Shown here: positions 1 through 64,000 of the stretch, in pieces | Numbering within the stretch: position 1 is the stretch's first letter | Layout of the letters: each line of letters opens with the position of its first letter | Source: a virus | Strand: one strand, 5' to 3' | Virus record (IMG/VR): IMGVR_UViG_3300000839_000006 | DNA length: 64,000 nt | Position numbers and translations under genes: made by a program | The notes under the pieces: generated by a model | The model's database searches: none | Seen by the model: only the letters and a program-made list of their open reading frames with translations | What the model was told of the DNA's origin: nothing

Positions 1-1
1 A

Positions 2-175
2 CTTCCGTGGGACATGCAGACAATCCAGAACCACGTCCAGTACGGCTATGACCCACTCTTCCATGAAGTCCAGCAACGTGCCTACCAAGCGGCAATCGTC
101 CGGCAAATCCTCGGCCTCCCATTCTTCGCACAGCCCCACGAGACTCAACAGGGTCTGCCTTATGAACTTCGTTAG
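2..175 (+). CDS. 3' part of a gene truncated by the window edge (LPWDMQTIQNHVQYGYDPLFHEVQQRAYQAAIVRQILGLPFFAQPHETQQGLPYELR*)
   Basis: Frame +2 is open from base 2 to TAG at 173-175. It reads as more protein-like than the Ser-rich track ORF 48..260. Confidence 0.35.
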   Translation, partial: LPWDMQTIQNHVQYGYDPLFHEVQQRAYQAAIVRQILGLPFFAQPHETQQGLPYELR

Positions 176-342
176 TGGGGGCGCGTCCCTCAGGCGTAGC
201 CGGGAGGGACACGGACACACGAAACTCAGCGCGGTCTCAACTACGACCTCAGATAAGTGAAGCCCCACCAGAGGGCCGTCCGGTGGGGCATCGTCACGCA
301 TTCAAGCTGTGGAGCAAGCACGTGCCAACATCCATACCCCAC

Positions 343-371
343 TTGACTTAACCTGTCAAGCGTTTTATAAC
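343..371 (+). promoter_or_regulatory. sigma70-type promoter of the lysis/late operon with overlapping inverted repeat
   Basis: TTGACT (343-348), 17 bp, TATAAC (366-371), then AAGGAGG before ATG 399. CTTGAC-N7-GTCAAG palindrome at 342-360. Confidence 0.6.
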
Positions 372-398
372 GTCCTAAATCCATGAAGGAGGTCGGCT

Positions 399-986
399 GT
401 GATAAAGCCCTCGGTAGAAACTCTGATAGCTGCGATGCAGAACAACCAGCATGTTGTCTACAACAAAGGCGACTATAACCTTAACCTTGTTGGAATACGT
501 AAAGACAACTACGTGTCCAACCGTTTTGATGATACAATGGTCCTCTTTTATAAACAACATGGAGAGTGGGTAATCCACTACTACCCATGTACTACAGACC
601 CCGGCTCCTATTGGATGTTTCACGGGCTTACCAAAGGCACAGCAATATTGGTACCAGACCAATACAGGGGGGCTTATATGCTTGGAATGCATAAAGGTCT
701 GTACGAGGCTCTGGTGCAAGTCGAACCTGTATCCGTGTACAGAGATGCTAACAGTAACATGGTGTATGATGGGGAGTCCATTGAAACAGGGCTGTTTGGT
801 ATTAATGTCCATCGGGCGAATGAGCGCACTACATCAATACTTGTGGATAAGTGGTCGGCGGGGTGTCAGGTATTGGCAGACCCGGATGATTTCAGGGAAC
901 TAATAAGTATTGTAAAGAAGTCCATAGCTATGGGGGTGTACGGACAACGCATCACCTATACTCTGCTAACGGAGGCCATGCTATGA
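399..986 (+). CDS. endolysin, L,D-transpeptidase (YkuD)-like
   Basis: GINVHRA...WSAGCQV fits the YkuD H-x14-S-x-G-C catalytic motif. First gene of a holin-spanin cassette. Confidence 0.7.
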   Translation: MIKPSVETLIAAMQNNQHVVYNKGDYNLNLVGIRKDNYVSNRFDDTMVLFYKQHGEWVIHYYPCTTDPGSYWMFHGLTKGTAILVPDQYRGAYMLGMHKGLYEALVQVEPVSVYRDANSNMVYDGESIETGLFGINVHRANERTTSILVDKWSAGCQVLADPDDFRELISIVKKSIAMGVYGQRITYTLLTEAML

Positions 987-1525
987 TAAAGGATAATCCT
1001 GTGATAATTCATCTTGAAGAAATTGCATTCGGCATCCATATTAAAGCCGCGTTAGCCGCTGCTGCTGCCTGTTTCGTAGAGATATTCTACGGTGACTTGG
1101 TAGTGCTTAACATTTACATGGCGTTTATGACAGCAGACTTGGTTCTTGGAATGACTATTGGGTGTATTTATGGACGCTTCGACCCACGTAAGGTGATGCA
1201 CTGGGCGTATAAGTTTGGAACCAACTTGGTCCTTATTATACTGCTTGGGTTCGCTTGTCATGCCTTCTTTAGAACAACAGCCGTGCCTGTACCTGTGATA
1301 AATTGGATGCTGTTGGTGTTTATATCTGTGGATTTGGCAGCTATTATTGATAAACTAGAGCTTCTTGGACTTCCTGTACCACCGATTGTACGCACTATAG
1401 TGCGCATGATGAGGACAAAAGCGTCCAGCAGTATGCTCAAGGTGTTCCACGCCGACCCGGAATTGCGGAAAGAGGTGAGGGATACCTTTACCACAGGGGA
1501 TGGACACGCCGATGAGCCAAATTAA
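983..1525 (+). CDS. holin
   Basis: Several hydrophobic segments, SIIENLxxLG-like motif (AIIDKLELLGLPVP), ATGA overlap with the endolysin. Confidence 0.75.
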   Translation: MIKDNPVIIHLEEIAFGIHIKAALAAAAACFVEIFYGDLVVLNIYMAFMTADLVLGMTIGCIYGRFDPRKVMHWAYKFGTNLVLIILLGFACHAFFRTTAVPVPVINWMLLVFISVDLAAIIDKLELLGLPVPPIVRTIVRMMRTKASSSMLKVFHADPELRKEVRDTFTTGDGHADEPN

Positions 1526-1871
1526 ATGGAGTCTCATTATCGGAGGAGTGCTTGCACTGATTCTTTTTATGGGATACAGAGAGTTTATTCAGTTACAGCA
1601 GGAGTGCGGGCGGTTGAGAGTGGAGCTTGAAGACGCCGTAAGTGCTAACAAGGCGTTGGATGAGTTCATTAAAAAGGTGGATGCGATAAATAAAAGGATG
1701 GAAGAACAGGATGAAGAACGCAAGAAAGACTTTACATCCTTCAACGCACGGCTGCGGAAGCTTGCGGAAGGTAACGCAGAGCTTAAAGAGCTTCTTACTA
1801 TTCGTATTCATCCTGATTTGCTTACAGGGCTGCGCTCATTCAGTTGTGAGACACCAGCCCATACCCAGTAA
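1512..1871 (+). CDS. inner-membrane spanin (Rz-like)
   Basis: N-terminal TM helix plus coiled coil. Overlaps a lipoprotein ORF in another frame. Confidence 0.7.
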   Translation: MSQIKWSLIIGGVLALILFMGYREFIQLQQECGRLRVELEDAVSANKALDEFIKKVDAINKRMEEQDEERKKDFTSFNARLRKLAEGNAELKELLTIRIHPDLLTGLRSFSCETPAHTQ

Positions 1872-2025
1872 TCTCCTAACAGAGCTTACATACACAGTCC
1901 ACACCTCAGAGGCTGTAACTTTTGAGATGCTGTTGGTACAAATTAAAGAGTTGGAGCAAGTCATAGACAAAGCGAACCAACGCTTTGCAGAAATTTCTCT
2001 GCTAAACAACATTAAAGGAGACTAA
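1711..2025 (+). CDS. outer-membrane spanin (Rz1-like lipoprotein); true start uncertain
   Basis: Hydrophobic stretch plus lipobox LQGC, followed by QPIPSNLL. Overlaps the i-spanin gene. Confidence 0.65.
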   Translation: MKNARKTLHPSTHGCGSLRKVTQSLKSFLLFVFILICLQGCAHSVVRHQPIPSNLLTELTYTVHTSEAVTFEMLLVQIKELEQVIDKANQRFAEISLLNNIKGD

Positions 2026-2028
2026 GAG

Positions 2029-5000
2029 ATGAGTTTCACTCCGATTAAATTGACCCCGGACGGCTTGGCTCACGATAGAGCAGAACCCAACGAGCCGATG
2101 GATGTCCAGCACGTCCCGCTGAGTAACAGTCCTGAGAACATTGTTAAACGTGGAAGCACTGGTATCTACGTTCTGCCCGCTGATGCCGTGTCCACAGCCG
2201 ATGGGAACTTGATTAAGGTACAAGATGGCAAGCTGGCGGTGTTTGCGCCTGATACTTTGAGCGCGGACCCCGGCAACTACCTGCGTAGAGGTAACGATGG
2301 CAAGCTGTACATTGGTGCAGTAGAAATTTCGTCCCTTGATGCGGACAATACAATACTGCTTGGCACTGATGGTCGGTTGAAAGTAGTCCTCCCCTTGTCC
2401 ACAGAAGAATATAACTACCTGCGCCGTGGGGCTGATGATAAACTGTTCGTTGGCGGCAACGACATCCTGTCCAATGAGGCCAACAACGCCCTCGGCATCT
2501 CGGATATTGACAAGAAAGTGTATCTTAAAGCTTGGGAGGCGCATGACTACATTTCCGATGAAGCCTGCAACCGCCTGAACATCGACAACGATGGCAAGAT
2601 ACGCCTGTGCGCTCATGACGTGACGGCCCATGATGACTGCAACCTGCTCATCCCGGTTGAAGACGGCCTGCGTCTGTGCGCCTCTGACGTTATTTCTTCT
2701 GACCCGGACAACCTGATAGTCACCGGGATGGATGAAAAGCTCATAGTAACCGTTACAGGGCTTCTGGACCACACCTGCGGCACTCTGGTGTCGGACAATG
2801 GCAAGCTGCGGCTCGATGTTCCTACACTGACCCGTCAGGGTGAGCTTGGTAACCAGATTGAGTCCGATGACTGCACCATGTGGGTGCCCATTCAGGTATC
2901 GTCTGATGCTGGTAACCTGATTGAGATTGGGTCGGATGCCAAACCTCTGGTGCAGGCTACGAATCTCGTAGCTATTACACCTGATTTGGCCTGTAACAAG
3001 CTGACGATTGTTGACAACCGCCTCGCTGTACAGTCGGCTGACCTTGTGTCGGTTGCCATTGGCAACCAGATTGTAGTGGACCCGGCAGATTGTTCGCTCA
3101 ATGTCCCGCCGCAGAGGTCGATGGACATAGATAACTTGCTGCTTCTCGGCTCTGACTACAAGCCGCTGGTTAAAGCCAATAATCTGATAAGTCTCGATTG
3201 TGAGTCACTGACTGTTGGTAGTGACGCCCGGTTGGTGATTGACACTACGAAGCTCGTATCCATCATAGCGGATAATCAGCTTGAGGCTGACGGTACCTGT
3301 CAGTTGTATGTCCCTGTACAGGTGTCTACGGATGCCGACAACGCCATTGAGGTTGGTACTGACAACCGTCCGTTCTATAAGCTGGTGCTGTCGCCTGAGA
3401 CTGGCAACTTGCTCTGGCTTGATGCGGACGGTCTGCCCGGTATTAAAGCCTCGGATGTACTGTCCACTGATGCATGTAATGCCATTCACCTTGGTTCGGA
3501 TGACCTGTTGTCGCTTTGTCCTGTGGATGTTGTGTCCATGGATGCTGACAACTATCTTGAGCTTGGCTCTGATGGACTGCTCATGGTGAATCAGCCCGGT
3601 CCTCAGGGGCCGCAAGGTCCTACTGGACCGCAGGGGCCGGAAGGACCTGAAGGTCCGCAGGGTCCCACTGGTGGCGGTGGCGCACAGGGGCCGAAAGGTG
3701 ACCCGTTGCAGATTTACAAGACCTACGAGTCCATCGCTGATATGGAGGCTAACTGCGGGGATTCGGATGTGCCTGAGTTTGGCCTTGTTATGATTGACCC
3801 TGATGATGTGCAGGACCCCGACCAGTCGAAACTGTACATGCACACACCCAACAAGGTTGATGAGCATGGCGACCCTGTGTGTTGGACCTATATTACAGAC
3901 CTGTCCGGTGCTGTTGGTATTACAGGTCCGCAAGGTCCGGTTGGACCACAGGGGCCGCAGGGGTCTGTTGGTCCTGAAGGTCCTACAGGGGACCCCGGTG
4001 GTGATGGGCCTGAGGGACCGCAGGGGCCGCAGGGTGTAGCAGGTCCGCAGGGACCCGCTGGTGATGATGGGCCTGAGGGACCGCAGGGGCCGCCGATGGA
4101 ACTGTCGGAAATGTCCTGCAACAAGTTGAAACTCGATGTACAGCATGAGGTGTACTTGTGCGCCGCTGATTTGATTTCCTCTGAGCCGGGTAACTGGTTG
4201 CAGCTTCGTGACAATGAGTTGTATGTGTACCCCGGCGGTGGTGGGGATGACCCGCTTCGTGAGCTTATCTCTGATGACTGCGACAACAGGCTGTCCATTG
4301 GGTCTGACCTTCGTGTCAGCTTGAGCAATGAGGATGTAGTTAAGTCTGCTGCCACTACAGGGCTTACGACATTTGATGTGGTGCCCGGACCTGTTGCACT
4401 GGCTGATGGTGTTGCACCTGAGTGTGCGGCTATTCAGGTTGATGCCCGTCAGTTGTTGGCGAATGTGGCTGGTAACTTGATTAATATTGAGCCGCTGTTC
4501 GATACATTCGGTCCTCATGCCACGGCTTGTAATGATGTGTTCGCTACATATACGTCTGTGGCTGATATGGAGGCCGCACTTGGTACGGTGCCTGTGGGCA
4601 GCTTCGTGGTGATTATCACTACGAGTCCTTCTGACCCGAGTAATGGTAGTGTGTATCAGCGTGGTGATACCAGCTTTGTGTTCTACACAAGAACTGACCC
4701 GGCTAATCCGTGTGTGCCGATACATGAGTTCTATCAGTTCTCTGTGACTGCGAATAATCTTATATCCAGTGACGCCAGTAACACGCTTACGGTTGGTACA
4801 GACAACAGGTTGTATGCAACTGGAAGTTCCAGTGTGGTTGTGTCTGCTGATGCTAATAATGCCATTCAGGAAGGTACAGATGGTGGTGCATTCATCGAGG
4901 CTGGATGCGGTCTAGAGGTTATTGATGACAAGGTGTTGGTCGTAGCTCTGGATGAATCTTCGGCACTTGAGTGTACTGAGATTGGTCTTAAAGTAATGAT

Positions 5001-6372
5001 AAGTGGACACTCCAATAACATTATATCTAGATTTAGTGATGGACTGTATGCAGCCGTAAACCCAAGTGTGTCTGCGGATGCTGGTAACGTCATTCAGGAA
5101 GGTACAGACGGTGGCGCACTGTTGCAGGTAGCTGATGTTGACTCCGTTAATTTCCTTAAAAATACTGGTGGTGTACTCAGTGCAAGTGTCTCCGAGAATT
5201 TCGGGAACGTCCTTTACATAGGTTCTGATGAAGGCGTTATGTTGGCTTGCGCTGACTTGCGGGTAGAGGCTCCGTGGAACATGCTCATTGTTGATGGTGA
5301 GAAGCTGGCTGTTTACGCTAGCGATGCGCTGTCTGATTCCATATACAATCTTTTGAAACTGGATTATAACAATAAAATAATTCTTGAGCTTGGTGACCTA
5401 GTATCTTCTGATGGTGATAATGCTATTGTCGAAGGTACTGACGGTAAGATGTGGGTAGATGCTAACGGTCTTGTTGGACCACAAGGTCCGCAGGGCGTTC
5501 AAGGACCGCAAGGTGTGCAGGGTGCTACTGGGGCCACTGGTTCTACAGGACCTGAAGGACCCGAAGGACAAGAAGGTCCGCAGGGTGCTACCGGGGCTAC
5601 TGGTTCCACAGGACCTGAAGGACCAGAAGGTCCGCAGGGTGCTACCGGGGCTACTGGTCCGCAAGGTCCGCAGGGACCTGCTGGTGCGCCGTTCTCTATC
5701 TATGCGGTATACGCATCTATAGCGGACATGGAGGCTGACTTTGCCAATGTGCCAGAAGGCAGTTTTGTTATCATAGAGTCCGGCGACCCGGATGACCCTG
5801 ATAACTCCAAGCTGTTTGTACGTAGCGCGTCTGAGTTTGACTTTATAACAGACCTCTCCGGTTCACAGGGTATTCAGGGGCCGCAAGGTGTTCAGGGTAT
5901 TCAGGGTCCGAAGGGTGATACTGGGGACCAAGGCATTCAGGGTGCTACCGGGGCGACTGGGGCTACCGGGTCCACTGGACCGCAAGGTCCCGCTGGTGGT
6001 ACGGGTCCTGCTGGCCCTAGCGCGGTTTCTACGGACACTGGGAACCAAGCGGTACTTGGCACTGACAGTTTGATTTTTGTGCCCAAGACGGCTGATTTCC
6101 CGCTGTATTTTAATGCGGATGAGAGCATGACCACCATCTACTCGTTCATGCCGACTGGCTACTCGACTGTGGCTATTGTTGGCAAGGCTGGTGACGCTGC
6201 TGTTACTGGACTGACTATCACTATTACGGAGCAGTATAACGCTTCGCCTGCGGTAGTTAATCTCAGCGGTAATACGGCTTCAAGTATGACGAGTGTTGCT
6301 GGTAAGCCCGTGATGATTACGTTTGGTGGGACAACCGCTACGGAAGTAAGCGCGTTGCTGAAGCTTCAATAG
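2029..6372 (+). CDS. long tail fibre with SxDxxN...GxDG repeats, four collagen (G-X-Y) blocks and three copies of a Y.S.ADMEA domain
   Basis: 1447 aa. GPQGP runs near 3595-3700, 3920-4090, 5470-5690 and 5860-6020. RBS GGAG upstream. Confidence 0.8.
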
Positions 6373-6380
6373 TATAACAT

Positions 6381-6414
6381 GGGGAGAGCGGTTTAACATC
6401 GCTCTCCCCTATTA
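6381..6414 (+). terminator. hairpin between tail fibre and AT-rich cassette (terminator or processing site)
   Basis: GGGGAGAGCG-N9-CGCTCTCCCC followed by only TATTA (weak U-tract). Confidence 0.4.
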
Positions 6415-6424
6415 CGGGGTAGCT

Positions 6425-7036
6425 ATGCTAGGATATACAAAGCCAGTACCCTCAGTACCACATGTACTGATTGAGTATATACAGTCTGATAAGGGTCAGT
6501 ATTTGGACCTAGGACTGCTTTGGGGTAATACACAATATAAAGTTGAATTGGATTTCTTGCTTCCAACACCTAGTAATGCGCAAGTTTCTATACTCGGTTC
6601 CAGAAATGATACACCGAGTACTGCACGTTTCGGCAGTTTATATTTCGGTTCCACTAACGTGCAAGGTGTATGGGTGGGGTCGGCTTCTAATAGATTGCCG
6701 AATACGTTTGTGTCCATGACACGTTACCTGTATTCTGTTGAAGTGTTTCAGCCCAGTTTGCAGCTTGTAACAGAACTTGACGGTGTTGTGAGAACTTCTA
6801 CATACACTGGACTGACAGATACTGGCATACCAGTATATTTGTTTGGTGCGAATTTGAATGATAACATCGTTGAACGTAGTGCGATTCGCATGTACGGTTT
6901 CAAGTCGTGGTCTAATAATGTGTTGATTCGAGATATGGTTCCTGTGCTTGATATGACGAATCGCCCTGCACTGTGGGATAAAGTCAACGATGTATATTAC
7001 TACAATCAGGGAACCGGGGAGTTTACATATGTTTGA
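6425..7036 (+). CDS. ConA/LamG-like lectin module, putative tail adhesin
   Basis: IEYIQS..QYLDLG ... LIRDMVPV ... WDKVNDVYYYNQGTGEF pattern as seen in gut-phage tail lectin domains. N-terminal MLGYTKP motif shared with downstream genes. Confidence 0.55.
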   Translation: MLGYTKPVPSVPHVLIEYIQSDKGQYLDLGLLWGNTQYKVELDFLLPTPSNAQVSILGSRNDTPSTARFGSLYFGSTNVQGVWVGSASNRLPNTFVSMTRYLYSVEVFQPSLQLVTELDGVVRTSTYTGLTDTGIPVYLFGANLNDNIVERSAIRMYGFKSWSNNVLIRDMVPVLDMTNRPALWDKVNDVYYYNQGTGEFTYV

Positions 7037-8063
7037 TATACTTGGTGGATATACATTACGAACAATTCCAGAACCTCCTGTTGGTTATAGTACTGATATA
7101 GAAATCACAGTTAATCCTACAGTTGGTGTAAGTTATCGAACTGTTTTCGCTAGAGGAGAAGCTGGTACTAGTATACTAAATATAGATTGGGGTGATGGTA
7201 ATGTTCAAAATTACAATCTTGTTGGAACAACTCCCAATGTTATTAACTATACATATTCAATATCTGGAAGTAAAACAATAAGAGTTACATCCGATGACAT
7301 TGTTGGAAGTATATTATTTGGTGTTAATGGTACTATTAATACTATTGCTAAGATATTAACTGGAATCCAAAAGTTTCGGGCACTTACTGCAAAAGAAATA
7401 CTTTATTGTTTTGCCTATGCTGAAACTTTTAATGGTCCTATACTGGCAACTTTTTCAGATGAAGATTTACCTTTAGTTGAAAATTTTAGTTATTGCTTTT
7501 CGCATTGGAGTACATTTAATCAGCCTTTACCTCAGAATTTTATGTCAGGAAATTATCCTAATGTAACTAATTTTCAAGGTTGTTTCGATTACTGGACTGT
7601 TTTTGATAAAGCGTTACCTCAGAATTTCATGTCTGGAAATTACCCTAATACTACTAGATTTACTGCATGTTTTAGGGATTGGCAGGCATTTAATCAGCCC
7701 TTACCTCAGAGTTTCATGTCGGGTAGTTGTTCCAGTGTAACTGAGTTCTCTGTTTGTTTTTATAATTGGAGGTCATTTAACCAACCCCTTCCAGTGGGGT
7801 TCATGTCAGGAAATTACCCTAGTGTAATTACTTTTGCTCTGTGTTTCTATAATTGGGTAAAATACATTGGAACAATACCTATTGTGAAATCCTTGAAATC
7901 AAATGTTGCTTTTAATCAATGTTATTATGGTAATTCCAGTATGACCGGAAACGGTATGCCTGTGGTTAATAACGCAGTTGTTCCGCTAGGTACTATATCA
8001 CAATGTTTTAATGGTTGCACCTCTCTATCTGATTACGCACAAATACCTTCGGGATGGAAATAA
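7029..8063 (+). CDS. BspA/DUF285-like LRR protein 1 (about 5 repeats of 29 aa)
   Basis: FNQPLPxxFMxGxYPxVTxFxxCFxxW repeats. Start reassigned to ATG 7029 (MFDILGGY). Ends CTSLSDYAQIPSGWK. Confidence 0.75.
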   Translation: MFDILGGYTLRTIPEPPVGYSTDIEITVNPTVGVSYRTVFARGEAGTSILNIDWGDGNVQNYNLVGTTPNVINYTYSISGSKTIRVTSDDIVGSILFGVNGTINTIAKILTGIQKFRALTAKEILYCFAYAETFNGPILATFSDEDLPLVENFSYCFSHWSTFNQPLPQNFMSGNYPNVTNFQGCFDYWTVFDKALPQNFMSGNYPNTTRFTACFRDWQAFNQPLPQSFMSGSCSSVTEFSVCFYNWRSFNQPLPVGFMSGNYPSVITFALCFYNWVKYIGTIPIVKSLKSNVAFNQCYYGNSSMTGNGMPVVNNAVVPLGTISQCFNGCTSLSDYAQIPSGWK

Positions 8064-8140
8064 TTATGAATGATATACTTGGTGGATATACGCATAGAAG
8101 CGTTGGACCATTAGTTCCAACGACTGAAATAGAGTTTGTT
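8015..8140 (+). repeat. 126-bp direct repeat copy 1 spanning an LRR gene junction
   Basis: Matches 10356-10481 with 9 mismatches by eye. 8037-8100 is a 64-bp identical core. Partial copies at 7029-7054, 8767-8808 and 11711-11757. Confidence 0.9.
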
Positions 8141-8803
8141 ATTACAGCCACTGTACCGCGTTCCATAGCTACTACAGTATTGGTTGATGGTACTGGTATC
8201 ATGTATAACAGCATAAATGGAGTTGAGGGAATTCCGTGGGAGATGGAAGAGTGGGTAACTGACCAGTTTTATACAAGTTATGGTGTTGGTGAACATGTGG
8301 TGCGTCTGTGGTCTTATAGTAATATATATAATGTAGATTTGGTATCTCAAAGTGTGCATTATGATATAACTACAATAAATGTGTGGCGTAGTGATACGAT
8401 AACAAGTATGCAGACTGCGCTTCGTGGTAATGTTAATGTACACACACTTATACCAAGTTTTGCATCAGATACATTACCATTGTGTACTAATTTTGCTGAT
8501 TGTTTTTCGCATTTGAATAGCTTGGTAACACCCTTACATCCTAATTTTATGGGTGGTGATTATACACGTGTTTTATATATGAACCAGTGTTTCGGTGATT
8601 GGGCTAGCTATGCTGGTCCTATCCCTATTGTAAACGCAAGCTCATACGCTAATTATTTCGGTTGTTATTATGGTAATAGTTTAATGACTGGAACTGGAAT
8701 GCCTGTAGTAAATAGTGCGCCTAACTCTACAAGCTATGCGTCATGTTTTAAAGGTTGTACTTCGCTCTCTGATTATGCACAAATACCTTCAGGATGGAAA
8801 TAA
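8066..8803 (+). CDS. BspA/DUF285-like LRR protein 2 (about 2 repeats)
   Basis: Starts MNDILGGYTHRS, has the same C-terminal cap, ends CTSLSDYAQIPSGWK. Confidence 0.7.
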   Translation: MNDILGGYTHRSVGPLVPTTEIEFVITATVPRSIATTVLVDGTGIMYNSINGVEGIPWEMEEWVTDQFYTSYGVGEHVVRLWSYSNIYNVDLVSQSVHYDITTINVWRSDTITSMQTALRGNVNVHTLIPSFASDTLPLCTNFADCFSHLNSLVTPLHPNFMGGDYTRVLYMNQCFGDWASYAGPIPIVNASSYANYFGCYYGNSLMTGTGMPVVNSAPNSTSYASCFKGCTSLSDYAQIPSGWK

Positions 8804-8805
8804 TT

Positions 8806-10404
8806 ATGTTAGGCTATCAGAAACCTACGGCTGTGCCCGTACCTACTACAGAGATTGAATGGGTTATTGATTTACCGTCTACCATGTCATATACATTCCA
8901 TTTGACGGGGGTTACTGGTGCAAATGTTTATGTATCATATGATGGTATTGTTGAAAGTGTGTTAGTACTTTCCAGTCCTAGTGTTGTTGATGTTATTAAA
9001 AGCCTTTCTGCCGGACAGCATGTAGTACGTGTCTGGTCTTTTGATGAATTACGCCGTGTTTATTTGGCGGATGCTGCTTATGCTCAATATGTTACAGCTA
9101 TAAATAAGTACGCTAGTAGTACAATTAATAGTATGGTGAACGCTTTTAATGATTGTATCAGTGTCAGTACAATATTACCTAGTTTTACGGCAGATACACT
9201 ACCACTTGTTACTTCGTTTGAGAACTGTTTTAGAAGACTTATATCATTTAATGGGGTTCTACATGAAGATTTCATGTCCGGTGATTATCCATTAGTAACT
9301 AGTTTTGAAAGATGTTTTGCTTTCTGGTTTATGTTTAATAATGAGCTACCTAGTGGTTTCATGTCAGGAGAGTTTCCGGTAGTTGTTAATTTTATGTATT
9401 GTTTTAATCGGTGGGAGGTTTTTAATAAAGACTTACCTGCTGGTTTTATGTCAAATACCTATCCACTTGTTAAATATTTTGAGTCTTGTTTTTATTTATG
9501 GAGTTCTTTTAATAAGCCGCTACCAAGTGAGTTTATGGCTAAACAGTATAATAGTGCAATAACATTTGATTTATGTTTCGCTGGTTGGGCACAGTTTAAT
9601 CAACCACTCCCTGTTAGTTTCATGTCTGCAACTTTCCAATTGGTAACGACATTCCAGAGTTGTTTTTTGAATTGGACACAGTTTAATCAACCCCTTCCTG
9701 TTGATTTTATGTGTGGGGATTATAATAATGTAATAACATTTAGTAATTGTTTTTCTGGATGGGAACATTTTAATCAACCCCTTCCTGTTGATTTTATGTG
9801 TGGTACATTTTCAAGTGTTAGTGCTATGAATAATTGTTTCCACCGATGGCTTGTGTTTAATAATACACTACCATATAATTTTTTATCTGGTGGACATATG
9901 ACTGTGACTACATATGATTCATGTTTTAGTCAGTGGCGAGCTTTTAATCAAGTACTTCCTGTAAGTTTTATGACGGGTGACTTTCCTGCACTTACAACTA
10001 TGGCATCATGTTTTATTGGATGGAATGTCTTTAATAAAATGCTACATGTTGGTTTTATGACTGGAAATTTTCCAAACATAACTAACTTTGCTAGTTGTTT
10101 TAGGGATTGGTTGGTTTTTAACAGTACATTACCAGTAGGGTTTATGCAGGGGGTATATAATAAAGTTATTTCATACGCTTACTGTTTTTATCAATGGACG
10201 GCGTATACTGGAAATATACCAGTTATATTATCAGATTTATCTGGTGTAGCATTTCAAAGTTGTTATTATAGAAATATTAATATGACAGGGAGTGGAATGT
10301 CTGTAGTTGCTGGTGCAATAATTCCTGTAGGTGCTACTACGTGGTGTTTTACAGATTGCACCTCTCTATCTGACTATGCACAAATACCTTCGGGATGGAA
10401 ATAA
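8806..10404 (+). CDS. BspA/DUF285-like LRR protein 3 (about 12 repeats)
   Basis: Starts MLGYQKP..VPTTEIEW, 29-aa repeats, same C-terminal cap. Confidence 0.75.
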   Translation: MLGYQKPTAVPVPTTEIEWVIDLPSTMSYTFHLTGVTGANVYVSYDGIVESVLVLSSPSVVDVIKSLSAGQHVVRVWSFDELRRVYLADAAYAQYVTAINKYASSTINSMVNAFNDCISVSTILPSFTADTLPLVTSFENCFRRLISFNGVLHEDFMSGDYPLVTSFERCFAFWFMFNNELPSGFMSGEFPVVVNFMYCFNRWEVFNKDLPAGFMSNTYPLVKYFESCFYLWSSFNKPLPSEFMAKQYNSAITFDLCFAGWAQFNQPLPVSFMSATFQLVTTFQSCFLNWTQFNQPLPVDFMCGDYNNVITFSNCFSGWEHFNQPLPVDFMCGTFSSVSAMNNCFHRWLVFNNTLPYNFLSGGHMTVTTYDSCFSQWRAFNQVLPVSFMTGDFPALTTMASCFIGWNVFNKMLHVGFMTGNFPNITNFASCFRDWLVFNSTLPVGFMQGVYNKVISYAYCFYQWTAYTGNIPVILSDLSGVAFQSCYYRNINMTGSGMSVVAGAIIPVGATTWCFTDCTSLSDYAQIPSGWK

Positions 10405-10481
10405 TTATGAATGATATACTTGGTGGATATACGCATAGAAGTGTTGAACCATTGGTTCCAACCACGGAGATTGAGTTTGTT
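10356..10481 (+). repeat. 126-bp direct repeat copy 2 spanning an LRR gene junction
   Basis: Offset 2341 bp from copy 1. Confidence 0.9.
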
Positions 10482-11759
10482 GTGGATTTGATGGATGAAA
10501 AAGAATTTACATTTTTAGTATGGGGTCCCGCCGGGTCGCAGTTTCATGTTTCATACAATGGCGTGGAAGATAGTATACACACGTTAGGTGGTGTTTATTC
10601 TTATGCAGTATCTAAGGAGTTATCTATTGGTGATTGCACTATACGATTATGGTCTTATGATAATATACATCGTATAGCCGTACATAACCAAATTTATACG
10701 GAGGATTTTGATGTAATTGAGCTTAGACGATACCAGAGTAGCACAATAATTAGTATGGAACATGCGTTTTTTAATTGTCGCAGACTAGCTGTATGTTTAC
10801 CTAGTTTTACATCGGACACACTCCCTTTAGTAACAACGTATGACGGGTGTTTTTGCGGGTGGCATACATTTAATGGTGTATTACATGCTGATTTTATGTC
10901 TGGAGATTATTTATTAGTCACGTCTTTCGCTGCTGCATTTTCTGAGTGGTTTATGTTTAATCAGTCTTTACCTAATGGTTTTTTGTGTGGTGCTATGCCG
11001 TTTGTGGAAAGTTTTAACTACACATTCAACGGTTGGTGGGCATTCAATGATGTATTACCAGCTACATTTATGACACAACAGTTCCCTAGTTTAGTTAATA
11101 TATCATATTGCTTTAGTGCTTGGCGGCATTATAACCAGCCGCTACCAGTAGGTTTTATGTGTCAATACTTTCCAGTGCTATATACATTGGTTGGATGTTT
11201 CAGTGGTTGGTGGGATTTTAATCAAGTATTACCTACAGGTTTTATGTGTCAATCATTTTCATTGGTACAGTCTTTTCAACTTGTTTTCAGTGGTTGGGAG
11301 AGTTTTAATCAAGTATTACCTACAGGTTTTATGTGTCAATCATTTCCATTAGTACAGTCTTTTCAGTCTACATTTAGCTTTTGGAGAGCTTTTAACCAAG
11401 TTCTTCCAGCAGGTTTTATGTGTCAAGATTTTTCTTCGGTAGTAACTATGCGTAGCTGTTTTAGTGTGTGGAGTACTTTCAATAAGACGTTGCCAATAGG
11501 CTTTATGCTTGGTGGTACTGGTAATGTATTAGATTTTAACGAGTGTATGTCAGTGTGGACATCTTATAGGGGTGCTATAGTGTTATTGTTTGGAACTACT
11601 ACAGCGAATTATGCTAGATGCTACAGTGCGAATCGTTATATGCAGGGTGCTGGAATGCCGCTAGTTATAACACATACTGGTGTTGGGGATATTACAGAGT
11701 GCTTCCGTGATTGCACCTCCCTCTCCGACTACGCCTCAATACCTTTCGGCTGGAAATAG
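10407..11759 (+). CDS. BspA/DUF285-like LRR protein 4 (about 9 repeats)
   Basis: Starts MNDILGGYTHRS, ends CTSLSDYASIPFGWK. Confidence 0.75.
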   Translation: MNDILGGYTHRSVEPLVPTTEIEFVVDLMDEKEFTFLVWGPAGSQFHVSYNGVEDSIHTLGGVYSYAVSKELSIGDCTIRLWSYDNIHRIAVHNQIYTEDFDVIELRRYQSSTIISMEHAFFNCRRLAVCLPSFTSDTLPLVTTYDGCFCGWHTFNGVLHADFMSGDYLLVTSFAAAFSEWFMFNQSLPNGFLCGAMPFVESFNYTFNGWWAFNDVLPATFMTQQFPSLVNISYCFSAWRHYNQPLPVGFMCQYFPVLYTLVGCFSGWWDFNQVLPTGFMCQSFSLVQSFQLVFSGWESFNQVLPTGFMCQSFPLVQSFQSTFSFWRAFNQVLPAGFMCQDFSSVVTMRSCFSVWSTFNKTLPIGFMLGGTGNVLDFNECMSVWTSYRGAIVLLFGTTTANYARCYSANRYMQGAGMPLVITHTGVGDITECFRDCTSLSDYASIPFGWK

Positions 11760-11768
11760 GAGTCTACC

Positions 11769-12290
11769 ATGTCACAGACCACACCTGTGAGTGTCACAAT
11801 GAAGCTTGTTAAGATGCAGCACAAGTGGCCCACTATTGCGCGGGACCTTGCGCTTATGTCGCAACCACAAACACAAAGCTCGCAGTTCGACATTGAAGAT
11901 GTCGCACGTATGTACGACCTGTCTTTGGTCGAACTGAACGAGCTTATTATAAATCCTACGTTCCGTCAGCTTGTTGTAGAGGCGGTACGTAATCTTAAAG
12001 CACTTGGCCCTCGTGCGGGCTTTCGTATGAGGGCTGAGTTGCTTGCAACTGAACTGCAAGAGAAGCTTTATAACCGCGCTGTCAGTGGTAGTATGGAGGA
12101 CAAGCAGATGTTGCAGTTCCTAGCAGTACTGCTTAAATCTGCTGGTCTCGAAGCACCTCCTGAGGATACACCGCCGCCCATGCCTGCTGGTCCATCGGTT
12201 CATGTGGCTCTTAACTTCCCAAGTATACCGGGACGAAGCCTTGACCACGCCCGTGTAATTGCGAAACCACAGGAGCTGATAGATGTTTAA
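11769..12290 (+). CDS. probable terminase small subunit
   Basis: Helical protein directly upstream of, and overlapping, TerL. Assignment is positional. Confidence 0.5.
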   Translation: MSQTTPVSVTMKLVKMQHKWPTIARDLALMSQPQTQSSQFDIEDVARMYDLSLVELNELIINPTFRQLVVEAVRNLKALGPRAGFRMRAELLATELQEKLYNRAVSGSMEDKQMLQFLAVLLKSAGLEAPPEDTPPPMPAGPSVHVALNFPSIPGRSLDHARVIAKPQELIDV

Positions 12291-13743
12291 GTATGTACCA
12301 ACACCCACTGGAATAAAATTTCATGGCAGTAACAAATTTCTGAAGGGAATAACTGGGCCATTTGGTTCTGGCAAGAGTTGCATTATAGCTGAAGATATTC
12401 TCATGTATGGATGCGAACAGGCACCTGCGGCAGATAACGTGCGTTATACTAGGTGGGGTATCATTCGTAGTACGTATCCTGAACTTATGTCCACCACAAG
12501 AAACTCTATACTGGAAGTTATGCCTGTGGAGTTCGGTACAATCAAGCTGGCTGGCGCACCAATCACAGGGTTGTGGAGGTTCCCCTTGCCGGATGGAACT
12601 GTGGTTCAGATGGAGTTCGTACTACAAGCCCTTCAGACGGCAGAGGACGCAGAAAAAGTGAAATCTGCGAACTGGACTGGGGCGTGGCTGAATGAGACAA
12701 CAGGAATCGCCTCAGAGGTTCTAGCGGCGGTCATGGGCCGTGTCGGACGTTTCCCGCCTGAAAATCTTGGTGGGTGTTCGTGGGCCGGAGTTCTGCTGGA
12801 TTTCAACCAGCCACCTCATGGGCATTACCTCGGTACTATGATGGAGTCTCCTGAGGACAACTGGGAGTTTTTCAAACAACCGCCTGCCGCATTCAAGCAT
12901 GTTGACGACATGGGGGTTGTGACGTATGAAGTGAACACGGAAGCTGAGAACTTACAAAACCTCAAGGGTGGTGTGGAGTATTACAGCAACCAGATTGCGG
13001 CATGGAAGCAGCAGGGACGTACTGATATGATAGACTCCCTGTTCTGCCTTGAAGATGTCCCAATGAAAGATGGTAAGCCTGTGTACTCGGAGTTCAATTA
13101 TGATATGCATGTATCCAGAACAGAGCTTGTACCGATTCAATACACTGATATAGTGGTTGGGTACGATACTTCTGGAATACATCCAGCGGCTGTTATACTT
13201 CAGTTACAGCAGGGCAGGTGGGCGATACTGGATGAATTGTACGGTGATGAGATGGGTATGGAGACTTTTATTGACCAACTACTTATACCGACACTACATA
13301 CAAAATACGCTAACTGTGAAGCCATTGTAAGCTGTGACCCGGCAAACGCAAGAGAAGGTTTTAAAGGGCTTGCACCAACAGAGCATTTGAAAAATGCAGG
13401 ACTTCGTGTAGTGACTCCATCGACAAACGACCCTAAGACTCGTATACGTGCAGTGTCCACATTACTTAACAGAAATTTTGGTGGGCTTATAATTTCACCC
13501 AACTGCACTTTAACGATACGAGCTATGCAGGGTGGATACAGATATAAGAAGTTAAGAGCTTTTGGTTCTATAACAGAGGCATTTAGTAACGCACCGGAAA
13601 AGAACTTGTACTCACATATAGCTGATGCTATTCAGTACGGGGTGCTACAAATACTTAAAGGTGATACGTATGATGATGCACATCTACGAAATACAAGAAG
13701 GCGTTTAGATAAACGCAGAAAAACACTCAAACGTATAATGTGA
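12283..13743 (+). CDS. terL: terminase large subunit
   Basis: Walker A GPFGSGKS, Walker B-like AWLNE, C-terminal RNase H-like nuclease (VGYDTS ... HIADAIQY). Confidence 0.92.
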   Translation: MFKYVPTPTGIKFHGSNKFLKGITGPFGSGKSCIIAEDILMYGCEQAPAADNVRYTRWGIIRSTYPELMSTTRNSILEVMPVEFGTIKLAGAPITGLWRFPLPDGTVVQMEFVLQALQTAEDAEKVKSANWTGAWLNETTGIASEVLAAVMGRVGRFPPENLGGCSWAGVLLDFNQPPHGHYLGTMMESPEDNWEFFKQPPAAFKHVDDMGVVTYEVNTEAENLQNLKGGVEYYSNQIAAWKQQGRTDMIDSLFCLEDVPMKDGKPVYSEFNYDMHVSRTELVPIQYTDIVVGYDTSGIHPAAVILQLQQGRWAILDELYGDEMGMETFIDQLLIPTLHTKYANCEAIVSCDPANAREGFKGLAPTEHLKNAGLRVVTPSTNDPKTRIRAVSTLLNRNFGGLIISPNCTLTIRAMQGGYRYKKLRAFGSITEAFSNAPEKNLYSHIADAIQYGVLQILKGDTYDDAHLRNTRRRLDKRRKTLKRIM

Positions 13744-13750
13744 GTATGGT

Positions 13751-15673
13751 ATGTATGAACCTGTCAGTGAAGAAATAAAATCTCCCAAGAAGTCTGTTGA
13801 CCCTATAGCCAACATCACAATTGAGCGTTTTAACGAGGCGGTTCGTTGGCAGTCGCAGGAACGTGTTTACGGTGACCTGTCGTTGCGGCAGACATTACAG
13901 AATTGTTATGACCAGTTTAACGGGCATCTATCACCAGAAGACCAGCAGATTGTGGACGAACTGGGGGTAGATGCCTATGTCAATCTAACATCCATGAAGG
14001 CGTGTACTGTACAGTCTTTTCTTACTGAGACACTGGTGCAACCAAATACACTGCCGTGGGCTATAGAAGCGACTCCGTTACCGGAGTTGTCTATTCGTGG
14101 TGAAGATGAAGCTGTACAGAAGGTTCTTCAGGAACTGTATAATGGACAGTTTAATGGTGATGTGATGGAGCTTATTACGGCTGTAAAAACACAGACACTT
14201 AGAAAGGAACATGAATTAGCTATTACAGCGGCTGAACATATGGAGAAACTTATCATTGACCAATGCCTGCAAGGTGGTTGGAATACCGCAATGAAAGAGT
14301 TTCTAACAGATTTTACAGTGTATCCATTCGCTGTATTGCACGGTCCCATTCCAGTACGCCGTCCACAATTACAGTGGGGAACTAATAATATACGTGTCAG
14401 GTCGGAAAATTTTTATGAGTTTAAGACTGTCTCACCATGGGATTTCTGGTATTCACCAGACTCACCTGACACACAACGTGGCACTGGGATATTTCTGCGT
14501 CAGCGTTGGACACGTCAGAACCTGCTGCAAGCTGCTGAGATGAAGAGCTACATAAAGGCTAATGTTGTTAAAGTGCTTGAAGGTACGGAAACTATAAAGG
14601 ATTATAACTTTAGGTGGATGTCTGGAAACCCGGACCAGCTTGATAATAAACTTATAGCATGGTCTAATGGGTCAACAACAATAGACGCACTTGTGCATTA
14701 TGGGTTCTTCAGTGGTAAGGAACTTAGTGACTATGGTATTACCGGACTTGATTTGAAGCATTATTACAATGCGACAGTTACTGTTATTGACGGTGTTACA
14801 ATCCAAGTTATAGTCCATGACAACCCTAATCTTAACATCCGTCCTGTATTTACTGCCAGTTTTTATAAGCAGCGTGACCGTATAGCTAGTTGTGGTATAG
14901 CACAGCGTGTTCGTGATGTGGAACGATGTTTCATAACAGCCCTTAGATATCTTATGTCGAATGCTGCTGGCGCGTCCGGTCCTATCACTGAGGCAGATTA
15001 CACACGTTTCTCAAAGTATATGGGTGATGAAGATATAGGTAGATTGATACCTAACACTGTTTACCCAGTGGATAGTGAGATTGGTACGAACAATCCGGCT
15101 TTTCGTTTTTATACAATTCCAAGTGCTATTCCACATTACATGCAACTGTTGCAATATTTTATGGACCTCGCTGATAGAGTGACAAATATACCTGCTGCGT
15201 TACATGGTACGGCGCAGGGGTCTGGTGCAAATAGAACTTTCCGTGGTGCCGCCATGTTACAAGGCAACGCTGTAAAGGCTATATCAGCTTCAGTGAGTAA
15301 CATAGATGACACGGTATTTGGTCCACTGGGACAACTTATATACAGTTACAATATGCTCTATGAGCGTGATGATTCTATCAAGGGTGACTGTAAAATATTG
15401 GCGCAAGGTTCCGCTGGTTTGCTTCAAAGGGAGCTTGACAGACAGAATAGTTACGAGATATTGCAAATGGTATCTTCGGCAGGGCAACAGCTTATGGCTA
15501 TGCCTACTGGTCAGGCCATTATGATGTGGGCTTTGAACAATGTGCTTGGTAACATGGGTGTTCCGAAAGAGCTTTTGTCCACGAGTACCCCCATGCCTGC
15601 CGGGGATGTTCCCGGCCCCGGTGGTGAGATGCCTCCCGCCGAACAACCCCTTCCTATGGGTGGTGAACAATGA
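13751..15673 (+). CDS. portal protein
   Basis: 640 aa directly after TerL. VSPWDFWYSPD motif typical of podovirus-type portals. Confidence 0.8.
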   Translation: MYEPVSEEIKSPKKSVDPIANITIERFNEAVRWQSQERVYGDLSLRQTLQNCYDQFNGHLSPEDQQIVDELGVDAYVNLTSMKACTVQSFLTETLVQPNTLPWAIEATPLPELSIRGEDEAVQKVLQELYNGQFNGDVMELITAVKTQTLRKEHELAITAAEHMEKLIIDQCLQGGWNTAMKEFLTDFTVYPFAVLHGPIPVRRPQLQWGTNNIRVRSENFYEFKTVSPWDFWYSPDSPDTQRGTGIFLRQRWTRQNLLQAAEMKSYIKANVVKVLEGTETIKDYNFRWMSGNPDQLDNKLIAWSNGSTTIDALVHYGFFSGKELSDYGITGLDLKHYYNATVTVIDGVTIQVIVHDNPNLNIRPVFTASFYKQRDRIASCGIAQRVRDVERCFITALRYLMSNAAGASGPITEADYTRFSKYMGDEDIGRLIPNTVYPVDSEIGTNNPAFRFYTIPSAIPHYMQLLQYFMDLADRVTNIPAALHGTAQGSGANRTFRGAAMLQGNAVKAISASVSNIDDTVFGPLGQLIYSYNMLYERDDSIKGDCKILAQGSAGLLQRELDRQNSYEILQMVSSAGQQLMAMPTGQAIMMWALNNVLGNMGVPKELLSTSTPMPAGDVPGPGGEMPPAEQPLPMGGEQ

Positions 15674-15987
15674 TTGATGGTGTAAAAGTAAATATTGGGG
15701 ATACTGTATATGTCCTCGGTATAGGCAGTGGGCAGGTTACGAAGGTAAGTTCTGATGGTGGATTTTCTGTAAGGACTGGTAGTGGTGAAGCTAGTTACCG
15801 TTCTGGTGGGTATGTGGCTAATAAACGCCGCGTGTATTGGGCCAACCCAATCTTTATTACCCCGCCCAATGACCCTGTGTTGTGGAGAGCTTTCACAGAA
15901 CTCAGTACAGACCTATATAACAAGTTGCAGGATTTGAAATCTGGCAGGTATATACTGCGGGAGCAACAAGATGTGGCAGATGATTAA
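15670..15987 (+). CDS. hypothetical protein (SH3/KOW-like beta fold possible)
   Basis: ATGA coupling to the portal gene. VNIGDTVYV motif. Confidence 0.6.
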   Translation: MIDGVKVNIGDTVYVLGIGSGQVTKVSSDGGFSVRTGSGEASYRSGGYVANKRRVYWANPIFITPPNDPVLWRAFTELSTDLYNKLQDLKSGRYILREQQDVADD

Positions 15988-16195
15988 AGCATTCTTCATT
16001 GACCACATTAACTGGTGCCATCCGGTAAACAGTAAAGGTCAAGAGAAAGAATCCACACTGTTCTATGAATATTGGTGCAAGCTGTTCTGGCCTATTCCTT
16101 GGATGGAAGCCCCCTGTTGGTGTTGCGCCAGTGTTCGTGGTGTAATCTACGGCCTCATTGTCGGGGCTATCTATGGGAGGTACATATGGGCATAA
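15971..16195 (+). CDS. small Cys/Trp-rich membrane protein
   Basis: RBS GGAG, C-terminal hydrophobic helix, in operon order. Confidence 0.5.
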   Translation: MWQMIKAFFIDHINWCHPVNSKGQEKESTLFYEYWCKLFWPIPWMEAPCWCCASVRGVIYGLIVGAIYGRYIWA

Positions 16196-16731
16196 ATACA
16201 GGCGGCTGGTTTGGTGGTGACCCTTGCGGTCCCGCTCCCGAACAACGCATCCAAAACACTCCGGGTAAAGAAATTTTGTTCTCACCTAATACCCCTCCCG
16301 GTACAATCTATTCACACGTGTTCACTGTAGGACCCGGACAGGTTGTACTTATTGACGCATATAACATGCCTGATTTTTCATGGGTGCGCGTTAATCGTGT
16401 AGCGGTATCTAACTATGCACCTATTGTTATAGACGGCCCCTGTCCACCTTGTAACATGCTTAAACGTGACCCTGATGGGCAGATTACGTTTGAAGCTCCT
16501 ATGACACTTGGTTGTGAACCGTGTTGGAGATTATTCCGTAACTCGGATATAGACCAGCAGTTGCAGTTGATGTTTATGGTACCCGGTATGTATAGACTTG
16601 AACTCAAGGATACTGACATGCTTGGTGACCTTGAGGTTGAGATGCAACGATGGGTAATGGCTAATACGCCATCTATCCCGCATAATTATAATGCGGGGCT
16701 TGGTGATTGTTGCTATGGGGGTACACCGTAA
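16186..16731 (+). CDS. hypothetical virion protein
   Basis: Start reassigned to ATG 16186 after GGAGG. Confidence 0.6.
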   Translation: MGINTGGWFGGDPCGPAPEQRIQNTPGKEILFSPNTPPGTIYSHVFTVGPGQVVLIDAYNMPDFSWVRVNRVAVSNYAPIVIDGPCPPCNMLKRDPDGQITFEAPMTLGCEPCWRLFRNSDIDQQLQLMFMVPGMYRLELKDTDMLGDLEVEMQRWVMANTPSIPHNYNAGLGDCCYGGTP

Positions 16732-17216
16732 TGGCTAGACTTCCTGTTATAGAAAGAATGCGTTCTGGATTTCCCATACCGCTCTTGGATGACCAGTCTC
16801 AGAGTGTAGAAAGTCGCATGTTTCATGTGTTCCCCGGTCAGGTTGCGGTTGTTCGTGCTTATGGTTTCATGCCCTATAAAGAGCGTGTAGATGACACAGA
16901 GACACAGGTTACGCAGGTTGCTTGCTTGCAGTCTGTTATCTTTGAAGAGTCTGCTCTGCCTGATTATGATTCCTGCCAAGGACTCATAGTTGACTTTTCA
17001 AAGTATAAAGGTCAGGTGAAAGAACTTGACTATGTGTACTTGGATGGGTGTGGCGTTGAAGTATCGGCTTGTAACAACCATATTCTCATTAACATTCCCG
17101 GCTCGTATAGGTTCGTCTTGAATGATGAAACTGCGGTTGGTATGGCTCGTATCTATGTGACTATCATGGACCGGGGCGTATACACATGGGAATCAAAACT
17201 GTTTGTTGGAGAGTAA
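16731..17216 (+). CDS. hypothetical virion protein
   Basis: TAATG coupling. Shares an I/V.PG.YR..L.D motif with the upstream gene. Confidence 0.6.
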   Translation: MARLPVIERMRSGFPIPLLDDQSQSVESRMFHVFPGQVAVVRAYGFMPYKERVDDTETQVTQVACLQSVIFEESALPDYDSCQGLIVDFSKYKGQVKELDYVYLDGCGVEVSACNNHILINIPGSYRFVLNDETAVGMARIYVTIMDRGVYTWESKLFVGE

Positions 17217-17217
17217 C

Positions 17218-17658
17218 ATGAGTTGTACCGAAATCAAATTTCTTGATGGTGGGACACTTGCCAATGTTCACATTCACAACTCGGAGATTATTGGCGGCAC
17301 TATGTCCGGCACTGAACTCTCCAACATTGTGTTGAAGGGCAATGTCACCATCGACCCCGCAACTGGTGCAGGTATTGTGAACCAACTGTGCCAGTACATA
17401 CAGGAATGCGTGTTCCTATCCTTCACTGATTGCAACGGCGCACCACACGCACATGGTGCTAAAATTCCTAACTGCGTTCAAGTTTTGGAAATGATTCAGG
17501 AATATCATGAGCCTGTATTTGAACCTGCAACCCCGTTGTCAACGGTTGCAGATAAGCTTCCGACAACCATGTATGGTGCAAGAGAAAAACTTCTTGGTGT
17601 GCCTGCCACGTGGATGAAAGTTGCCCCAAACCTGTACGTCCCTGTTTACACTGTGTAG
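17218..17658 (+). CDS. hypothetical virion protein
   Basis: ATG 17218 after GGAGAG. Confidence 0.55.
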   Translation: MSCTEIKFLDGGTLANVHIHNSEIIGGTMSGTELSNIVLKGNVTIDPATGAGIVNQLCQYIQECVFLSFTDCNGAPHAHGAKIPNCVQVLEMIQEYHEPVFEPATPLSTVADKLPTTMYGAREKLLGVPATWMKVAPNLYVPVYTV

Positions 17659-17668
17659 GGGGTGTGTT

Positions 17669-17863
17669 ATGGCTAGGTTGACAACTGTACCACTCGGACC
17701 TGCAACGCTTTCTGAAATGTTTGGGGAGCAGTATTGCACCCGTGTGAACAAGTTGGAAGAGGACGAACGGCGGCGTCACGAAAAACGTGAGGATGCTATA
17801 TGCCAGCGTAAACGTAATAATGCTGGCTATGAAAAACTTGCGAACCTTAGATACGGAGGATAA
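17669..17863 (+). CDS. small hypothetical protein
   Basis: ATG after AGGGGG, fills the gap in the operon. Confidence 0.45.
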   Translation: MARLTTVPLGPATLSEMFGEQYCTRVNKLEEDERRRHEKREDAICQRKRNNAGYEKLANLRYGG

Positions 17864-17867
17864 GGAT

Positions 17868-18005
17868 ATGGCCTGTGGCTCTTGTCGGAAACCTAAAGAG
17901 GTTCGGACACCAAGTACAACGCAGCAGCAACCTGCGGCGAGTAACAATCAAAACAACAGCGACCAGCGGTCCAAAATAACAGGGATTGGTTATGTCAAAA
18001 AATAA
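17868..18005 (+). CDS. small hypothetical protein (MACGSCRK...)
   Basis: GGAGG/AAGGA RBS, fills the gap in the operon. Confidence 0.45.
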   Translation: MACGSCRKPKEVRTPSTTQQQPAASNNQNNSDQRSKITGIGYVKK

Positions 18006-18240
18006 ATTACCCGAAGAATTGACAACCGCAATGCAACAAGCGATTGCAGGGCGGGAAGGCTTGGAAGAATTTAACAAGGCACTTACTATGTTGCATACTA
18101 GCGCAGTGGAAAACTTTCGTATGTGTGCTGCAAAAGCGGTGTTTGATGATACAGCTAGATTACAGGCGGCGCAAGCGGCTGGTATCGTGTCTGGTATAAA
18201 GCTTGTTATGGATACTTTCAATCGCCTTACAGACATCTAA
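17992..18240 (+). CDS. small helical protein upstream of the scaffold
   Basis: Position typical of a small head-assembly gene. Confidence 0.55.
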   Translation: MSKNKLPEELTTAMQQAIAGREGLEEFNKALTMLHTSAVENFRMCAAKAVFDDTARLQAAQAAGIVSGIKLVMDTFNRLTDI

Positions 18241-18252
18241 GAGGAAATTACT

Positions 18253-19302
18253 ATGTCGCAACAGGAAGTAACTAATCCGATGCGGTTTCGCAAATCCCCG
18301 CATCCAGCCGCAAGAGCGGCTGCCCAGTTTAAGGATGAGCATAAGGATTGGTATAGTGGCACTCCGGTACAACCTGCGGCTCCGGTTCAACCCGTAGACC
18401 CGGTTACCCCGGTTGCTGCCCCTGTAACGCCTCCTGCTGAACCTTCGCAACCTCAGCAAGCACCGCTTACCCCGGTGTCAGATATAACGCCTCCTGCCGA
18501 TTATATGAGTCTGTTTTCGCCGTCTACCCCTTCGGCTCCTGCGAAGCCGGAACCAAGTGTGGAACCAGCGAAGGACAGTGATGAATTGGTGAATCTTCGT
18601 AAGGAACTTGAGGATACCCGTGCGGAGTTGGCTTCTACAAAAGAGAAAGTCACTCTGTCGGATGAGTTGCAACAACTGCAACTTGAACGTGAACTTGAAA
18701 AGATGCTTGGAGAGAACGCTAATGAGTTCGCCACCATTGCGCCAGAAGATGCAAAAAGGTTGCTCACACCTGTCGTTAAAATGGTTAAAGACTCGCTTGG
18801 TTCTACGCAGAATGCTACGAAGAAGGCTCTTGATGCCCAACAGAAAAAGCTTGATGAGCATGTAACTCGGTTGGAACAAGAGAGGGTACAGGCTAAAGTT
18901 GCGTCCTTGCATAAAAAACTGTTGACTGCCCACCCGGACCTTGAGCAGTTGCAGAAGTCTCAGGCGTATTATCAGACGATGACTGCGCCTGTTGATGGGT
19001 CCGGTCTTACTGTAGGTCAGTTGGTGGCCGCAGAGTTTAATAGAGGGAATGTGGATTATGTAATCAATGTGTTGAATAAGATGAAAGATTCACAACCTTC
19101 ATTGGAAAGCGTGGCGGTGGTAAGTCCCGGCAGTGTCGGGTCTACACCAGCGGCTAAGTCTGACGCACCAGATGGGCAACTCTCAATGGAAGAACTGGCT
19201 GACTTGAAGTTTAACTTCCAGTCTGGTAGGATTTCACGTGAGCAGTTCAGTGCCGCTATGAAGAAACATCGAGAAGCCCGGACTGGTGCTTCCGCAAACT
19301 AA
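18253..19302 (+). CDS. capsid scaffolding protein
   Basis: Pro-rich N-terminus plus coiled coil, GAGGA RBS, immediately before the capsid gene. Confidence 0.7.
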   Translation: MSQQEVTNPMRFRKSPHPAARAAAQFKDEHKDWYSGTPVQPAAPVQPVDPVTPVAAPVTPPAEPSQPQQAPLTPVSDITPPADYMSLFSPSTPSAPAKPEPSVEPAKDSDELVNLRKELEDTRAELASTKEKVTLSDELQQLQLERELEKMLGENANEFATIAPEDAKRLLTPVVKMVKDSLGSTQNATKKALDAQQKKLDEHVTRLEQERVQAKVASLHKKLLTAHPDLEQLQKSQAYYQTMTAPVDGSGLTVGQLVAAEFNRGNVDYVINVLNKMKDSQPSLESVAVVSPGSVGSTPAAKSDAPDGQLSMEELADLKFNFQSGRISREQFSAAMKKHREARTGASAN

Positions 19303-19318
19303 ACTGTAGAGGTAAGGT

Positions 19319-20266
19319 ATGAAACTCAATTCTGCATCCGGTTATGGTGGCCTCGAAGCTACGCCTCTTGCCCGTATCGGATATTACAATGAAATCATAA
19401 CTCGTATTTACGAGCGTGACTTTCTTCCCATGATTACCAATAGCGACATCAATGAGCGTATCGTGCAGTGCAACCAGCAAGTGCAGATTATGAAAGCTCC
19501 TGAAGTCGGTGGTTGGCGCACGTATCAGAAGAACCAAGAGCTTATCCCGAACCAGATAAGCACTGATGCTATCTGCTTGCAGATTTGCAATGCTGCTTAT
19601 AATGCTATCAAGATTGACAAGACGGATATTCACTTTGCGTGTGACCGTTGGGCTTCTTGGGAAGCCGCATTCCTTGATGCAGTATACGAGTCCTATGTTG
19701 AAATGCAACGTAAGTGGGTCCTTACTGCTATGATTCTTGAAGCCAGTGCGCAGAACAAGGGTGCAAAGGCCGGGAAGTTTGGCAAGATTGACCTCGGTTC
19801 TCGTGGTAACCCGGTTGTTGTGAATAAAGATACCATTACCCGCCGCATGGCTGAACTTCAGCAGGTTCTTATGGAACAGCTTCGTTGGAAGAATGGTGAG
19901 ATGTTCGCTGTACTTCCCACTGCGTTCCGTCTTGCCCTTGCAGAATCCAACTTCGCTAATGCCTCGTGGACTGGTAGTTGCCGCACCTGTTCTTATGGTA
20001 TTGATGGTATGTGGGAAGAACCCCTTGTCGGCTTTAACATCATTGAAACTACGCATTCGCCGTTTGTTATTGAAACTGATGGGCGTGTATGTTTCTATAT
20101 TATCGCAGGGCATAAGTCGGCATTTGCTTATGCTTCGGACATTATTGAAGGCCGTCTGGTTGAATCTGAACGTACCTTTGGTGTTGAATACCAGATGCTG
20201 GCGGTATGGGGTGGCAAGATGCTGTATCCCGAAGCCATTGCTATTGCGTATTGGACCTTTGAATAA
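19319..20266 (+). CDS. major capsid protein
   Basis: 315 aa, follows the scaffold. Composition and ending (GGKMLYPEAIAIAY) fit an HK97-fold MCP. Confidence 0.8.
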   Translation: MKLNSASGYGGLEATPLARIGYYNEIITRIYERDFLPMITNSDINERIVQCNQQVQIMKAPEVGGWRTYQKNQELIPNQISTDAICLQICNAAYNAIKIDKTDIHFACDRWASWEAAFLDAVYESYVEMQRKWVLTAMILEASAQNKGAKAGKFGKIDLGSRGNPVVVNKDTITRRMAELQQVLMEQLRWKNGEMFAVLPTAFRLALAESNFANASWTGSCRTCSYGIDGMWEEPLVGFNIIETTHSPFVIETDGRVCFYIIAGHKSAFAYASDIIEGRLVESERTFGVEYQMLAVWGGKMLYPEAIAIAYWTFE

Positions 20267-20292
20267 CCTTTAGCATCGAGAGGAATAATCTC

Positions 20293-20958
20293 ATGGCAGA
20301 TGTAAAAATCTTTCAGGGTGGTACACCCGATGTAAAATTTGCGTGGTGCGCTGGTGACTATACGCAGTATGGCTTCCCGTTTGAAAGTATCCGGCAGGAT
20401 GGAACACCGCCTTTTAATGCGCGTTGTGATGGTGCATATGCGCTTGGGTATTTCACCCTTGGTATGCCTGTTAAACCTTCTCAGATGGTTTATCAGCGTG
20501 ACGCTTTCACCGCTGCCAACCTTAAAGTCGGTGACGTTATTCGGTGCATTGTTGTGCCGCCTGACCATTACGCTACCTACCTTAATGTGAAACTTGTTGA
20601 TAAGGATGAGCGGCTTGCTGGTGCTACTTTCGGTATTATTGTTCAGGAAGTGACACGTAATGCTGATGGTGATTTTGTATACACGAATACTAGCCTCATT
20701 GATGATGTGGCTGCCAGTGTTGGTGTTACAAACACTATTGACGTATCCGGTGCAACACCCACCAACATCATGCTGCCCCTGCTTGACATTGGCACCGCCC
20801 CTCTTATGCCGCTTTATGCCACTTCGGAGAAAGCGTATGTATTGGGCTTTATCATTAAGTCGCTCCCCACGGACGACACTGTAACCTTTGACACAATGCT
20901 GAATGCGCTCTACCTTTCGGTTAAAATCGAAGGGTTTGATTGCCCGCACCAGTACTAG
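20293..20958 (+). CDS. probable capsid decoration/minor head protein
   Basis: Strong RBS GAGGA, directly after the MCP. Confidence 0.5.
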   Translation: MADVKIFQGGTPDVKFAWCAGDYTQYGFPFESIRQDGTPPFNARCDGAYALGYFTLGMPVKPSQMVYQRDAFTAANLKVGDVIRCIVVPPDHYATYLNVKLVDKDERLAGATFGIIVQEVTRNADGDFVYTNTSLIDDVAASVGVTNTIDVSGATPTNIMLPLLDIGTAPLMPLYATSEKAYVLGFIIKSLPTDDTVTFDTMLNALYLSVKIEGFDCPHQY

Positions 20959-20967
20959 GAGAGTGAC

Positions 20968-21132
20968 ATGGGCGCACAAGACAGAGAATTTGGTGGTTTT
21001 CCGAAAGGCGTTGTTGGTGACCTCGCTCGTGACCGTACTGACCGCCCCAAAGAATTGAACCTTAAAGCCAAGGCGTTTACAACCAGTACCGATAACAAGT
21101 CTCCCGTCCGGCCCACAGCTACAGAACGGTAG
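20968..21132 (+). CDS. 54-aa ORF absent from the track (MGAQDREFGGFPKG...PTATER*)
   Basis: AGGAGAG RBS, exactly fills the gap between two genes. Confidence 0.55.
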   Translation: MGAQDREFGGFPKGVVGDLARDRTDRPKELNLKAKAFTTSTDNKSPVRPTATER

Positions 21133-21138
21133 ACTACA

Positions 21139-21684
21139 ATGAGTAGGGAGGTCATAAAGCGTATGCAACGGGATAGAGTTGAAGGAATCTACGAGCGTGT
21201 CAGCGAGGAAGAACAGGTTCGTAAACTGCAAGAGATGGGGGCCGCTAACGCGGTTCCCCCTCTTCCAGTATCTCCCTGTGTGAAAGTAAAAAGTACTGGT
21301 GAGATACATGAGTGGTCTGAGGATTTTGCGAACAGACCAGACCTGTGTGTTAATTGTGACGAATCTGGTAACGAAGACCCTGCTGTATGGCAGAATCGTC
21401 TACCATCTGGATATGGTAAAGACCCCTATGAAGCGCAGGTAGCTTACATGGAGTCCAAGCCTATGACAACTCCACGTAATGCGGTTCCACAAAGTGTTGG
21501 TGAGGAAGTCCCTAACACAGTAGCTCCCGTAGGTTTGGCGTCACAGGAACTTGGGATACCACAAGACTTTACAGGTGACTTCACTGGTAACAGTGTGGTA
21601 AAAGCGGCTCTGCCCTTAACCGCTGTTCCTGCCCACGCACCATTGCTGGACACACTTAAAAACCTTTTTGAACAGAATGCATAG
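21139..21684 (+). CDS. hypothetical protein
   Basis: ORF in operon order. Confidence 0.55.
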   Translation: MSREVIKRMQRDRVEGIYERVSEEEQVRKLQEMGAANAVPPLPVSPCVKVKSTGEIHEWSEDFANRPDLCVNCDESGNEDPAVWQNRLPSGYGKDPYEAQVAYMESKPMTTPRNAVPQSVGEEVPNTVAPVGLASQELGIPQDFTGDFTGNSVVKAALPLTAVPAHAPLLDTLKNLFEQNA

Positions 21685-21692
21685 GAGACTTT

Positions 21693-22376
21693 ATGACTCC
21701 CGATTCGCTGCTTTACCAACTGGCAGTGGATTTGAATGATGCAGGTGCTGGACACGAATTTACTACGTGGTCCGCAGAACAGCTAGGGGCGTATTTGATG
21801 GAAGCTATACAAGTTGCTTTTGTTGAACGCCCCGACCTGTTTATAGAGCATCGTATAATCCACTTAAAACCATGTTCTATCATACAGGATACATGTGATT
21901 GTACGCATGTAATCCGTGTACTAGGACAGTCCACCGCTGATGGACGAGTATTTAAAGAACTCCGTGTACGTAAGGCTAATGACAAGTTGTTGTGGACTGG
22001 TAGAACTTGCAAGTCTAAGACTGGTAAGTTCGAGCTTATTGAATATACTATTGATAGTAATACCGACACATTGCGTGTATACCCGCAAGTACCTGCCGGA
22101 CAAGATATATATGTATTGGTTGAATGTTCTGTTATTCCTAAAGATATAGGTGATGTTGTTGATACAGAGTTGTTGGCTGCAATTAAACAGTGGGTATTAT
22201 ACCGTGCTAAAACTGTTGATGCAGAACTTAACCCGAATATTTTTAATGTAGCAAAGTTACATCGTGATACATTTTTTGCGTTGTTAGCGATACAGAAAGA
22301 AAACAATGACCAGAAAGCGGAGGACGCAGACAATGCTAGACAAAGTAGTAATGTTCGAGCCGTACAGCAAAGTTAG
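21693..22376 (+). CDS. head-tail adaptor-like protein
   Basis: AGGAGA RBS. LAVDLND...W...L pattern and position after the head genes. Confidence 0.55.
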   Translation: MTPDSLLYQLAVDLNDAGAGHEFTTWSAEQLGAYLMEAIQVAFVERPDLFIEHRIIHLKPCSIIQDTCDCTHVIRVLGQSTADGRVFKELRVRKANDKLLWTGRTCKSKTGKFELIEYTIDSNTDTLRVYPQVPAGQDIYVLVECSVIPKDIGDVVDTELLAAIKQWVLYRAKTVDAELNPNIFNVAKLHRDTFFALLAIQKENNDQKAEDADNARQSSNVRAVQQS

Positions 22377-22983
22377 CGTTGATGAATTTTTACCGGAACT
22401 ACAGTTAGAGTTCCCTGACATGCCGTCTGATGCTTTTGCGCATTATGTGTTGCGGTCTATTGACCGCATTGCTCGTGATGGTAATGTGTTGCGTAGGACT
22501 GCTACGATTCATACAGAGCGTTGTATTGAGAATTACCTGTTGGAACCACCTGACTGTATGACAATTGTAAACATTATGAAGGTGTGTAATAATGGATGTA
22601 ATTGCTGCACTAATGTACGCCGTCTAACTAGTGAACCGTGTTGCATGACGTGTGGCACACTTACTTGGTTTCAAGAACCGAACACAATATTATTCCGCAA
22701 CCACCCGTCACATGCCTGTTTTAAAGTTACTATGTCTGTGGCACCTACATGGGATACTTGTGAAGTTGATACGTTGCTCTTACATAATCACTACGAGCTT
22801 GTACTCACTGGGGCACGTTATATGCTTATGAATATGTCTAATAAGCCGTGGTCCAGTGTTAATAGGGCGCAGGAGTTAAAGAAGGATTTTGTTATAGGAA
22901 TACGTTCTGCGGCAATAGATACAATGATGGGTAACCAGCGTGGTGGTATAACTGCTACAAAACCACGTCTGCGCTTTCGTTAG
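22333..22983 (+). CDS. tail tubular/connector-like protein
   Basis: Position, size, and LLxMxxKPWS motif. Confidence 0.5.
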   Translation: MLDKVVMFEPYSKVSVDEFLPELQLEFPDMPSDAFAHYVLRSIDRIARDGNVLRRTATIHTERCIENYLLEPPDCMTIVNIMKVCNNGCNCCTNVRRLTSEPCCMTCGTLTWFQEPNTILFRNHPSHACFKVTMSVAPTWDTCEVDTLLLHNHYELVLTGARYMLMNMSNKPWSSVNRAQELKKDFVIGIRSAAIDTMMGNQRGGITATKPRLRFR

Positions 22984-22992
22984 GAGCATGAC

Positions 22993-24264
22993 ATGAATTG
23001 CAGAAAGACAAATAAAGCCAACGACTGCACACCGTTGGACCTTACTAACCAGACTGTTATAACCTGTGAGCCGTTTGATGTATGCCTGCCATTTGGTAGG
23101 TCACTGCATTTTGATGGTAACTGCTTGTCACTGCGTGGGGAACCTACTATACCTGATGGAGAGTATGGGGTAATTACTATCGCCAATGGGTGTATTATAG
23201 ATGCGAAGCCTAACCCAGTGTTTGAATATACACCACCTCCATGTACTCCTACACCTGATGGATGTGATGAAGAAGGTGGAGATGGTATCATTTTACAGCC
23301 TAGTATATGCAATTTGCTTGAGCGGGATGCCGCAGGCCGTTACGGTGCTTATCTGGATATTCGTGGCGGCACTGGGGTTACTATACGTGGCTGTGGTTCG
23401 TCTGCCGACCCTATGGTAATTTCTGTAACACCACCTGATGTATCGCGTACATATATTTTATCCAGCACAGTACCGCAAATTACTGTGTCTGGTACTGGTG
23501 ATATTGCTGACCCATTTATCCTTGAGCATGGTGCATCCCCACTTGGTAGTGGTCCGCAAGGTCCGTTCATCCTTGATACGTTTGGGCATGTTGTAGGATT
23601 TATAGATACACCTGACCCTATTCAACGCATTATTGCAGGTCCCGGTATTCGTGTGACGCAGGAAGGTCCTGCTGTTACAGTGTCGTTAGACCTTCAAGGC
23701 GGTGCTGAAGGACAGTGGGACTGGGGTGGTTATAGTGCCAGTGTTGATATGGTTGGACGTGTTATTGGTATGACACGTACTATTGCAACACCTCCCGGTG
23801 ATTATGATATGCGTAACTTCCAACTCAGTATTAATGAGTTTGGTTCTATAACAGCTATCACACCGTTAGCGCGTACTGTAGATACAGCTTTTTCAAAACT
23901 GTTTATGGGTGAACGTAATAGCAATGAAATGACTTTCACTACTACACAGTCTGCTCATTTCCGTATTACATATCAAGGTGAGCTTGGGGTGTTTGGAACT
24001 ACACCGCCGCCTGCTACTGCTGACCCCGGACTGCTGCCGCTTCCTAGCTTGTATAGAGTTCGTGTCAATGGACAGATTGTTCAAGCGTTCTGTCGTTTAA
24101 ATAATACCAACCGAGTTGTTGAAGTTATCGTGGCGACTGCGGCGATGTACGCTCCGGGTCAACACGTAATACTTATGGAAGGTCCTTCTCCAACAGAGAC
24201 TCAGAATTATGTGTTCGATGACATTGGCATGTTGGACGTGCAACTTATAGCCATCGGAGTCTAG
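22993..24264 (+). CDS. tail-associated structural protein (Cys/Pro-rich, repeated D.xG....motifs)
   Basis: AGGAG RBS, lies between tail genes. Confidence 0.5.
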   Translation: MNCRKTNKANDCTPLDLTNQTVITCEPFDVCLPFGRSLHFDGNCLSLRGEPTIPDGEYGVITIANGCIIDAKPNPVFEYTPPPCTPTPDGCDEEGGDGIILQPSICNLLERDAAGRYGAYLDIRGGTGVTIRGCGSSADPMVISVTPPDVSRTYILSSTVPQITVSGTGDIADPFILEHGASPLGSGPQGPFILDTFGHVVGFIDTPDPIQRIIAGPGIRVTQEGPAVTVSLDLQGGAEGQWDWGGYSASVDMVGRVIGMTRTIATPPGDYDMRNFQLSINEFGSITAITPLARTVDTAFSKLFMGERNSNEMTFTTTQSAHFRITYQGELGVFGTTPPPATADPGLLPLPSLYRVRVNGQIVQAFCRLNNTNRVVEVIVATAAMYAPGQHVILMEGPSPTETQNYVFDDIGMLDVQLIAIGV

Positions 24265-24265
24265 C

Positions 24266-25882
24266 ATGGGAGCTATAACACAGTTCGGTGGAATATTCCC
24301 TCGGACCCCTTGGCACCTGTTGCCCGAAAATGCCGCTACAAAGGCTCACAATGTGAAATTGCGTAATGGGAAGCTTGAGCCTTGGCGGGAGACAAAAAAG
24401 CTCTCAGTAGCCGTTCCAGAGGCAAAGACGTTGGTGGCTGTAGGGTGCTGTATGATGACGTGGGATACGTGTGTCTCGACCACGGAATACTTGCCGGATT
24501 ATAACCGACTTTATTTGACAGGGCGGGTTGACCGCCCTGAAGTGGCAGTGCTGGACCCAAATTGTAATCCTACATATTTCTACCTTGGTGCCCCGGAACC
24601 TATAGCCGCCCCGCGTTTGAGCTTTACAGAGGCTACAGGACGTGATTGTTCGGCACGTGCTTATGTGTATACCTTTGTAAATATCTTTGGGGAGGAGTCT
24701 GCTCCAAGTACACCAAGCCAGTTGGTTTCTGTTCGTGATGGTGACCCAGTAGTTCTTATGGGCATGGAGACACCTCCGGCTGGTTATGGCGTAGTTAATA
24801 TGCGTATCTATAGGTCATCCACAGCGTATCGTACAGGGGCTGAGAAAGAACAAGACCCACTTACTGACTATATGCTGGTAGCTGAGATTGAATATACTAC
24901 GAGTTTCACAGATGCGCTACTTGAAAAGTTTCTTGGCCCTGTATTGAACACTCGTGAAGTACGGTTACCGCCGAAAGCACTTCGGAATATATCACATGTA
25001 GTAGGAACTGGCGCACTTGTTGGTGTAACAAACAATCAGGTACATTTCTCGCAGAACTTTCAACCTTATAGCTGGCCTGCGGAATACGACATGACATTAA
25101 ATCACAACATAGTCAATATGGTTACTATTGACCAACAAGCTATCGTATCCACAGATGGGTATCCATATGTTGTAAGTGCTGCTCCAAACTGTGAGGCTCG
25201 TAAATGTAGAGCCGTGAATGAAGTTGATATACCACTTCCAGATATAAGTTGTGGGTATGCGAACTCTGCCATAGCTACGCCATTTGGGATGGTGTATAGT
25301 TCAAAGGATGGATTGGTCCTTGTTTCCACAGATGCGAAGTTTCAGGTGATAACTTCTGCGTGGTATAGTACGGATGACTGGGTGAAAATCAGGCCGGATA
25401 CCGTCAGGCTGGCGTACTGGCGAGGATACTTGATTTGTGTCACCGATGTGGTATCCTTCATGCTAGAAATTGACGGTAACACATACCAAGACTTTAAACT
25501 TGGTGCTATGGTTACGCTAAGTGACCAGCCTGTGGATATGTGGGTGAGTACGAATGGCGAGTTGTTATTGTTACAGGACCAAATAGTCTCGCAGTGGAAT
25601 GCTGGAAGTACTTTACGTCCATATATATGGGAGAGTCGTGAGATGCACTTTGGTGGTACTGCATCACCAAATACTGCGAAGTTAAAAACTACTGGGATTG
25701 AGTTCAGACTGTTGACACCCGTTGGTGGATTGGATTACACACGTTTTATAATGAACGATAAGCCGTTCAGACTTGGACGACTTGGGCGACATCTATACTA
25801 CAGGATGGGGTTTTATGGTATTGGAGTAGTAGAACACGCAGAGCTAGGTACAGCAAACGTAACAATAAACCAAGGTAAATAG
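24266..25882 (+). CDS. tail tubular B/nozzle-like (beta-propeller) protein
   Basis: FGGIFPR start, YVYTFVNIFGEESAPS motif, 538 aa. Confidence 0.6.
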   Translation: MGAITQFGGIFPRTPWHLLPENAATKAHNVKLRNGKLEPWRETKKLSVAVPEAKTLVAVGCCMMTWDTCVSTTEYLPDYNRLYLTGRVDRPEVAVLDPNCNPTYFYLGAPEPIAAPRLSFTEATGRDCSARAYVYTFVNIFGEESAPSTPSQLVSVRDGDPVVLMGMETPPAGYGVVNMRIYRSSTAYRTGAEKEQDPLTDYMLVAEIEYTTSFTDALLEKFLGPVLNTREVRLPPKALRNISHVVGTGALVGVTNNQVHFSQNFQPYSWPAEYDMTLNHNIVNMVTIDQQAIVSTDGYPYVVSAAPNCEARKCRAVNEVDIPLPDISCGYANSAIATPFGMVYSSKDGLVLVSTDAKFQVITSAWYSTDDWVKIRPDTVRLAYWRGYLICVTDVVSFMLEIDGNTYQDFKLGAMVTLSDQPVDMWVSTNGELLLLQDQIVSQWNAGSTLRPYIWESREMHFGGTASPNTAKLKTTGIEFRLLTPVGGLDYTRFIMNDKPFRLGRLGRHLYYRMGFYGIGVVEHAELGTANVTINQGK

Positions 25883-25896
25883 CGAGGACCACACCC

Positions 25897-26352
25897 ATGC
25901 CGCTTACTTATAAATACATACCAGCACCAAAGACTGTGGAGTCTGGTATTCAGTATCTACAGAATGAACTTGTTCCCATGTTTGACGAGTACTGGACACG
26001 ACATGGTGAAAAAATTTATGGTGAGCCTGCTGCGTTGCAGATACCGAATTTGTTTGTCATGTGGAAACACGGTGGACTTGCGGTTGTTATTGCGTATGAA
26101 AATAACAAGCCTGTTGGTTTCATGTTTGGTATAAGGTTTTGCCCTGTGACATACAGGGCTAATGCACTTCAGTTAGAGTTGTGGCACTGCCGGGATGCAG
26201 AAGTTGAACAGGGTATGTTTAATTACTTGTTCGAGCTTATGCCGTTGCAAGATATTACTGAGTTTCGTATTACATCGGACGTGCCGCTTCGGGCAAAGAT
26301 TCCTTGGAAGAAAAAGAACACGTTCACTTTGGAACGGTATATGAAGGAGTAG
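25897..26352 (+). CDS. GNAT-fold-like tail assembly protein
   Basis: VIAYENNKPVGFM motif. Position matches the GNAT-like gene that precedes ejection proteins in podoviruses. Confidence 0.4.
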   Translation: MPLTYKYIPAPKTVESGIQYLQNELVPMFDEYWTRHGEKIYGEPAALQIPNLFVMWKHGGLAVVIAYENNKPVGFMFGIRFCPVTYRANALQLELWHCRDAEVEQGMFNYLFELMPLQDITEFRITSDVPLRAKIPWKKKNTFTLERYMKE

Positions 26353-26355
26353 GTT

Positions 26356-27165
26356 ATGGCGGCTGCTGCTGGAAAATGTGCTGTTGGCGTATCTGATAGT
26401 GGTAAAAGTACTGCGGCATCAATACTTGAAGCCGCAGCTATCGCCGTTGCTGGATATAACACAGCCGCTGCTATTTATTATGCTACAAAGCAGTATGATA
26501 TAGCAAAAGATTATCTCGACATAGCCAAGTGGTGGCGTAATTATTACAACTCCACCTATAAGCCGTGGGAAGACCAAGAGCTTGCTGAAGCGTGGGCATT
26601 AGCGCGTGAGAAGCCATTTTATGATATTACAGTAGGGCGCACTCGTAACTATGGTAACCTTGAGTTCAAGGGTATGGCAGAGAAGTCCATGCAATGCACG
26701 AGTGCATACTGTACTGGATTACGTGCTGCACTTCTTAAAGATGTAGTCAATGCACATTCTATGGCACTTGGTGCGTTGTCGAATATGGGGTTCCGCAATG
26801 AGAGAGCTTATGTAGATGCACGTGATGATGTGCGTTGGAAACGTAGAGAGAACGTCCTCAACCGTGGGCGTGACATGATTGCAGAGAACATTCAGTTTTC
26901 TAATCTTGCGGCTGGTATTTACGGTGACCTTGCAGCACAGGCTGGTCAAGCTGCTAGTGGTGCTATTGGTTATCTTGGATACTCTTTCAATAAGAATGAG
27001 ACACAGTTTCCAACTCTTATGCGCGGTGTAGTTCCACGTAAAGCGGATATGGTTACAGCTTCTGGTGCGCCACCTGCTGGTGATGCACCTGTTACAGAAG
27101 CTGGTACATCTGGTGGGTGGGTGTCTCGTCCCGGTACAAATGAAATATATAAACCGGAGGCGTAG
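26356..27165 (+). CDS. internal virion/ejection protein A
   Basis: Ala/Gly-rich. Paralogue of 27168..28046. Confidence 0.55.
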   Translation: MAAAAGKCAVGVSDSGKSTAASILEAAAIAVAGYNTAAAIYYATKQYDIAKDYLDIAKWWRNYYNSTYKPWEDQELAEAWALAREKPFYDITVGRTRNYGNLEFKGMAEKSMQCTSAYCTGLRAALLKDVVNAHSMALGALSNMGFRNERAYVDARDDVRWKRRENVLNRGRDMIAENIQFSNLAAGIYGDLAAQAGQAASGAIGYLGYSFNKNETQFPTLMRGVVPRKADMVTASGAPPAGDAPVTEAGTSGGWVSRPGTNEIYKPEA

Positions 27166-27167
27166 TC

Positions 27168-28046
27168 ATGGCATGTTGTATGAGTGCTACGGGTAGTTTC
27201 CAAATCACATCCATTCAGAAGAGTGACATAGCTGAGGCTGTCAACAAACTCGATGGGCACTATGAAACGCAAATGAAGAAAGCTAATGAGACATGGGACA
27301 AAACATATCAAGAACTGTGTATTTGGGCGAAACCTGTATACGGTGACCCCGGTGAAAGTTTGGAGAAGACTTTATGGCAGGCGGCTATGCTTGCTGTTGC
27401 GTTGCTAAACTCTATTGCACAGATGCAGATTGCTGATATGCAGCATCAGATTGCAAAGGATTATGCCAATATCGCAAAAGACCAGTGGAGTAGATTCAGG
27501 GACGGCTATGCGCCGCTTGAACAGGCGATGCTTAATGAAGTATGTAATACACCAATACCTGTCCCTGATTATGAACGAGCATTCAACGATGGTGTGAATA
27601 ATGCGCAGGCTGGTTATACTAATGGACATGACCAGCTTACAGACCTTGCAAAATCATATGCACTTTGCGTTGACCCGACTTTGCTGGATGACCTTGATTA
27701 TGCAGAATCTATGGCGCAGACTGATGGTGTGAACTACAATTACAGGTATGAAGAGTATTATGCGAAAGTAATGGATGATATGCGTTGGAACCGTAGAAGT
27801 AACCTGCTTAACCTTGGGCGTGGTATTCAGGCAAAGTCTGCTTCATATGCTAGTACTGCGAGTGACATGCTCAAAGGTGTCGGCAATATGCTTAATCAGG
27901 GGACGCAGGGTGCCATGACAATGCTTGGGTGGTTGGCGAATCGAAATCAAACACAGTACCCGACTATGATGTCTGGTGCTACAGCGTTAAATGGGCAGGC
28001 TGGTAATACACTTGGAAATGTAATTGCTATGGGTCCTGTACCTTAA
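27168..28046 (+). CDS. internal virion/ejection protein B
   Basis: Shares IAKDY..IAK and DD.RW.RR.N.LN.GR motifs with the upstream gene. Confidence 0.55.
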   Translation: MACCMSATGSFQITSIQKSDIAEAVNKLDGHYETQMKKANETWDKTYQELCIWAKPVYGDPGESLEKTLWQAAMLAVALLNSIAQMQIADMQHQIAKDYANIAKDQWSRFRDGYAPLEQAMLNEVCNTPIPVPDYERAFNDGVNNAQAGYTNGHDQLTDLAKSYALCVDPTLLDDLDYAESMAQTDGVNYNYRYEEYYAKVMDDMRWNRRSNLLNLGRGIQAKSASYASTASDMLKGVGNMLNQGTQGAMTMLGWLANRNQTQYPTMMSGATALNGQAGNTLGNVIAMGPVP

Positions 28047-28057
28047 AGGAGTGTGAA

Positions 28058-28744
28058 ATGTTCATTATACCAGACCTGTTTAGTGGTTATATGAAGGGTG
28101 CAGAACTTGCACGGAAAGCTAACTGGGATGATTTGAATCAGTATAACACCGTGCAGTCTAACCAGATGAAAAATTTGGTAGACCTTGCTACAATGAGTCC
28201 GCGTATTAATAAATTTTACGATGAAGAGTATCAGAAAAAATTACAGAATAATTTTGAGACTGACATATATGATGACAAAGTTGCGCAGAGTAACTTTGCT
28301 ACTCTTATGGCACAACTTGGGTTAGACCAAGCTCGTTTTGCTGACCCGTATTATCGTCAGATGTTACAAGGTCGAGCCAGTGGTGGGCAAAAGGCCGCGC
28401 AGCCTGCTACGCCTGCACAGGGTGCTGGTGGTAGTACGCCACAGGGTTTTGGAGGGGCTACGCCATCGACTACACCTAAACCTACTTTCGACTGGGGTGT
28501 ATCAGAGAGTCCTATGGGTGACGCAGCCTCCATGTATATGACAGGTATTGGTATGGAGCCGCCCGCACAACCTACGACTCCAAGTCCAACTGGTAAGCCG
28601 CAGATAACTACTGCACAATTTAATGCACTTATACAGCAACAATGTCCTGATGCAAATGGTTTATGCGTAGCGAGTATACAGGATATATATGATGTTATAC
28701 CTGATGCTGTTCCAGTGTTTCGTGAGCAGACTTCTACAGATTAA
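28058..28744 (+). CDS. internal virion protein
   Basis: AAGGAG RBS, Gln/Pro-rich, within the ejection module. Confidence 0.5.
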   Translation: MFIIPDLFSGYMKGAELARKANWDDLNQYNTVQSNQMKNLVDLATMSPRINKFYDEEYQKKLQNNFETDIYDDKVAQSNFATLMAQLGLDQARFADPYYRQMLQGRASGGQKAAQPATPAQGAGGSTPQGFGGATPSTTPKPTFDWGVSESPMGDAASMYMTGIGMEPPAQPTTPSPTGKPQITTAQFNALIQQQCPDANGLCVASIQDIYDVIPDAVPVFREQTSTD

Positions 28745-28767
28745 CACTATAATTAAAGGTTATAGTC

Positions 28768-29874
28768 ATGGCTAAGAATAAACTTGTACGTCCTTTTGAT
28801 GAGACTGTACTACAGAAAATAAAAGATGCGGAAACAAATCCATACTACCGTGCCATGCGTGACACGGTGCAGTCTTTGGAGTCTGGCAGTATAGACCGCT
28901 CTAACCCGGATGCAAATTACAATCTGTTGGTTGGCGGTGCTACACGTATACCTGATGAAGATATGACTGGGCAGCATCCGGGGCACGATGAACGGTACCG
29001 CAGAACTTTCGTGAATCCACGTACTGGTAAGTCAGACTATTCCACAGCTATGGGTTTGTATCAAATTACCCGTGGCACATGGGATGAGTTTGCTCCACAA
29101 GTTGGTGCTACTGACCCAAAAAATCCAGACCATCAACGCTTAGTATATGGTGCGATACTTAATAATACTGGTGCTTTTGATAATGTACTTTCTGGTGACA
29201 TTGAAGGTGCAATGGGGAAGATGGGTAAACGGTGGGAGGCAATAAAGCCGTCCGGCAAGGGACGTGATAAATTTGACCAGCACTGGAACACAAACTTCTC
29301 ATTTCAAAATGATGGTGTAGCACCAAACACGCCAGTACATAGAATGGATACTGAGGTTGTTACGGCTAGACGCCCTAGTAATATCCGTGAACGTATCGCA
29401 CAACAGATGGCAGTACCACGGCTTGCGCTGTCGAATGGTCCGCTTACTGAAGACCGTTTTCGTGAAATGTCACGTGTATTGTTCCAACCGCAAGTTGGTG
29501 ACACATCTGTTATGGGTCCTACAGCGGCTGTACCTGAAGAGGGTGCGGCTGCGTTGCGTAGTCCAGTTGCAATGCAGGCTATTGCTGACCAAGATATGGA
29601 CCATTTAAATCCTGCCCCGTCCTATTCAAATGACCCACAAGGTACTATGGCACAGAATCTTTCTTCAATGGTTATACTTGACCAACCACATGAAGAACAG
29701 CCGGACGCCTTGGCGCAAGAGCAGGCTAGGCTTATGGGTATTCAGCAGCAACTTAGTGATGCTACAAGTCAGACATATCAGTTTGGTGATATGCAGAACA
29801 GTGACTTTATGAATTACGATGCATATGTTAGACAGCTTTTAAAACGTGTAGCTGCACTTTCTTACGAGGTATAG
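28768..29874 (+). CDS. virion-associated muramidase/transglycosylase (lambda R / GH104-like)
   Basis: ES.S ... YNLLVGG ... STAMGLYQITRGTW ... WEA motifs. Confidence 0.75.
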   Translation: MAKNKLVRPFDETVLQKIKDAETNPYYRAMRDTVQSLESGSIDRSNPDANYNLLVGGATRIPDEDMTGQHPGHDERYRRTFVNPRTGKSDYSTAMGLYQITRGTWDEFAPQVGATDPKNPDHQRLVYGAILNNTGAFDNVLSGDIEGAMGKMGKRWEAIKPSGKGRDKFDQHWNTNFSFQNDGVAPNTPVHRMDTEVVTARRPSNIRERIAQQMAVPRLALSNGPLTEDRFREMSRVLFQPQVGDTSVMGPTAAVPEEGAAALRSPVAMQAIADQDMDHLNPAPSYSNDPQGTMAQNLSSMVILDQPHEEQPDALAQEQARLMGIQQQLSDATSQTYQFGDMQNSDFMNYDAYVRQLLKRVAALSYEV

Positions 29875-29877
29875 TAT

Positions 29878-32800
29878 ATGGCTGGTGGCACATTTGGGTG
29901 GGGAACTGCACCCTCAGGACTCCCGAAACCGATGGGTATGGATGCTCTTATCAAGGCTACTGAGCCTTCTAAGAAAGAGCAGCGTGAACTTGCGCAGGAA
30001 CAGGCTACTACGCAAGCGAGGGCTATTGAGCAACAGGTACAGACAGACTTTAATGCCAATGAAAATTTTACGCAGTTGGCGTGGAGTGACCAGTTAAAGT
30101 ATATTGATGCGTGGGACAAAGAGTTTGGAGAGACTTGGCGTAAAGAAAATTTCGGTGATAACTGGGACTCTACAGATGCTAAGATTGCGCAACAGACTGC
30201 TCTAGCTCCATTGCGCAAGACCGCTAAAGATGGTGTAACACGTACTGCACAGACGTGGACTAATCTTGGAGATGATATAAAGCATGGTGTGCAGGATTTA
30301 TGGGCCTTGGCTCCTGCCACAACTGCTCGTGTTGCTACTGGTGCAACTCGTGAACATACACCAGAAGAAGATGCCGAGATGATTCGGCTGTATATAGCAC
30401 AAGATGATATTCAGAATAGCAGAGAATTATCAGAATATAGACAGCAACTACGAAAACGAATGGACCATCTCATACGGCAAGGTGGTGACCCTGACAATCC
30501 TAACTGGGAATTTGTTACGGCTGCGCTGCGTGATGGTGACTACGGCGATATTTTATCACTGGCTGCTAGTACTGCTGCCAGTAGTATTTCAACATCTATA
30601 CCTATACTTCTTGGACAGTTAGCTGGTAGAGGTATTGGTATGCTTGCAGGACCTGCTGGTGCTGCTGTGGGTGAATTTCTTGCAGAAGGTTTCAGTGCTG
30701 CCGCTGCCGCTGGTACATCAGGGCTTGATGCATCTGAGGTGTTTAATACTGTACGTAGGATGAAACCGGAAGTATTGCGTGAATCGCAAGCATATAAAGA
30801 TGCAAAGGCATCTGGAAGATTCGCTTCAGAGGAAGATATAATTAACTATGTTGCACTTAAAGGTGCAGATGCTGCGATGCCGGAACTTATGCTGGCAAAC
30901 GCTGCCGGGTCTTTCATAAGCCCCGCTGCTATGGCTGGTAAGACTGGTGCAGCCCGTTTACTTCCTGGTGGTATAGTCGGACGTACATTACAGGGTATCG
31001 GTCTTGGTACGGCTGAAGAAGCTTTACAGGAATCGTGGGTCACTAACGCTTCCAACAGAGCAATGATGCGGACAGTTCCAGAGTCTGGTATTACTCCGTA
31101 TGATGGTATGAAAGATTCCGCTTTACTTGGCGCACTCGGTGGTGGTCCAACTATTGGTGGTGCGGCTTTCGGGCGTGCCGCTGTTGATATGATGCGGGGT
31201 AGCAGTACAAATGTAGACCCGAATCTGCCGACTACTACAAATCCAAGTGACCCGAATCCTAACACGGCTGTTGTTGGTGGTGTGAATGTATATCAACAAA
31301 CACAAGCACCTGAAGCTGTACAACTTAATCAAACACAGATAGCTGAACGTAATGCACAGATTCAAGCTGGTCGCACAGCTATGAATGCTGCAACAACAAA
31401 AGCACAGGCACTCATCCATGATGGTGTTGATAATGCTTCTGTTGTAATGGATGACATTATTAATGACCTGTCCACAGCACAGCGTTCTGGTGTAGATTCT
31501 AATACTATTGAGAGTATTGTAGCTTCTGTAGATAATTCATCCAATGGAAAAGGTTTCGCTGCTCGATGGGCTACGGAGCTTTCAAACATTCAGCAGGCGG
31601 CACAGACTGCGCCTGCTACGAGTGTGGAACAGGCGACTGCAACACTTAATTCCATGACTGCCGATACCACTGGAGTTGATATTGACTTCACAAATGTGCA
31701 GGCTGCAATTGATATACTACAAGAAGATGGGCAGCTAACTCCTGAACAAGTAGACCAGTGGCGTGGCTACGCGCAGCAACGGCAGGCAGGTAGCACGTTA
31801 TATAATATACAGACTAATGGTGATTTCACAGATTCGGCTCAACGTACAGCATTTTATGACGCACTTAAAGTACTTGCGGAGGGTACCACTGCCCGTAATG
31901 TTGGGGGTTTCCTACAATCACAGCTTGATACGGTTTCTCAGGCATCCGGTGTTGATGCTGTTGCTGAATATCAGGCGCGGAGAAGGCAAACTCCGCAACC
32001 GATTCAAGTGGCTTCGCAGGCTGCACCCCCTTCCATTGTTCCCCGTCATAATGACGTACCTGTTCGTGGCTCTCAGGCGGCTCCTGCTGCATCTGAAGCA
32101 GCTCCGGCACCTTCGGGTCAGACAGCCCCTCAAACTGCCGCTGTACCGCCTCGTACAGTTGAGGCTCCAACTCGTGGTCTGCCCCGTGAGCGTGGTCATC
32201 TGGCGAGTGAGCGTGGGCGGGATGCTACAGTGGCTCGACTTCGGCAAGAGCTTACTCAGAGGAACGGTCCTATAAACCCTGCCACTGAAGCTATAACCGA
32301 GGCTACAACTGATGCAGCCGTACAGCAGTTCTTGCACCAGCAACTGTTGGCAAATGGTAGAACAGTAGAGTCCGCTGAGATAGAGTCCACAATCCTCACA
32401 CGGATGATGAATACACTCCGTAGCATTTCCGGTTTGACACATGCACAACAGCTTCGCCGCCTCACATTCGGTGTAGGTAAGAACCCTGTAGAAATAATGA
32501 ACAGCCTGTTTCAACTTGTATTCCACGGAAGCTCTAATCCACAAGCATTTACTGAAATAGACATGGATAGAATGTCTATGATGAATGATAGATGGGGGTT
32601 GTATGTAACATTCAGCAGATATCTTGCCGATAGCTATGCAGGAGTGAATGGACATTTATATGGAATAGAAGTTTCAGATACTGGTTATGCTGATTGGGGA
32701 TTACGTCTTGATAGACAACCTCCTGATGTACAGGAAAAATTACGTACAGTTGGTATGAATAATACACAAACTTTTTTACAATTTTATATACAATTACGTA

Positions 32801-35800
32801 AGCAGTTAGGAACCGCAAGAGCCGCTTCAGAACATTTGGCGCAAGCTGGTTTGAATGGTATTCGTTATTACTCTGGTTTACATACGGATTCGGCTGGTAA
32901 ATTTGTACAAGACCTTATTATTTTCAATAAGGATGCAATACTTTCATTGGATGTATTGCGTCAGGATAGTCGTGGACAAATAGACTTCCTCAGTGATGGT
33001 ACCGCACGTATAATATTTAGTGAAAATGCAGACGCATCTACTGCTATACATGAGTTTCAGCACTTTTACATGCAAGAGGCGTTCAACATTCTCTCCGATG
33101 AGTCCATACCTGACTCAGCTTACAAACGGAGACTTGCGGAGGACATGCGTGTTCTTGGTAAGTTTGCTGGTGTGGAAGGTGATGCTACACTACGGGATGC
33201 GTGGAGTACTGAACAGCATGAGACTATTGCGAAGGCTTTTGAGAAGTACATCCGTACTGGTAAGGCTCCTAATAACAGTCTCAAGTATGTGTTCGACAAG
33301 TTGAAGAAGTTGTTGACGGATGTATATGCCAAAGCAAAATACATAATGAAAGGCGACATCCCTGCTGATGTACGCAAAGTATTCGATAACCAACTTACGG
33401 GGTATACCAATGAGCAAGTTCGACAGATTGAGCAAGGAAGAACAGATAGCGTTGGTGAAGCAGGGAATCCAACTGATAGCCAATCAGAGGCCGATACCGG
33501 ACCAGTTGGCGATACAGTTCTCGCCCCGGATAATGCGCCGACTACTGGAACTGGTGGAACAGCTACACGCACAGGGACTGGTGGGGCCGCATACGCGGGC
33601 ACCGGAACGCCTCAAGCGAATATACAGCCTAGTCAACCGATACGCACCACCGGACAGAGAGCCGACAGCGGACGAAGTGGTGAGGTCATTAACGCCGCAG
33701 GCCCGGAATCAGATACTCAGCAACGAAGCAGTACTGGCTCGACAGAGCAACGCACAGGCGATGACGGACGCATCTCGGACACTGGCGTCCCTGAGGTAGA
33801 TTGGAATCCTGAACAAATTGCTGCTGAACGAGAAACACAGCTTGAGATAATTCGGGATAACTTGAGAGCCGATAATCCAGACCTGACGCCTGCACAGATT
33901 GAGAACATGGCGCAGGCTCAGTTATTCATGGAGCAGCAGGCTGATATAATATCTCCTGAAGAAGCTGTTGAGGTTGTGGAAGAGGCGCGTACAGCCAGAG
34001 AGCTTTCTGAAGAAGACCGTATGCAACGTGAAGTTGATAACAGGTCACTAGCCCGTATGCTGGCTGAACCGGGTGCAATACTACACCCGATTAATCAGAT
34101 GCAGGTTACTGAGCAAGAGCTTGACATTCTCATGCGTGGTACGCTTACACCAGATGCGGAAGTTGCAGGTAAGGCGAACAATATGAACAGGGACCAACCT
34201 GAATCCACCTCCGCACCACAACGTACTGCTGCCGAACCTGAGATAGAACTTACAGATGAAGAGAATGAGGTGGAGTCTCTTAGTGTTGCAGATACGGTAC
34301 GAAATATTATATCATCCATAGCTACACCAGACCCAATTGTTATAACTCAACGTGATGGTACGCATACATTGGATGCCAATCCACCTGTGGATAGTCAGAC
34401 AAACACAGCAGTTTCTGATATTATTATGACACAGGACAGAGAGATTACTGAATCACAAGAAACTGGAAGGCTTAGAAACCGTGCATTACGCGCACTGTGG
34501 AACAGTGGATTGCTTGGTTCTCCGCAGGCTGCTAGTCGTACACGTAATATTATGGCTACACTTGACACATGGTTAGCTGACGCAGACGGTAAGCTGCGTA
34601 TGATGTTGCATGAGATGGCTCCTGCTAATAAGGGTGGTACTGATACTAACCCGGCAGTACAGGCTCTCATTACTCATAAACCGAAAGTAGGTGCTATTCT
34701 ACAGCTACTCATGGACCAGTTTATAACACCTGTTAGTGTAGAGCTTAAACGTGTTTCACAATCTACAGGTGTTTCGATTATTGAAGTAATGCGTGACTTG
34801 GGAGAAGCTACACGCGATTACGCTATAATTGAACGTGAACCGCAGTTCCGTGCCAGACTTTCAGCAGAACTGGATGCGGCACAGGCTGAATTACTGCGTA
34901 ATCCAACACCTGCAAATCAGGCCAGAGCGCAAGAGTTGCAGATACAGTTCGACCACTATGTGTCGTGGCAGGAAAATCCTGACATGGCTACACGTATCCC
35001 CGGACAGCCTGAACCTGACCAGTTCCATGTCAAGGTCGGTAACAAGACCTTGGATGTGAGATATGCTGGCGGCATGACACGTTGGCAGGCAGAGAATCAC
35101 TACATTTCTATGGTAGAGAAATATGGTTTGGAAACTGTTGAACGTATAACTGACATGCAACGCACTTCTATTCGTGGTATAGCCCGCACATTACAACAAA
35201 ATGGATGCATTGATGATGCTACAGCAGAATCTTGGCGTAACCAATTCTTTTACGCACCACTTATGGTAGAGAATCCTAGTGGTGACGGAGCGGTGAATGA
35301 CATATCCATGTTCTCACCAAAAATGAATTACCGCCTGCGGGGTTCACAAACTCCTGCAATGGATTCATGGTCTGCTATGAACATGTTTGCGCAACGTGCT
35401 GCTAAATCCATAGCCATGCAAGAACTTGGTGTGCATCTGAATGAAGTTTACAAACGTGTCGGTGAAAATAACCGTTGGGGATTTATTCGTGAAGATGCTG
35501 ACCAAATATACGCACAAAAAGAAGCAGCTCAAGGTAGTGACGTTGATGCACTCAATGCGCAATTAGAGCGTATGGATGCAATCATTCGTGTTATGGAAGA
35601 CCAGACTGCTGAAGATGGTACAGTTACGCAGGTTATGAAAACTTATGGACTCCGGTTTGACCAAGAGAAAAACCCCGGTATGCATGTGTCATTTCGTAGG
35701 GCATTGGAGACAGACCCAACAATAGTTTCTAAAGCTGCACGTGCTATGGAGACAGCCACGAAGGGTTACGGAATGATGATGACATTCTTCCGTCCATTCT

Positions 35801-37593
35801 TCACAGCTACTAACGCTTATATAGATGCAAATGAACGTCTGCTCAATATGCAAGCTAGAACATGGGTTAGTGCTGATGGGCAGAGTGTATCTGGTACAGA
35901 AGTATCTGCTACATACTCCATGATGATAATGAACTCCGATTTTATATCAGCACATCTTAGAGATGAGCTTGGTAAAGGTCCTGCTATTGGACATGAAACC
36001 ACGTGGATGGAGCAGATACGCAATGAGTTTAAATATAGTGGCGTGATGAATAGCACGTTCAGAACCATGTTGGAGTTCCCTGCAAACAAATCCGTAGCAG
36101 AAGTTAATGACCTGCTAAAACAGCTTGACCCCAGTATGCCTAAAAAAATTGGCAGGACGGCTTATAAGGCATTAATGGCCTATTCCGACCTGATGTATAA
36201 CGCGCCGATTTTCGCCCAGTACGCGGCTCTCAGGAAGCACGGGCTATCCTCTCAGGCGGCGGCTGCGGCAACGCTTGACATGATGGACATGCGCCGGGTA
36301 GGAACAGCTACGCAGCACTTGAAAAAGTTCTTCCCGTTTGTTCCAAGTGTGACTCAAGGTGCCAAGCAACTGTTCCGTACTGCTGGTATTCATGGTGCTA
36401 TGGTTAATGGTAATGCAGATATGAAACGCGCAGCCTTGCGTGGTTGGGTAACAATGTCAGCAGTGTCCATGTCCTTATATGGGTTGTCCAGTATGCTGTC
36501 TGCAAGTGCAGGTGAGGATGATGCAGGATATAACTACTTTGATATGATTCCTATTGGTAAACTTATGCAGGGTATACCGATATTCACTGATGACAAAGGT
36601 AGTTACTACATGATTAATGGTGGCTTCGGTCCATTCCAGATTGCGTCAGCCATTGGTTACGGGATGTATCGTTATGAAAAAGGATTGATGGATGAATATG
36701 AATTTGGTAGTACCATAATAAATGCGTTCACAAAGAATATTGTGCCGGGTAGTCAACCGGAGTTTGCTATGAAAGAAGCTCCGTTGGCTTACATGGTGCA
36801 AACATTGTCACCCGCATTACTTAAACCAACTCTGGAAGTTATTACTGGTAGAAACTACTTAGGTGCTAACATTACACAGGAGCAGTATCTTAACCCAACA
36901 CAACGTAGTTCAGATGTTAATCAGCTTGGTACTGCTGATTTCTGGAAAGACCTTACAAAGTTTATGTATGATACCACTGGATGGGATACTGCACCTGAGA
37001 ATGTACGTCACTGGGTGAACGGGATGTCCGCTGGTGTATTACAAATCATTCCATACTTCGCTGAAAAAGCTACTGGGCATAGACCTATACCGGGGTATGA
37101 AACAGTGCGTGACCAACTTGGTATATGGGGAATACTTGGACTTTCAAAAGTGTACACACCCGGAACAGATAAAACATCGCAAGCTTATTATAGCATGAAA
37201 GAACAAATGGAAGCGCAAGTTAAAGATGCTGGAATTGATGCAGTATTGAAAGCACATGGAAGTAACAACCGAGAGTATGTCCGTGCATATAAGACACGTA
37301 TATTTGAACAGGCTGGCTTCTCACCTGAGTGGATTCATGACTGGTGGCTCAAAGAGGAAGCTGATAAGGATTTAACCGGGGCTGCTACTCCGTACAAGGA
37401 TAAGCTTGAAGCTATGCGTAAAGCTGGTATTGAAGACCCCACATTATTCGATGACCAGTTGCTTCAGTGGCGGCAAGCTACAGATGCAACTCGTACAAAC
37501 GCAGTACGCCGTTCATTCTACTGGACGAATCCACGCTCTCGCCAGTATGGTGTGCCAAATAGGGATACCGCAAATATGTTGCGGAACCGATAA
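29878..37593 (+). CDS. giant polyvalent ejection protein (ART-like domain, HExxH domain, C-terminal LPD38-like region)
   Basis: 2571 aa. VFHGS...WGLYVT...ADSY; STAIHEFQH; YFDMIP..K...IPIF near the C-terminus. Confidence 0.7.
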   Translation: MAGGTFGWGTAPSGLPKPMGMDALIKATEPSKKEQRELAQEQATTQARAIEQQVQTDFNANENFTQLAWSDQLKYIDAWDKEFGETWRKENFGDNWDSTDAKIAQQTALAPLRKTAKDGVTRTAQTWTNLGDDIKHGVQDLWALAPATTARVATGATREHTPEEDAEMIRLYIAQDDIQNSRELSEYRQQLRKRMDHLIRQGGDPDNPNWEFVTAALRDGDYGDILSLAASTAASSISTSIPILLGQLAGRGIGMLAGPAGAAVGEFLAEGFSAAAAAGTSGLDASEVFNTVRRMKPEVLRESQAYKDAKASGRFASEEDIINYVALKGADAAMPELMLANAAGSFISPAAMAGKTGAARLLPGGIVGRTLQGIGLGTAEEALQESWVTNASNRAMMRTVPESGITPYDGMKDSALLGALGGGPTIGGAAFGRAAVDMMRGSSTNVDPNLPTTTNPSDPNPNTAVVGGVNVYQQTQAPEAVQLNQTQIAERNAQIQAGRTAMNAATTKAQALIHDGVDNASVVMDDIINDLSTAQRSGVDSNTIESIVASVDNSSNGKGFAARWATELSNIQQAAQTAPATSVEQATATLNSMTADTTGVDIDFTNVQAAIDILQEDGQLTPEQVDQWRGYAQQRQAGSTLYNIQTNGDFTDSAQRTAFYDALKVLAEGTTARNVGGFLQSQLDTVSQASGVDAVAEYQARRRQTPQPIQVASQAAPPSIVPRHNDVPVRGSQAAPAASEAAPAPSGQTAPQTAAVPPRTVEAPTRGLPRERGHLASERGRDATVARLRQELTQRNGPINPATEAITEATTDAAVQQFLHQQLLANGRTVESAEIESTILTRMMNTLRSISGLTHAQQLRRLTFGVGKNPVEIMNSLFQLVFHGSSNPQAFTEIDMDRMSMMNDRWGLYVTFSRYLADSYAGVNGHLYGIEVSDTGYADWGLRLDRQPPDVQEKLRTVGMNNTQTFLQFYIQLRKQLGTARAASEHLAQAGLNGIRYYSGLHTDSAGKFVQDLIIFNKDAILSLDVLRQDSRGQIDFLSDGTARIIFSENADASTAIHEFQHFYMQEAFNILSDESIPDSAYKRRLAEDMRVLGKFAGVEGDATLRDAWSTEQHETIAKAFEKYIRTGKAPNNSLKYVFDKLKKLLTDVYAKAKYIMKGDIPADVRKVFDNQLTGYTNEQVRQIEQGRTDSVGEAGNPTDSQSEADTGPVGDTVLAPDNAPTTGTGGTATRTGTGGAAYAGTGTPQANIQPSQPIRTTGQRADSGRSGEVINAAGPESDTQQRSSTGSTEQRTGDDGRISDTGVPEVDWNPEQIAAERETQLEIIRDNLRADNPDLTPAQIENMAQAQLFMEQQADIISPEEAVEVVEEARTARELSEEDRMQREVDNRSLARMLAEPGAILHPINQMQVTEQELDILMRGTLTPDAEVAGKANNMNRDQPESTSAPQRTAAEPEIELTDEENEVESLSVADTVRNIISSIATPDPIVITQRDGTHTLDANPPVDSQTNTAVSDIIMTQDREITESQETGRLRNRALRALWNSGLLGSPQAASRTRNIMATLDTWLADADGKLRMMLHEMAPANKGGTDTNPAVQALITHKPKVGAILQLLMDQFITPVSVELKRVSQSTGVSIIEVMRDLGEATRDYAIIEREPQFRARLSAELDAAQAELLRNPTPANQARAQELQIQFDHYVSWQENPDMATRIPGQPEPDQFHVKVGNKTLDVRYAGGMTRWQAENHYISMVEKYGLETVERITDMQRTSIRGIARTLQQNGCIDDATAESWRNQFFYAPLMVENPSGDGAVNDISMFSPKMNYRLRGSQTPAMDSWSAMNMFAQRAAKSIAMQELGVHLNEVYKRVGENNRWGFIREDADQIYAQKEAAQGSDVDALNAQLERMDAIIRVMEDQTAEDGTVTQVMKTYGLRFDQEKNPGMHVSFRRALETDPTIVSKAARAMETATKGYGMMMTFFRPFFTATNAYIDANERLLNMQARTWVSADGQSVSGTEVSATYSMMIMNSDFISAHLRDELGKGPAIGHETTWMEQIRNEFKYSGVMNSTFRTMLEFPANKSVAEVNDLLKQLDPSMPKKIGRTAYKALMAYSDLMYNAPIFAQYAALRKHGLSSQAAAAATLDMMDMRRVGTATQHLKKFFPFVPSVTQGAKQLFRTAGIHGAMVNGNADMKRAALRGWVTMSAVSMSLYGLSSMLSASAGEDDAGYNYFDMIPIGKLMQGIPIFTDDKGSYYMINGGFGPFQIASAIGYGMYRYEKGLMDEYEFGSTIINAFTKNIVPGSQPEFAMKEAPLAYMVQTLSPALLKPTLEVITGRNYLGANITQEQYLNPTQRSSDVNQLGTADFWKDLTKFMYDTTGWDTAPENVRHWVNGMSAGVLQIIPYFAEKATGHRPIPGYETVRDQLGIWGILGLSKVYTPGTDKTSQAYYSMKEQMEAQVKDAGIDAVLKAHGSNNREYVRAYKTRIFEQAGFSPEWIHDWWLKEEADKDLTGAATPYKDKLEAMRKAGIEDPTLFDDQLLQWRQATDATRTNAVRRSFYWTNPRSRQYGVPNRDTANMLRNR

Positions 37594-37629
37594 ACCTGAC
37601 AGTGCGGTGCCACCCACTGCACAGGACTG

Positions 37630-37666
37630 CGTGGGTGTACTGGTGTGGTCAGTACACCCACGTTTT
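37630..37666 (+). terminator. probable intrinsic terminator
   Basis: 13-bp stem CGTGGGTGTACTG/CAGTACACCCACG followed by TTTT. Confidence 0.5.
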
Positions 37667-37680
37667 ACAAAGGAGTACCA

Positions 37681-38136
37681 ATGGACCGTTCAAAAATTAT
37701 ACGTCTGTGTCATGGTCAGCCAGAGCTTGCTATCCGCATCGTACAGCCCGGTTGTAACGGCGCACAGATAATCGACTATAAGCACATCAGGCTTGTCATT
37801 GAAGCACCTGACTGTGGTTTCTTATTGAAGTCACCTGTGACACTCACAGGCTGCTGGCCCGGTCACCCGTGGGCACCCGGTACTTCTGGTGAGGTGCCGC
37901 ACCAGCTACCAGCACTCGTATACCCGGCTTTCGATACAGATGAAATGGGCCGCACTGTGTTTCGTTTCGATGACAAGCTCTGGCAGATGCCTCCCGGTAG
38001 ATACTTCGGTAATGTAGAATTTAACAACGGCACACATATCACCAGACTGGACTTGGATTTGTGCAACACGCCTTTCCTTGTTGATATGGCTGTACTTACA
38101 AATGAACCATGCACAAACAAAGGATGTTGCGAATGA
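37681..38136 (+). CDS. hypothetical structural protein
   Basis: AAGGAG RBS, ATG 37681. Confidence 0.6.
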   Translation: MDRSKIIRLCHGQPELAIRIVQPGCNGAQIIDYKHIRLVIEAPDCGFLLKSPVTLTGCWPGHPWAPGTSGEVPHQLPALVYPAFDTDEMGRTVFRFDDKLWQMPPGRYFGNVEFNNGTHITRLDLDLCNTPFLVDMAVLTNEPCTNKGCCE

Positions 38137-38720
38137 TTCTCACACCGTATAACGCATCGTTGAACAACATACTGGAAAAAGATGCCAACTTTCTGCCACT
38201 GTCCCGTGCAGATGAGACTCGATTGATGGAGCTTATCCCTGAAGATGACGGAATCTACCTGACTCTGAAAGATAATCTGTACACCGAGTATGTGTATGTG
38301 GAGAATCAGTGCGGCACTCTGGTTGTAACTCGTGGTGTGGATAGCGATGCCAAACGCTTTCCACGTGGCACCTGTGTATTTTTTGAAACCTCACTGCCTG
38401 TCATCAAATGGCTCATCTGCAACCACCAGTGTTGTGACGGCCCCTGTCCGTGTGAAGCTGTCACTGTTGCAGGTGTTGTATCACCTCCTGCGCTGGTTGG
38501 ACATTCATGGGACGGCTCGGCAATATTCAAAGGCGACACTCCTATGGTGTTCGGAGTAACTGGTATGCCAAGCTGGATGACAGCCGACTGGTCTGCCAAC
38601 CATGTTCATCTGACAGGTACTCCTACAGCACCCGGATTGTGGACAGTTTCTATAGCTGCTACAAATTGCAATGGCGATGGCGTAGCTGTTCAGACTCTCA
38701 CTGTTGCAGTCACGACATAA
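38133..38720 (+). CDS. structural protein with C-terminal Ig-like (putative Ig) domain
   Basis: FGVTGMPSWMT...HLTGTPTAPGLWTVSIAATN motif, ATGA coupling. Confidence 0.6.
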   Translation: MILTPYNASLNNILEKDANFLPLSRADETRLMELIPEDDGIYLTLKDNLYTEYVYVENQCGTLVVTRGVDSDAKRFPRGTCVFFETSLPVIKWLICNHQCCDGPCPCEAVTVAGVVSPPALVGHSWDGSAIFKGDTPMVFGVTGMPSWMTADWSANHVHLTGTPTAPGLWTVSIAATNCNGDGVAVQTLTVAVTT

Positions 38721-38754
38721 AAATTGGGGCGGTTATTGACACCGCCCCGTTTTT
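38721..38754. terminator. intrinsic terminator at the convergence of the two arms
   Basis: GGGGCGGT-N7-ACCGCCCC with TTTTT after and an A-run before. A second 10-bp-stem hairpin lies at 38806-38834. Confidence 0.7.
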
Positions 38755-38843
38755 GTGATTGGGTGCCTCCACGTCCTGTTGCAGACGTATTGGCCTCCGG
38801 GTAAGCCCCACTCTGTTTCGCTGGCAGAGTGGGGTGTTCCTTT

Positions 38844-39140
38844 TTATACATAAGCCACATAGTCTCCGTACTCATCCCGTAGCAGTGGTATAGGTATGGA
38901 TTTGTTTGTCGTATAATCAAACATAAATGATATATCTCCCAATCCAATGAACACATATGAGTCCATACGACCGTCTGCTACATCAGGTGTGATATGCACT
39001 ACCGTGCCAGTATCCAGTGTGGTAATCTCCGCGCTATATGGATGCAGAGCCTTTGGAACATACAACCTGCCCCGGCGGGTTATATGTGACATCATCTGAC
39101 TCGGACGGTGATGTGCTATTTCTTCAAAACTCTTAACCAT
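38844..39140 (-). CDS. hypothetical protein
   Basis: Start reassigned to MVKSF just after the primase stop. GGAGG RBS. Confidence 0.5.
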   Translation of the reverse strand: MVKSFEEIAHHRPSQMMSHITRRGRLYVPKALHPYSAEITTLDTGTVVHITPDVADGRMDSYVFIGLGDISFMFDYTTNKSIPIPLLRDEYGDYVAYV

Positions 39141-39141
39141 G

Positions 39142-42100
39142 TTACACCTCCATAACAGCTTTAAGCTTATTACCATCGAATCTGTAGCACTGGGTGCGAC
39201 CACGGTTAAGAACGGAAACGCCTTCACCAAGGGCAATCGACAGTTTGTTTTCTGATACAAGAATACCAGCATCTTTTAACTGGTTCATGGTATCGTTAAA
39301 TGACATCCCCTGCTTGACCAGCCACTTGCTAAAGTCACGTGCCGTCACATAGGTAGCCTTAGTATCCTCTTCTATACGAATAAGCAAGCTCTGGTCCGGA
39401 TACAGTTTTATATACGGGTCCATGTTCATGGGATTATTTAGACCCAAGTCTTTCTGCGCATGAGTACGCTTGGAAGATGTCACCATGAGAGTGCTTCTGC
39501 GTTTTTCATGCAGGTAATCTGTCAACAGACCGATACCAGAAGTCTTGGTCTCCCTGATAGTACTGCGGAGTTTCGGCAAGAATACAGCTTTGACCCAGTT
39601 GTATAGTACCGCCATGTCATACGGCAACAGTCCAAGCTTTACAGCCACTTCACCGCAGGCCAGTGCCGCACCCAAGCTGGCTGTCCAGAACCGCTCCGCA
39701 CTGTCTTTAAGCAAGTCCTTTGCAATAGCTTCAGCACGTAGCAGCAGTTCCGAAAGCTCTACAGGATTCTGCACCAGATAACGTATGAAAGCCGGACCAG
39801 CGTGTCCATAGTTAGAATCTCGTATTTTTATAATGTTACGGATGTAATCAGCCACATCAGTACCACCGTAGTTGGTAAAATCACATTCATACTCAGCAAC
39901 ACGGTATAATGTGGCATCACCCTGCCCTTTATCCTGACGAATTTTTGACCACACACCATCGTTAGTTGTGAAGAATGCAAAGGTATCCCATGTTCCGGGT
40001 ATACATACATCTGTACCAGAAGCTGTAGACTTGTTGCGTTCCTTACCATTGATGATGGTGTATACCATATCCATCAAGGACATACCGGGCATCTGTGTTA
40101 TCTCATCTATAACAAGTGGCATGTTATGACGTACTGAGAAGTACTGCGCCTGTGCAGAAGCTGAGTCGCCTCTTGTAAGCACCTGTCTACGAGGCAGACC
40201 CCACACACTGGCAACAGAAAAACCTAGTTCAGTCTTCCCCTTACCACCGTGGTCGTTGAATATGCTGAATGTGGCGTTAGTTTCTACACCAACACCAAAA
40301 TGCATGAGTGCCGAACCAAAGCTGGCGCACATCCATAACTGACCAATGTACTGGTTAAGGTGCATATACATAGCTGGAATGTGTTTCCAGTTTTCAAGTG
40401 TACCACTCTTTACATACACGTCCTGCATTTTCATAGCACGTTTGTCAAGGAACGCTTTGGTGTCACCCTGCGGAGTAATTAAAGTTTCTCCCCAAAGAAA
40501 ACATTGCTGAACAACTTCAGTACCATTATCTTCAGCCTTCCAACCGAACTCCTTACGGACAGTCATCTCCGTCATACGTGACTGAACAGCCGCAATATAT
40601 GTACTCATAAACTCCCTCAACTGTTTTTTATATTTCGGACGTATTGCAGCGCAGCGGTTGTTGGAGAACCACCTGTCCATAGCTATGTCACCAGAATCTT
40701 TTGTTATAGAAAATTCAACATCCTCACCCTGTGTATTGGGCAAGCGTTTACGTATCTTGTAGAAAGTTTGTATGTCGGATGGGTTCGACCTGTCTACACC
40801 CATGCTATGGACATAGAACTCTGTCTCACATATTAGAATATCCTGCGTGACATAGTGCTTTGTCTGTTCGTCCGGGTCAACGAGTTCCCCGGAAACAAGT
40901 GCCCGCTTGTGCCACACCACACCCTGCCCCGGTATGACTGAGTATTCTTTATCGTTGAAAGCATCCAGCGTCATAAGTGGACCAGCCACCGGAGCGGGTG
41001 TCGGCTGTGTGTGGTCTGCTGCCACTACAGGGGCAGTGAGCGTGACTTTTTGAGTTTCCCGATGAATCTCCCCTAAAACTATTGGAGAGCTTATCCTGCC
41101 AAATGAGGGGCAGTGCTGGCATATGCCGGGGTCCTTCTGGTTGAACGTGGTACAGAGGGCCGGACCATAGCCACCATCGACAGCCTGTTGATACTTCGCA
41201 TCCGTGTTGTACTCATCGTAACGGACTGTATCAAGCTGGCTGATTTTATGCACCATTTCCTTGCCACCGTTGCAGTGTTTCATAACCAGCATCATGTTAT
41301 ACCACTGAGTGTATGTACCAGTGCCGGATAATTGAATCTGCTTGCAGCCTTCTATGATTTTAAGTGGACGGCGTAGGTTGTTGGATTGCGTTAAATGTGC
41401 AGTCTGCTCTTCGAACTGCTTGCGTACATGCTCTGGCACTTCAACACCATTAAGTGTTGGAGATACAGACTGCTGTGCTACAGATTGCGAGGGCTGCACA
41501 TTGTTAGCTTTAATGGCAGCTACTAGCTTACCTACAATGTCAATGACAGGGAGGGGGGTGCCGACCTTCATTAGTTGAACAGGAGTGGCGGCCCCGTCCC
41601 TGCCATAGTTCATAGTAGTCGGTAACCGCAACACACTGGATGGGTCACATGTACGGCTGTGGTCTACAACGAAATTAAAATGCAGTGTCAAATCTTTAAG
41701 CATGGCTGCAACACGCCGCCATGTAGCAGTATCAAGTGTGTCTGTAAAGGACCAGTACAGATGTAGGCCAGAACCTGATGATACCACTGTCGGTATGGGT
41801 AGTCCTATACTGCGAGAGAATTTAATAGCGGCTTCCAATCCATTATACGCTGTGGCATAAGGACTGTTGTTCTTACCGCAGTCCACATCAAGCCATAAAG
41901 CCTTCTGCTGTACTGCGTTTGACTGCACACGGAATACAGATTTACCCTGTGCATTATGGTGAAAGCCTTGTTGGAATGCGGATAGTGCTATGTAGGTGTT
42001 GTGGCCTGCATTGGAGTTCTTAATGCAGTCACGAGCCATATCCACAAAACGGAGATGCGCAGAATCTTTCCAGACATTCCTATGAGTGACTGTACCATCA

Positions 42101-42249
42101 TCATTATAAAAGTCAGCTTGGGATATATTGCTTGTACCATAAAAGAACTCACCCTCTGGTAATATATGTTGTAGAAATGACACAAGTGCTTGCTCCACAC
42201 GTGTCATTGGAGGTTCGTTGAAGGTAACTTGGATAACTGGCTGACTCAT
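39142..42249 (-). CDS. primase-helicase (AEP/RepB-like primase plus DUF927-type ATPase)
   Basis: LWLDVD, SGSGLHLYW, RLP motifs. Walker A GGKGKT, Walker B PLVIDE. Confidence 0.85.
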   Translation of the reverse strand: MSQPVIQVTFNEPPMTRVEQALVSFLQHILPEGEFFYGTSNISQADFYNDDGTVTHRNVWKDSAHLRFVDMARDCIKNSNAGHNTYIALSAFQQGFHHNAQGKSVFRVQSNAVQQKALWLDVDCGKNNSPYATAYNGLEAAIKFSRSIGLPIPTVVSSGSGLHLYWSFTDTLDTATWRRVAAMLKDLTLHFNFVVDHSRTCDPSSVLRLPTTMNYGRDGAATPVQLMKVGTPLPVIDIVGKLVAAIKANNVQPSQSVAQQSVSPTLNGVEVPEHVRKQFEEQTAHLTQSNNLRRPLKIIEGCKQIQLSGTGTYTQWYNMMLVMKHCNGGKEMVHKISQLDTVRYDEYNTDAKYQQAVDGGYGPALCTTFNQKDPGICQHCPSFGRISSPIVLGEIHRETQKVTLTAPVVAADHTQPTPAPVAGPLMTLDAFNDKEYSVIPGQGVVWHKRALVSGELVDPDEQTKHYVTQDILICETEFYVHSMGVDRSNPSDIQTFYKIRKRLPNTQGEDVEFSITKDSGDIAMDRWFSNNRCAAIRPKYKKQLREFMSTYIAAVQSRMTEMTVRKEFGWKAEDNGTEVVQQCFLWGETLITPQGDTKAFLDKRAMKMQDVYVKSGTLENWKHIPAMYMHLNQYIGQLWMCASFGSALMHFGVGVETNATFSIFNDHGGKGKTELGFSVASVWGLPRRQVLTRGDSASAQAQYFSVRHNMPLVIDEITQMPGMSLMDMVYTIINGKERNKSTASGTDVCIPGTWDTFAFFTTNDGVWSKIRQDKGQGDATLYRVAEYECDFTNYGGTDVADYIRNIIKIRDSNYGHAGPAFIRYLVQNPVELSELLLRAEAIAKDLLKDSAERFWTASLGAALACGEVAVKLGLLPYDMAVLYNWVKAVFLPKLRSTIRETKTSGIGLLTDYLHEKRRSTLMVTSSKRTHAQKDLGLNNPMNMDPYIKLYPDQSLLIRIEEDTKATYVTARDFSKWLVKQGMSFNDTMNQLKDAGILVSENKLSIALGEGVSVLNRGRTQCYRFDGNKLKAVMEV

Positions 42250-42260
42250 AACTGGCCCTA

Positions 42261-42518
42261 CTATTTTTTTGTAACTTCTAGCAATCCCAACCACACTAGG
42301 TCTTCTTGGGGTAGAGGAAGTTTACCACTATCAATGTAGTGTTGTATGGTGCGTTTCAACTCTTCGAGTTGTTCCACCCTACTTTGTGGTATAGTCTCTA
42401 CCCCAGTAGCCCAACTGTGCATTATCGCCCGTGAGACACCCAGTATCTTACGGGCGATAATACCGTATGGGATGCCAGCTTGTTTTGCCAATTGCAAAAC
42501 TTCTGACATTGAGTTCAT
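42261..42518 (-). CDS. small Cro-like HTH protein
   Basis: IARKILGVSRAIMHSW HTH pattern. Confidence 0.55.
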   Translation of the reverse strand: MNSMSEVLQLAKQAGIPYGIIARKILGVSRAIMHSWATGVETIPQSRVEQLEELKRTIQHYIDSGKLPLPQEDLVWLGLLEVTKK

Positions 42519-42527
42519 ACGAAGCTC

Positions 42528-43688
42528 CTAGTAGGCACCAGCCGCAGCAAGAAGGTCAGCCATAGCACCGCCTACCGAAGCGGCTGTAACGCCAGCCTGA
42601 GGCGCAGGAGCGGCAGGAGCAACCAGTGTGGCGTTGGCTGCTGCGGAAGCAGCCTGTGCTGCCGCCAGCAAACCGGGGTCAACGCCCGGAGTGGCTGTCG
42701 GCAAAGGAGTCCCAGTCGAGGGGACTGTTGTCGGAGGCGCGACAGGGGCTATCGGAGCTTGAGGAGCAACAGGTGCTGTCGGGGCTGCGGGGGAGACCAT
42801 CTGTGCAGGCTGTTGGGTCAAAACGGTAGCCTGTACAGGTTGCGTCTGCGCAGGCGCAACGCCCTGTACCGGGGCAGGTGTAGTAGTGGCTACATATGAA
42901 GCGGCGGCTTCCGTTGGTGTAGTAACATTTCCAGTCCATGTTCCTCTCTCCTTAATACGTGCCATATCCTGTACTTCAGGCAGACTCATAGCATGGTATA
43001 CACCGGGCAACCAGTCAGGCCCAAGCAGTTGAACCACACCATCCTGCATGAATGGACGGAACTGCAAAGACGGTACAGATTCACGTGCGTCAAATATAAG
43101 CTGTGTTACAAACTGACAGGGCGCAAGACGATTCGACTTGCAGAAACGTACAAGGCCGGACAAAGAGAAGGCACTCAATGCAGGCTGCGCTTCACCGAAC
43201 AAGGACTTGGCACCAATGTCAAGTACCCACGGACGTTCAAGGTCAAGATACGGCTGACCTGTTTGCGCATTGGTGACAATAGCGGCGACAACAAGACGCT
43301 GCCGGAAGTTGTAGTGGTAACTACCATCGGGTTTTTTCTCACGAATGTGCGCCGGGACTTCATTGGGGAAACCGCTCTTGGCGTACCATACCGCATCAGG
43401 CTGTACGTTATCAGCGTTGGGGTTGTAACCCTTGCTGTACCAGTCATGGTGTTGACCGTAACCCATGTGCAGGATGACGCATTCAAGTGTGGTCTTTGGA
43501 TGGATGGTAACGTTTCCGCCTTCCTTGAAGTTGAAACGATTACCCTTGAGACTGATGTTACGGAACGCACCGCCAAAGTCTTCATCTGCGGCACCGAATG
43601 CCTGTGCGAGTGCTGCTGCGTATTCCTGCGGAATTGCGAGTGCAAGATTCTGTACAAAAGTAGGTACTGCTGGAAGATTCTGAGACAT
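42528..43688 (-). CDS. putative ssDNA-binding/annealing protein with Pro/Ala-rich tail
   Basis: FRNISLKGNRF start and position between helicase and primase, as in APSE-like replication modules. Confidence 0.45.
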   Translation of the reverse strand: MSQNLPAVPTFVQNLALAIPQEYAAALAQAFGAADEDFGGAFRNISLKGNRFNFKEGGNVTIHPKTTLECVILHMGYGQHHDWYSKGYNPNADNVQPDAVWYAKSGFPNEVPAHIREKKPDGSYHYNFRQRLVVAAIVTNAQTGQPYLDLERPWVLDIGAKSLFGEAQPALSAFSLSGLVRFCKSNRLAPCQFVTQLIFDARESVPSLQFRPFMQDGVVQLLGPDWLPGVYHAMSLPEVQDMARIKERGTWTGNVTTPTEAAASYVATTTPAPVQGVAPAQTQPVQATVLTQQPAQMVSPAAPTAPVAPQAPIAPVAPPTTVPSTGTPLPTATPGVDPGLLAAAQAASAAANATLVAPAAPAPQAGVTAASVGGAMADLLAAAGAY

Positions 43689-43698
43689 AGTGTCCTCC

Positions 43699-44172
43699 CT
43701 AGGACTTTTTAAAGGTTAAATCGACATTTTCAACCGCTTCCATACCAAGCTGGTTCGCAACTGCATTGAAGTCTTCCAGCTTAATGTCTGTGTCTGCACT
43801 CACATTGAGTACTTCACGGACCAGTGTGTCAATCTCCGACTGCTTTGCTGTCTTTTGAAACAGTAGACAATCGGACAGCGGCAGTCCATTGGTCATGGCA
43901 TCGGTCATCTTACCCCACATAATCTTGCAGGCAAGTTCGGCATCACGCAGTTGGATACGCCGCTTTGTGGTTTTAGACGCTGTTCCCGCTGTAGAACGTG
44001 CGCCTGTTTGATTGGTTGCATCAAGGAAGGTAATGATTTCTGCCTTGAGATTGGCCTCAGGTCCCTCTGAAATCTTTTTTGCAAGAGCCTCAAGCTCAAG
44101 CCGTTGTGCGCGAATCTTGCGCCATTCCTCTATCTTTGCCGCCACATCAAATCCCTGTATCGTTGCAGACAT
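43699..44172 (-). CDS. conserved replication-module hypothetical protein
   Basis: GGAGG RBS, ..GARSTAGTA.K motif. Confidence 0.5.
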   Translation of the reverse strand: MSATIQGFDVAAKIEEWRKIRAQRLELEALAKKISEGPEANLKAEIITFLDATNQTGARSTAGTASKTTKRRIQLRDAELACKIMWGKMTDAMTNGLPLSDCLLFQKTAKQSEIDTLVREVLNVSADTDIKLEDFNAVANQLGMEAVENVDLTFKKS

Positions 44173-44227
44173 GTTTACCTCCATGTTGATTATACGTATA
44201 TGCTACTTTAAATATTTTGTCAAGTAA

Positions 44228-45859
44228 TTATTTCTTGGTAATCGTGGCAAATAATCTGTTTGTCACTTCACTAAATTTAGCCCCACTTTCCAGACCCTTA
44301 AAACATTCGCGCTCTTCTTTTGTCGCTGACAGGAACACGATGGAAATCTGCGCGGCCTTCTGCTTGAGGCTGGACAGCCGTTCAAGAGCCTGCTCAAACA
44401 CGAACCCGCCAGAACGTGGTGGTCCGTAGAAAATCATGGTGTCAGCAGCGGCAAGCTCTACCCCGAAGGCGGTTGTCTGCGGGTGGCAGACCACTATATG
44501 CGGGTCCGGCCTTTCTTGGAAAGCGGAAAATATCCGGTCCCGTTTTTTCCCGGTAACATCTCCATCCACTGCATCAACTGTGTATCCAGAAAAACGTAAC
44601 TGTCGGACAAGCCTGTGCAAGACAGCTTTGAATGCGGTGAAGATTACAACTTTTTGTTCAGCCTCTTTAATTACCTCAAGCAGCGTGTTGAACCTATGCT
44701 TGTCATCAAGCTCAACTATTGTACCGTCACCTTTAAGGACACACCCTTGCGAAATTTGCAGCAGCTTTCCTATAAGACTCGCCTTGTGTACAGCTTCAAC
44801 CATCTCACCACTGTCAGCAATCATAATCATCTCAGCTAACATCTGCTCGTATGACTTCTGTTGCTCCGCAGTCATATCAGCATCACGATTCGATGTTACT
44901 ACAGGAGGAAGGTCCATAATATCCTGCTTCTCGAAGCGTATAGTGGGTTGCATGGCTTTATGTATAATCTCACCAGCGTTATCACGGTCACGCCACATCC
45001 ACGATTCTCTACCATAACGCCATTGCACCAAGTCTTTCCATGTTCCAAGATGTTTATATGGCATATTGATAGGGTTAATGAGCTTTACAAAACCAAAGAT
45101 AGCTAGTGTGTCTCCGGCAGGGGAACCAGTTAAACCTATTACATGCTCAACTTCTACCTTGCCATTCACCACTTTATTCAGAGCCTGCCACCGCTGACTC
45201 TTATGGTTACCGTAGTGTGTCAATTCATCCACAACAACTATCTTTATCTTTCCAGATTCTACTAGACTATAAAGTTCATCTGCCAACATTTTCACACCGT
45301 CATAGTTTATGATATAATAGTCAGCGTGTAGTTTAAGACGGCGTAATCTTTCATCACGTGTGCCGTGCAGCACTGCTACACTTTTATTTGGTGTAGTTTC
45401 ACGAATTGTCTTCTCCCATACACCAGTAAGGTTAGATACTGTAGCCACAATAAGGACGGATGTTGGCATGTGTGCCTGTAAAAAATCTGTTGCCATAGTA
45501 ACAGACCCTGTTTTACCCGTCCTCATTGTGCTTGTGTTAAAACACCGCTTGTGACTGGACATAAACGCTGCCGATGTAACCTGATGCGCCATTGCTTTGT
45601 ACTTACCTTCAATCAATGGAGGATGATACTTGAAATAGAACGGCTCCATTCCTCTGGTTGGTAGTCCCTGATTACGTAAGAACTGTAGCGTATCCTCATG
45701 GATTGGGAGAACTACCAAGGTGCCGTCTTCATAAGGCTGTGTGAATACTTTTGGAAGTATACCAACAATCTTGTTAAGCTTTGCCTTATCTTTTATGTTG
45801 AGAATATAATTATTATTCTCTTGGTCTATGAGTACACCAGTACCGGGGACTACCAACAT
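44228..45859 (-). CDS. SNF2-family (SF2) helicase
   Basis: MRTGKT, VVDELTH, LTGSP, FGVELAAAD motifs. Confidence 0.88.
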   Translation of the reverse strand: MLVVPGTGVLIDQENNNYILNIKDKAKLNKIVGILPKVFTQPYEDGTLVVLPIHEDTLQFLRNQGLPTRGMEPFYFKYHPPLIEGKYKAMAHQVTSAAFMSSHKRCFNTSTMRTGKTGSVTMATDFLQAHMPTSVLIVATVSNLTGVWEKTIRETTPNKSVAVLHGTRDERLRRLKLHADYYIINYDGVKMLADELYSLVESGKIKIVVVDELTHYGNHKSQRWQALNKVVNGKVEVEHVIGLTGSPAGDTLAIFGFVKLINPINMPYKHLGTWKDLVQWRYGRESWMWRDRDNAGEIIHKAMQPTIRFEKQDIMDLPPVVTSNRDADMTAEQQKSYEQMLAEMIMIADSGEMVEAVHKASLIGKLLQISQGCVLKGDGTIVELDDKHRFNTLLEVIKEAEQKVVIFTAFKAVLHRLVRQLRFSGYTVDAVDGDVTGKKRDRIFSAFQERPDPHIVVCHPQTTAFGVELAAADTMIFYGPPRSGGFVFEQALERLSSLKQKAAQISIVFLSATKEERECFKGLESGAKFSEVTNRLFATITKK

Positions 45860-45861
45860 TT

Positions 45862-46068
45862 TTAATCTTCCTCTGTGTAAGTCATATAACTGTGGTCGAA
45901 CTCACGCTTCTCGCCGCAATTTGTGCAGGTGAATGCGCCTACTTTATACAGGCCGGGATGTTCATCACCATCGGGGGCGGGTTGTGGTACCCAGTCTTGT
46001 ACACCACCACAGGTGTTACATTTAAGTACGACACTACCATTACTGATGAATAGAGTCACTTGCATCAT
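45862..46068 (-). CDS. small zinc-ribbon protein
   Basis: CNTC and CTNC pairs, AAGGAG RBS. Confidence 0.55.
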   Translation of the reverse strand: MMQVTLFISNGSVVLKCNTCGGVQDWVPQPAPDGDEHPGLYKVGAFTCTNCGEKREFDHSYMTYTEED

Positions 46069-46348
46069 CCTGCTCCTTGTGTTTACGCATAATTCTGTCG
46101 CGCAATCGTATCAACTTACGTTCTATAGCGTTGTCAATATGCAGGTCACCAAATATAACACGCATCTGTTCAATCATTATGGATACATCTGCAAGTTCTT
46201 CAAACAGCAGTGGCAACTGAGTACTGTAATCCCTACGCCGAAGGTGTGACACAGCTACTATAAGTTCTGCACACTCTTCCTGTAGTAATGACATCTGTAG
46301 TTCTACACCATACAACTCAACAGCTTGTTTGCATAGTTCTCTATTCAT
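46040..46348 (-). CDS. MazG-like nucleotide pyrophosphohydrolase
   Basis: EECAEL...EELADVSIM motif. Confidence 0.75.
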   Translation of the reverse strand: MNRELCKQAVELYGVELQMSLLQEECAELIVAVSHLRRRDYSTQLPLLFEELADVSIMIEQMRVIFGDLHIDNAIERKLIRLRDRIMRKHKEQDDASDSIHQ

Positions 46349-46359
46349 CAGACACCTCC

Positions 46360-46551
46360 CTAAAAGTAGTCATCAGGATTTCTCTTTATATGAACACGAT
46401 GTATTTCACTATATGGGATGAAGTGATTTTCATCATGTTCGCCAATAATCCTATAGTATACCCCACCGGGAAAGTATTGTACCTCGGATAAATCATCCCA
46501 CTCAGTTTCATCCTCATTAGTCCATTCAATCCGCATCGTATAACTAATCAT
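46360..46551 (-). CDS. small hypothetical protein
   Basis: Coupled to neighbouring genes. Confidence 0.5.
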   Translation of the reverse strand: MISYTMRIEWTNEDETEWDDLSEVQYFPGGVYYRIIGEHDENHFIPYSEIHRVHIKRNPDDYF

Positions 46552-47179
46552 TAGGCACCTCCGGTCTGTTACGCATTACATTTCTAAGGAATATAGCCTC
46601 TGCCAGAGCATCTTGCAGGGCGTGATGCTTCACCACAGGCTTAACTTTAAGGTCTGACACGTCACCAGCATGTCGAAGGAACTCCTCGCCTACTAGTCCA
46701 AGTGTGCGAATGGAGTGGTTGTTCCAAACCTTCCACGGAACTTCAAACTTGTACTGTTGATATGCATGGGCGAGAAGTCTGTTGTCAAACTCAGGCCCAT
46801 TACCCCACAACTTAACACCCTCTGGCAACCAACAGGCGAAATCAGTAAAAACTTTCACAACGAAGCACCCGGTTTCAAAAGCTAACCCATCCCACGCTTC
46901 AATAGGTTGTTGCTGCCACCATTCCAGCGTTGACTTATCAATGGAGCGACCAAATGTAGCTGACCTAAAATCAATAGCCCTGTAAAATCCACCAACTATC
47001 TGATAGTCTTTGTCAAGACCAACTGCACCTAGAGATATGATAGCTGCATCTTCTGCAAGACCAAGTGTTTCAAGGTCAAGGACTACATGCACAACACCAG
47101 CATTTGACCCATCGTAATCTTTATTCGATGTATGTTCAGCCAGTATTTTTTCTATAGGACTCATTAGCAAACTATTCAT
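46544..47179 (-). CDS. DEDDh 3'-5' exo(ribo)nuclease
   Basis: VVLDLETLG, WGNGPEFD, HHALQDA motifs. Confidence 0.85.
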   Translation of the reverse strand: MNSLLMSPIEKILAEHTSNKDYDGSNAGVVHVVLDLETLGLAEDAAIISLGAVGLDKDYQIVGGFYRAIDFRSATFGRSIDKSTLEWWQQQPIEAWDGLAFETGCFVVKVFTDFACWLPEGVKLWGNGPEFDNRLLAHAYQQYKFEVPWKVWNNHSIRTLGLVGEEFLRHAGDVSDLKVKPVVKHHALQDALAEAIFLRNVMRNRPEVPND

Positions 47180-47819
47180 GGGATTCTCCCGTATACAGGT
47201 CTTCAAAGAAAACTATGTGGTCAACGTAATATTGCAGTTCATACATAAACAATCCCATCAAGTGTCTCATATCCGGGTGGGCCGCAGGACTGGTACGCAG
47301 GGCGATAATGTGTCTCCACTCACGCAGGTTTGCGGAGACATTTATCTCGGTCTTGAGGCTGTTAGGCAGTACTGACCTAGCAATCTGCGGAGAACAACCA
47401 GCTTTAAGCATAGCATTATATGTTTCTTCTGCATCTGTTACTGAACCGTACCATAATTCATACGGTGTAAAACCATCATCGTTTACACTAGAGTTCTCAA
47501 CCACCATTGTGAACGGCTTTATGAACTCCATATCCTTACCGCTATAGTTGCAGTACCTTGTGCTTTCCTGTGCGAAAGAGCATAAGCGGTGCCGCACCAG
47601 TTCATGGGACACACCACGGTCAGTAGTGAACCGCGCTGTGATACTGGCGAACTCAAGCATGGCATGATGCCCACTACTTATTAGACGCTTCACCAGTTCA
47701 TAGTCTGCTTTATCGGTCTTCGCCTCAGACTGGTAGCATGTCCGTGCAGCGGTGGCTACTACATCAACCGGGTTTGGTGTTGCGAAAAGTATTTCGCATC
47801 TTGGTTCAACTATCTTCAT
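47172..47819 (-). CDS. thyX: flavin-dependent thymidylate synthase
   Basis: RHRLCSFAQESTRY matches the ThyX signature RHRxxSxxxxSxR. Confidence 0.93.
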   Translation of the reverse strand: MKIVEPRCEILFATPNPVDVVATAARTCYQSEAKTDKADYELVKRLISSGHHAMLEFASITARFTTDRGVSHELVRHRLCSFAQESTRYCNYSGKDMEFIKPFTMVVENSSVNDDGFTPYELWYGSVTDAEETYNAMLKAGCSPQIARSVLPNSLKTEINVSANLREWRHIIALRTSPAAHPDMRHLMGLFMYELQYYVDHIVFFEDLYTGESHE

Positions 47820-47991
47820 CAGTCATCTCCTTTATATCAATCTGATACACATTACACAACGGAATTAGTACAGTTGTACCGTCACACAATTGAATATTAA
47901 ACACACCATGCTCAGTGATATGTCCATGCATAGTCCTATACCATGCTACCTCATTGTCTGTGAATGTTACCGCTACTCTTTTCATACTCAA
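47806..47991 (-). CDS. small hypothetical protein
   Basis: AGGAG RBS. Confidence 0.45.
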   Translation of the reverse strand: MSMKRVAVTFTDNEVAWYRTMHGHITEHGVFNIQLCDGTTVLIPLCNVYQIDIKEMTDEDS

Positions 47992-48154
47992 ACTCCTGTA
48001 CTGTTATATTAACAGCTTCCGAAATGTTTATATAAAACTTTACTGTAGAACCAACCACCCTGTACCACAGCCAATTTCCCTGTACCTCATACACACTTGC
48101 GTGTAGGTTATAGCAGTTAGCTGCTTTAGGCGAGTAAATCATTATGTTAAACAT
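47951..48154 (-). CDS. small hypothetical protein
   Basis: TAATG coupling to the VRR-NUC gene. Confidence 0.4.
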   Translation of the reverse strand: MFNIMIYSPKAANCYNLHASVYEVQGNWLWYRVVGSTVKFYINISEAVNITVQEFEYEKSSGNIHRQ

Positions 48155-48579
48155 TAATCTACCGCGCCTTTCAAATAATCTCTTGTACTCATTACCCACC
48201 CACAGTGTGAACGGTGTGCTATATTTGCAATGGCATCCAGTGGCGTATTCAAGGATACTTCCCGGCGAATGCGGCGCAGAACACCTTCAAGTGCATATAT
48301 ATTATTCTTATCCACTACCAACGTTATACCACCAGACTCACGACACTCCTGCATCCTCTGCACCTGTTGCGCGGTAGGTAGAGTCTTTCTGGCAGTCTTC
48401 GAGAATCGCCAATCCATCTCGGCTTTATACTCGATGTGGATAAACACACCTTCAAGACACACAGTGTCATCAGGTATACCCCTGTTACCAAAGCCACCCT
48501 GATTTACAGGGAAGAAGTAACACCCCATATCTTTGCAAACGGCTCTGCCTTTCGCTTTAACTTTTCCTTCGGGTGTCAT
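48154..48579 (-). CDS. VRR-NUC domain nuclease (Holliday junction resolvase-like)
   Basis: MTPEGKVK...GIPDD...IEYKA...PTAQQ motifs. Confidence 0.82.
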   Translation of the reverse strand: MTPEGKVKAKGRAVCKDMGCYFFPVNQGGFGNRGIPDDTVCLEGVFIHIEYKAEMDWRFSKTARKTLPTAQQVQRMQECRESGGITLVVDKNNIYALEGVLRRIRREVSLNTPLDAIANIAHRSHCGWVMSTRDYLKGAVD

Positions 48580-49133
48580 AATCGACTCCTATAAACATCT
48601 ATACCATGTTTAAAATCCTCTCTACCACGTAGCCAGTTAAGGCATTTATGCACGACCATACCCATTGTAGCACCTGTCAGATTATATCTAGACCCCAAAT
48701 CCCACAATGGTGTGTTATTGAATATATGTGATATAAATATATCCACATCACGTTGTCTGAATCTGCTAGTCAGTAATGATTTTATTTCATTTATAAATAA
48801 CTGGTCTTCCGCATACGTAGCACTACTAACAGTCTCTGACCACGTTTCCCACATTATAGATTCAAGTTGAAACTTAGCTTCTTCATGGGAAAAAGTACAG
48901 GCATACCGAGGGAACAGTTCAGCTACAGTCACATTAAAATACTTGCACAATTTATCAGCACATGATTTTAATTTACCACGTTCTGTATATGGGCTTTCAA
49001 TACCGACAGCTAGATACGTAATCTGCATATTACTAGAACCTATACGTCTTGCAAGTTCCGTAGTATTTAAGCCGTGAAGCCTGCGGTATTCCAGAATGTA
49101 ACTCTCCTGTTCCACTCCCTCATAGTATGCCAT
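48576..49133 (-). CDS. XRE-type HTH fused to a sigma70 region-4-like HTH
   Basis: GLNTTELARRIG at the N-terminus; TPLWDLGSRYNLT...KCLNWLR at the C-terminus. Confidence 0.55.
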   Translation of the reverse strand: MAYYEGVEQESYILEYRRLHGLNTTELARRIGSSNMQITYLAVGIESPYTERGKLKSCADKLCKYFNVTVAELFPRYACTFSHEEAKFQLESIMWETWSETVSSATYAEDQLFINEIKSLLTSRFRQRDVDIFISHIFNNTPLWDLGSRYNLTGATMGMVVHKCLNWLRGREDFKHGIDVYRSRL

Positions 49134-49137
49134 CGTA

Positions 49138-49992
49138 TTATACTCCCCGCATCTTGCTCAGAAGTATGGCGCAGTAGTGAGCAATCTTAATAATATCACG
49201 TTCAGCTTCTTCAGGACGCGCATTGGTCAATGCTCTGTTGATGTACCGCTTCATGTTGTGAATGATGTCTTCCTTGGATGCCGTAGTCATCTGGTCGTTG
49301 GGATAATCCCCATACTGCGGCACGGTGTACTCACGGATATGCTTGCGCACCAGTCCCTCAAACCAGTCCCACTCAATAATGCGGTTGCTTGTCATAGCGG
49401 TATGGCAGGGGTTATTCGTATCAAACGGCGTCCAAAGATTGCCCTGAGTAGACGCTTTAGGTGGCTTGCATCCGGGTCGCCACACGCTGTCTGCAATTTC
49501 ATCAACAACAAGAGGTTCTTTTTTCAGTTTCTTTTCCAGTTCTTCATGGCTCACATTATCCGGGCATACCGACTCTACACCATCACTACGGCACTTATCA
49601 AACTGCTCTTTAGCATTACAACTAGATGATACTGGCTGACCTTTACGAAAAGCCTCCACCGCAGGTGTAAGGAAATCACTAAAGTACTTGCGTGGTTTAG
49701 GCGGTACATCTATGTTACCAATAGTACCGATATTAAAAATACCACGGAAGTCATTTGCAAGCTGTTGTACACGTTCTTTAAAACGAGTTGCCTCACAATT
49801 ATACACGTGTTCCTGAAACTCTTCGACAAACTTTATAGCAGTCGGCAACGACTCAATGCTGGCAATACTAGTACTCTTTGTGTACCCTTTATACTTTAAA
49901 ATTATTCCCGAAAAACACAGCTCAACCTTAATGTCAAGGTCAGTCATGATGTTGCACAACGCTTTAATTCTTCCAGTCCAGATGTCACTCAT
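49138..49992 (-). CDS. multidomain hypothetical protein; C-terminal helical domain possibly nucleotide-hydrolase-like
   Basis: YTVPQYGDYPND...KRYINR...DIIKIAHY. Function not established. Confidence 0.4.
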   Translation of the reverse strand: MSDIWTGRIKALCNIMTDLDIKVELCFSGIILKYKGYTKSTSIASIESLPTAIKFVEEFQEHVYNCEATRFKERVQQLANDFRGIFNIGTIGNIDVPPKPRKYFSDFLTPAVEAFRKGQPVSSSCNAKEQFDKCRSDGVESVCPDNVSHEELEKKLKKEPLVVDEIADSVWRPGCKPPKASTQGNLWTPFDTNNPCHTAMTSNRIIEWDWFEGLVRKHIREYTVPQYGDYPNDQMTTASKEDIIHNMKRYINRALTNARPEEAERDIIKIAHYCAILLSKMRGV

Positions 49993-50741
49993 TTTTTTAC
50001 ACTCCACCAATGGTTTGGTAGTTGCTGTTTACCCGGACAAACAAGTTCACACCAGTTGCAGAACGTGTTATCTGTCGCAGGCCAGAAGTTTTCCTTCTCC
50101 GCTTCAAGCAAGTTATGTACCACGCATAATGTTGTAGCCATCGGAGAATCTTTATACGTATCAATATGAAACATACTTGGATTCGGTACATCTACGTGGA
50201 TGTTAAAAGGTTTCGCATCATCACTGTCGATATAGGCAAACAAGCTGAAGTATTTTGTAAGCCCTGTAACTGGTACAGCACATAAAGCATTTATATAAAG
50301 CTGAATCTCTTCATCATACTTCTTGCCAGTCTTCCAGTCGATGATAATGCCGAAGTCTTTCTGCGGATTCGTTGCAAGTATGTCTATCTTGGAACGTATG
50401 AACCCGGACTTGTCTTTCCAACCAACTGATGTGCCTGCGCTATTAATAGCCAGTGACAGTTCTGGTTGAATTATCCAGCCTTCTTGTTTAAGGCGTTCAA
50501 TAGATTCAAGGTTCTTTTGAATAGCATACCTAGTAGCTGCATCTAACTCTTTGTACGCAGGGAACGCATGTATTGACTTGATACCATCCCTACTTCCTGC
50601 CTCTAGTACAGCATGTATCTGTTCACCACGCGCCGCTTGTGGACTTTGTTTCCACGGTAGCTTCTTCGTGATGTACTGCGCATGAAACTTTGCAGGACAG
50701 TTCTGAAAAGACTTCAACATTGTGGGGGACATTGCGAACAT
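49989..50741 (-). CDS. PD-(D/E)xK (Cas4/RecB-like) exonuclease
   Basis: RGEQIH, KIDIL, IDWKTG and C-terminal CNWC...C motifs. Confidence 0.82.
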   Translation of the reverse strand: MFAMSPTMLKSFQNCPAKFHAQYITKKLPWKQSPQAARGEQIHAVLEAGSRDGIKSIHAFPAYKELDAATRYAIQKNLESIERLKQEGWIIQPELSLAINSAGTSVGWKDKSGFIRSKIDILATNPQKDFGIIIDWKTGKKYDEEIQLYINALCAVPVTGLTKYFSLFAYIDSDDAKPFNIHVDVPNPSMFHIDTYKDSPMATTLCVVHNLLEAEKENFWPATDNTFCNWCELVCPGKQQLPNHWWSVKK

Positions 50742-50778
50742 TTGTTTCTCCTAAGTGCGGCCCCACTCTTAGTTTGTA

Positions 50779-50988
50779 TTAGTCGATACGCCGTTGTGTA
50801 CCCTTAGCATCCGTCACATACCGCCGACCATTACTGGCACGTACTACGGCCCCGGTCTGAGGATTGACGTGTATTACAGGATACTCATTACGATAAAACC
50901 GTGCAACTCCGTACTTATTAGTACGAAACACCTGCTTCTTCTCTCTGAAATGCATCACAAGAAACCCATTCAACGGTGTCAAGTCCAT
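50779..50988 (-). CDS. small basic hypothetical protein
   Basis: AAGGAG RBS. Confidence 0.5.
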   Translation of the reverse strand: MDLTPLNGFLVMHFREKKQVFRTNKYGVARFYRNEYPVIHVNPQTGAVVRASNGRRYVTDAKGTQRRID

Positions 50989-50999
50989 GTTAAAACTCC

Positions 51000-51227
51000 T
51001 TAGTAAAAGGTGTATAAAACTATACCACTGCCAATCAAAATAAAAGCGAATGTTGAAAAACCATTCTCAAACTCATGGTACTCATCCGCACGAAAATCTT
51101 TATAGCGTTTTATAAGTGAGTCGTTCTTGTTGTTTGGTAGTAACATGTAGCATATACCACAACAAACGTATCCAATGAACACAACAACAAACGTAGCTAT
51201 GACAAAACCTACTGCATCTTGTAGCAT
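51000..51227 (-). CDS. small two-TM membrane protein
   Basis: Two hydrophobic segments. Confidence 0.5.
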   Translation of the reverse strand: MLQDAVGFVIATFVVVFIGYVCCGICYMLLPNNKNDSLIKRYKDFRADEYHEFENGFSTFAFILIGSGIVLYTFY

Positions 51228-51228
51228 A

Positions 51229-53772
51229 TCACACCACCGTAAAGTCGTAACCAGATTCTACTTCACAATCAATCGGTATGCCCTGTGCCCACGGCGGACA
51301 CTGACGCAACCAGTGGTAGTAAATCTCTTCAACTACTTTATGCCATGCCTCAGGTACTACCGAACCCCATGCGTCATGGATGTTAATATGCATCGGTATC
51401 CTTGAGATTGTATGCATCTGTACAGCTTGCCAACTAAGTATGGCGAAGGCCAGTCCCTGATTGCAGTTATGAACTATCATTGGTTCACCTGTACCACGCA
51501 CTACGAATCTGTTTCGTGGGCCACAGTCGAGGATGTCGTACACTGGGGTGCTGCATAGCATGTGGTAATAAAGTGCGTTCCCTGTCTGCCCCTTTAACGC
51601 TTCAACGGTTGCAGGTTTTTTAATCTCACATGCTTTTTTCCAACGTCTACCAGTCCACACCAAGTGGTCTGGTGTCATACGCACACCTTGTACTTCGATG
51701 CATTGTTGATTGTGTTTATATACCACACCTCCGTGGTAATAAAAATCATCACCATCAAAGATACGGTCACTTGCTAACACATTTTGAATAGGAACCCAAC
51801 CACGCCATGTGTACACTTCAACATCTTGTGCAATACAGTTATTAAATACAAGCCCACCATACACATGTTTCTTCTGGACTCTACCCTTGGCAAACTGGTC
51901 ATACACAAAGGACGGCTTGTTATGTTCATTCAACTCAGTACGTAGATTAGGGTACCGTATCCAGTAACCATTTGGCAACATGATACTGGGGACTGTACGT
52001 CCGAACACTTGCGCCTGACCATCATAATACAGAGTATTACCTTGAGGGCCACCGAAGTATCCAGCATTACCATTGAGCATGGCGACAAGAACATTCTCGC
52101 ATGTCTTCCAGAACTGTTTAATCATGGCATACTTGGTACGATAAATCTTGTTGGCTCTAGTGGCCTCTTTCAAATGCCCTGCCGGGGTGCTGTCTATGGT
52201 TCCATCCTCCTCTGTAAAGGACAGGTGAATACCTTGCTGGCTTAGGCGAAGTGCATACTTGGCAGCACCAATACCGTATTGACTACTAAGAATACCTTCC
52301 TTACCTACGTTACGCATAGTCTTATACTTCGGAGCTTCTGCCGCAGACTTGCCCTCACCCTTGGTGTAGTGAAGTATCTTTTCTGGTGCCACGGAGTATA
52401 TGTCTGAAGCAAGGTTAGCATATGGGTCACGCTTATTGGCGAAGTCATCAAGTAGCTGTTGCTCACACGCCAGCCATGCCCCGGTTCTACACTCAATCTG
52501 CGAGGAGTCACCAGCCACCACCAGCATTCCGGGGGCCACATTGATACACTTCCTCAGAGTCTTATCCCCTGTTCGCTTGGCAAGGTTCTGTAAGTTGATG
52601 CCATCACTGACATATTCCCCATCATCCGTGCCGCCCGTGTATCTGCCCGTGCCAGCAAGCCAGCACTCAAGGGGAACTGGCATGACACCGCGCCGGGATA
52701 TGCCCAAAAAAGTCTCACAGCGGCTCATAGCGATGCTTGAGTTGTTTTCGGCCCTCGCAGTAGCCAGAGCAGCTATATCGGGGTTCTCGTGCCTCTGTAG
52801 AGCCATGAACTCAAGGTCTTTCTTGGCAAGGGCCGGGGTCAGAATCACGTAGTCCTCAGTTTCAAGCTGCTCACGTACCGCCCGCCATGTTTTGGCTATG
52901 GTATGGTCGCTGACCTCCAAGTCTGTGCCAGTAATCCCTATAGCAGCCAGTGACTGCTCCCAACCCTGCATCATTTCCTCAAGCTGTTTCTTACGAGTGG
53001 CAGTCTGCGCGGCTGATACCTTGTATGGAACCACCGCACCTATCTGTTGGAATAACGCAGCACATTTATCCTTTGAGCGTATGGCCTTCAGGAATGCCTC
53101 TGTTGTAGGAAACTTGAACAGGTGCTTGAGCCTGTCCATTGCAGTCTGGTGTTGTAGTTCCAGTTTTCCATGATACTCTTCCAGCATAGGCTTGTTCAGG
53201 ATGAACGGCGACTGCGTGTACATGCGTGTTGTCATGGAGATTTGATGCAGTGCATCCATTGTCATGTGCGGCAACATCTTGTTCACATTCTGTCGCAGCC
53301 CCTCCACGTCACCAGTGCAGTACCGCTTGTACTCGAACAGTTCCTGTTGTGTCAGGTCTTGGATATGGCGTCCAGACATGGACTCAATGAACCCGCCCTT
53401 GGTATGGGTGCCAAGAAACTCACAGAGTGCCGCTTGACTCTCACGGGTAAGGCGAGAAATACCCGTCCACCGCGCCATTGCACGAGTGCATATTGGATTC
53501 GCAATCTTGATACCAAGGTAATCCTCCGTAATGAACGCATCGAACTTCGCGTTCTGCATGTACACCCATGTGTTGGGGTCATCTAACGGGAGTATAGTAA
53601 GGACACTACGAATCAAATGTGCGGGTACCATCTGCACGGGCTGGTCGTCCACTGCTACACCGAGGAGATGCAGTTCAAACCTAGGGTCTCTGACATATTC
53701 CTCAATGGACATCTTACGCAGTGTGTATGTGCCGTTCTCGTAATATGATTCGTAGTCAAGGAAGATGTTCAT
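51229..53772 (-). CDS. polA: family A DNA polymerase with 3'-5' exonuclease domain and an intein
   Basis: LDYESY (ExoI), GDSSQIECR (motif A), RNVGKEGILSSQYG (motif B), IHDAW (motif C). Confidence 0.93.
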   Translation of the reverse strand: MNIFLDYESYYENGTYTLRKMSIEEYVRDPRFELHLLGVAVDDQPVQMVPAHLIRSVLTILPLDDPNTWVYMQNAKFDAFITEDYLGIKIANPICTRAMARWTGISRLTRESQAALCEFLGTHTKGGFIESMSGRHIQDLTQQELFEYKRYCTGDVEGLRQNVNKMLPHMTMDALHQISMTTRMYTQSPFILNKPMLEEYHGKLELQHQTAMDRLKHLFKFPTTEAFLKAIRSKDKCAALFQQIGAVVPYKVSAAQTATRKKQLEEMMQGWEQSLAAIGITGTDLEVSDHTIAKTWRAVREQLETEDYVILTPALAKKDLEFMALQRHENPDIAALATARAENNSSIAMSRCETFLGISRRGVMPVPLECWLAGTGRYTGGTDDGEYVSDGINLQNLAKRTGDKTLRKCINVAPGMLVVAGDSSQIECRTGAWLACEQQLLDDFANKRDPYANLASDIYSVAPEKILHYTKGEGKSAAEAPKYKTMRNVGKEGILSSQYGIGAAKYALRLSQQGIHLSFTEEDGTIDSTPAGHLKEATRANKIYRTKYAMIKQFWKTCENVLVAMLNGNAGYFGGPQGNTLYYDGQAQVFGRTVPSIMLPNGYWIRYPNLRTELNEHNKPSFVYDQFAKGRVQKKHVYGGLVFNNCIAQDVEVYTWRGWVPIQNVLASDRIFDGDDFYYHGGVVYKHNQQCIEVQGVRMTPDHLVWTGRRWKKACEIKKPATVEALKGQTGNALYYHMLCSTPVYDILDCGPRNRFVVRGTGEPMIVHNCNQGLAFAILSWQAVQMHTISRIPMHINIHDAWGSVVPEAWHKVVEEIYYHWLRQCPPWAQGIPIDCEVESGYDFTVV
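51466..51837 (-). mobile_element. 124-aa mini-intein in the DNA polymerase
   Basis: Block A CIAQDVEV, block B TPDH, block F VYDIL, block G IVHN followed by Cys+1. No room for a homing endonuclease. Confidence 0.9.
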
Positions 53773-53885
53773 ACGTCATACCACCAGCATAGAAATTTAG
53801 CCAACAACATAGCACCTATTACAACAGAGAACATCATAACACCAATAATAATTAAAGCATATTTAATAGGTACTGGTTCAAACAC
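53769..53885 (-). CDS. 38-aa hydrophobic peptide absent from the track
   Basis: GTG start. TGA overlaps the polA ATG (ATGA). Confidence 0.4.
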   Translation of the reverse strand: MFEPVPIKYALIIIGVMMFSVVIGAMLLAKFLCWWYDV

Positions 53886-54147
53886 GATGAATAACATTAA
53901 GCCAGTCCTCCGCAGTTATCTTGTTGCAATTATAGATATCCTCAAAAGGACAGGTTATATCGCAGTGTTCAGTATTTCTGCAATGTTCTTTCAGTTTACC
54001 AGCCAAGAACTTTACCTTCTTCAACAGCACTGGAATAGTCTTTATAGCTTTACGGTCAGCCTGTTCGTGCAGGTCGCAATCCATACTAGGGTGCCCTTCC
54101 GGGTGTATAGCCTTGTGATACCGTGCCTCAATCTCTTTTATTTCCAT
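53878..54147 (-). CDS. Cys-rich small protein 1
   Basis: HCDITCP...C.KITAEDWL. Confidence 0.55.
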   Translation of the reverse strand: MEIKEIEARYHKAIHPEGHPSMDCDLHEQADRKAIKTIPVLLKKVKFLAGKLKEHCRNTEHCDITCPFEDIYNCNKITAEDWLNVIHRV

Positions 54148-54389
54148 ACAGATAACCAATCCTCTGTAGTTACTAGGCGACAAGTAATACTGGGGAATGC
54201 ACACATAGTTGAACCTAAAGGACAATCCCCTTCACGACAGGCCACCGACAAGTAATGCGCTATGTCACGCTGTTCATCCAGCTTAGCAGCGTCCGGTGGT
54301 ACCCACTCCACACCTCCAACATAAATATATCCCAATTCACGAAGTGTACGAATGGCAGCTATTGCCGCTCTGATTGTTAAATCACTCAT
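54138..54389 (-). CDS. Cys-rich small protein 2
   Basis: CREGDCP...CAFP.ITC.LVTTEDWL. Confidence 0.55.
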   Translation of the reverse strand: MSDLTIRAAIAAIRTLRELGYIYVGGVEWVPPDAAKLDEQRDIAHYLSVACREGDCPLGSTMCAFPSITCRLVTTEDWLSVWK

Positions 54390-54670
54390 ATGATGCGCCC
54401 CGTAATATACTCAGTTAATTTATCACGGCATACAAATATTAGACAACTACACTCATCCCTTACTGGACATTTATCGCAGCTAACAAGCTCCACCAACCAG
54501 TCAATCGCCACATCACGCTGCCTTACTGCTATACGAGTAGGCTCATGTTCTATAAGCATACGGTCAAGCACCATGTGACAAGCGTCAGTACCCTTATTAA
54601 TGTGACAATCCTGTACCAGCGGACAGCAGTTACAACCATTGTCGAGGATATACTTTTTAAGATGTATCAT
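54386..54670 (-). CDS. Cys-rich small protein 3
   Basis: Two CxxCP modules. Confidence 0.55.
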   Translation of the reverse strand: MIHLKKYILDNGCNCCPLVQDCHINKGTDACHMVLDRMLIEHEPTRIAVRQRDVAIDWLVELVSCDKCPVRDECSCLIFVCRDKLTEYITGRII

Positions 54671-54972
54671 TGCACATGCTCCCGCAGCCAGTCGTTTATC
54701 ATCTCAGCGCAATGAGCATCACTTTCTGAACCGCAATCCCCAGTCCATGCAGGACAGTGGTCACACGCATGGTGAACATCCGTTGCCTTGACAAAGCTCT
54801 GTATCATGTAGTCAAGTCTGCGCTGTACCACATCCATGTCATTAAGATACGCTGTGAGATTCCGTATACATTCGTCACTACCGGGTGGCGGAAAATCGCA
54901 GTCCAGTACAGGACACTGCCTACAGTGACCACCGATAGCAACCCTATGCACGTATGCTTTAATCTTTTCCAC
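54667..54972 (-). CDS. Cys-rich small protein 4
   Basis: Two CxxCP modules, GGAGG RBS, GTG start. Confidence 0.55.
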   Translation of the reverse strand: MEKIKAYVHRVAIGGHCRQCPVLDCDFPPPGSDECIRNLTAYLNDMDVVQRRLDYMIQSFVKATDVHHACDHCPAWTGDCGSESDAHCAEMINDWLREHVQ

Positions 54973-55057
54973 TAGACGGCCCTCCGTGGTTTATGTGTCA
55001 GCATCCTACACTGGACGCTCAGTTTAATTTGGTGCCTCCGTAGAGGCACCTGTTAAA

Positions 55058-55684
55058 CTAAGAGTTACCTGTTCTGTTGCGAAACTGGTCAATCTCTTCT
55101 TTGGTAGCCAACCGCCAGCGAACTATGTTCTGTGTGGTGTCAGCCTGTTCACCCCAAGGCAGTTCCTCTTGCATCGCTGGAACATAGTTGGTGCCGTTTG
55201 CGAGTTGTGCAACAACTACAGTCTGCAAGTTGGTAGCACATGTCTTGTTGGCAGCACGGTCTTTATCCGTCCACTCCCGCCAAGCATAGGGGTCTTCCGC
55301 TTCTGGCAGAGTCAGCCCTGCAAGGTCAAACTCAAGGCTCTCAATGTCGCCGCCCTGTTCAACAAAGCGGGCAAGCTTTTCTTCAATCAATGCACCATCC
55401 CAAGTTACATACTTTCGTATCGTGGTGTACGGGATGCCAAGTATCTTTGCCATAGCCTTCTGGTCTACACCGAGTTCTGTATACCGCATGACATAGCGGT
55501 ATACATCATACCGGGTTTCAGAACGCTTGCCATTACTGGAAACCTTAGGCGTAGACTCTTGCAACTTGGCTTCCAGCACAGCGATACGGTCTTCTGCGGC
55601 CTTCGCCCTCTTCACCATGATAGGGAGGTACTGTTCAATCAGCCCCTTCACAGTAAGTTCAAGCTGTTCAAGTCGCTGTTGCAT
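55058..55684 (-). CDS. coiled-coil plus HTH protein
   Basis: QKAMAKILGIPYTTIRKY HTH pattern. Confidence 0.55.
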   Translation of the reverse strand: MQQRLEQLELTVKGLIEQYLPIMVKRAKAAEDRIAVLEAKLQESTPKVSSNGKRSETRYDVYRYVMRYTELGVDQKAMAKILGIPYTTIRKYVTWDGALIEEKLARFVEQGGDIESLEFDLAGLTLPEAEDPYAWREWTDKDRAANKTCATNLQTVVVAQLANGTNYVPAMQEELPWGEQADTTQNIVRWRLATKEEIDQFRNRTGNS

Positions 55685-55693
55685 GGTATCACC

Positions 55694-56179
55694 CTACGCC
55701 TTGGGTGCAGGGGCCGGGTCAGCTTTCTTGGGTGCGGCAGCAGGTACAGGTTCAGGTTTCTTTGGCGCAGGAGCCGCAGCAGGGGCAGCATCGCTCCGCT
55801 TTTCCCACAACTTCATATCCTGCATCTTCTTACGCCGGGTCTTCTGCAAGTCCTTGCAAATCAGAGACTGGCTGCGCTTGTACCCGCACAGGTCACGGTA
55901 GGATTCAGGAGTGTGACCAATGGTAGCGAGGTAACGCTTTGTGATAATCTTGAATTGTTTACCAGTGACGCAGCAGGTCACAGTCTTGTCACGAATAGCA
56001 GTAGCCGGGTCGCATACCAGTTTGGGAGCGGTTTCAACAGTGCCACCAGCGGCAGCAGCCGCAAGTTCTTCAGCTACCTGATGCACATAGGCACCAAGTT
56101 CAACGGGAGTCATAGCTTTAACACCAGCCTGTGCTTTCGCAATTTCCATAGCCATCGCCATAAATTCAGTTGCAGACAT
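55694..56179 (-). CDS. mucR: MucR/Ros-family nucleoid-associated regulator with Ala/Pro/Lys tail
   Basis: EIAKAQA..V..MT, DPATAI, TC...GKQFK, YRDLCGYK...LIC..LQ..RRKKM.DMKLWE. Start reassigned to ATG 56179 after AAGGAAGG. Confidence 0.82.
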   Translation of the reverse strand: MSATEFMAMAMEIAKAQAGVKAMTPVELGAYVHQVAEELAAAAAGGTVETAPKLVCDPATAIRDKTVTCCVTGKQFKIITKRYLATIGHTPESYRDLCGYKRSQSLICKDLQKTRRKKMQDMKLWEKRSDAAPAAAPAPKKPEPVPAAAPKKADPAPAPKA

Positions 56180-56228
56180 TATTGTCCTTCCTTTGGGTTT
56201 GTGGTGCTTATGCACCGTTAGTGAGTCT

Positions 56229-56257
56229 TAAATAATCCACCTGAAAAAATATGTCAA
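56229..56257 (-). promoter_or_regulatory. possible sigma70 promoter for mucR
   Basis: TTGACA, 17 bp, TATTTA. The -10 is weak. Confidence 0.35.
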
Positions 56258-56601
56258 GTAGAAATTTCTTGTTTCTCAGGATATATTTTTACCAGAAGTT
56301 CATGGAATGGAAACTCCCCGGTAACAACCTTGGCCTGAGTCAATGCCATGTACAGCATGAAGCAGTCAATCGTCAGATGTGATATAACCTCTCCCAAAAC
56401 CTTGGGCTTCTCAAGCTTGTCGAAGCGATGGTTCATCGCATCATCCAGCCGCTTGCAAAATTCTTTGTAGCTGGCCTCTGCCAGTAAGATGATTCGAGGC
56501 GGCGACATGGGGTTAAGGCTCTTGATAAACGGCACCAGTTCAGGCGGGAAGCCGGGGTTATGGAATGCCACTGGCCCCACGTAGTCTATGAAAGTTGTCA
56601 T
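56254..56601 (-). CDS. hypothetical early protein
   Basis: ATGA coupling. Confidence 0.5.
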   Translation of the reverse strand: MTTFIDYVGPVAFHNPGFPPELVPFIKSLNPMSPPRIILLAEASYKEFCKRLDDAMNHRFDKLEKPKVLGEVISHLTIDCFMLYMALTQAKVVTGEFPFHELLVKIYPEKQEIST

Positions 56602-56888
56602 ATCAGTTCGTCCAGTGTGACAATGTTGATTACTTTGGACAGCGTACCATCTTTCTTGTACGGCTGTACGCGAAGCTGCCAAAAAGGTTCGCTATCAGTA
56701 CCCTCCACCGCCACCACAAGACCAGTCTGATACTCACCGAAGCGGGGACTACATGTCATCTTGACAACATCCCCAACTTTATGTGGGCAAATTTCATAGG
56801 CAACCTGTTGTTTTGTTTCGTTGTATTCGTCCACAGCTTTTCGCATGATGCCATACTTATGCTGCAACAAGTCTTTATAATCTTTCAT
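56598..56888 (-). CDS. hypothetical early protein
   Basis: GGAGG RBS, CPHKVGD motif. Confidence 0.55.
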   Translation of the reverse strand: MKDYKDLLQHKYGIMRKAVDEYNETKQQVAYEICPHKVGDVVKMTCSPRFGEYQTGLVVAVEGTDSEPFWQLRVQPYKKDGTLSKVINIVTLDELI

Positions 56889-57205
56889 ACCACCTCCAAG
56901 TAAGCTACAGGTTTATTCGACAGCCGTTCGTGCAACCAGAACAGCTTCTCCGTGCGCTTCACTAGTACCGTAATGGATGGATGCGCGTCAATCCCATTCT
57001 GAGCCAAGGCTCTTCGCACGTTGCGCTCTGTCACATTCAACATGTAACCAGTGTTAAAATGTATTGCTCCAAGCACAGTCCACTCCCGCCGCCCATGCTG
57101 ACAGATACCACAGGCTTGTTTGAACGCACAGTTCTGTATGTCAGGACATTGGATACCGTCATCACGTGTGTTGTTCACCTTGTAAATTTTGTATTCTATT
57201 TTCAT
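56885..57205 (-). CDS. hypothetical early protein
   Basis: ATGA coupling. Confidence 0.5.
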   Translation of the reverse strand: MKIEYKIYKVNNTRDDGIQCPDIQNCAFKQACGICQHGRREWTVLGAIHFNTGYMLNVTERNVRRALAQNGIDAHPSITVLVKRTEKLFWLHERLSNKPVAYLEVV

Positions 57206-57408
57206 CTGCCACCTATTATAATAGCCTTATCAGATACCAGCATAACATGTTTTTCCTCTTGTGCTGTGAACAGTTGAGCCAGACTATACCGCTTGGTGTA
57301 TTCCGTAGACTCTGGCATGTACTCCTGTATCTCTGCCCATTCACCCGCATAATGAGGCCAGTCGTCAAGAAATTCTTCTATTGAATAGTAGTAAACGAAC
57401 TTACGCAT
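57202..57408 (-). CDS. small acidic early protein
   Basis: GGAGG RBS. Confidence 0.5.
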   Translation of the reverse strand: MRKFVYYYSIEEFLDDWPHYAGEWAEIQEYMPESTEYTKRYSLAQLFTAQEEKHVMLVSDKAIIIGGR

Positions 57409-57608
57409 TCTATTTCCACCTCCACGACATGAAGCCGCGCTTCTGTATGATGTAACAACCGCCGCACCCTGAATTGTGTGATAATATCACCGTCTTCTAT
57501 CATGTTCTCAGCCCTTCGCAACCACCGCAGTCTAGTACGCAACTGATGCGGACACTGCAACTGTAAAGTCTCTTGTATATGTGTGAGCTTTTGAGTAAGT
57601 GCTTCCAT
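57378..57608 (-). CDS. hypothetical early protein
   Basis: ATG directly after the upstream stop. Confidence 0.4.
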   Translation of the reverse strand: MEALTQKLTHIQETLQLQCPHQLRTRLRWLRRAENMIEDGDIITQFRVRRLLHHTEARLHVVEVEIECVSSFTTIQ

Positions 57609-57609
57609 G

Positions 57610-57918
57610 TTATACATCCATACCACATTCAATACAATATTCCTCATCATTCACTACCACATGATTGGACAATGGAAGTCCGCACCCGCATTCAGCGCAG
57701 TAGAAGTACCCTTTATCGAAACAGTTATCACATACATAGTACCCACTTGTTTCTATATAATGTGTGTCGGCTCTATCAAAATAATCCCAACAGTCCCTAC
57801 ACCGCTCCATGTTATCATGCGCCTGACACTTGTTACAAACAGCGTACCCGGTCGCATTTACATGCAGTTCTTCAAAGTCACTCGTTCCGCACACGTCACA
57901 CTTGTACTGTTTCATCAT
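57610..57918 (-). CDS. multi-CxxC zinc-finger protein
   Basis: Six CxxC pairs, GGGAG RBS. Confidence 0.6.
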   Translation of the reverse strand: MMKQYKCDVCGTSDFEELHVNATGYAVCNKCQAHDNMERCRDCWDYFDRADTHYIETSGYYVCDNCFDKGYFYCAECGCGLPLSNHVVVNDEEYCIECGMDV

Positions 57919-58117
57919 AGCAACTCCCACATAAAAGTTCACTTTCATAATCAACGCACTCACTACGAAGGTCAATATCCCCGCAATGCTCACACATAAA
58001 GTAGTGGTTATCATAGCAGGTGTCACATATAACCATGTCCCTTACCGTTATAACTGTCTCTTGCAGGGAGTATTCGGCTCCGCAGTCATCACATTTAACT
58101 CGCACTAGCACTTGCAT
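57896..58117 (-). CDS. multi-CxxC zinc-finger protein
   Basis: Four CxxC pairs. Confidence 0.6.
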   Translation of the reverse strand: MQVLVRVKCDDCGAEYSLQETVITVRDMVICDTCYDNHYFMCEHCGDIDLRSECVDYESELLCGSCYDETVQV

Positions 58118-58437
58118 ACCTTCTTTCTATAGTGTTCACGCAATAGTGGCGCACACTCACCGAGCGGCCTGTTCTCTATACACTTCTTCTCGCATATAAT
58201 CACAAGCCGTATCTTATGCAGATGTGTTATCCGTTCCGCCAACGTGGTAGCCTTACGAGCTTTATCATAATCACACGCTGGCCCTTCCAACGAAGCATTA
58301 AAGGACTTGTCTTTAAGCTCCGGGTATACAGTATTAAACATAACGCTCTCAATAAGCTGCCTACGCAACTCTTGTGCTTCAAAGTTATTTCTTTCTATAC
58401 GGTCATGCACCTCTTTAATTTCCTGATAGTACATCAC
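58105..58437 (-). CDS. hypothetical early protein
   Basis: GGAGGAG RBS, GTGA coupling. Confidence 0.5.
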   Translation of the reverse strand: MMYYQEIKEVHDRIERNNFEAQELRRQLIESVMFNTVYPELKDKSFNASLEGPACDYDKARKATTLAERITHLHKIRLVIICEKKCIENRPLGECAPLLREHYRKKVCKC

Positions 58438-58637
58438 TCCTCCCAGTTTCTAGCAGCTAATGCCCGTTCTATCACATCGAAACCTGCTTGTATAGCGGCA
58501 TCCTGAATATCTTCTTCAATGGATTCCAACAAGTCCATAGCCTGTTCATCAGTAAGACGTATCTTGTGGGCTTCTGCTTCGCCTAATACATCACCGATGC
58601 ACCAACGTGTTGTAGCTAACCACTGTTGTTCACGCAT
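58434..58637 (-). CDS. small acidic early protein
   Basis: GAGGAGG RBS. W.I.DV motif. Confidence 0.5.
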   Translation of the reverse strand: MREQQWLATTRWCIGDVLGEAEAHKIRLTDEQAMDLLESIEEDIQDAAIQAGFDVIERALAARNWEE

Positions 58638-58821
58638 AAACAGGAACCTCCTCATAGTATACGCATTCCTGCGTGTTCTCATCAGTTATTGTAAAGATAC
58701 CCCAACCACACAGTGCAGTAGTTTTAATATGCCAGTGAGCAAACTCAATGGATTCGGACACTGTATCAAAATACATAACTGTATTGTTTGCCCCGTGCAT
58801 GTTTATCTGTACGCGAAACAT
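58630..58821 (-). CDS. small early protein
   Basis: TAATG coupling. Confidence 0.45.
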   Translation of the reverse strand: MFRVQINMHGANNTVMYFDTVSESIEFAHWHIKTTALCGWGIFTITDENTQECVYYEEVPVYA

Positions 58822-59156
58822 CAGCGGTACCAGTATGTAAAACCGTCAATATCAATGGACGAATAGTCATCCTTCAACGCATCAGCCGCACACTCCCAGT
58901 CAATACAACTATAAGGCCATGCAGTAATGTTATTTATAAAGCCCGTGTCTTCAACAAGTTGCATAGTATACTGTATAAAATAGTCATCTTCTATCAGTTC
59001 AGCGGGATACCATTCATCATTCCATTTAACATCATGCCCGCAGTCTGCCAGTTCCTCAAGAGCTTTCGCGTACAGTGGGCGATCATCCTCATCTTTATGC
59101 ATATCTTCAAAGTATTCTATCATACCTTGAACGTCAATAATATTCTCGCCTATCAT
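58821..59156 (-). CDS. highly acidic ArdA-like (antirestriction/DNA-mimic candidate) protein
   Basis: 28 D/E versus 6 K/R in 111 aa. C-terminal WPY.CIDWE.AA..L..DY...Y.YR pattern. Confidence 0.5.
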   Translation of the reverse strand: MIGENIIDVQGMIEYFEDMHKDEDDRPLYAKALEELADCGHDVKWNDEWYPAELIEDDYFIQYTMQLVEDTGFINNITAWPYSCIDWECAADALKDDYSSIDIDGFTYWYR

Positions 59157-59401
59157 ATTATAGCCTCCAATCTGTTTTGCGTATCCACGTCCAGATACAA
59201 GTCTTGTTTATTATCAATTATGTACAGCGTCATATTGTTGGCATAGCAAATTGCATACACCCTTCGCCATTTATTAGAGCCGTACCTCATCTGGTATTGG
59301 GTGGGGACTTTCCCGCCGTAGCCGTTCTTGTCGCGCCCGTGGTTCGCTGCCTTCTCGTCCCGTTTTACCGCCCAAACGAGGTTAGGTAAGGTGTATCTCA
59401 T
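59153..59401 (-). CDS. hypothetical early protein
   Basis: GYGGKVPT...WRRVYAICYAN motif. Confidence 0.55.
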   Translation of the reverse strand: MRYTLPNLVWAVKRDEKAANHGRDKNGYGGKVPTQYQMRYGSNKWRRVYAICYANNMTLYIIDNKQDLYLDVDTQNRLEAII

Positions 59402-59694
59402 TATTGTGCCTCTCGTGCCCTCCTAGGGGCAGGAATATGTGACTTGAGCCAAGCCCGTGCCGCCGTCAATCGAAAGAAAGTTCTTTTGGTTTTCGTATAG
59501 GGAACCGGGTTGAACCATATTTCAACGTGGTACAGTCCCGGCCTTTTAAACAGATACATATTAAGAAGTTCTGTCTTAATATTTTCAACCGTGCCTTTAT
59601 CCAATGCGTGAGCAGTCAGCCAACCTGTTTTGGTAAAGTCTTTCGGGTGTTCAGCATGAAGCCTTCGCCCTTCAATCCTACTGTCGTATATCAT
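59401..59694 (-). CDS. hypothetical early protein
   Basis: TAATG/ATGA coupling. Confidence 0.5.
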   Translation of the reverse strand: MIYDSRIEGRRLHAEHPKDFTKTGWLTAHALDKGTVENIKTELLNMYLFKRPGLYHVEIWFNPVPYTKTKRTFFRLTAARAWLKSHIPAPRRAREAQ

Positions 59695-60302
59695 ACCATA
59701 ACCCCTTCGATTGTAAATTCATATGCACCATCGCGCATATTGTCCGATATATATTCATCGCTATTAAGATATCCCCATTCTTCGTCAAGACGTTGCAAAG
59801 CGTAGCTTGTAAACAGTTCCATAAGTTCCTGCAAGGCTTCCTCTTGCACGTCCGTTGCCCTATTGTCGTATCCTGTTGTCGTTAAGCAGCGGCAATCATC
59901 TACTATCAGGCCGTAGTATCTACTACGAGTAAGCTTGCAGTGCAGTCCATAGAAGTTGGACTTCTGTATGGAATGCTCAAGCTTCAGAAACTCTTGCAGG
60001 AATATTGATGTACTGTCATCTCGCTTGTGATATGTACCGAACTCTTTCACAAGACGTTCTTTCTTTTCGGAGAGATAGTTATAGCTTCCCCTGAAAGAGA
60101 AGTGCCTACCACGGTTAAGGTCAAAAGATGCGGTCTTACCTTCAATGGTAATGCCAAGGTTGTTTCCAACAGTCTCAATATCCATTAAAGTATAATCATA
60201 CCAATCGCATTCTATTGTGTTACGCCACTTGTCCAGAGCATACTCTTGTGCCTTTGGTGACAGTTCATCAAACTTATACACCGTTGTTATTATTTCTCGC
60301 AT
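59691..60302 (-). CDS. conserved early/leading-region protein
   Basis: TVYKFDELSPKAQE.A ... YLNSDEYI...YEFT..G pattern; AGGAG RBS. Confidence 0.6.
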   Translation of the reverse strand: MREIITTVYKFDELSPKAQEYALDKWRNTIECDWYDYTLMDIETVGNNLGITIEGKTASFDLNRGRHFSFRGSYNYLSEKKERLVKEFGTYHKRDDSTSIFLQEFLKLEHSIQKSNFYGLHCKLTRSRYYGLIVDDCRCLTTTGYDNRATDVQEEALQELMELFTSYALQRLDEEWGYLNSDEYISDNMRDGAYEFTIEGVMV

Positions 60303-60380
60303 GGTAATTACTCCTACGGATTAGAGGTTAGTGTCAATCGCTTCATGGCTGCTACAAGTTCCACTTGTAGCAGGTAGCAG

Positions 60381-60641
60381 TTATCGACGTGAGAGCTTTA
60401 CCGCAAGTTTCGTGTTGCGTCTTTCACCGGGCAGTAACATTTCCAGTGCTGGTATCACCCATGTATCAAGGTAAGTTCTGCTAACAAGTTCAATCTTTGT
60501 GCCGTACATTTGACTTTCAATCTCTGTTTCAACAAGGATTTTTCTCGCCCTGTTTATACCCATTCCGCCGCACCCGCAATCCGGGGCTTTCAATCGGTCA
60601 ATGATGTTCTGTACTGTTTCCAGTTCTTCACGTGTCATCAT
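60381..60641 (-). CDS. hypothetical early protein
   Basis: In operon order. Confidence 0.5.
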   Translation of the reverse strand: MMTREELETVQNIIDRLKAPDCGCGGMGINRARKILVETEIESQMYGTKIELVSRTYLDTWVIPALEMLLPGERRNTKLAVKLSRR

Positions 60642-60651
60642 ACAGCACCCC

Positions 60652-61005
60652 TTATGTTATGGAATAGCACCCGGTCAAGGTATCAATCCAGATTATATCT
60701 GATGCCTGTATGATACTCCCATCAAATACCGCCTCAAAGTTCTTCTGCGTGAAGCCATACAAGTGCCTCCTCCACTGCTTCCGGCTCTGCATGATAGTCA
60801 ACAGGCCGTTCAATCGCTCCCTTGTAGTGGGCGTGTTCCAACCGCACAATGTGAGGGCAAGCGTATGCTGTTCAGTCCATGCAATCAGGTTGCCATGTAA
60901 GCGCAGTACTGGCTTGCCGTCTTCGATTGTTACTGTCGTATTATTGTTGCTGTACCGCTCACCATGGACGAATGCCAGTGCCGCTTCCCTTGTTACTCTT
61001 CGCAT
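60652..61005 (-). CDS. conserved early protein (GW.T.TT.ERLN motif)
   Basis: AGGAG RBS. Related to the C-terminal half of the upstream ORF. Confidence 0.6.
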   Translation of the reverse strand: MRRVTREAALAFVHGERYSNNNTTVTIEDGKPVLRLHGNLIAWTEQHTLALTLCGWNTPTTRERLNGLLTIMQSRKQWRRHLYGFTQKNFEAVFDGSIIQASDIIWIDTLTGCYSIT

Positions 61006-61568
61006 GAGATTACTCCTGTGATTAAACTGATAATGTTATACTTCCCCTGCACAACTGCACCTGTGACATTAAGAGCTTTAAGAATCCCGTCAAGCCTGTT
61101 GCGCATTGTCATACTAGCACCTACAGGGAGCCATACAGATATACGTGTTTCGAACAACTTCCGTTGCGCTATCAGGGAATTGTCAACAAACAGTGAGGTA
61201 ATATGTTTCTTGTTTTGTACCTCCGTCAAGCCCTCCCGCATGGGTGTCCCTGTGAAAAATGCCCGAACTACTCTGCGATTAATCGCGCTTCTGGCCTTGT
61301 CAGGAGTATACCTGTTGCATGGCGGGCACAGTTCCTTGTCGCTGTATTCGTGCCACAGTTCGGGGAAGGCGGTATAGTACGATACAGCATAATTCCACCC
61401 CTTGCGTGCGGCCTCATTCCAAGCGGCCTCATGGTTCCCATTGAGAATGTAAAAAAATTCTCGCAGTCCGTTGCTTGACACAAGAGCTGTTGTTTGCAAG
61501 CTGTTGTATCCATATGATGTAGGATTATATGAGATGTAAAACCCATCATGTTGTGTTATTTTATTCAT
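60993..61568 (-). CDS. two-domain early protein
   Basis: C-terminal half resembles 60652..61005. Confidence 0.55.
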   Translation of the reverse strand: MNKITQHDGFYISYNPTSYGYNSLQTTALVSSNGLREFFYILNGNHEAAWNEAARKGWNYAVSYYTAFPELWHEYSDKELCPPCNRYTPDKARSAINRRVVRAFFTGTPMREGLTEVQNKKHITSLFVDNSLIAQRKLFETRISVWLPVGASMTMRNRLDGILKALNVTGAVVQGKYNIISLITGVISCEE

Positions 61569-61581
61569 GGTGTACCCTCAC

Positions 61582-61776
61582 CTAGTTATATATTACGTTG
61601 TACTTATATACATGTGGACGTACTTCAACAGTCCATTCCTTTTGCATAATCATACCGCGCCTACGGCAATTAATTCGCTGTAAATTATATTCTTCGTATG
61701 TACAGCGCACGCCGTCAATGTAGTATCGGTATGTGTACAGCTCCCTGTCACAGTATCTGTACTTGATAAAGTTCAT
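61582..61776 (-). CDS. small early protein
   Basis: In operon order. Confidence 0.45.
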   Translation of the reverse strand: MNFIKYRYCDRELYTYRYYIDGVRCTYEEYNLQRINCRRRGMIMQKEWTVEVRPHVYKYNVIYN

Positions 61777-61778
61777 AA

Positions 61779-62078
61779 CTACTTACCCCACATATTATTA
61801 ACAGACTTCTTCCACGACTTCATGCACTTCGCGCATGGGAGTTGCGGCAAACGTTCGCCGTCAATGTCACCGGAGCCGTGGATTGAGGCACAAGTAGGGC
61901 ATACCCACAAGCTGGCCTGTTCCCGCGCAGTATACTGGCGCAATACTGTACCGATATGCATATGCCAGTTCCCTACCTGTTGCACAAATCCTCTCGCCCT
62001 GACGCAAAGCGCGAACGGGTGTGTATTGTAAGAGTTAAAAATTATCACAGTTTTACGTCCAGCTAATACAGTTTGCAT
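61779..62078 (-). CDS. early protein with CxxC pairs
   Basis: Starts from the repeated leader module. Confidence 0.5.
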   Translation of the reverse strand: MQTVLAGRKTVIIFNSYNTHPFALCVRARGFVQQVGNWHMHIGTVLRQYTAREQASLWVCPTCASIHGSGDIDGERLPQLPCAKCMKSWKKSVNNMWGK

Positions 62079-62107
62079 GGTATTACTCCCACGATTGGAT
62101 TGTTAGT
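62072..62107 (-). repeat. 36-bp leader repeat copy
   Basis: Identical to 62912-62947 (minus strand ACTAACAATCCAATCGTGGGAGTAATACCATGCAAA). Confidence 0.9.
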
Positions 62108-62159
62108 AGACACCGTATCGGTACAGGGATTCCTCCCGGTTCCCTGTACCTAACAGGGT

Positions 62160-62402
62160 TTACTTGTATGGCCTTGAGCTACATGTTACCAGTTTTGCTC
62201 CTCTCTCTATGGAGTACATAAATTGTGCGCGGAAATCAATTCCTGTGGACACATCACTCTGGACTATTATACAAGCGTCATCGTATCGCTGTATGTTGCA
62301 AAGCTGTGCTATTTTACTTCCAAGTTCCTCCTGTTCGCAGGTTATCCAACAAAGTTGTGGCTTGTCATATTCTGCCAAGTGGATTGCAAGTTGATATCGC
62401 AT
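62160..62402 (-). CDS. small early protein
   Basis: Starts from a degenerate leader copy (62399-62428). Confidence 0.5.
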   Translation of the reverse strand: MRYQLAIHLAEYDKPQLCWITCEQEELGSKIAQLCNIQRYDDACIIVQSDVSTGIDFRAQFMYSIERGAKLVTCSSRPYK

Positions 62403-62406
62403 GGTA

Positions 62407-62628
62407 TTACCCCCATGATTGAATTGTTTCCCTGATACAAGTCAGGTTGTAGCGTGCCCCGTCAGGTGTCCGCGTTCCTTCAAGTGCGCGATAAAGGATT
62501 CCTGTGGCCTTGCGCTTACCATGTTGCGCAATTAAATAGTCAATGTGTTGTGCGGCTCTGTAGTCATTCGAGAGCCAGAGATATACGTTCCAAGCGTTCC
62601 AGCTCCGGTGTCCGTTGTACGTTGCCAT
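62407..62628 (-). CDS. conserved small early protein
   Basis: YNG..SWNAWNVYLWLSND motif. Confidence 0.6.
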   Translation of the reverse strand: MATYNGHRSWNAWNVYLWLSNDYRAAQHIDYLIAQHGKRKATGILYRALEGTRTPDGARYNLTCIRETIQSWG

Positions 62629-62918
62629 TATATCAACACCTTTGATATAAGCAGGTGAGCGTCACAAGTACAGGTAGTGCCGGAAGGGTAATTCTCTCCG
62701 CAAAATTCGCACTCGCTCATCAGGGCGATAAAGACCACATCTTCCAAGGTGAGCTGGCTTATGTGATATATGACCGCCCCATACTGTGATACAAGTTTAA
62801 AATGTGTACTGTCTATGTAATGGATTGTTCGCTCTATACCGTCAACAAGTAGCTCTTGACCATCTGCGAAAGTGTGTGCTACAGGGCCGTAAGGGCGTTG
62901 CAAGATTGTTATTTGCAT
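62628..62918 (-). CDS. small early protein
   Basis: Starts from the repeated leader module. Confidence 0.5.
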   Translation of the reverse strand: MQITILQRPYGPVAHTFADGQELLVDGIERTIHYIDSTHFKLVSQYGAVIYHISQLTLEDVVFIALMSECEFCGENYPSGTTCTCDAHLLISKVLI

Positions 62919-62947
62919 GGTATTACTCCCACGATTGGATTGTTAGT
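62912..62947 (-). repeat. 36-bp leader repeat copy
   Basis: Identical to 62072-62107. Confidence 0.9.
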
Positions 62948-62999
62948 TGGGCTTAGGCTCAATGCCTGTCGCAAGTTCCCCTTGCGACAGGGTAAGAGG

Positions 63000-63299
63000 C
63001 TAGGCAAGTGTTATACTACGGACAAGGCACATGTATTCGATGATATCGTTACAAATTTCTCCGGAATCACCGCGCCTATCGGGGATACTGTCAATCACAT
63101 TCTTTATGTGGGCAAGCAAGGCCGGGAGCAAGAGTGCCGCTTGTGTAGCGTCAAGCTGTATGCAATCGGTTGCGTCATAAATAAGTGTGCGCATATCGCT
63201 GTAAATACGTTGCAGAGTTGTGTCCTTTGTTGCGGCAAGGACAGGGGACAGACTGGCAAACAAGGTCTCACGCTGTTCAGCAGTAACATAAATGTACAT
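63000..63299 (-). CDS. first gene of the early arm, hypothetical
   Basis: Start reassigned to ATG 63299 after AGGAG (63312-63308). The longer track ORF runs through the promoter region. Confidence 0.55.
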   Translation of the reverse strand: MYIYVTAEQRETLFASLSPVLAATKDTTLQRIYSDMRTLIYDATDCIQLDATQAALLLPALLAHIKNVIDSIPDRRGDSGEICNDIIEYMCLVRSITLA

Positions 63300-63348
63300 G
63301 GTGGGTACTCCTAAGGAGATTAAAGCGTTATTGTTCTTGCCTTGTATA

Positions 63349-63366
63349 TAGCAAAGGGCGTGCCAA
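63349..63366 (-). promoter_or_regulatory. sigma54 (-24/-12) promoter candidate
   Basis: Minus strand TTGGCACGCCCTTTGCTA: TGGCACG-N4-TTGCT, with GG and GC exactly 10 bp apart, about 50 bp upstream of ATG 63299. Confidence 0.6.
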
Positions 63367-63379
63367 AATGTAAGTATGC

Positions 63380-64000
63380 GAAATGATTGGAAGCGGGTAC
63401 TGGAAAGCGTATAAAATTTTGTACTGATGGAGAAGGGGAATCGGAAAAAGTGTAATGATTTAATAGGTTGCGCAGGGATTGGAAATATTTTGAGGGCTGA
63501 AAGGGGTTGCGGGAGTAGGCGGTTTAAAAAGTTGTACAATGTAATGGCGTGTGTACTTAAAAGTTGTATACATAGTACAATATATTGTACGGATATAGTA
63601 ACACAAGGCTTGTGGGTAACAATGTAGGGTACATAGGCGATACACTAGTTGATACATTAAAAAATGTGTAGGAAATTAAAGAGGTTAGTAGGGGTGTACA
63701 TTGTAAAAAGGGGTAAAAATAACTTTGCGGAATTTTTTTTGAAAAAAGGACAGAGAAACCATATCATTTCTACAAAAAAGGACAGGGGCAAAAAAGGTAA
63801 AATGGCTTTGACCTCCAAAACAAAAAAAAAAATGTACAAAAAAGTTATTTATTATTATTTTACTATATAAAAATATATATAAATAGTCCTTTTTCTTGTA
63901 CTTTTTCCTGTGTATTTTTCTGTGTGTCCCTTATGCACCCTGCATTGTTCTCCACAAACTTTGTTTTACTGTGGACTGCTTGTATATTCTTCAACAATTT
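63380..64000. other. AT-rich non-coding control/terminal region with poly(A)/(T) tracts and GTAC-containing palindromes
   Basis: No credible ORF. Perfect 16-bp palindrome GTACAATATATTGTAC at 63575-63590. Confidence 0.55.

What the first reader, a model, noticed from the sequence alone, without database searches (positions are those of the whole stretch)
6425..11759. Modular adhesin cassette array: five genes share an N-terminal (I)LG(G)Y peptide, and four are LRR paralogues with a fixed C-cap and a variable repeat number
Seen: directly after the tail fibre, five tandem translationally coupled genes begin MLGYTKP, MFDILGGYT, MNDILGGYT, MLGYQKP and MNDILGGYT. The four LRR genes continue (V)PTTEIE or STDIEI into a beta-rich domain. 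They then carry about 5, 2, 12 and 9 copies of a 29-aa repeat (FNQPLPxxFMxGxFPxVTxFxxCFxxWxx) and end in a near-invariant cap (CY..N..M.G.GM.(V/L)V...CF..CTSLSDYA.IP.GWK). Framework positions are fixed while the xxF, xxC and FxxW positions vary widely between repeats. Known: BspA/DUF285-type LRRs are surface binding solenoids, with a shorter unit as I recall. Inference: the phage carries a repertoire of interchangeable binding modules (constant docking peptide, variable solenoid, constant cap), conceptually like lamprey VLRs, diversified without a DGR or invertase. This is the best candidate for an undescribed system in the window.
Basis: partly seen in the sequence, partly recalled or inferred. 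Interest (0 to 1): 0.85.

Follow-up and report, generated by a model that had tools for sequence, protein, structure and literature searches.

The report
Phage adhesin genes sharing an N-terminal tag
Behind its tail-fibre gene, an uncultured 65-kb phage carries five tightly packed genes for probable sticky proteins (one lectin-like, four leucine-rich-repeat) that all start with the same short peptide, which looks like a minimal tag for hanging different binding heads on one virus particle, though nothing yet shows the tag docks.

Summary
Five tightly packed genes (6425-11759) follow a collagen-like tail fibre. All begin M(xxI)LG(G)Y. Four are paralogues built as disordered N-peptide, Ig/PKD-like beta-sandwich, DUF285/BspA-type solenoid and C-cap. 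They hold exactly 5, 2, 12 and 9 CFxxW motifs at a strict 29-residue spacing.

- The "constant cap" is not a device of this array. The same cap, WGDG sandwich and LRR occur in a bacterial BspA-like protein and at the C-terminus of tail-locus proteins of other phages.
- Stand-alone viral DUF285 proteins are abundant in metagenomes, and this scan has noted tandem LRR adhesin cassettes in other phages.
- A shared N-terminal module carrying different binding heads, LRR included, was described for phage Goslar in 2026.

What is unusual here:
- The shared module is only about 10-20 residues and sits on two unrelated folds.
- The paralogues are old (dS saturated), yet both termini are under purifying selection.
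- The block has a foreign composition (GC3 0.20-0.30).

No reverse transcriptase, serine invertase or inverted repeats were found. No relative carries the array, so variation could not be tested.

Best reading (about 0.5): alternative virion-displayed adhesins docked by the N-terminal tag. This is a new variant of a known kind.

The parts
2029..6372 (+). Collagen-like tail fibre (1447 aa), the gene directly upstream and the candidate docking platform
   Evidence: Pfam Collagen 2.5e-29, five stretches; PHROG tail and tail-fibre families down to 5e-69
6381..6409 (+). Perfect 12-bp hairpin without a U-tract, between the fibre stop and the g1 start
   Evidence: RNA fold -25 kcal/mol, z = -3.8, 0 of 200 shuffles fold as well
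6425..7036 (+). g1: 203-aa ConA-like/LamG-type jelly-roll protein carrying the tag MLGYTKPVPSVP
   Evidence: No Pfam, PHROG or NCBIfam hit. ESM Atlas model pTM 0.83; nearest clusters are about 200-aa viral proteins and Laminin_G_3/ConA-like. Relatives lie directly after a collagen-like fibre in L023
7029..8063 (+). g2: 344-aa LRR paralogue. Tag MFDILGGYT, WGDG Ig/PKD-like sandwich, 5 x 29-aa units (7428-7862), then the cap
   Evidence: PF03382 37.6 bits. AF2 pLDDT 73: residues 1-18 disordered, sandwich at 22-97, then a solenoid. Foldseek hits to BspA/PKD+LRR proteins
8066..8803 (+). g3: 245-aa LRR paralogue. Tag MNDILGGYT, 2 units (8435-8608), then the cap
   Evidence: The cap matches the phrog_9915 C-terminus at 7e-7. 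Atlas neighbours are viral DUF285 clusters
8806..10404 (+). g4: 532-aa LRR paralogue. Tag MLGYQKP, 12 units (9160-10203), then the cap
   Evidence: PF03382 31.5 bits
10407..11759 (+). g5: 450-aa LRR paralogue. Tag MNDILGGYT, 9 units (10782-11564), then the cap; includes the youngest repeat pair, r6/r7
8004..8121 (+). Junction repeat, copy 1: end of the g2 cap, stop, and start of g3
   Evidence: 118 nt, 93% identical to 10345-10462; flanks only 57% and 37% identical
10345..10462 (+). Junction repeat, copy 2: end of the g4 cap, stop, and start of g5
   Evidence: The direct repeats bracket 2341 bp (g3 + g4) and could mediate cassette loss or gain

Best explanation
The five genes encode alternative adhesin or receptor-binding heads that are displayed on the virion, most likely on or near the collagen-like tail fibre. 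They are co-expressed with the fibre from the late operon. Each protein is a binding domain preceded by the same disordered N-terminal tag, M(xxI)LG(G)Y(T/Q), and a Pro-rich linker. The binding domain is a ConA-like jelly roll in g1. In g2-g5 it is an Ig-like sandwich plus a DUF285 solenoid of 2 to 12 units of 29 aa. The tag is proposed to be the element that docks each head non-covalently to one common site on the particle. One fibre or tail would then offer five binding surfaces of two different folds.

Shown: the gene anatomy, the fold class, family membership, conservation of the termini and tail-locus context.

Inferred: virion incorporation, docking through the tag, and the ligand (bacterial surface or environmental glycan/protein).
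For: 1. Position and packing. The array lies directly after the fibre and before terS/terL. The gaps are 2 nt or overlapping, and no excess of promoter-like or terminator-like sites was found.
2. The same module (WGDG sandwich + DUF285 LRR + ...CT(S/K)LSDY..IP.G(W/Y)K end) is the C-terminal part of tail-locus proteins elsewhere.
   - A 968-aa protein follows a J-like tail protein in prophage-like L024 (phrog_9915 1e-128).
   - An 890-aa 'tail protein' follows a tail fibre in Phapecoctavirus.
   - An LRR is fused to P2-type baseplate protein I in a Klebsiella phage.
   In those proteins the N-terminal part is the virion anchor. Here the anchor is replaced by a short tag.
3. Goslar virion mass spectrometry detects DUF7941-anchored paralogues carrying LRR or carbohydrate-binding heads (bioRxiv 10.64898/2026.04.21.720040).
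4. The tag is shared by two unrelated folds (g1 and g4, 20-aa similarity). It is kept despite synonymous differences and saturated dS between paralogues.
5. The tag lies outside the fold. AF2 gives pLDDT below 50 for residues 1-18 of g2. Most Atlas structural matches to g3 start at residues 7-30 (two of ten start at 1 or 4).
6. g1-type proteins recur directly after collagen-like fibres (L023).
7. TerL relatives of this phage carry four fibre genes with a common N-terminus of about 50 aa, so multi-head tails occur in relatives at about 55% TerL identity.
Against: - There is no direct evidence of virion association or of any tag-partner contact.
- The one complex prediction (fibre C-terminal 118 aa x 3 + g1) gave no verdict.
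- Known shared anchors are folded domains of 40 to more than 150 aa, not about 10-20 residues.
- The g3 and g5 tags are nearly identical at DNA level inside a 118-nt converted junction. Part of the conservation is therefore recent recombination, not selection.
- The block is compositionally foreign (GC3 0.20-0.30 against 0.36-0.52 elsewhere). That also fits a dispensable accessory island.
- No relative carries the array, so there is no comparative support.
Confidence: 0.5

Rival explanations
1. The LRR proteins and g1 are virion adhesins, but the shared N-terminus is not a docking tag. It would reflect common descent, gene conversion and constraints of termination-reinitiation at the conserved stop-start junction (GGATGGAAATAATTATG...). 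Attachment would go through the Ig-like or jelly-roll domain or through a partner.
For: - The three LRR-LRR junctions are nearly identical at DNA level over about 55 nt.
- J23 and J45 are 93% identical over 118 nt, with a sharp fall in identity outside.
- Four of the five tags contain the same DNA word, GGATATAC.
- An in-frame upstream ATG (MEIIM) is conserved at three junctions.
Against: - g1 and g4 share MLGYxKP with different codons (CTA/TTA, GGA/GGC, AAG/AAA, CCA/CCT).
- g1 has a different upstream context: a hairpin, and no preceding cap.
- g2 keeps DILGGYT although its junction with g1 is unrelated to the other junctions.
Confidence: 0.2
2. The block is a horizontally acquired accessory island whose products are not virion parts. 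They would act in or on the infected cell, for example in surface remodelling, superinfection exclusion, or as a binding decoy against a host defence sensor.
For: - Strongly deviant GC3 (0.20-0.30) against the rest of the genome.
- Absence from all TerL relatives.
- LRR solenoids are generic protein binders.
- The closest cap match is a cellular surface protein (L027).
Against: - No signal peptide, lipobox or transmembrane segment can be seen at the N-termini by eye; no predictor was run.
- The block is embedded between fibre and terminase in the late structural operon without its own promoter signal.
- Phage homologues of the module are fused to tail or baseplate proteins.
Confidence: 0.15
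3. The proteins are virion-displayed but are not receptor-binding proteins for the bacterial host. They would tether particles to environmental surfaces such as mucus glycans or eukaryotic cell surfaces, as in the 'adherence to mucus' idea for Ig-like capsid decorations.
For: - BspA-type LRR and ConA-like lectin folds are classical adhesin and glycan binders. This rests on established knowledge of the families; the fold evidence is.
- Five heads of differing length suggest several ligands.
Against: - The environment and host of this phage are unknown.
- Homologous modules sit on tail or baseplate proteins, which suggests host recognition.
- No data were obtained on ligands.
Confidence: 0.12
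4. A VLR-like, shufflon-like or DGR-like programmed diversification system in which cassettes are recombined to generate new binding genes.
For: Direct 118-nt junction repeats could support unequal recombination. Repeat number differs among the paralogues.
Against: - No reverse transcriptase and no serine recombinase in the complete record.
- No inverted repeats.
- All four genes are intact and anciently diverged, with dS saturated.
- The youngest repeat pair is still only 80% identical, with dN/dS about 0.4.
Confidence: 0.03

Closest known systems
Phage tail-locus proteins with a C-terminal DUF285/BspA LRR head (PHROG 9915 / PHROG 11922). Examples: the Phapecoctavirus 'tail protein' (Escherichia phage ukendt YP_009986904), the LRR-extended 'tail protein I' of Klebsiella phage ST16-OXA48phi5.4, and the prophage protein L024:5634-8540
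   Same: The same module of small WGDG/Ig sandwich, DUF285-type solenoid and terminal cap ending ...CT(S/K)LSDY..IP.G(W/Y)K, and the same tail-locus position
   Different: There the head is covalently fused to a large tail or baseplate domain and is a single gene with units of about 25 aa. Here there are four stand-alone genes with a tag of about 10-20 aa in place of the anchor, and a 29-aa unit
Goslar DUF7941 'fibre cloud' family (gp22, gp23, gp86, gp92, gp161; bioRxiv 10.64898/2026.04.21.720040)
   Same: Several paralogous virion proteins share an N-terminal module and carry different distal heads, including LRR and carbohydrate-binding domains. Virion association was shown by mass spectrometry
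   Different: The anchor there is a folded, self-oligomerising DUF7941 domain specific to chimalliviruses, and the genes are dispersed. Here the shared element is a short disordered peptide in a tandem operon of a 65-kb phage with podovirus-like terminase relatives. No DUF7941 hit appeared in the Pfam scan of g1-g5
Multi-RBP phages with tandem tailspike or fibre genes sharing N-terminal anchor domains (CBA120 TSP1-4, G7C gp63.1/gp66, K1-5/SP6, PhiK64-1; from my own knowledge), and the four fibre genes of relative L008
   Same: Tandem genes for alternative binding proteins with a common N-terminus and divergent distal parts (for L008)
   Different: Those are trimeric fibres or spikes with structured anchors of 50 to more than 150 aa. 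Here the heads are LRR and lectin-type folds, which are usually monomeric (my own knowledge), with a minimal tag
Tip adhesins encoded downstream of the fibre gene (T2/T6/S16 gp38; from my own knowledge)
   Same: A separate small protein encoded just after the fibre that binds the fibre tip and supplies receptor specificity
   Different: No sequence or fold relation was found. Here there are five alternatives instead of one
Cellular BspA/DUF285 surface proteins, e.g. L027:48-1811 (a metagenomic bacterial protein with a hydrophobic N-terminal anchor that resembles a pilin by eye)
   Different: The cellular protein has a membrane or pilin-type N-terminal anchor and 25-aa units, in a bacterial rather than phage context

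Membership tests
DUF285 / BspA-family LRR (Pfam PF03382) | Pfam model match above the gathering score | tested here: met
   g2 37.6 bits and g4 31.5 bits against a cut-off of 25. g5 13 bits is sub-threshold and g3 has no hit, since only 2 units remain. The genome-level scan agrees
DUF285 / BspA-family LRR (Pfam PF03382) | Tandem units of about 25-26 residues forming a solenoid | tested here: inconclusive
   The solenoid is predicted and Foldseek matches BspA-family proteins at 5e-8. The unit is 29 aa, not 25-26 (the relatives have about 25 aa). This is a length variant
DUF285 / BspA-family LRR (Pfam PF03382) | Family-type C-terminal cap and preceding WGDG/PKD-like sandwich | tested here: met
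   The cap is 51% identical to the bacterial homologue and the WGDG segment aligns. The prophage homologue shares the cap
Multi-RBP systems with a shared N-terminal anchor | Several tandem genes with a common N-terminus and divergent binding parts | tested here: met
Multi-RBP systems with a shared N-terminal anchor | The N-terminus is a folded anchor domain that binds a virion adaptor | tested here: not met
   The shared part is about 10-20 residues and is predicted disordered. Binding was not demonstrated, since the complex job gave no verdict
Multi-RBP systems with a shared N-terminal anchor | The proteins are virion components | not testable with these tools
   This needs virion proteomics or EM
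Programmed diversification (DGR, shufflon/Gin-Cin inversion, VLR-type cassette assembly) | Reverse transcriptase, or a site-specific invertase with inverted repeats, or incomplete target plus donor cassettes | tested here: not met
   No RVT_1 and no Resolvase in the complete record. Zero inverted repeats. All genes are complete ORFs. Tyrosine recombinases were not searched
ConA-like/LamG jelly roll (g1) | Fold-level or profile match to Laminin_G_3/ConA-like lectins | tested here: inconclusive
   There is no Pfam hit. ESM Atlas feature and structure neighbours include Laminin_G_3 clusters, with TM 0.80-0.86 to viral proteins of about 200 aa. My own AF2 model was poor, pLDDT 46

The most novel reading that the evidence does not exclude
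A peptide of about 10-20 residues, M(xxI)LG(G)Y plus a Pro linker, is a portable, sufficient docking tag. It would let one site on the fibre or tail accept any of five heads of two unrelated folds. The phage would then display a mixed or stochastic adhesin repertoire whose size changes by recombination at the 118-nt junction repeats. That would be a minimal 'plug-and-play' receptor-binding system distinct from domain-sized anchors.
Probability: 0.3. Interest if true: 0.75.

Novelty: new variant of a known kind. Interest (0 to 1): 0.5.

Why it matters
If the tag really docks, it would be the smallest known module for attaching interchangeable binding heads to a phage particle. It would work across two unrelated folds. 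That is useful for understanding how phages widen or switch what they stick to, and it gives a simple handle for displaying proteins on virions.

It would also assign a role to the large, uncharacterised class of stand-alone viral DUF285 proteins seen in metagenomes.

If the tag does not dock, the locus is one more example of LRR adhesin genes in a phage tail region, a pattern already annotated in many phages.

Tried and rejected
Searches for relatives of the array:
- Megablast of the locus against GenBank phages gave no match.
- tblastn of g1 against phages gave no match.
- Word-indexed protein searches returned only the window's own proteins for g3. For g1 they gave one weak 201-aa relative. 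For g4 nothing scored, not even the query itself, which is unexplained.
- An exhaustive HMMER search with a profile of the N-terminal 110 aa against 1.8 billion representatives found only the phage's own proteins plus weak Ig-like hits.
- IMG/VR, genome and metagenome scans found no second array. They did find single distant module relatives, L024 and L027.
- The back-translated M-x-DILGGYT pattern has no other hit in IMG/VR.
- TerL relatives (53-55% identity) lack g1-g5 and the collagen fibre.

Other attempts:
- Complex prediction with the fibre C-terminus x 3 plus g1 scored 0.00, which is no verdict and no evidence either way.
- AF2 of g1 with a 3-row alignment gave pLDDT 46 and was unusable.
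- PDB Foldseek gave no match at E <= 0.001. It gave only weak CBM-like hits for the sandwich and FSH-receptor LRR.
- Two sequencing-run look-ups listed none, so population variation and expression could not be examined.
- The fibre C-terminus has no similarity to the C-terminus of the L023 fibre.
- No homologue of the L008 fibre anchor exists in this window.

Ideas rejected:
- Frameshift fusion of successive genes. The downstream frames are open for only 11 codons before each start, and no slippery site was recognised.
- Positive selection on the repeats. dN/dS is below 1 in all of the closest pairs.
Full report
**Context.** The window is almost all of a 65,279-bp IMG/VR virus record rated 100% complete. 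From the left it encodes the following genes:

| Coordinates | Gene | Evidence |
|---|---|---|
| 399-2025 | endolysin and lysis genes | |
| 2029-6372 | 1447-aa collagen-like tail fibre | |
| 6425-11759 | the five genes in question | |
| 11769 | terS | homology to relatives, |
| 12283 | terL | relatives at about 33% identity include podoviruses, |
| 13751 | portal | homology to relatives, |

**Observation.**
- Starts and junctions. g1/g2 overlap in ATGTTTGA, and the other three junctions read TAA-TT-ATG. The database's independent gene calls give the same lengths for g2 and g3.
- N-termini. The five read MLGYTKP, MFDILGGYT, MNDILGGYT, MLGYQKP and MNDILGGYT. No other ORF start in the window carries LG(G)Y.
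- Architecture. The four LRR proteins align end to end except for the number of internal units.
- Repeats. A regular-expression count gives exactly 5, 2, 12 and 9 CFxxW motifs, always 29 residues apart. TRF sees the 87-nt period.
- Variability. Entropy over the 28 units shows ten framework positions nearly fixed and the rest variable.

**What the proteins are.**
- g2 and g4 pass the Pfam DUF285 threshold.
- An AF2 model of g2 (pLDDT 73) shows a disordered N-terminus (residues 1-18), a beta-sandwich (22-97) and then a solenoid.
- Foldseek places the model among 'PKD domain / BspA family LRR' proteins, both viral (BFVD, 23 hits at E <= 1e-3) and cellular (AFDB clusters). The PDB has nothing close.
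- The ESM Atlas shows that stand-alone DUF285 proteins of 250-450 aa form large, mostly viral clusters of 845, 575, 142 and 117 members.
- g1 has no family hit. Its Atlas model (pTM 0.83) resembles viral proteins of about 200 aa and ConA-like/Laminin_G_3 proteins.
- The two detectable IMG/VR relatives of g1 were found. In the one examined (L023), the gene lies directly after a collagen-like fibre in a siphovirus-like tail module.

**The cap is a family feature, not a design of this array.**
- A metagenomic bacterial protein (L027) has a hydrophobic N-terminal anchor (pilin-like by eye), the WGDG sandwich and 25-aa LRRs. It ends ...CTSLSDYASIPTGWK, and the cap is 51% identical over 47 aa.
- A prophage-like contig (L024) has a 968-aa protein right after a J-like tail protein. 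Its residues 451-967 match phrog_9915 at 1e-128, and it ends ...GCTSLSDYNALPAAWRTE.
- Phapecoctavirus phages carry an 890-aa 'tail protein' after a tail-fibre gene that ends ...CTKLSDYNNIPSGYK.
- Sixty-six GenBank phage records carry phrog_9915-type LRRs. They include P2-like Klebsiella phages in which baseplate protein I is extended by an LRR.
- The module therefore recurs as a distal head of phage tail proteins, and its cap is inherited.
- The 29-aa unit is a longer variant of the usual unit of about 25-26 aa.

**The N-terminal tag.** This is the part that stands out.
- g1 is unrelated in fold to the LRR proteins, yet it shares MLGYxKP, a Pro-rich linker and the first strand with g4 over 20 aa. 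The same pattern appears more loosely against g3 and g5.
- The g1 and g4 codons differ at synonymous sites, so the peptide itself is what is conserved.
- The paralogues are old. Identity in the sandwich is 15-36% and dS is saturated. The last 22 cap residues have dN 0.14-0.28.
- By contrast, the g2/g3 and g4/g5 junctions share a 118-nt stretch at 93% identity, with flanks at 57% and 37%.
- The exact peptide occurs nowhere else in IMG/VR.
- The N-domain profile finds no true relatives among 1.8 billion representative proteins.

**Mechanism.** In every homologue with an interpretable context, the module's N-terminal side carries the anchor. That anchor is a tail or baseplate domain in phages, and a membrane or pilin-type segment in the bacterium.
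- In Goslar, several virion-associated paralogues share an N-terminal DUF7941 module and carry LRR or carbohydrate-binding heads.
- The TerL relatives of this phage encode four fibre genes with a common N-terminus of about 50 aa.
- By analogy, the short tag here is most likely what ties each head to the particle. This is inference.
- The only complex prediction allowed gave no verdict.
- No promoter or terminator excess separates the array from the fibre or the terminase genes. A strong U-tract-less hairpin lies between the fibre and g1.

**Against a programmed diversity generator.** The complete record has no reverse transcriptase and no serine recombinase. The locus has no inverted repeats. 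All the closest repeat pairs have dN/dS below 1.

**Origin.** GC3 of g2-g5 is 0.20-0.30 and of g1 is 0.38, against 0.36-0.52 in the other genes measured. The block therefore looks imported from a lower-GC source. This fits the low-GC bacterial and phage contexts of the nearest module relatives, L023 and L027.

**Limits.** No relative carries the array. No sequencing run was listed. Cassette-number variation, expression and host are therefore unknown.

**Verdict.** The locus is a new variant of a known kind: phage LRR adhesins, and multi-head virions with a shared N-terminal module. The distinctive point is a minimal shared tag across two folds. This scan has previously noted LRR-tipped virion proteins in Goslar-like phages and a triplicated LRR cassette in another phage.

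Noticed in passing
window 6425-11759 against the rest: The array is compositionally foreign. GC3 is 0.20-0.30 in g2-g5 and 0.38 in g1, against 0.36-0.52 in the other genes measured. GC3 is only 0.09 in the first 100 codons of g2.
   Followed up: partly
window 6381-6409: A perfect 12-bp GC-rich hairpin without a U-tract lies between the fibre stop and the g1 start (z = -3.8). It resembles the 'stop, hairpin, leader' modules another note reports in the early region. It may be an attenuator or an RNA-stability element that sets the fibre-to-adhesin ratio.
   Followed up: partly
window 8054, 8794, 10395: At three junctions an in-frame upstream ATG (giving MEIIM...) overlaps the preceding stop (GGATGGAAATAATTATG). 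It may be an alternative start or simply part of the conserved reinitiation context. The downstream frame is open for only 11 codons before each start.
   Followed up: partly
L008:428-5359: A TerL relative (55% identity) encodes four fibre genes that share an N-terminus of about 50 aa (M.IKV.NA.L.FKD..GN...R.L...) and have unrelated C-terminal parts. They lie upstream of the lysis genes and terS. This is a classical multi-fibre locus with no homologue in this window.
   Followed up: partly
L027:48-1811: A bacterial BspA-like protein has a hydrophobic N-terminal segment (pilin-like by eye), a WGDG sandwich, 25-aa LRRs and the same ...CTSLSDYASIPTGWK end. It lies next to a large ATPase-like gene and a flippase-like gene.
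   Followed up: no
L028:5813-8839 (Klebsiella phage ST16-OXA48phi5.4): P2-type baseplate 'tail protein I' is extended to about 1000 aa by an LRR domain related to phrog_9915. The ESM Atlas also has a 'phage tail protein I + Big_2 + LRR_5' cluster.
   Followed up: no
window 8806-10404: The word-indexed protein search with g4 returned 6799 candidates but none at E <= 0.001, not even the query's own record. g2 and g3 are in the collection. This is unexplained and may be a filtering effect of the repeats.
   Followed up: no
window 29878-37593: A 2571-aa ORF follows the internal-virion-protein genes (phrog_511 hit on 24266-25882). It is probably a giant ejection protein. It was not analysed here.
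   Followed up: no

Follow-up and report, generated by a model that had tools for sequence, protein, structure and literature searches.

A phage-encoded MucR/Ros-family protein in which three of the four zinc ligands are replaced

Ros of Agrobacterium and the MucR proteins of Brucella, Sinorhizobium and Caulobacter are built of N-terminal helices, a linker, a Ros87-type domain and a basic C-terminal helix. In Ros zinc is essential, as it is needed for folding, and the loss of three ligands is normally destructive; Ros87 (2jsp) is, to our knowledge, the only member of the family with a solved structure. Some natural members are zinc-free, as had been stated in an earlier note on the DNA studied here: Ml4 and Ml5, two proteins of Mesorhizobium loti, need no zinc either to fold or to bind DNA, relying instead on a larger hydrophobic core and a hydrogen-bond network (PMC5693944, PMC9779718), and both, being accepted members of the family, also lack the Cys2His2 feature (PMC9779718). 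MucR homologues in phages were already counted in a 2020 review, which has five such phages and in which deltaproteobacteria make up 'group B' (PMC7710501). Silencer copies on mobile elements are an established theme as well and are reviewed in PMC7074111 and PMC6925973, both cited in PMC7710501; examples are CgpS of the Corynebacterium prophage CGP3, Lsr2-like proteins of actinophages, H-NS of phage EPV1 and Sfh of plasmid R27.

The protein described here, P0001, has the same general architecture as Ros and MucR, but it is phage-encoded, it carries a tail rich in Ala, Pro and Lys, and it keeps only one of the four zinc ligands. Its gene lies in a window of 64,000 nucleotides (the window being the whole stretch of DNA that was analysed), which is almost all of an IMG/VR virus record of 65,279 bp with a CheckV completeness of 100%. 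The phage genome encodes a large terminase, a portal, an internal virion protein, a collagen-like tail fibre and an SU10-type adaptor, and its replication and metabolism genes include a family A DNA polymerase, a helicase, a primase-helicase, ThyX and exonucleases. An integrase search detected no tyrosine integrase in the genome, and the phage looks virulent; tRNA genes were not found in it either. The GC content of the phage is 46%, and a megablast comparison of 19 kb of the window with GenBank phages gave no match.

A few other features of the window may be recorded in passing. Genes for an Rv2179c-like 3'-5' exoribonuclease, a ThyX thymidylate synthase and the SU10-type adaptor are located at 46544-47819 (minus strand) and 21693-22376 (plus strand), and the adaptor suggests a podovirus with a morphology of the SU10/phiEco32 type. 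A giant protein of 2571 aa, with a 'large polyvalent protein' domain (LPD38) near its C-terminus, is encoded at 29878-37593 (plus strand) and is probably an ejected virion protein. The sequence GATC occurs once in the whole window, as compared to about 246 occurrences expected from the base composition.

The gene and its ribosome-binding site are positioned as follows.

55694..56179, minus strand: MucR/Ros-family gene encoding P0001 (161 aa plus stop), an open frame; Pfam PF05443, E 8.4e-27; profile of the relatives against Ros87, E 1.1e-15

56186..56193, minus strand: Shine-Dalgarno-like AAGGAAGG, 6 nt upstream of the ATG, read from the sequence

The match to the Pfam ROS_MUCR profile scores 94.1 bits against a cut-off of 25.4, i.e. 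far above chance, and covers the full length of the profile (residues 6-125 of P0001, profile positions 2-123 of 123), while the profile built from the relatives of P0001 finds Ros87 (2jsp). Given this match and the complete phage genome around it, with its terminase, portal, DNA polymerase A, helicase, primase and tail fibre, the original description of the gene as a phage-encoded MucR/Ros homologue is correct. Other searches with P0001 gave little: there was no match in PHROGs, the sole match in NCBIfam was a low-complexity one between the tail and a PspA proline-rich region, and tblastn returned a single weak phage match. An alternative GTG start at 56215 was rejected, the ATG at 56179 being backed by the ribosome-binding site and by the start points of the homologues. 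A TTGACA-17-TATTTA sequence seen by eye ahead of the gene had no match in a promoter scan, and no terminator-like site was found near the gene. A recent acquisition of the gene from a high-GC host was also rejected: its GC3 is 0.50 and that of its neighbours 0.42-0.54, and its raised overall GC is due to the Ala/Pro tail only.

Three regions can be distinguished in the protein.

56045..56179, minus strand: N-terminal two-helix region, residues 1-45 (AF2 helices 3-18 and 25-43, pLDDT 93-95), in which MEIAKAQAGVKAMT aligns with ALEIVKAQAGVRxMT of the relatives

55796..55996, minus strand: Ros87-like DNA-binding domain, residues 62-128, including the basic helix TRRKKMQDMKLWEKR (alignment A1; AF2 pLDDT ~97)

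55697..55795, minus strand: Ala/Pro/Lys-rich C-terminal tail, residues 129-161, predicted to be disordered (pLDDT 60-70, without secondary structure)

Residues 1-45 are the counterpart of the part that oligomerises in the studied MucRs. The alignment with the relatives and the two predicted helices agree with the claim that the N-terminal oligomerisation region has been retained, and the same holds for the basic helix, which is present as claimed. In the DNA-binding domain K81, R82 and the stretch of the basic helix are conserved, R115 and W125 being invariant columns of A1. The best PDB fold match of the AF2 model is Ros87 (2jsp) with a probability of 0.97 but an E value of 0.13 and a TM score of 0.45, and the alignment behind it is rich in zinc-binding relatives; the best viral fold match is a protein of an uncultured phage that is annotated as a ROS/MUCR regulator. 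The AF2 confidence for the domain is driven by this alignment of zinc-binding relatives and is uninformative on metal-free folding.

The tail had been regarded as an addition and as histone-like, and both views have to be revised. Its 33 residues comprise 13 Ala, 10 Pro, 5 Lys and 3 acidic ones (net charge ~+2, pI 9.4), so that Lys accounts for 15% and Ala plus Pro for 70% of the tail; this is much less basic than a histone H1-type tail, and the strongly Lys-rich basic repeats of the histone H1-like or PAKKA type, as in Hc1 and in the tail of mycobacterial HupB, are missing. Similar Ala/Pro/Lys tails are found in the related-phage orthologues (P0005, P0007, P0008, P0013, L054) and in several other relatives. 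Since all four orthologues carry such a tail, it is ancestral in the phage group rather than added; it is also only weakly basic.

The conspicuous peculiarity of P0001 lies at the zinc-ligand positions.

55973..55975, minus strand: ligand 1, Cys69 (TGC), kept; invariant column in alignment A1

55964..55966, minus strand: ligand 2 position, Thr72 (ACT) replacing Cys; column at least 90% Cys in A1; at least 2 nt changes from TGY

55931..55933, minus strand: ligand 3 position, Tyr83 (TAC) replacing His; column at least 90% His in A1

55919..55921, minus strand: ligand 4 position, Ile87 (ATT) replacing His; column at least 90% His in A1; at least 2 nt changes from CAY

The Cys2His2 zinc coordination of the family (C-x2-C-x9/10-H-x3/4-H) is thus lacking in P0001, whose finger stretch is VTCCVTGKQFKIITKRYLATIG; the codons read C69, T72, Y83 and I87, in agreement with the initial observation that the second Cys, the His and the last ligand are replaced by T, Y and I. 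The consensus with which P0001 had been compared, TCLECGK.FK.L..KHL..HG, matches real relatives, e.g. P0003 and L002. P0001 belongs to the Desulfobacterota-type branch ('group B', PMC7710501), in which the relatives have the spacing C-x2-C-x10-H-x3-H, e.g. VTCLECGKSFKILTVRHLSRHG in P0003, whereas Ros has C-x2-C-x9-H-x4-H. A frameshift or a sequencing error behind the ligand changes was rejected, as the changes are in frame and affect three separate codons, as ACT, TAC and ATT differ from TGY, CAY and CAY by at least 5 base changes in total, and as the flanks align perfectly. Because the three replacements need at least five nucleotide changes, the metal-free state appears to be old.

Searched exhaustively with HMMER, a set of 1.8 billion cluster representatives yielded 312 relatives. 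The ligand columns read CCHH in 131 of the best 150 of these, among which C,T,Y,I is found in P0001 alone. Searches of IMG/VR, of the JGI metagenomes, of the GTDB genomes and of a set of 5.8 billion proteins did not find the exact variant (peptide CCVTGKQF), so that in all collections searched it is a singleton, present on one contig and with no relative above 52% identity. It had been pointed out beforehand that substitutions shared by close host homologues would speak against the proposal; no homologue with the same substitutions was found in any collection searched.

The pattern of conservation in the rest of the protein is different. Alignment A1 contains 36 sequences, with 6 invariant columns and 11 columns that are at least 90% conserved, and P0001 keeps all of the former (6/6) and 8 of the latter, the sole three departures being the ligands. 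If three departures were placed at random, the probability that all of them fall on the four ligand columns would be 4/680 = 0.006, which is a post hoc figure. Outside the ligands P0001 is 46-62% identical to its relatives in the finger core and 43-71% in the basic region, as compared to 41-79% and 43-86%, respectively, for the canonical proteins among themselves (the near-identical pair P0005/L054 set aside), i.e. the non-ligand identities of P0001 are within or just below the canonical ranges. Its terminal branch measures 1.01 and the median is 0.87, in a tree of 86 proteins that is almost unresolved. Since the departures are confined to the three ligands and needed at least five nucleotide changes, the pattern speaks for a loss of the metal site that was compensated and selected, and against decay.

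P0001 is not the only member of the family that is poor in ligands. Seven others were found (P0024, P0058, P0081, P0136, P0052, P0063 and P0075), and their ligand 4 position is occupied by F, Y or N in all seven cases. As this residue is aromatic in 6/7 of them, and Ile in P0001, it seems that the metal cavity gets filled in ligand-poor members, at least this is what the sequences suggest. P0024, P0058 and P0081 have C/S, D, T/H and F/N at the ligand positions, the full set being missing in 3/3 representatives (C,D,T,F; S,D,H,F; S,D,H,N). These three proteins share one syntenic phage-like region with Bro-N, Prim-Pol, RusA and lysozyme, and the loci of this second lineage (L004, L005 at 8001-8444, L006, L007) also contain a helicase and many small ORFs. 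Since the region is unrelated to the window phage, the zinc site has been lost in at least two phage lineages. On the other hand, CCHH is found in all 15 MucR genes on high-GC IMG/VR contigs and in all of about 45 cellular or metagenomic loci.

Unusual architectures were also seen. P0052, P0063 and P0075 are short MucR forms (81-105 aa) without the N-terminal region or the hairpin cysteines, in which the last His is replaced by Phe or Tyr. P0042, P0010, P0041 and P0018 are multi-domain relatives of MucR, namely one of 464 aa in which the MucR finger is repeated six times, two in which it occurs twice, and a fusion of 380 aa whose MucR unit stands behind a long N-terminal extension (XRE-type HTH by eye).

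It is instructive to compare P0001 with Ml4 and Ml5. All three are natural members of the family without a complete ligand set, but Ml4 and Ml5 are chromosomal while P0001 is phage-borne; P0001 retains its first cysteine but has Tyr and Ile in place of both histidines and Thr in place of the second cysteine, and its zinc-free folding is proposed. Ml4 and Ml5 presumably keep their histidines, and the loss of both histidines and of one cysteine in P0001 goes further. The nearest relatives of P0001 are Desulfobacterota-type and phage proteins with an intact CCHH, which implies that its ligand loss is probably independent of that of Ml4 and Ml5.

Two of the genes downstream of the MucR gene are positioned as follows.

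55058..55684, minus strand: partner gene, whose product of 208 aa combines a long N-terminal helix with an HTH (GIPYTTIRKY) and a Trp-rich domain at the C-terminus; the gene starts 9 nt past the MucR stop

51229..53772, minus strand: family A DNA polymerase, the synteny anchor (PHROG 17, E 3.5e-44)

The order MucR, coiled-coil/HTH gene, DNA polymerase A is common to five contigs, i.e. the window, L003, L008, L024 and L054 (G001:C66), the MucR orthologues being P0005 on L003, P0007 on L008 and P0008 on L024. The proteins closest to P0001 are 46-52% identical to it, and the DNA polymerase of the window is 50-58% identical to the polymerases that lie downstream of MucR in the four other contigs. 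L054 (JAFQBW010000009.1), a contig of 64,046 bp from goat caecum with the same three genes, has a terminase 59-63% identical to that of the window, and L024 has about thirty small ORFs ahead of MucR, as the window does. MucR is thus a conserved gene at the border of the small early genes and the replication module in this phage group. Orthology rests on synteny here, because the tree of 86 proteins, with its 4 starred branches, cannot place P0001. As CCHH is kept in 4/4 of the other syntenic orthologues, an intact DNA-binding finger appears to be the ancestral, selected state of the gene in the phage group.

The host of the phage can be approached through the same comparisons. The nearest cellular homologues of P0001 are in Desulfovibrionales, and from the affinity of the MucR sequence, which is the sole guide in this matter, we infer that these may be the hosts. 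One related phage was binned with a methanogen: L054, a near-complete phage genome, forms part of a Methanocorpusculum MAG in which no other MucR is present, and this is either a binning error or a clue to the host.

The partner gene follows MucR by 3-11 nt in the window, L003, L008 and L024 and by 4 nt after the MucR ORF in L054, and it is predicted to be co-transcribed with the MucR gene. Its orthologues (L003:599-1354, L008:699-1523, L024:10512-11213 and L054:3487-4203) can be aligned over the full length (A3) and share the HTH motif IPYTT[VI]R.Y as well as a Trp-rich C-terminal beta domain that ends in RW[KR]xA. The 208-aa protein had no match in Pfam, PHROG or NCBIfam, and its AF2 model (pLDDT 67) gave generic HTH fold matches only (E >0.1). 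We speculate that the HTH partner may be the specific regulator of the module. Between the HTH gene and the DNA polymerase the window also contains four tandem small Cys-rich ORFs (about 83-115 aa, 53878-54972, minus strand). These paralogues are 25-29% identical to one another and have the C-terminal motif C-x6-C-x7-C-x5-D-W-L in common; the two tested had no Pfam match, and other genes are found at the same spot in the related phages.

On these grounds we propose that P0001 is a zinc-independent but still DNA-binding MucR-like phage protein with a nucleoid-associated or regulatory role, a proposal to which we would give an even chance. The structural zinc site would be replaced by ordinary packing of the side chains of Thr72, Tyr83 and Ile87 beside the kept Cys69, and the N-terminal helices would self-associate. 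Binding to AT-rich DNA would be the task of the Ros87-like domain, with its basic helix RRKKMQDMKLWEKR, and of the flexible tail rich in Ala, Pro and Lys; the oligomers might then coat or bridge this DNA, and P0001 would act on transcription together with the tightly coupled HTH protein. No T7-type RNA polymerase gene was detected in the phage, by a search that missed its positive control as well; if the phage relies on the host RNA polymerase, a likely use would be the transcriptional control of AT-rich DNA during infection, the target being perhaps the phage's own early region, host genes, or sites that are otherwise held by host MucR. The earlier note had offered two functions, zinc-independent DNA binding and the poisoning of host MucR oligomers. 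The former fits better because four orthologues keep the intact finger and P0001 keeps the other conserved columns; the latter is left without positive support, and the domain is neither truncated nor decayed.

A phage-borne MucR has some parallels in other systems. CgpS, the Lsr2-like proteins, H-NS and Sfh are copies on mobile elements of a silencer family that is typical of a bacterial lineage, and P0001 may be another such copy. P0001 differs from them in that its family is MucR, for which there is no experimental phage example, and in that the metal site has been lost. A prophage-silencing role such as that of CgpS is unlikely because the phage has no integrase and looks virulent. The proteins p6 of phi29 and TF1 of SPO1 are phage-encoded DNA-coating proteins that serve temporal control. 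Here the analogy would be one of role only, P0001 being a small, presumably abundant and putatively DNA-binding early protein beside replication genes and with a paired regulator, and there is no relation in sequence or fold.

The poisoning of host MucR is, in our opinion, rather unlikely. P0001 would co-oligomerise with host MucR via its N-terminal helices and, as a dominant-negative subunit, weaken the silencing of the AT-richer DNA that the phage brings in; its own finger might be crippled, or the mixed oligomers might be unable to bridge DNA. The retention of the N-terminal region fits such a role, and residues 1-45 are 40% identical to the cellular-type P0002 as compared to 27-30% to P0005/P0007, although these are small numbers. 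In this branch, cellular MucRs are found in Desulfovibrionaceae, Bilophila and Desulfomicrobium, where their loci have a GC content of 55-65%; a phage of 46% GC is therefore the kind of DNA on which a MucR-type silencer would naturally act. MucR paralogues form heteromers, according to a passage in PMC5693944 that cites Caulobacter MucR1/MucR2. No protein antagonist of MucR has been described, the mechanisms of anti-silencing being stated to be unknown until the action of c-di-GMP was found (2025, PMC12560781), and our literature searches found no phage anti-MucR system, just as had been supposed at the outset.

Comparison with described antagonists does not favour the poisoning of host MucR. 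H-NST of E. coli islands, gp5.5 of T7 and Arn and MotB of T4 might share a role with P0001, i.e. the relief of silencing of AT-rich incoming DNA, but gp5.5 and Arn have unrelated folds, and H-NST is a truncated oligomerisation domain. Poison subunits of the H-NST type have no DNA-binding domain, whereas P0001 is of full length, with a complete, conserved DNA-binding domain in which all non-ligand conserved positions are kept. Four sister-phage orthologues keep the zinc finger, so the function of the gene in the phage group would need it. Moreover, this reading presupposes a host with a MucR, and the methanogen MAG that contains one related phage contig has no other MucR.

A more far-reaching version, which we regard as quite doubtful, would make the zinc-less phage MucR, perhaps together with its HTH partner, a dedicated antagonist of a MucR-type xenogeneic silencer of the host. 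P0001 would enter host MucR oligomers or compete for AT-rich sites, with the result that the AT-richer phage genome escapes silencing. If this were true it would be the first protein anti-MucR system, and the repeated loss of the metal site in phage MucRs (two lineages) would mark a shift from silencer to counter-silencer.

It is improbable that the metal site has been rearranged, e.g. with Cys69, Cys70 and His89 as ligands together with Cys98, Cys108 or water. Cys70 adjoins ligand 1, His89 lies two residues past ligand 4, Cys98 and Cys108 are in the same domain, and coordination spheres as unusual as CysAspHis2 are known in the family (PMC5745721). However, the candidate ligands are all present in CCHH relatives too (LCGY and the Cys before K109 in many of them), and are hence not compensations: C70 is found in P0009, P0015 and P0022, and H89, as HGH, in P0011 and P0013, all with the complete zinc site. 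Tyr and Ile at the two histidine positions would, furthermore, fill the cavity, and adjacent cysteines in a beta strand face opposite sides.

Finally, decay is likewise improbable. P0001 would then be a relic MucR copy, unable to fold after the loss of its metal site and heading for loss itself, which would agree with the need of Ros for zinc in folding, with the normally destructive effect of losing three ligands and with the presence of the variant in one contig only. However, the gene has an intact reading frame behind a good ribosome-binding site, conserved columns are departed from at the ligands only and the overall divergence is ordinary, the ligand codons have changed by at least 5 nt without damage elsewhere, the position of the gene is conserved in five phages with tight coupling to the next gene, and phage genomes purge dead genes fast.

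Phage-borne MucR homologues, zinc-free members of the family and silencer copies on mobile elements are already known. What is new here is how far the ligand loss has gone, Thr, Tyr and Ile standing in place of one cysteine and both histidines, that it has taken place in a phage group with a fixed, syntenic pair of MucR and an uncharacterised HTH partner, and that ligand loss recurs in phage lineages. MucR is an H-NS-like silencer of foreign DNA in alphaproteobacteria, and the Desulfobacterota branch of the family is unstudied. If the counter-silencer reading were true, MucR silencing would be open to study with a phage tool; if not, P0001 would be one more divergent regulator. A group of gut phages in which MucR is a fixed early or middle gene beside a new HTH partner may serve as a natural system for the way in which phages use a silencer, and the CCHH orthologues and the C,T,Y,I variant could together be seen as a natural experiment in which a structural zinc site gives way to side-chain packing, beyond what is seen in Ml4 and Ml5.

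Follow-up and report, generated by a model that had tools for sequence, protein, structure and literature searches.

Bacterial operons carry intercistronic stabiliser hairpins and REP-type barriers to 3' exonucleases, in which a hairpin lacking a U-tract follows the stop codon and the upstream message is expected to acquire a differential stability. The modules described here likewise have a stable hairpin without a U-tract just 3' of a stop inside an operon, but these hairpins are longer, two-tiered and stop-embedding, are linked to a repeated start region and form a small homologous family common to two phages.

The early R-sites of phage T7 (R0.3, R0.5, R1, R1.1 and R1.3) resemble the present locus in that clustered strong promoters at the genome end serve a polycistronic early transcript, the sites are intercistronic hairpins of about two turns (predicted here, as is their internal loop) and without a U-tail, sites of the same genome show partial homology among themselves and the product to be expected is an upstream mRNA protected by a hairpin at its 3' end (PMC1540722 for the general rules). 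The epitope of Escherichia coli RNase III consists of two helical turns with an internal loop, and such sites yield single cuts and protective 3' hairpins (PMC1540722). The promoters are sigma54-type here and sigma70 in T7, and the modules differ from the R-sites in having an attached conserved leader and start region. No similarity to the T7 site sequences and no Rfam match for the modules was found.

In T4-type phages, the promoter-early stem-loop or PeSL (Arbiol et al. 2010, PMC2839356) is a repeated composite element of ~80-100 bp which takes up the interval between a stop codon and the following ATG among small orphan early genes, contains a stable stem-loop and ends in a Shine-Dalgarno sequence, and whose copies could act as recombination sites moving gene cassettes. 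The present modules show the same combination of a repeated stop-to-ATG element, stem-loop, terminal Shine-Dalgarno and orphan genes. However, the defining feature of PeSL is a strong early promoter of the sigma70 kind, none of which is detectable in our modules, while the hairpins here lack U-tracts in a genome with separate canonical terminators and full copies number only three. The single PeSL stem-loop tested was interpreted as a terminator or attenuator (PMC2839356).

The SAS/ESAS elements of the Cluster K mycobacteriophages (2011, PMC3203893), the function of which is still unknown (PMC12699233), are paralleled in the present start regions by an asymmetric conserved motif with a Shine-Dalgarno core a few nucleotides before the ATG, present in several copies of a single orientation at non-structural genes only, a subset of them preceded by an inverted repeat, and with conserved flanks unable to pair with the 16S rRNA. 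The ESAS repeats are 17 bp long, imperfect and conserved in sequence, and where they depart from perfection the changes do not favour pairing as RNA, whereas the stems here are perfect, divergent in sequence and covarying.

Anatomy of the early region

The window analysed here is a stretch of 64,000 nucleotides of DNA from an uncultured gut phage with a genome of 65,279 bp, and the modules are located in its minus-strand early region (Table 1). Three gaps between early genes (81, 81 and 78 nt), all on the minus strand, share a common order of stop codon, 7-9 nt, a perfect 10-11-bp stem without a U-run, the leader and the ATG. A sequence-only reading of this DNA had proposed three spacers of one layout with stems about 8 nt past the stops, and all its coordinates hold. 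The stops upstream of the stems belong to genes A (63000), D (62160) and I (60381), and the modules set apart the gene blocks A, BCD, E-I and J onwards, within which the gaps range from -13 to +13 nt.

Table 1. Coordinates and descriptions of the module components and associated features in the window.
Feature	Position	Strand	Description
Sigma54-type promoter	63350..63365	-	perfect match TGGCACG-N4-TTGCT, ~50 nt upstream of gene A
Leader-like start region, partial copy	63297..63320	-	TTAATCTCCTTAGGAGTACCCACC-ATG of first early gene A
M1 two-tier hairpin	62951..63005	-	predicted 8-bp lower stem holds gene A UAG stop
M1 upper stem	62965-62991	-	perfect 11 bp, loop GGGAA; 4x4 internal loop below
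M1 leader and start region	62912..62947	-	ACTAAC..AATCGTGGGAGTAATACC-ATG-CAAA of gene B, 36 nt
Leader copy, 78%	62396..62431	-	gene D start region inside gene C 3' end
M2 two-tier hairpin	62105..62164	-	predicted 10-bp lower stem holds gene D UAA stop
M2 upper stem	62120-62150	-	10 bp, 11-nt loop ACCGGGAGGAA with GGGAGGAA within; 2x3 internal loop below
M2 leader and gene E start	62072..62107	-	36/36 nt identical to M1 leader
Leader copy, 69%	60999..61034	-	gene H start region inside gene G 3' end
M3 two-tier hairpin	60333..60388	-	predicted lower stem overlaps gene I UAA stop
M3 upper stem	60349-60373	-	10 bp closing loop TGGAA, or, in the RNAfold drawing, 11 bp closing GGA
M3 leader	60297..60332	-	diverged copy, ACTAACCTCTAATCCGTAGGAGTAATTACC-ATG-CGA of gene J
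S hairpin, fourth of class	55017..55064	-	3' of gene S (55058-55684), without U-tail

The promoter and terminator scan detected no sigma70-like promoter, canonical terminator or U-run in the three modules, which bears out the earlier remark that the stems are not followed by a U-run, and a consistent -35/-10 pair was likewise lacking when the three gaps were inspected by hand. Three perfect sigma54 promoter matches are located upstream of the modules, one of them conserved in L088, the closest relative (54% DNA polymerase identity); the site listed in Table 1 is presumed to be the source of the module-carrying transcript. The terminator scan found no intrinsic terminator on the sense strand across the early region, and the sequences 3' of the M1-M3 stems (CAUUGAGCC, GAUACGGUG and CCAUGAAGC) have no directly attached U-tract. 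The hairpins thus form a class apart from terminators, because the genome does have canonical U-tailed terminators at 38720-38850 and 37630-37670, where its two arms converge.

Each of the stems first noticed tops a longer, predicted two-tier hairpin that encloses the stop codon. The predicted upper and lower helices are of 11+8 bp in M1, 10+10 bp in M2, 11+8 bp in M3 and 8+10 bp in a fourth hairpin of the class, S, amounting to 18-20 bp in total, or about two helical turns. They are interrupted by predicted internal loops of 4x4, 2x3, 5x6 and 2x3 nt, respectively, with the lower helix weakly supported in M1-M3, where it is only weakly better than in shuffled flanks (p 0.03, 0.09 and 0.19). 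The predicted helices attain the approximately two helical turns of RNase III sites (about 20 bp, coaxial stacking allowed; PMC1540722). Perfect hairpins of at least 9 bp number nine in the whole genome, and three of these are the M1-M3 stems; the folding z-scores of M1-M3 range from -3.0 to -4.1, with none of 200 shuffles equally stable. The modules are not a product of chance. The M1-M3 folds are equally stable in sense and antisense; therefore, strand specificity rests mainly on the G-U pairs of the S hairpin.

The leader has the consensus ACTAAC..AATC..GGAGTAAT(T)ACC-ATG-CRA and is G-poor and unstructured, with a strong Shine-Dalgarno that in the modules reads GGGAG or AGGAG and lies ~45-50 nt downstream of the GGA loops; in our own reading, the conserved flanks of the start region add no pairing with the 16S rRNA tail. 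Two leaders had been described as identical over 36 bp, as is the case for 62912-62947 and 62072-62107, and the partial copies noted at 62399-62428 and 61001-61023 were recovered as the 78% and 69% copies of Table 1. Neither of these embedded copies has a hairpin, and the gene C stop is the TAA within GTAATACC of the former. A leader profile search of the genome gave six copies, all on the minus strand and all in the first ten early genes, the best match beyond these having an E-value of ~1; the sixth, a partial copy at 63297-63317 upstream of gene A, was an addition to the earlier inventory. The motif thus surrounds a Shine-Dalgarno placed 3-8 nt from the start in six copies of one orientation, as in SAS, but the leader (GGAGTAATACC) differs from the SAS consensus (GGGATAGGAGCCC), and SAS is kept across its cluster whereas the leader is private to one genome. 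The leader was found in 0 of 80+ related loci and therefore looks like a recently copied start-associated sequence. In the best explanation, the 36-nt identity would be a product of recent recombination or duplication and not of extreme constraint.

Conservation of the hairpins

The M3 hairpin is homologous to M1 and to an L088 hairpin of the same CAAG/CTTG family, which occupies the equivalent position upstream of the gene J homologue and has a predicted helix of 26-30 bp, while the M2 stem is unrelated in sequence to M1 and M3. In an alignment of this family, comprising M1, M3 and two L088 hairpins including the one upstream of the gene J homologue, 97.6% of the cells are paired and 5/11 pairs are changed on both sides, a value reached by none of 500 shuffles. 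The S hairpin, with an 8-bp upper stem, a UACG loop and a 10-bp lower stem holding a UAG stop, is kept at the equivalent position in L006 and L088. Across these three phages, 96.6% of its positions are paired, 8/20 pairs covary with covariation support in both helices, and an invariant U-G at the stop codon pairs in the sense RNA only. All four hairpins of the window, like their equivalents in L006 and L088, hold the stop codon within the lower stem.

In distant relatives, strong hairpins (<= -25 kcal/mol) adjoin 24% of stops as against 2.2% of coding controls, an enrichment of ~11-fold, and 11/12 of these stop-adjoining hairpins are without a U-tail. Compensatory changes and G-U pairs maintain the hairpins in position across phages with <55% protein identity, which indicates selection on structure; judged from these comparisons, they are conserved RNA elements.

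Proposed role and alternative explanations

Of the four roles put forward in the sequence-only reading, RNA processing or stabilisation fits best, given the two turns with an internal loop, the lack of a U-tail and the compensatory changes; cleavage or protection at the hairpins, and the enzyme involved, are what we infer. The modules may divide a sigma54-driven early transcript as processing sites of the RNase III type or as 3' stabilisers, a reading to which we assign a probability of roughly 0.45, and the hairpins most likely serve the cutting or stabilisation of the early mRNA, not the termination of transcription. The modules would then be the boundaries of cistron blocks in a polycistronic early mRNA, transcribed by the host RNA polymerase from the sigma54-type promoter cluster at the genome end. 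After the last stop of each translationally coupled block, the RNA would fold into a hairpin of about two turns, whose upper stem is perfect and whose lower stem, set off by an internal loop, is imperfect and includes the stop codon; since the hairpin is without a U-tract, transcription would not end there. A double-strand-specific RNase of the RNase III type probably cuts the hairpin once, in the manner of the early R-sites of T7, or the hairpin may merely block 3'-to-5' exonucleases. By either route the upstream block would end in a protective hairpin and the blocks would gain separate stabilities, while the leader with its strong Shine-Dalgarno, common to six early genes, would provide an independent and efficient start for the next block.

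At the sequence level, a barrier to exonucleases, a site for RNase III and a pause or attenuator are indistinguishable. Thus, the hairpins could also be U-tract-less attenuators or pause sites, possibly factor-dependent, that insulate cassettes and grade operon expression like the T4-type PeSL stem-loops, which sit at the equivalent stop-to-start position and one of which lowered the expression of a reporter to the same degree as the rrnB T1 terminator (PMC2839356). The hairpins are very stable, contain GC and directly follow stop codons, and the neighbouring genes are orphans as in the T4 hyperplastic regions. We nevertheless consider this reading unlikely: no U-run follows any hairpin while operon ends in the same genome carry textbook U-tailed terminators, the equivalent hairpins of relatives are nearly all (11/12) likewise without U-tails, and three efficient terminators in 2.7 kb, with no promoter-like site after them, would starve the replication genes farther downstream. 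A rather improbable role is that of a translational control device, in which either a ribosome at the stop would melt the lower stem and reshape the RNA for the next start, or a protein (CsrA/Rsm via GGA, or a phage RegA-like one) bound to the hairpin loop and the shared start region would shut off the early genes together. The embedded stop codons and the six early genes with the extended start region AATC..GGAGTAAT.ACC-ATG-CRA, parallel to Cluster K SAS (PMC3203893), are in its favour. So is the CsrA/Rsm geometry, taken as a GGA in the hairpin loop and a second GGA at the Shine-Dalgarno within ~10-60 nt, which is found in all three modules (loops GGGAA, ACCGGGAGGAA and TGGAA). However, the proposal of GGA-loop sites for CsrA/Rsm is not supported by comparison, as the loops of the homologous L088 hairpins (TCATCTGA and one of 17 nt) and those of other relatives do not keep the GGA. 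In addition, the M1-M3 hairpins leave the Shine-Dalgarno free ~30 nt beyond them, and the Pfam scan of the 67 phage proteins revealed no RNase III, CsrA, RegA-like or other RNA-binding domain.

The suggestion of recombination handles is plausible for the leaders, in that two sharply bordered direct repeats, identical over 36 nt, lie on either side of an 840-bp orphan block of genes B-C-D plus the M2 hairpin. Leader copies inside the 3' ends of genes C and G are as expected of old joints. Of genes A-G and I-J, only J has a homologue in a DNA-polymerase-defined relative, namely L088, and none of the relatives is close at the DNA level; in T4-type phages, PeSL repeats of comparable size give rise to mini-circles (PMC2839356). 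Yet it is very unlikely that the modules have no RNA function and are only scars or handles of cassette shuffling for homologous recombination of the orphan early genes, since this leaves unexplained the stems, kept with compensatory changes and G-U pairs at <55% protein identity; shuffling is compatible with the processing or stabiliser reading as an extra role. The perfection of the palindromes, the equal stability of sense and antisense folds and the proposal of Cluster K ESAS inverted repeats as protein-binding sites (PMC3203893) might suggest that the repeats act as DNA, in which case they would be operators bound by a dimeric protein or single-strand hairpin promoters of the N4 type. There is hardly any likelihood of this: one protein could not read all the stems because their sequences differ, M2 being unrelated to M1/M3, the changes are compensatory and not sequence-preserving, and the G-U pairs of the S hairpin would be A-C mismatches on the other DNA strand. 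N4 promoters, which are read by a virion RNA polymerase, have 5-7-bp stems and 3-nt loops, a geometry that differs from that of the present stems, and neither the 2571-aa giant virion protein nor the rest of the proteome gave a signal of a virion or phage RNA polymerase. Antitermination boxes, also considered earlier, find no counterpart in boxA/boxB-type geometry: the stems are of 10-11 bp as against the 5-bp boxB, with its GNRA-like pentaloop, of a lambda-type nut site, a boxA-like sequence occurs in M1 only (weak CCTCTTA), early protein A has no N-like arginine-rich motif, and the terminator scan found no terminators downstream of the modules to overcome. The CsrA, antitermination and internal-promoter readings are thus not supported.

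A more speculative extension of the processing reading, against which the odds are long, is that the two-turn hairpin with its embedded stop might be a translation-sensing switch, in which terminating ribosomes would keep the lower stem melted and hidden from the double-strand RNase. When translation ceases, the helix would form and the block would be cut off and stabilised or discarded. The hairpin and leader might also together be a mobile boundary for swapping orphan early genes without disturbing their neighbours in a new sigma54-dependent gut phage lineage.

Conclusion

Phage early regions are the seat of the host takeover genes, and the partitioning of their expression is known in few model phages. 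An uncultured gut phage lineage with apparently sigma54-driven early transcription appears to have a T7-like layout that evolved independently, and adds two twists to it: the helix retains a stop codon within it, and a start-associated leader is attached. Covariation across three phages makes the hairpins a concrete and testable RNA element, and the 36-nt identical leaders mark a definite spot at which cassette exchange can be sought. In practice, the annotation of operons would improve in metagenomic phages, in which hairpins without U-tails are often ignored or miscalled as terminators.

Organisation of the early region

The window spans bases 710-64709 of a virus record of 65,279 bp. The plus strand carries the structural genes as far as about 38.7 kb, including those for a 2571-aa virion protein and a collagen-like fibre, and the minus strand carries the replication and early genes, among them DNA polymerase A, a DUF927 primase-helicase, an SNF2-type helicase, ThyX and a MucR-like regulator. 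Ahead of the minus arm, about 1.3 kb at the end of the genome is non-coding. Genes A-J, the first ten of the early genes, encode small proteins without an assigned function, four of the ten matching only function-unknown domain or phage families, and are arranged in the blocks A, B-C-D, E-F-G-H-I and J onwards, parted by the gap modules M1, M2 and M3, respectively. Gaps within the blocks range from -13 to +13 nt, indicating tight coupling, and the M1, M2 and M3 gaps measure 81, 81 and 78 nt.

Both ends of the record (genome positions 1-115 and the last ~50 bases, outside the window) consist of 4-nt tandem repeats, with GTCA and GCCAGTCA units on the left and CAGC units on the right, which reflect either an assembly break inside a circle-closing microsatellite or unusual termini. 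The DNA polymerase is 847 aa long and most of its homologues, at ~700 aa, cover only 76% of it, while longer matches are also present in a few relatives (the related loci L007, L088 and L026-L037); this suggests that the enzyme carries an inserted segment, for example an intein, a homing element or an extra domain.

Positions of the features discussed (window coordinates unless a relative is named)
Feature	Position	Strand	Description
Gene A	63299-63000	minus	first early gene
Gene J	60302-59691	minus	tenth early gene
M1 upper stem	62965-62991	minus	between A and B
M2 upper stem	62120-62150	minus	between D and E
M3 upper stem	60349-60373	minus	between I and J
B/C junction hairpin	62628-62650	minus	9 bp; TTATATCAA-AGGTG-TTGATATAA-TG
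Mini-ORF in M3	60303-60340	minus	10 codons; ATG AAG CGA ... CCG TAG
S hairpin (after gene S)	55017-55064	minus	8-bp upper stem, UACG loop, 2x3 internal loop, 10-bp lower stem with UAG
S hairpin in relatives	L006:9930-9981; L088:8917-8964		same place in three phages
Fifth hairpin without U-tail	6381-6409	plus	10-12 bp; GGGGAGAGCG..CGCTCTCCCC
DNA polymerase gene	51229-53772	minus	847 aa
Canonical intrinsic terminators	38720-38850; 37630-37662	plus/minus; plus	where the two arms converge
Sigma54-type promoter match	63350-63365	minus	~50 nt ahead of gene A
Sigma54-type promoter matches	64245-64260; 64286-64301	minus	perfect; window-equivalent positions just past the window end
Sigma54-type motif in L088	L088:947-967		TTTGGCACGGGCCTTGCTATAT

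Structure of the hairpins

In each of the three modules the upstream stop codon is followed by 7-9 nt, a perfect stem of 10-11 bp, 12-17 nt, the motif ACTAAC and the start region AATC..GT.GGAGTAAT(T)ACC-ATG-C(A/G)A. The layout that the sequence-only reading had described for these gaps (stop, stem, leader and ATG, no U-run after the stems, two leaders identical over 36 bp) was thus confirmed: a terminator scan found no hairpin-plus-T-run in M1-M3, and M1 and M2 share 36 nt of identical leader with sharp borders. The whole genome contains nine perfect hairpins of at least 9 bp, three of which are the M1-M3 stems. RNAfold predicts a two-tier fold in which an internal loop (of 4x4, 2x3 or 5x6 nt) joins each perfect stem to a lower, imperfect one of 8-10 bp; the lower stem has the stop codon in its 5' arm and brings the total to 19-20 bp. 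The folding z-scores are -3.0 to -4.1. Sense and antisense folds of M1-M3 showed no asymmetry; the lower stems alone, compared with shuffled flanks, give weak or marginal evidence (p = 0.03, 0.09 and 0.19). M1 and M3 are homologous over the whole gap, and three consecutive positions that changed between their stems (TCG/CGA against CTA/TAG) are all compensated.

Gene S, which adjoins the MucR homologue, is followed by a fourth hairpin with this build and likewise no U-tail. A fifth without a U-tail, resembling the early modules in style, lies 8 nt past the stop of the 1447-aa collagen-like fibre gene and directly before adhesin cassette genes. The hairpin at the B/C junction holds the gene C Shine-Dalgarno sequence in its loop, and its 3' arm contains the B stop and abuts the overlapping C start (TAATG); it looks like a translational-coupling device. 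The mini-ORF of M3, whose stop overlaps the gene J Shine-Dalgarno sequence, is probably incidental, since M1 and M2 lack it.

Conservation in related phages

Searches at the DNA level revealed no close relative: a megablast comparison of the 4.4-kb region with 50,697 phage records yielded no hits. No Rfam family matched, either in the full window under gathering thresholds or in 54800-64000 with E-values up to 5. Single-protein searches with the DNA polymerase and gene J found no related loci, and an alignment of the DNA polymerase was needed to recover the relatives, a lineage of 55-66-kb uncultured phages. The closest, L088 (JAFQBW010000009.1, 64,046 bp; 54% DNA polymerase identity), was found by searching bacterial and archaeal genome bins, where it is binned in a goat-caecum Methanocorpusculum MAG. 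It is probably a mis-binned phage with a bacterial host, judging by its Shine-Dalgarno sites, sigma54 promoter and MucR gene. The two phages have homologues of J, L, R, MucR and S in common; genes A-I, with the exception of H, have no homologue in any relative. Homologues of gene J in IMG/VR (32 loci) belong to unrelated phages with unrelated upstream regions so the hairpin that precedes J gained no additional members from them.

L088 displays the same architecture, with gaps of 76, 76, 84, 94 and 95 nt that contain long multi-tier hairpins starting at the stop, mostly without a U-tail, each followed by a short leader and a Shine-Dalgarno sequence. Two L088 hairpins belong to the CAAG/CTTG family of M1 and M3, one of them at the M3 position ahead of the J homologue. 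Conservation is judged here from two or three informative relatives and covariation from 3-4 sequences: in the four-member alignment of the CAAG/CTTG family, 97.6% of the cells pair and 5 of the 11 pairs have changed on both sides, a result reached by none of 500 shuffles, all slid controls being only 26-44% paired. In the three sequences of the S hairpin, 96.6% of the cells are paired and covariation is seen at 8 of the 20 pairs; the GC-rich upper stem covaries, and the lower stem pairs the UAG stop in all three phages. Several G-U pairs occur, including an invariant U-G that uses the U of the UAG stop; as such pairs are possible only in the sense RNA, the S hairpin is an RNA structure. Among 24 related loci, 24% of the stop-codon windows (60 nt from the stop, in gaps of 40-200 nt) have a folding energy of -25 kcal/mol or lower against 2.2% of coding controls, and among the strong stop-codon hairpins in a non-redundant subset, all but one of 12 lack a U-tail. 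Many of the loci are interrelated, and the counts are therefore not independent. The hairpin feature is real and conserved.

Leader sequences

A profile of the leader, the 36-nt start region, matched at six sites and nowhere else in the genome; these precede genes A, B, D, E, H and J, and the copies of D and H are embedded in the 3'-terminal parts of C and G. In IMG/VR and the JGI metagenomes, searches for the leader by exact and degenerate patterns gave only chance matches, in unrelated contexts and without hairpin, ACTAAC or protein similarity. Self-BLAST of the relatives revealed repeated leaders sporadically (L028, L041, L017 and L088), the sequence not being shared; the leader repeated in L088 is a different one (TTAAAACACTGGAGGA). 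The exact identity of the M1 and M2 leaders is best explained by recent recombination and not by extreme constraint, since the leader is absent from all relatives and that of M3 differs from the others at 9 of 36 positions. B-C-D together with the M2 hairpin forms an 840-bp unit between direct repeats, which in form corresponds to a PeSL cassette lacking its promoter (PMC2839356).

The leader is an extended, conserved start region confined to a subset of non-structural genes, and its flanks show no pairing with 16S rRNA. In these respects it behaves like the start-associated sequence described previously (PMC3203893). G-poor, CA-rich leaders before AGGAG are also present in the related locus L006, which suggests that an unstructured ribosome landing site may be the common requirement.

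Promoters, upstream repeats and terminators

The pattern TGGCACG-N4-TTGC(A/T) has three perfect matches, the only ones in the genome, all on the minus strand of the non-coding end region and oriented into the early arm, against ~0.06 expected by our estimate from pattern and genome size. The same sigma54-type motif precedes the early genes of L088, and the use of sigma54 has a published precedent in the Pseudomonas phage YuA (PMC10914365). No enhancer-binding ATPase or sigma54 activator was found among the 67 phage proteins compared with Pfam. A sigma70-like internal promoter in M1-M3 was rejected, as a promoter scan of the modules found none.

The non-coding DNA before the early genes (63300-64000, continuing to the genome end) is rich in short repeats; it has four of the five genomic copies of TACATTGT and a 4-fold enrichment of GTACA. 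The equivalent regions contain 10 copies of ACATTGT/ACAATGT in L006 (1-1180) and ACTGTAA repeats in L088 (600-960). Such repeats could be binding sites for a regulator or activator, or origin repeats.

The bidirectional terminator at the convergence of the arms consists of an A-tract, a GGGGCGG hairpin and a U-tract, and is followed by a second U-tailed hairpin; a further U-tailed hairpin follows the gene for the 2571-aa protein. The textbook form of the terminator at arm convergence indicates that U-tracts are used where transcription should stop. The early region has two terminator-like sites against 8.7 +/- 2.8 in shuffles.

Proposed function of the hairpins

Several other roles were considered. 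The suggested binding of a CsrA/Rsm-type protein to GGA loops was rejected, as GGA is not kept in homologous hairpins; comparison of the 67 phage proteins with Pfam found no CsrA, RNase III or RegA-like protein. Antitermination boxes, also proposed from the sequence, were discarded as nut-type sites in view of the wrong stem geometry and the absence of an N-like protein and of terminators to overcome. N4-type hairpin promoters were rejected because no phage RNA polymerase was found, and DNA operators because the stem sequences differ and covary. The main rival is attenuation or pausing of transcription at the hairpins, which is considered unlikely. The proposals of the sequence-only reading other than RNA processing or stabilisation are mostly not supported.

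RNA processing or stabilisation holds up best. The published reactivity rules for the RNase III of E. coli name two helical turns, with internal loops that restrict its cleavage to one strand and leave a protective 3' hairpin (PMC1540722). The geometry of the hairpins fits these rules, which may not be those of the host, and we infer, with a probability of about 0.45, that they act either as RNase III-type sites or as plain exonuclease barriers, two readings grouped here because they are alike from sequence. A single-strand cut of the RNase III type at the internal loop would leave a protective 3' hairpin.

The hairpins constitute a conserved class of sense-strand RNA structures of about two helical turns, with an internal loop, without a U-tract and with the upstream stop in the helix, and this class separates blocks of translationally coupled genes. 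The obvious functional analogue is the early region of T7, which likewise has clustered promoters followed by cistrons parted by such sites.
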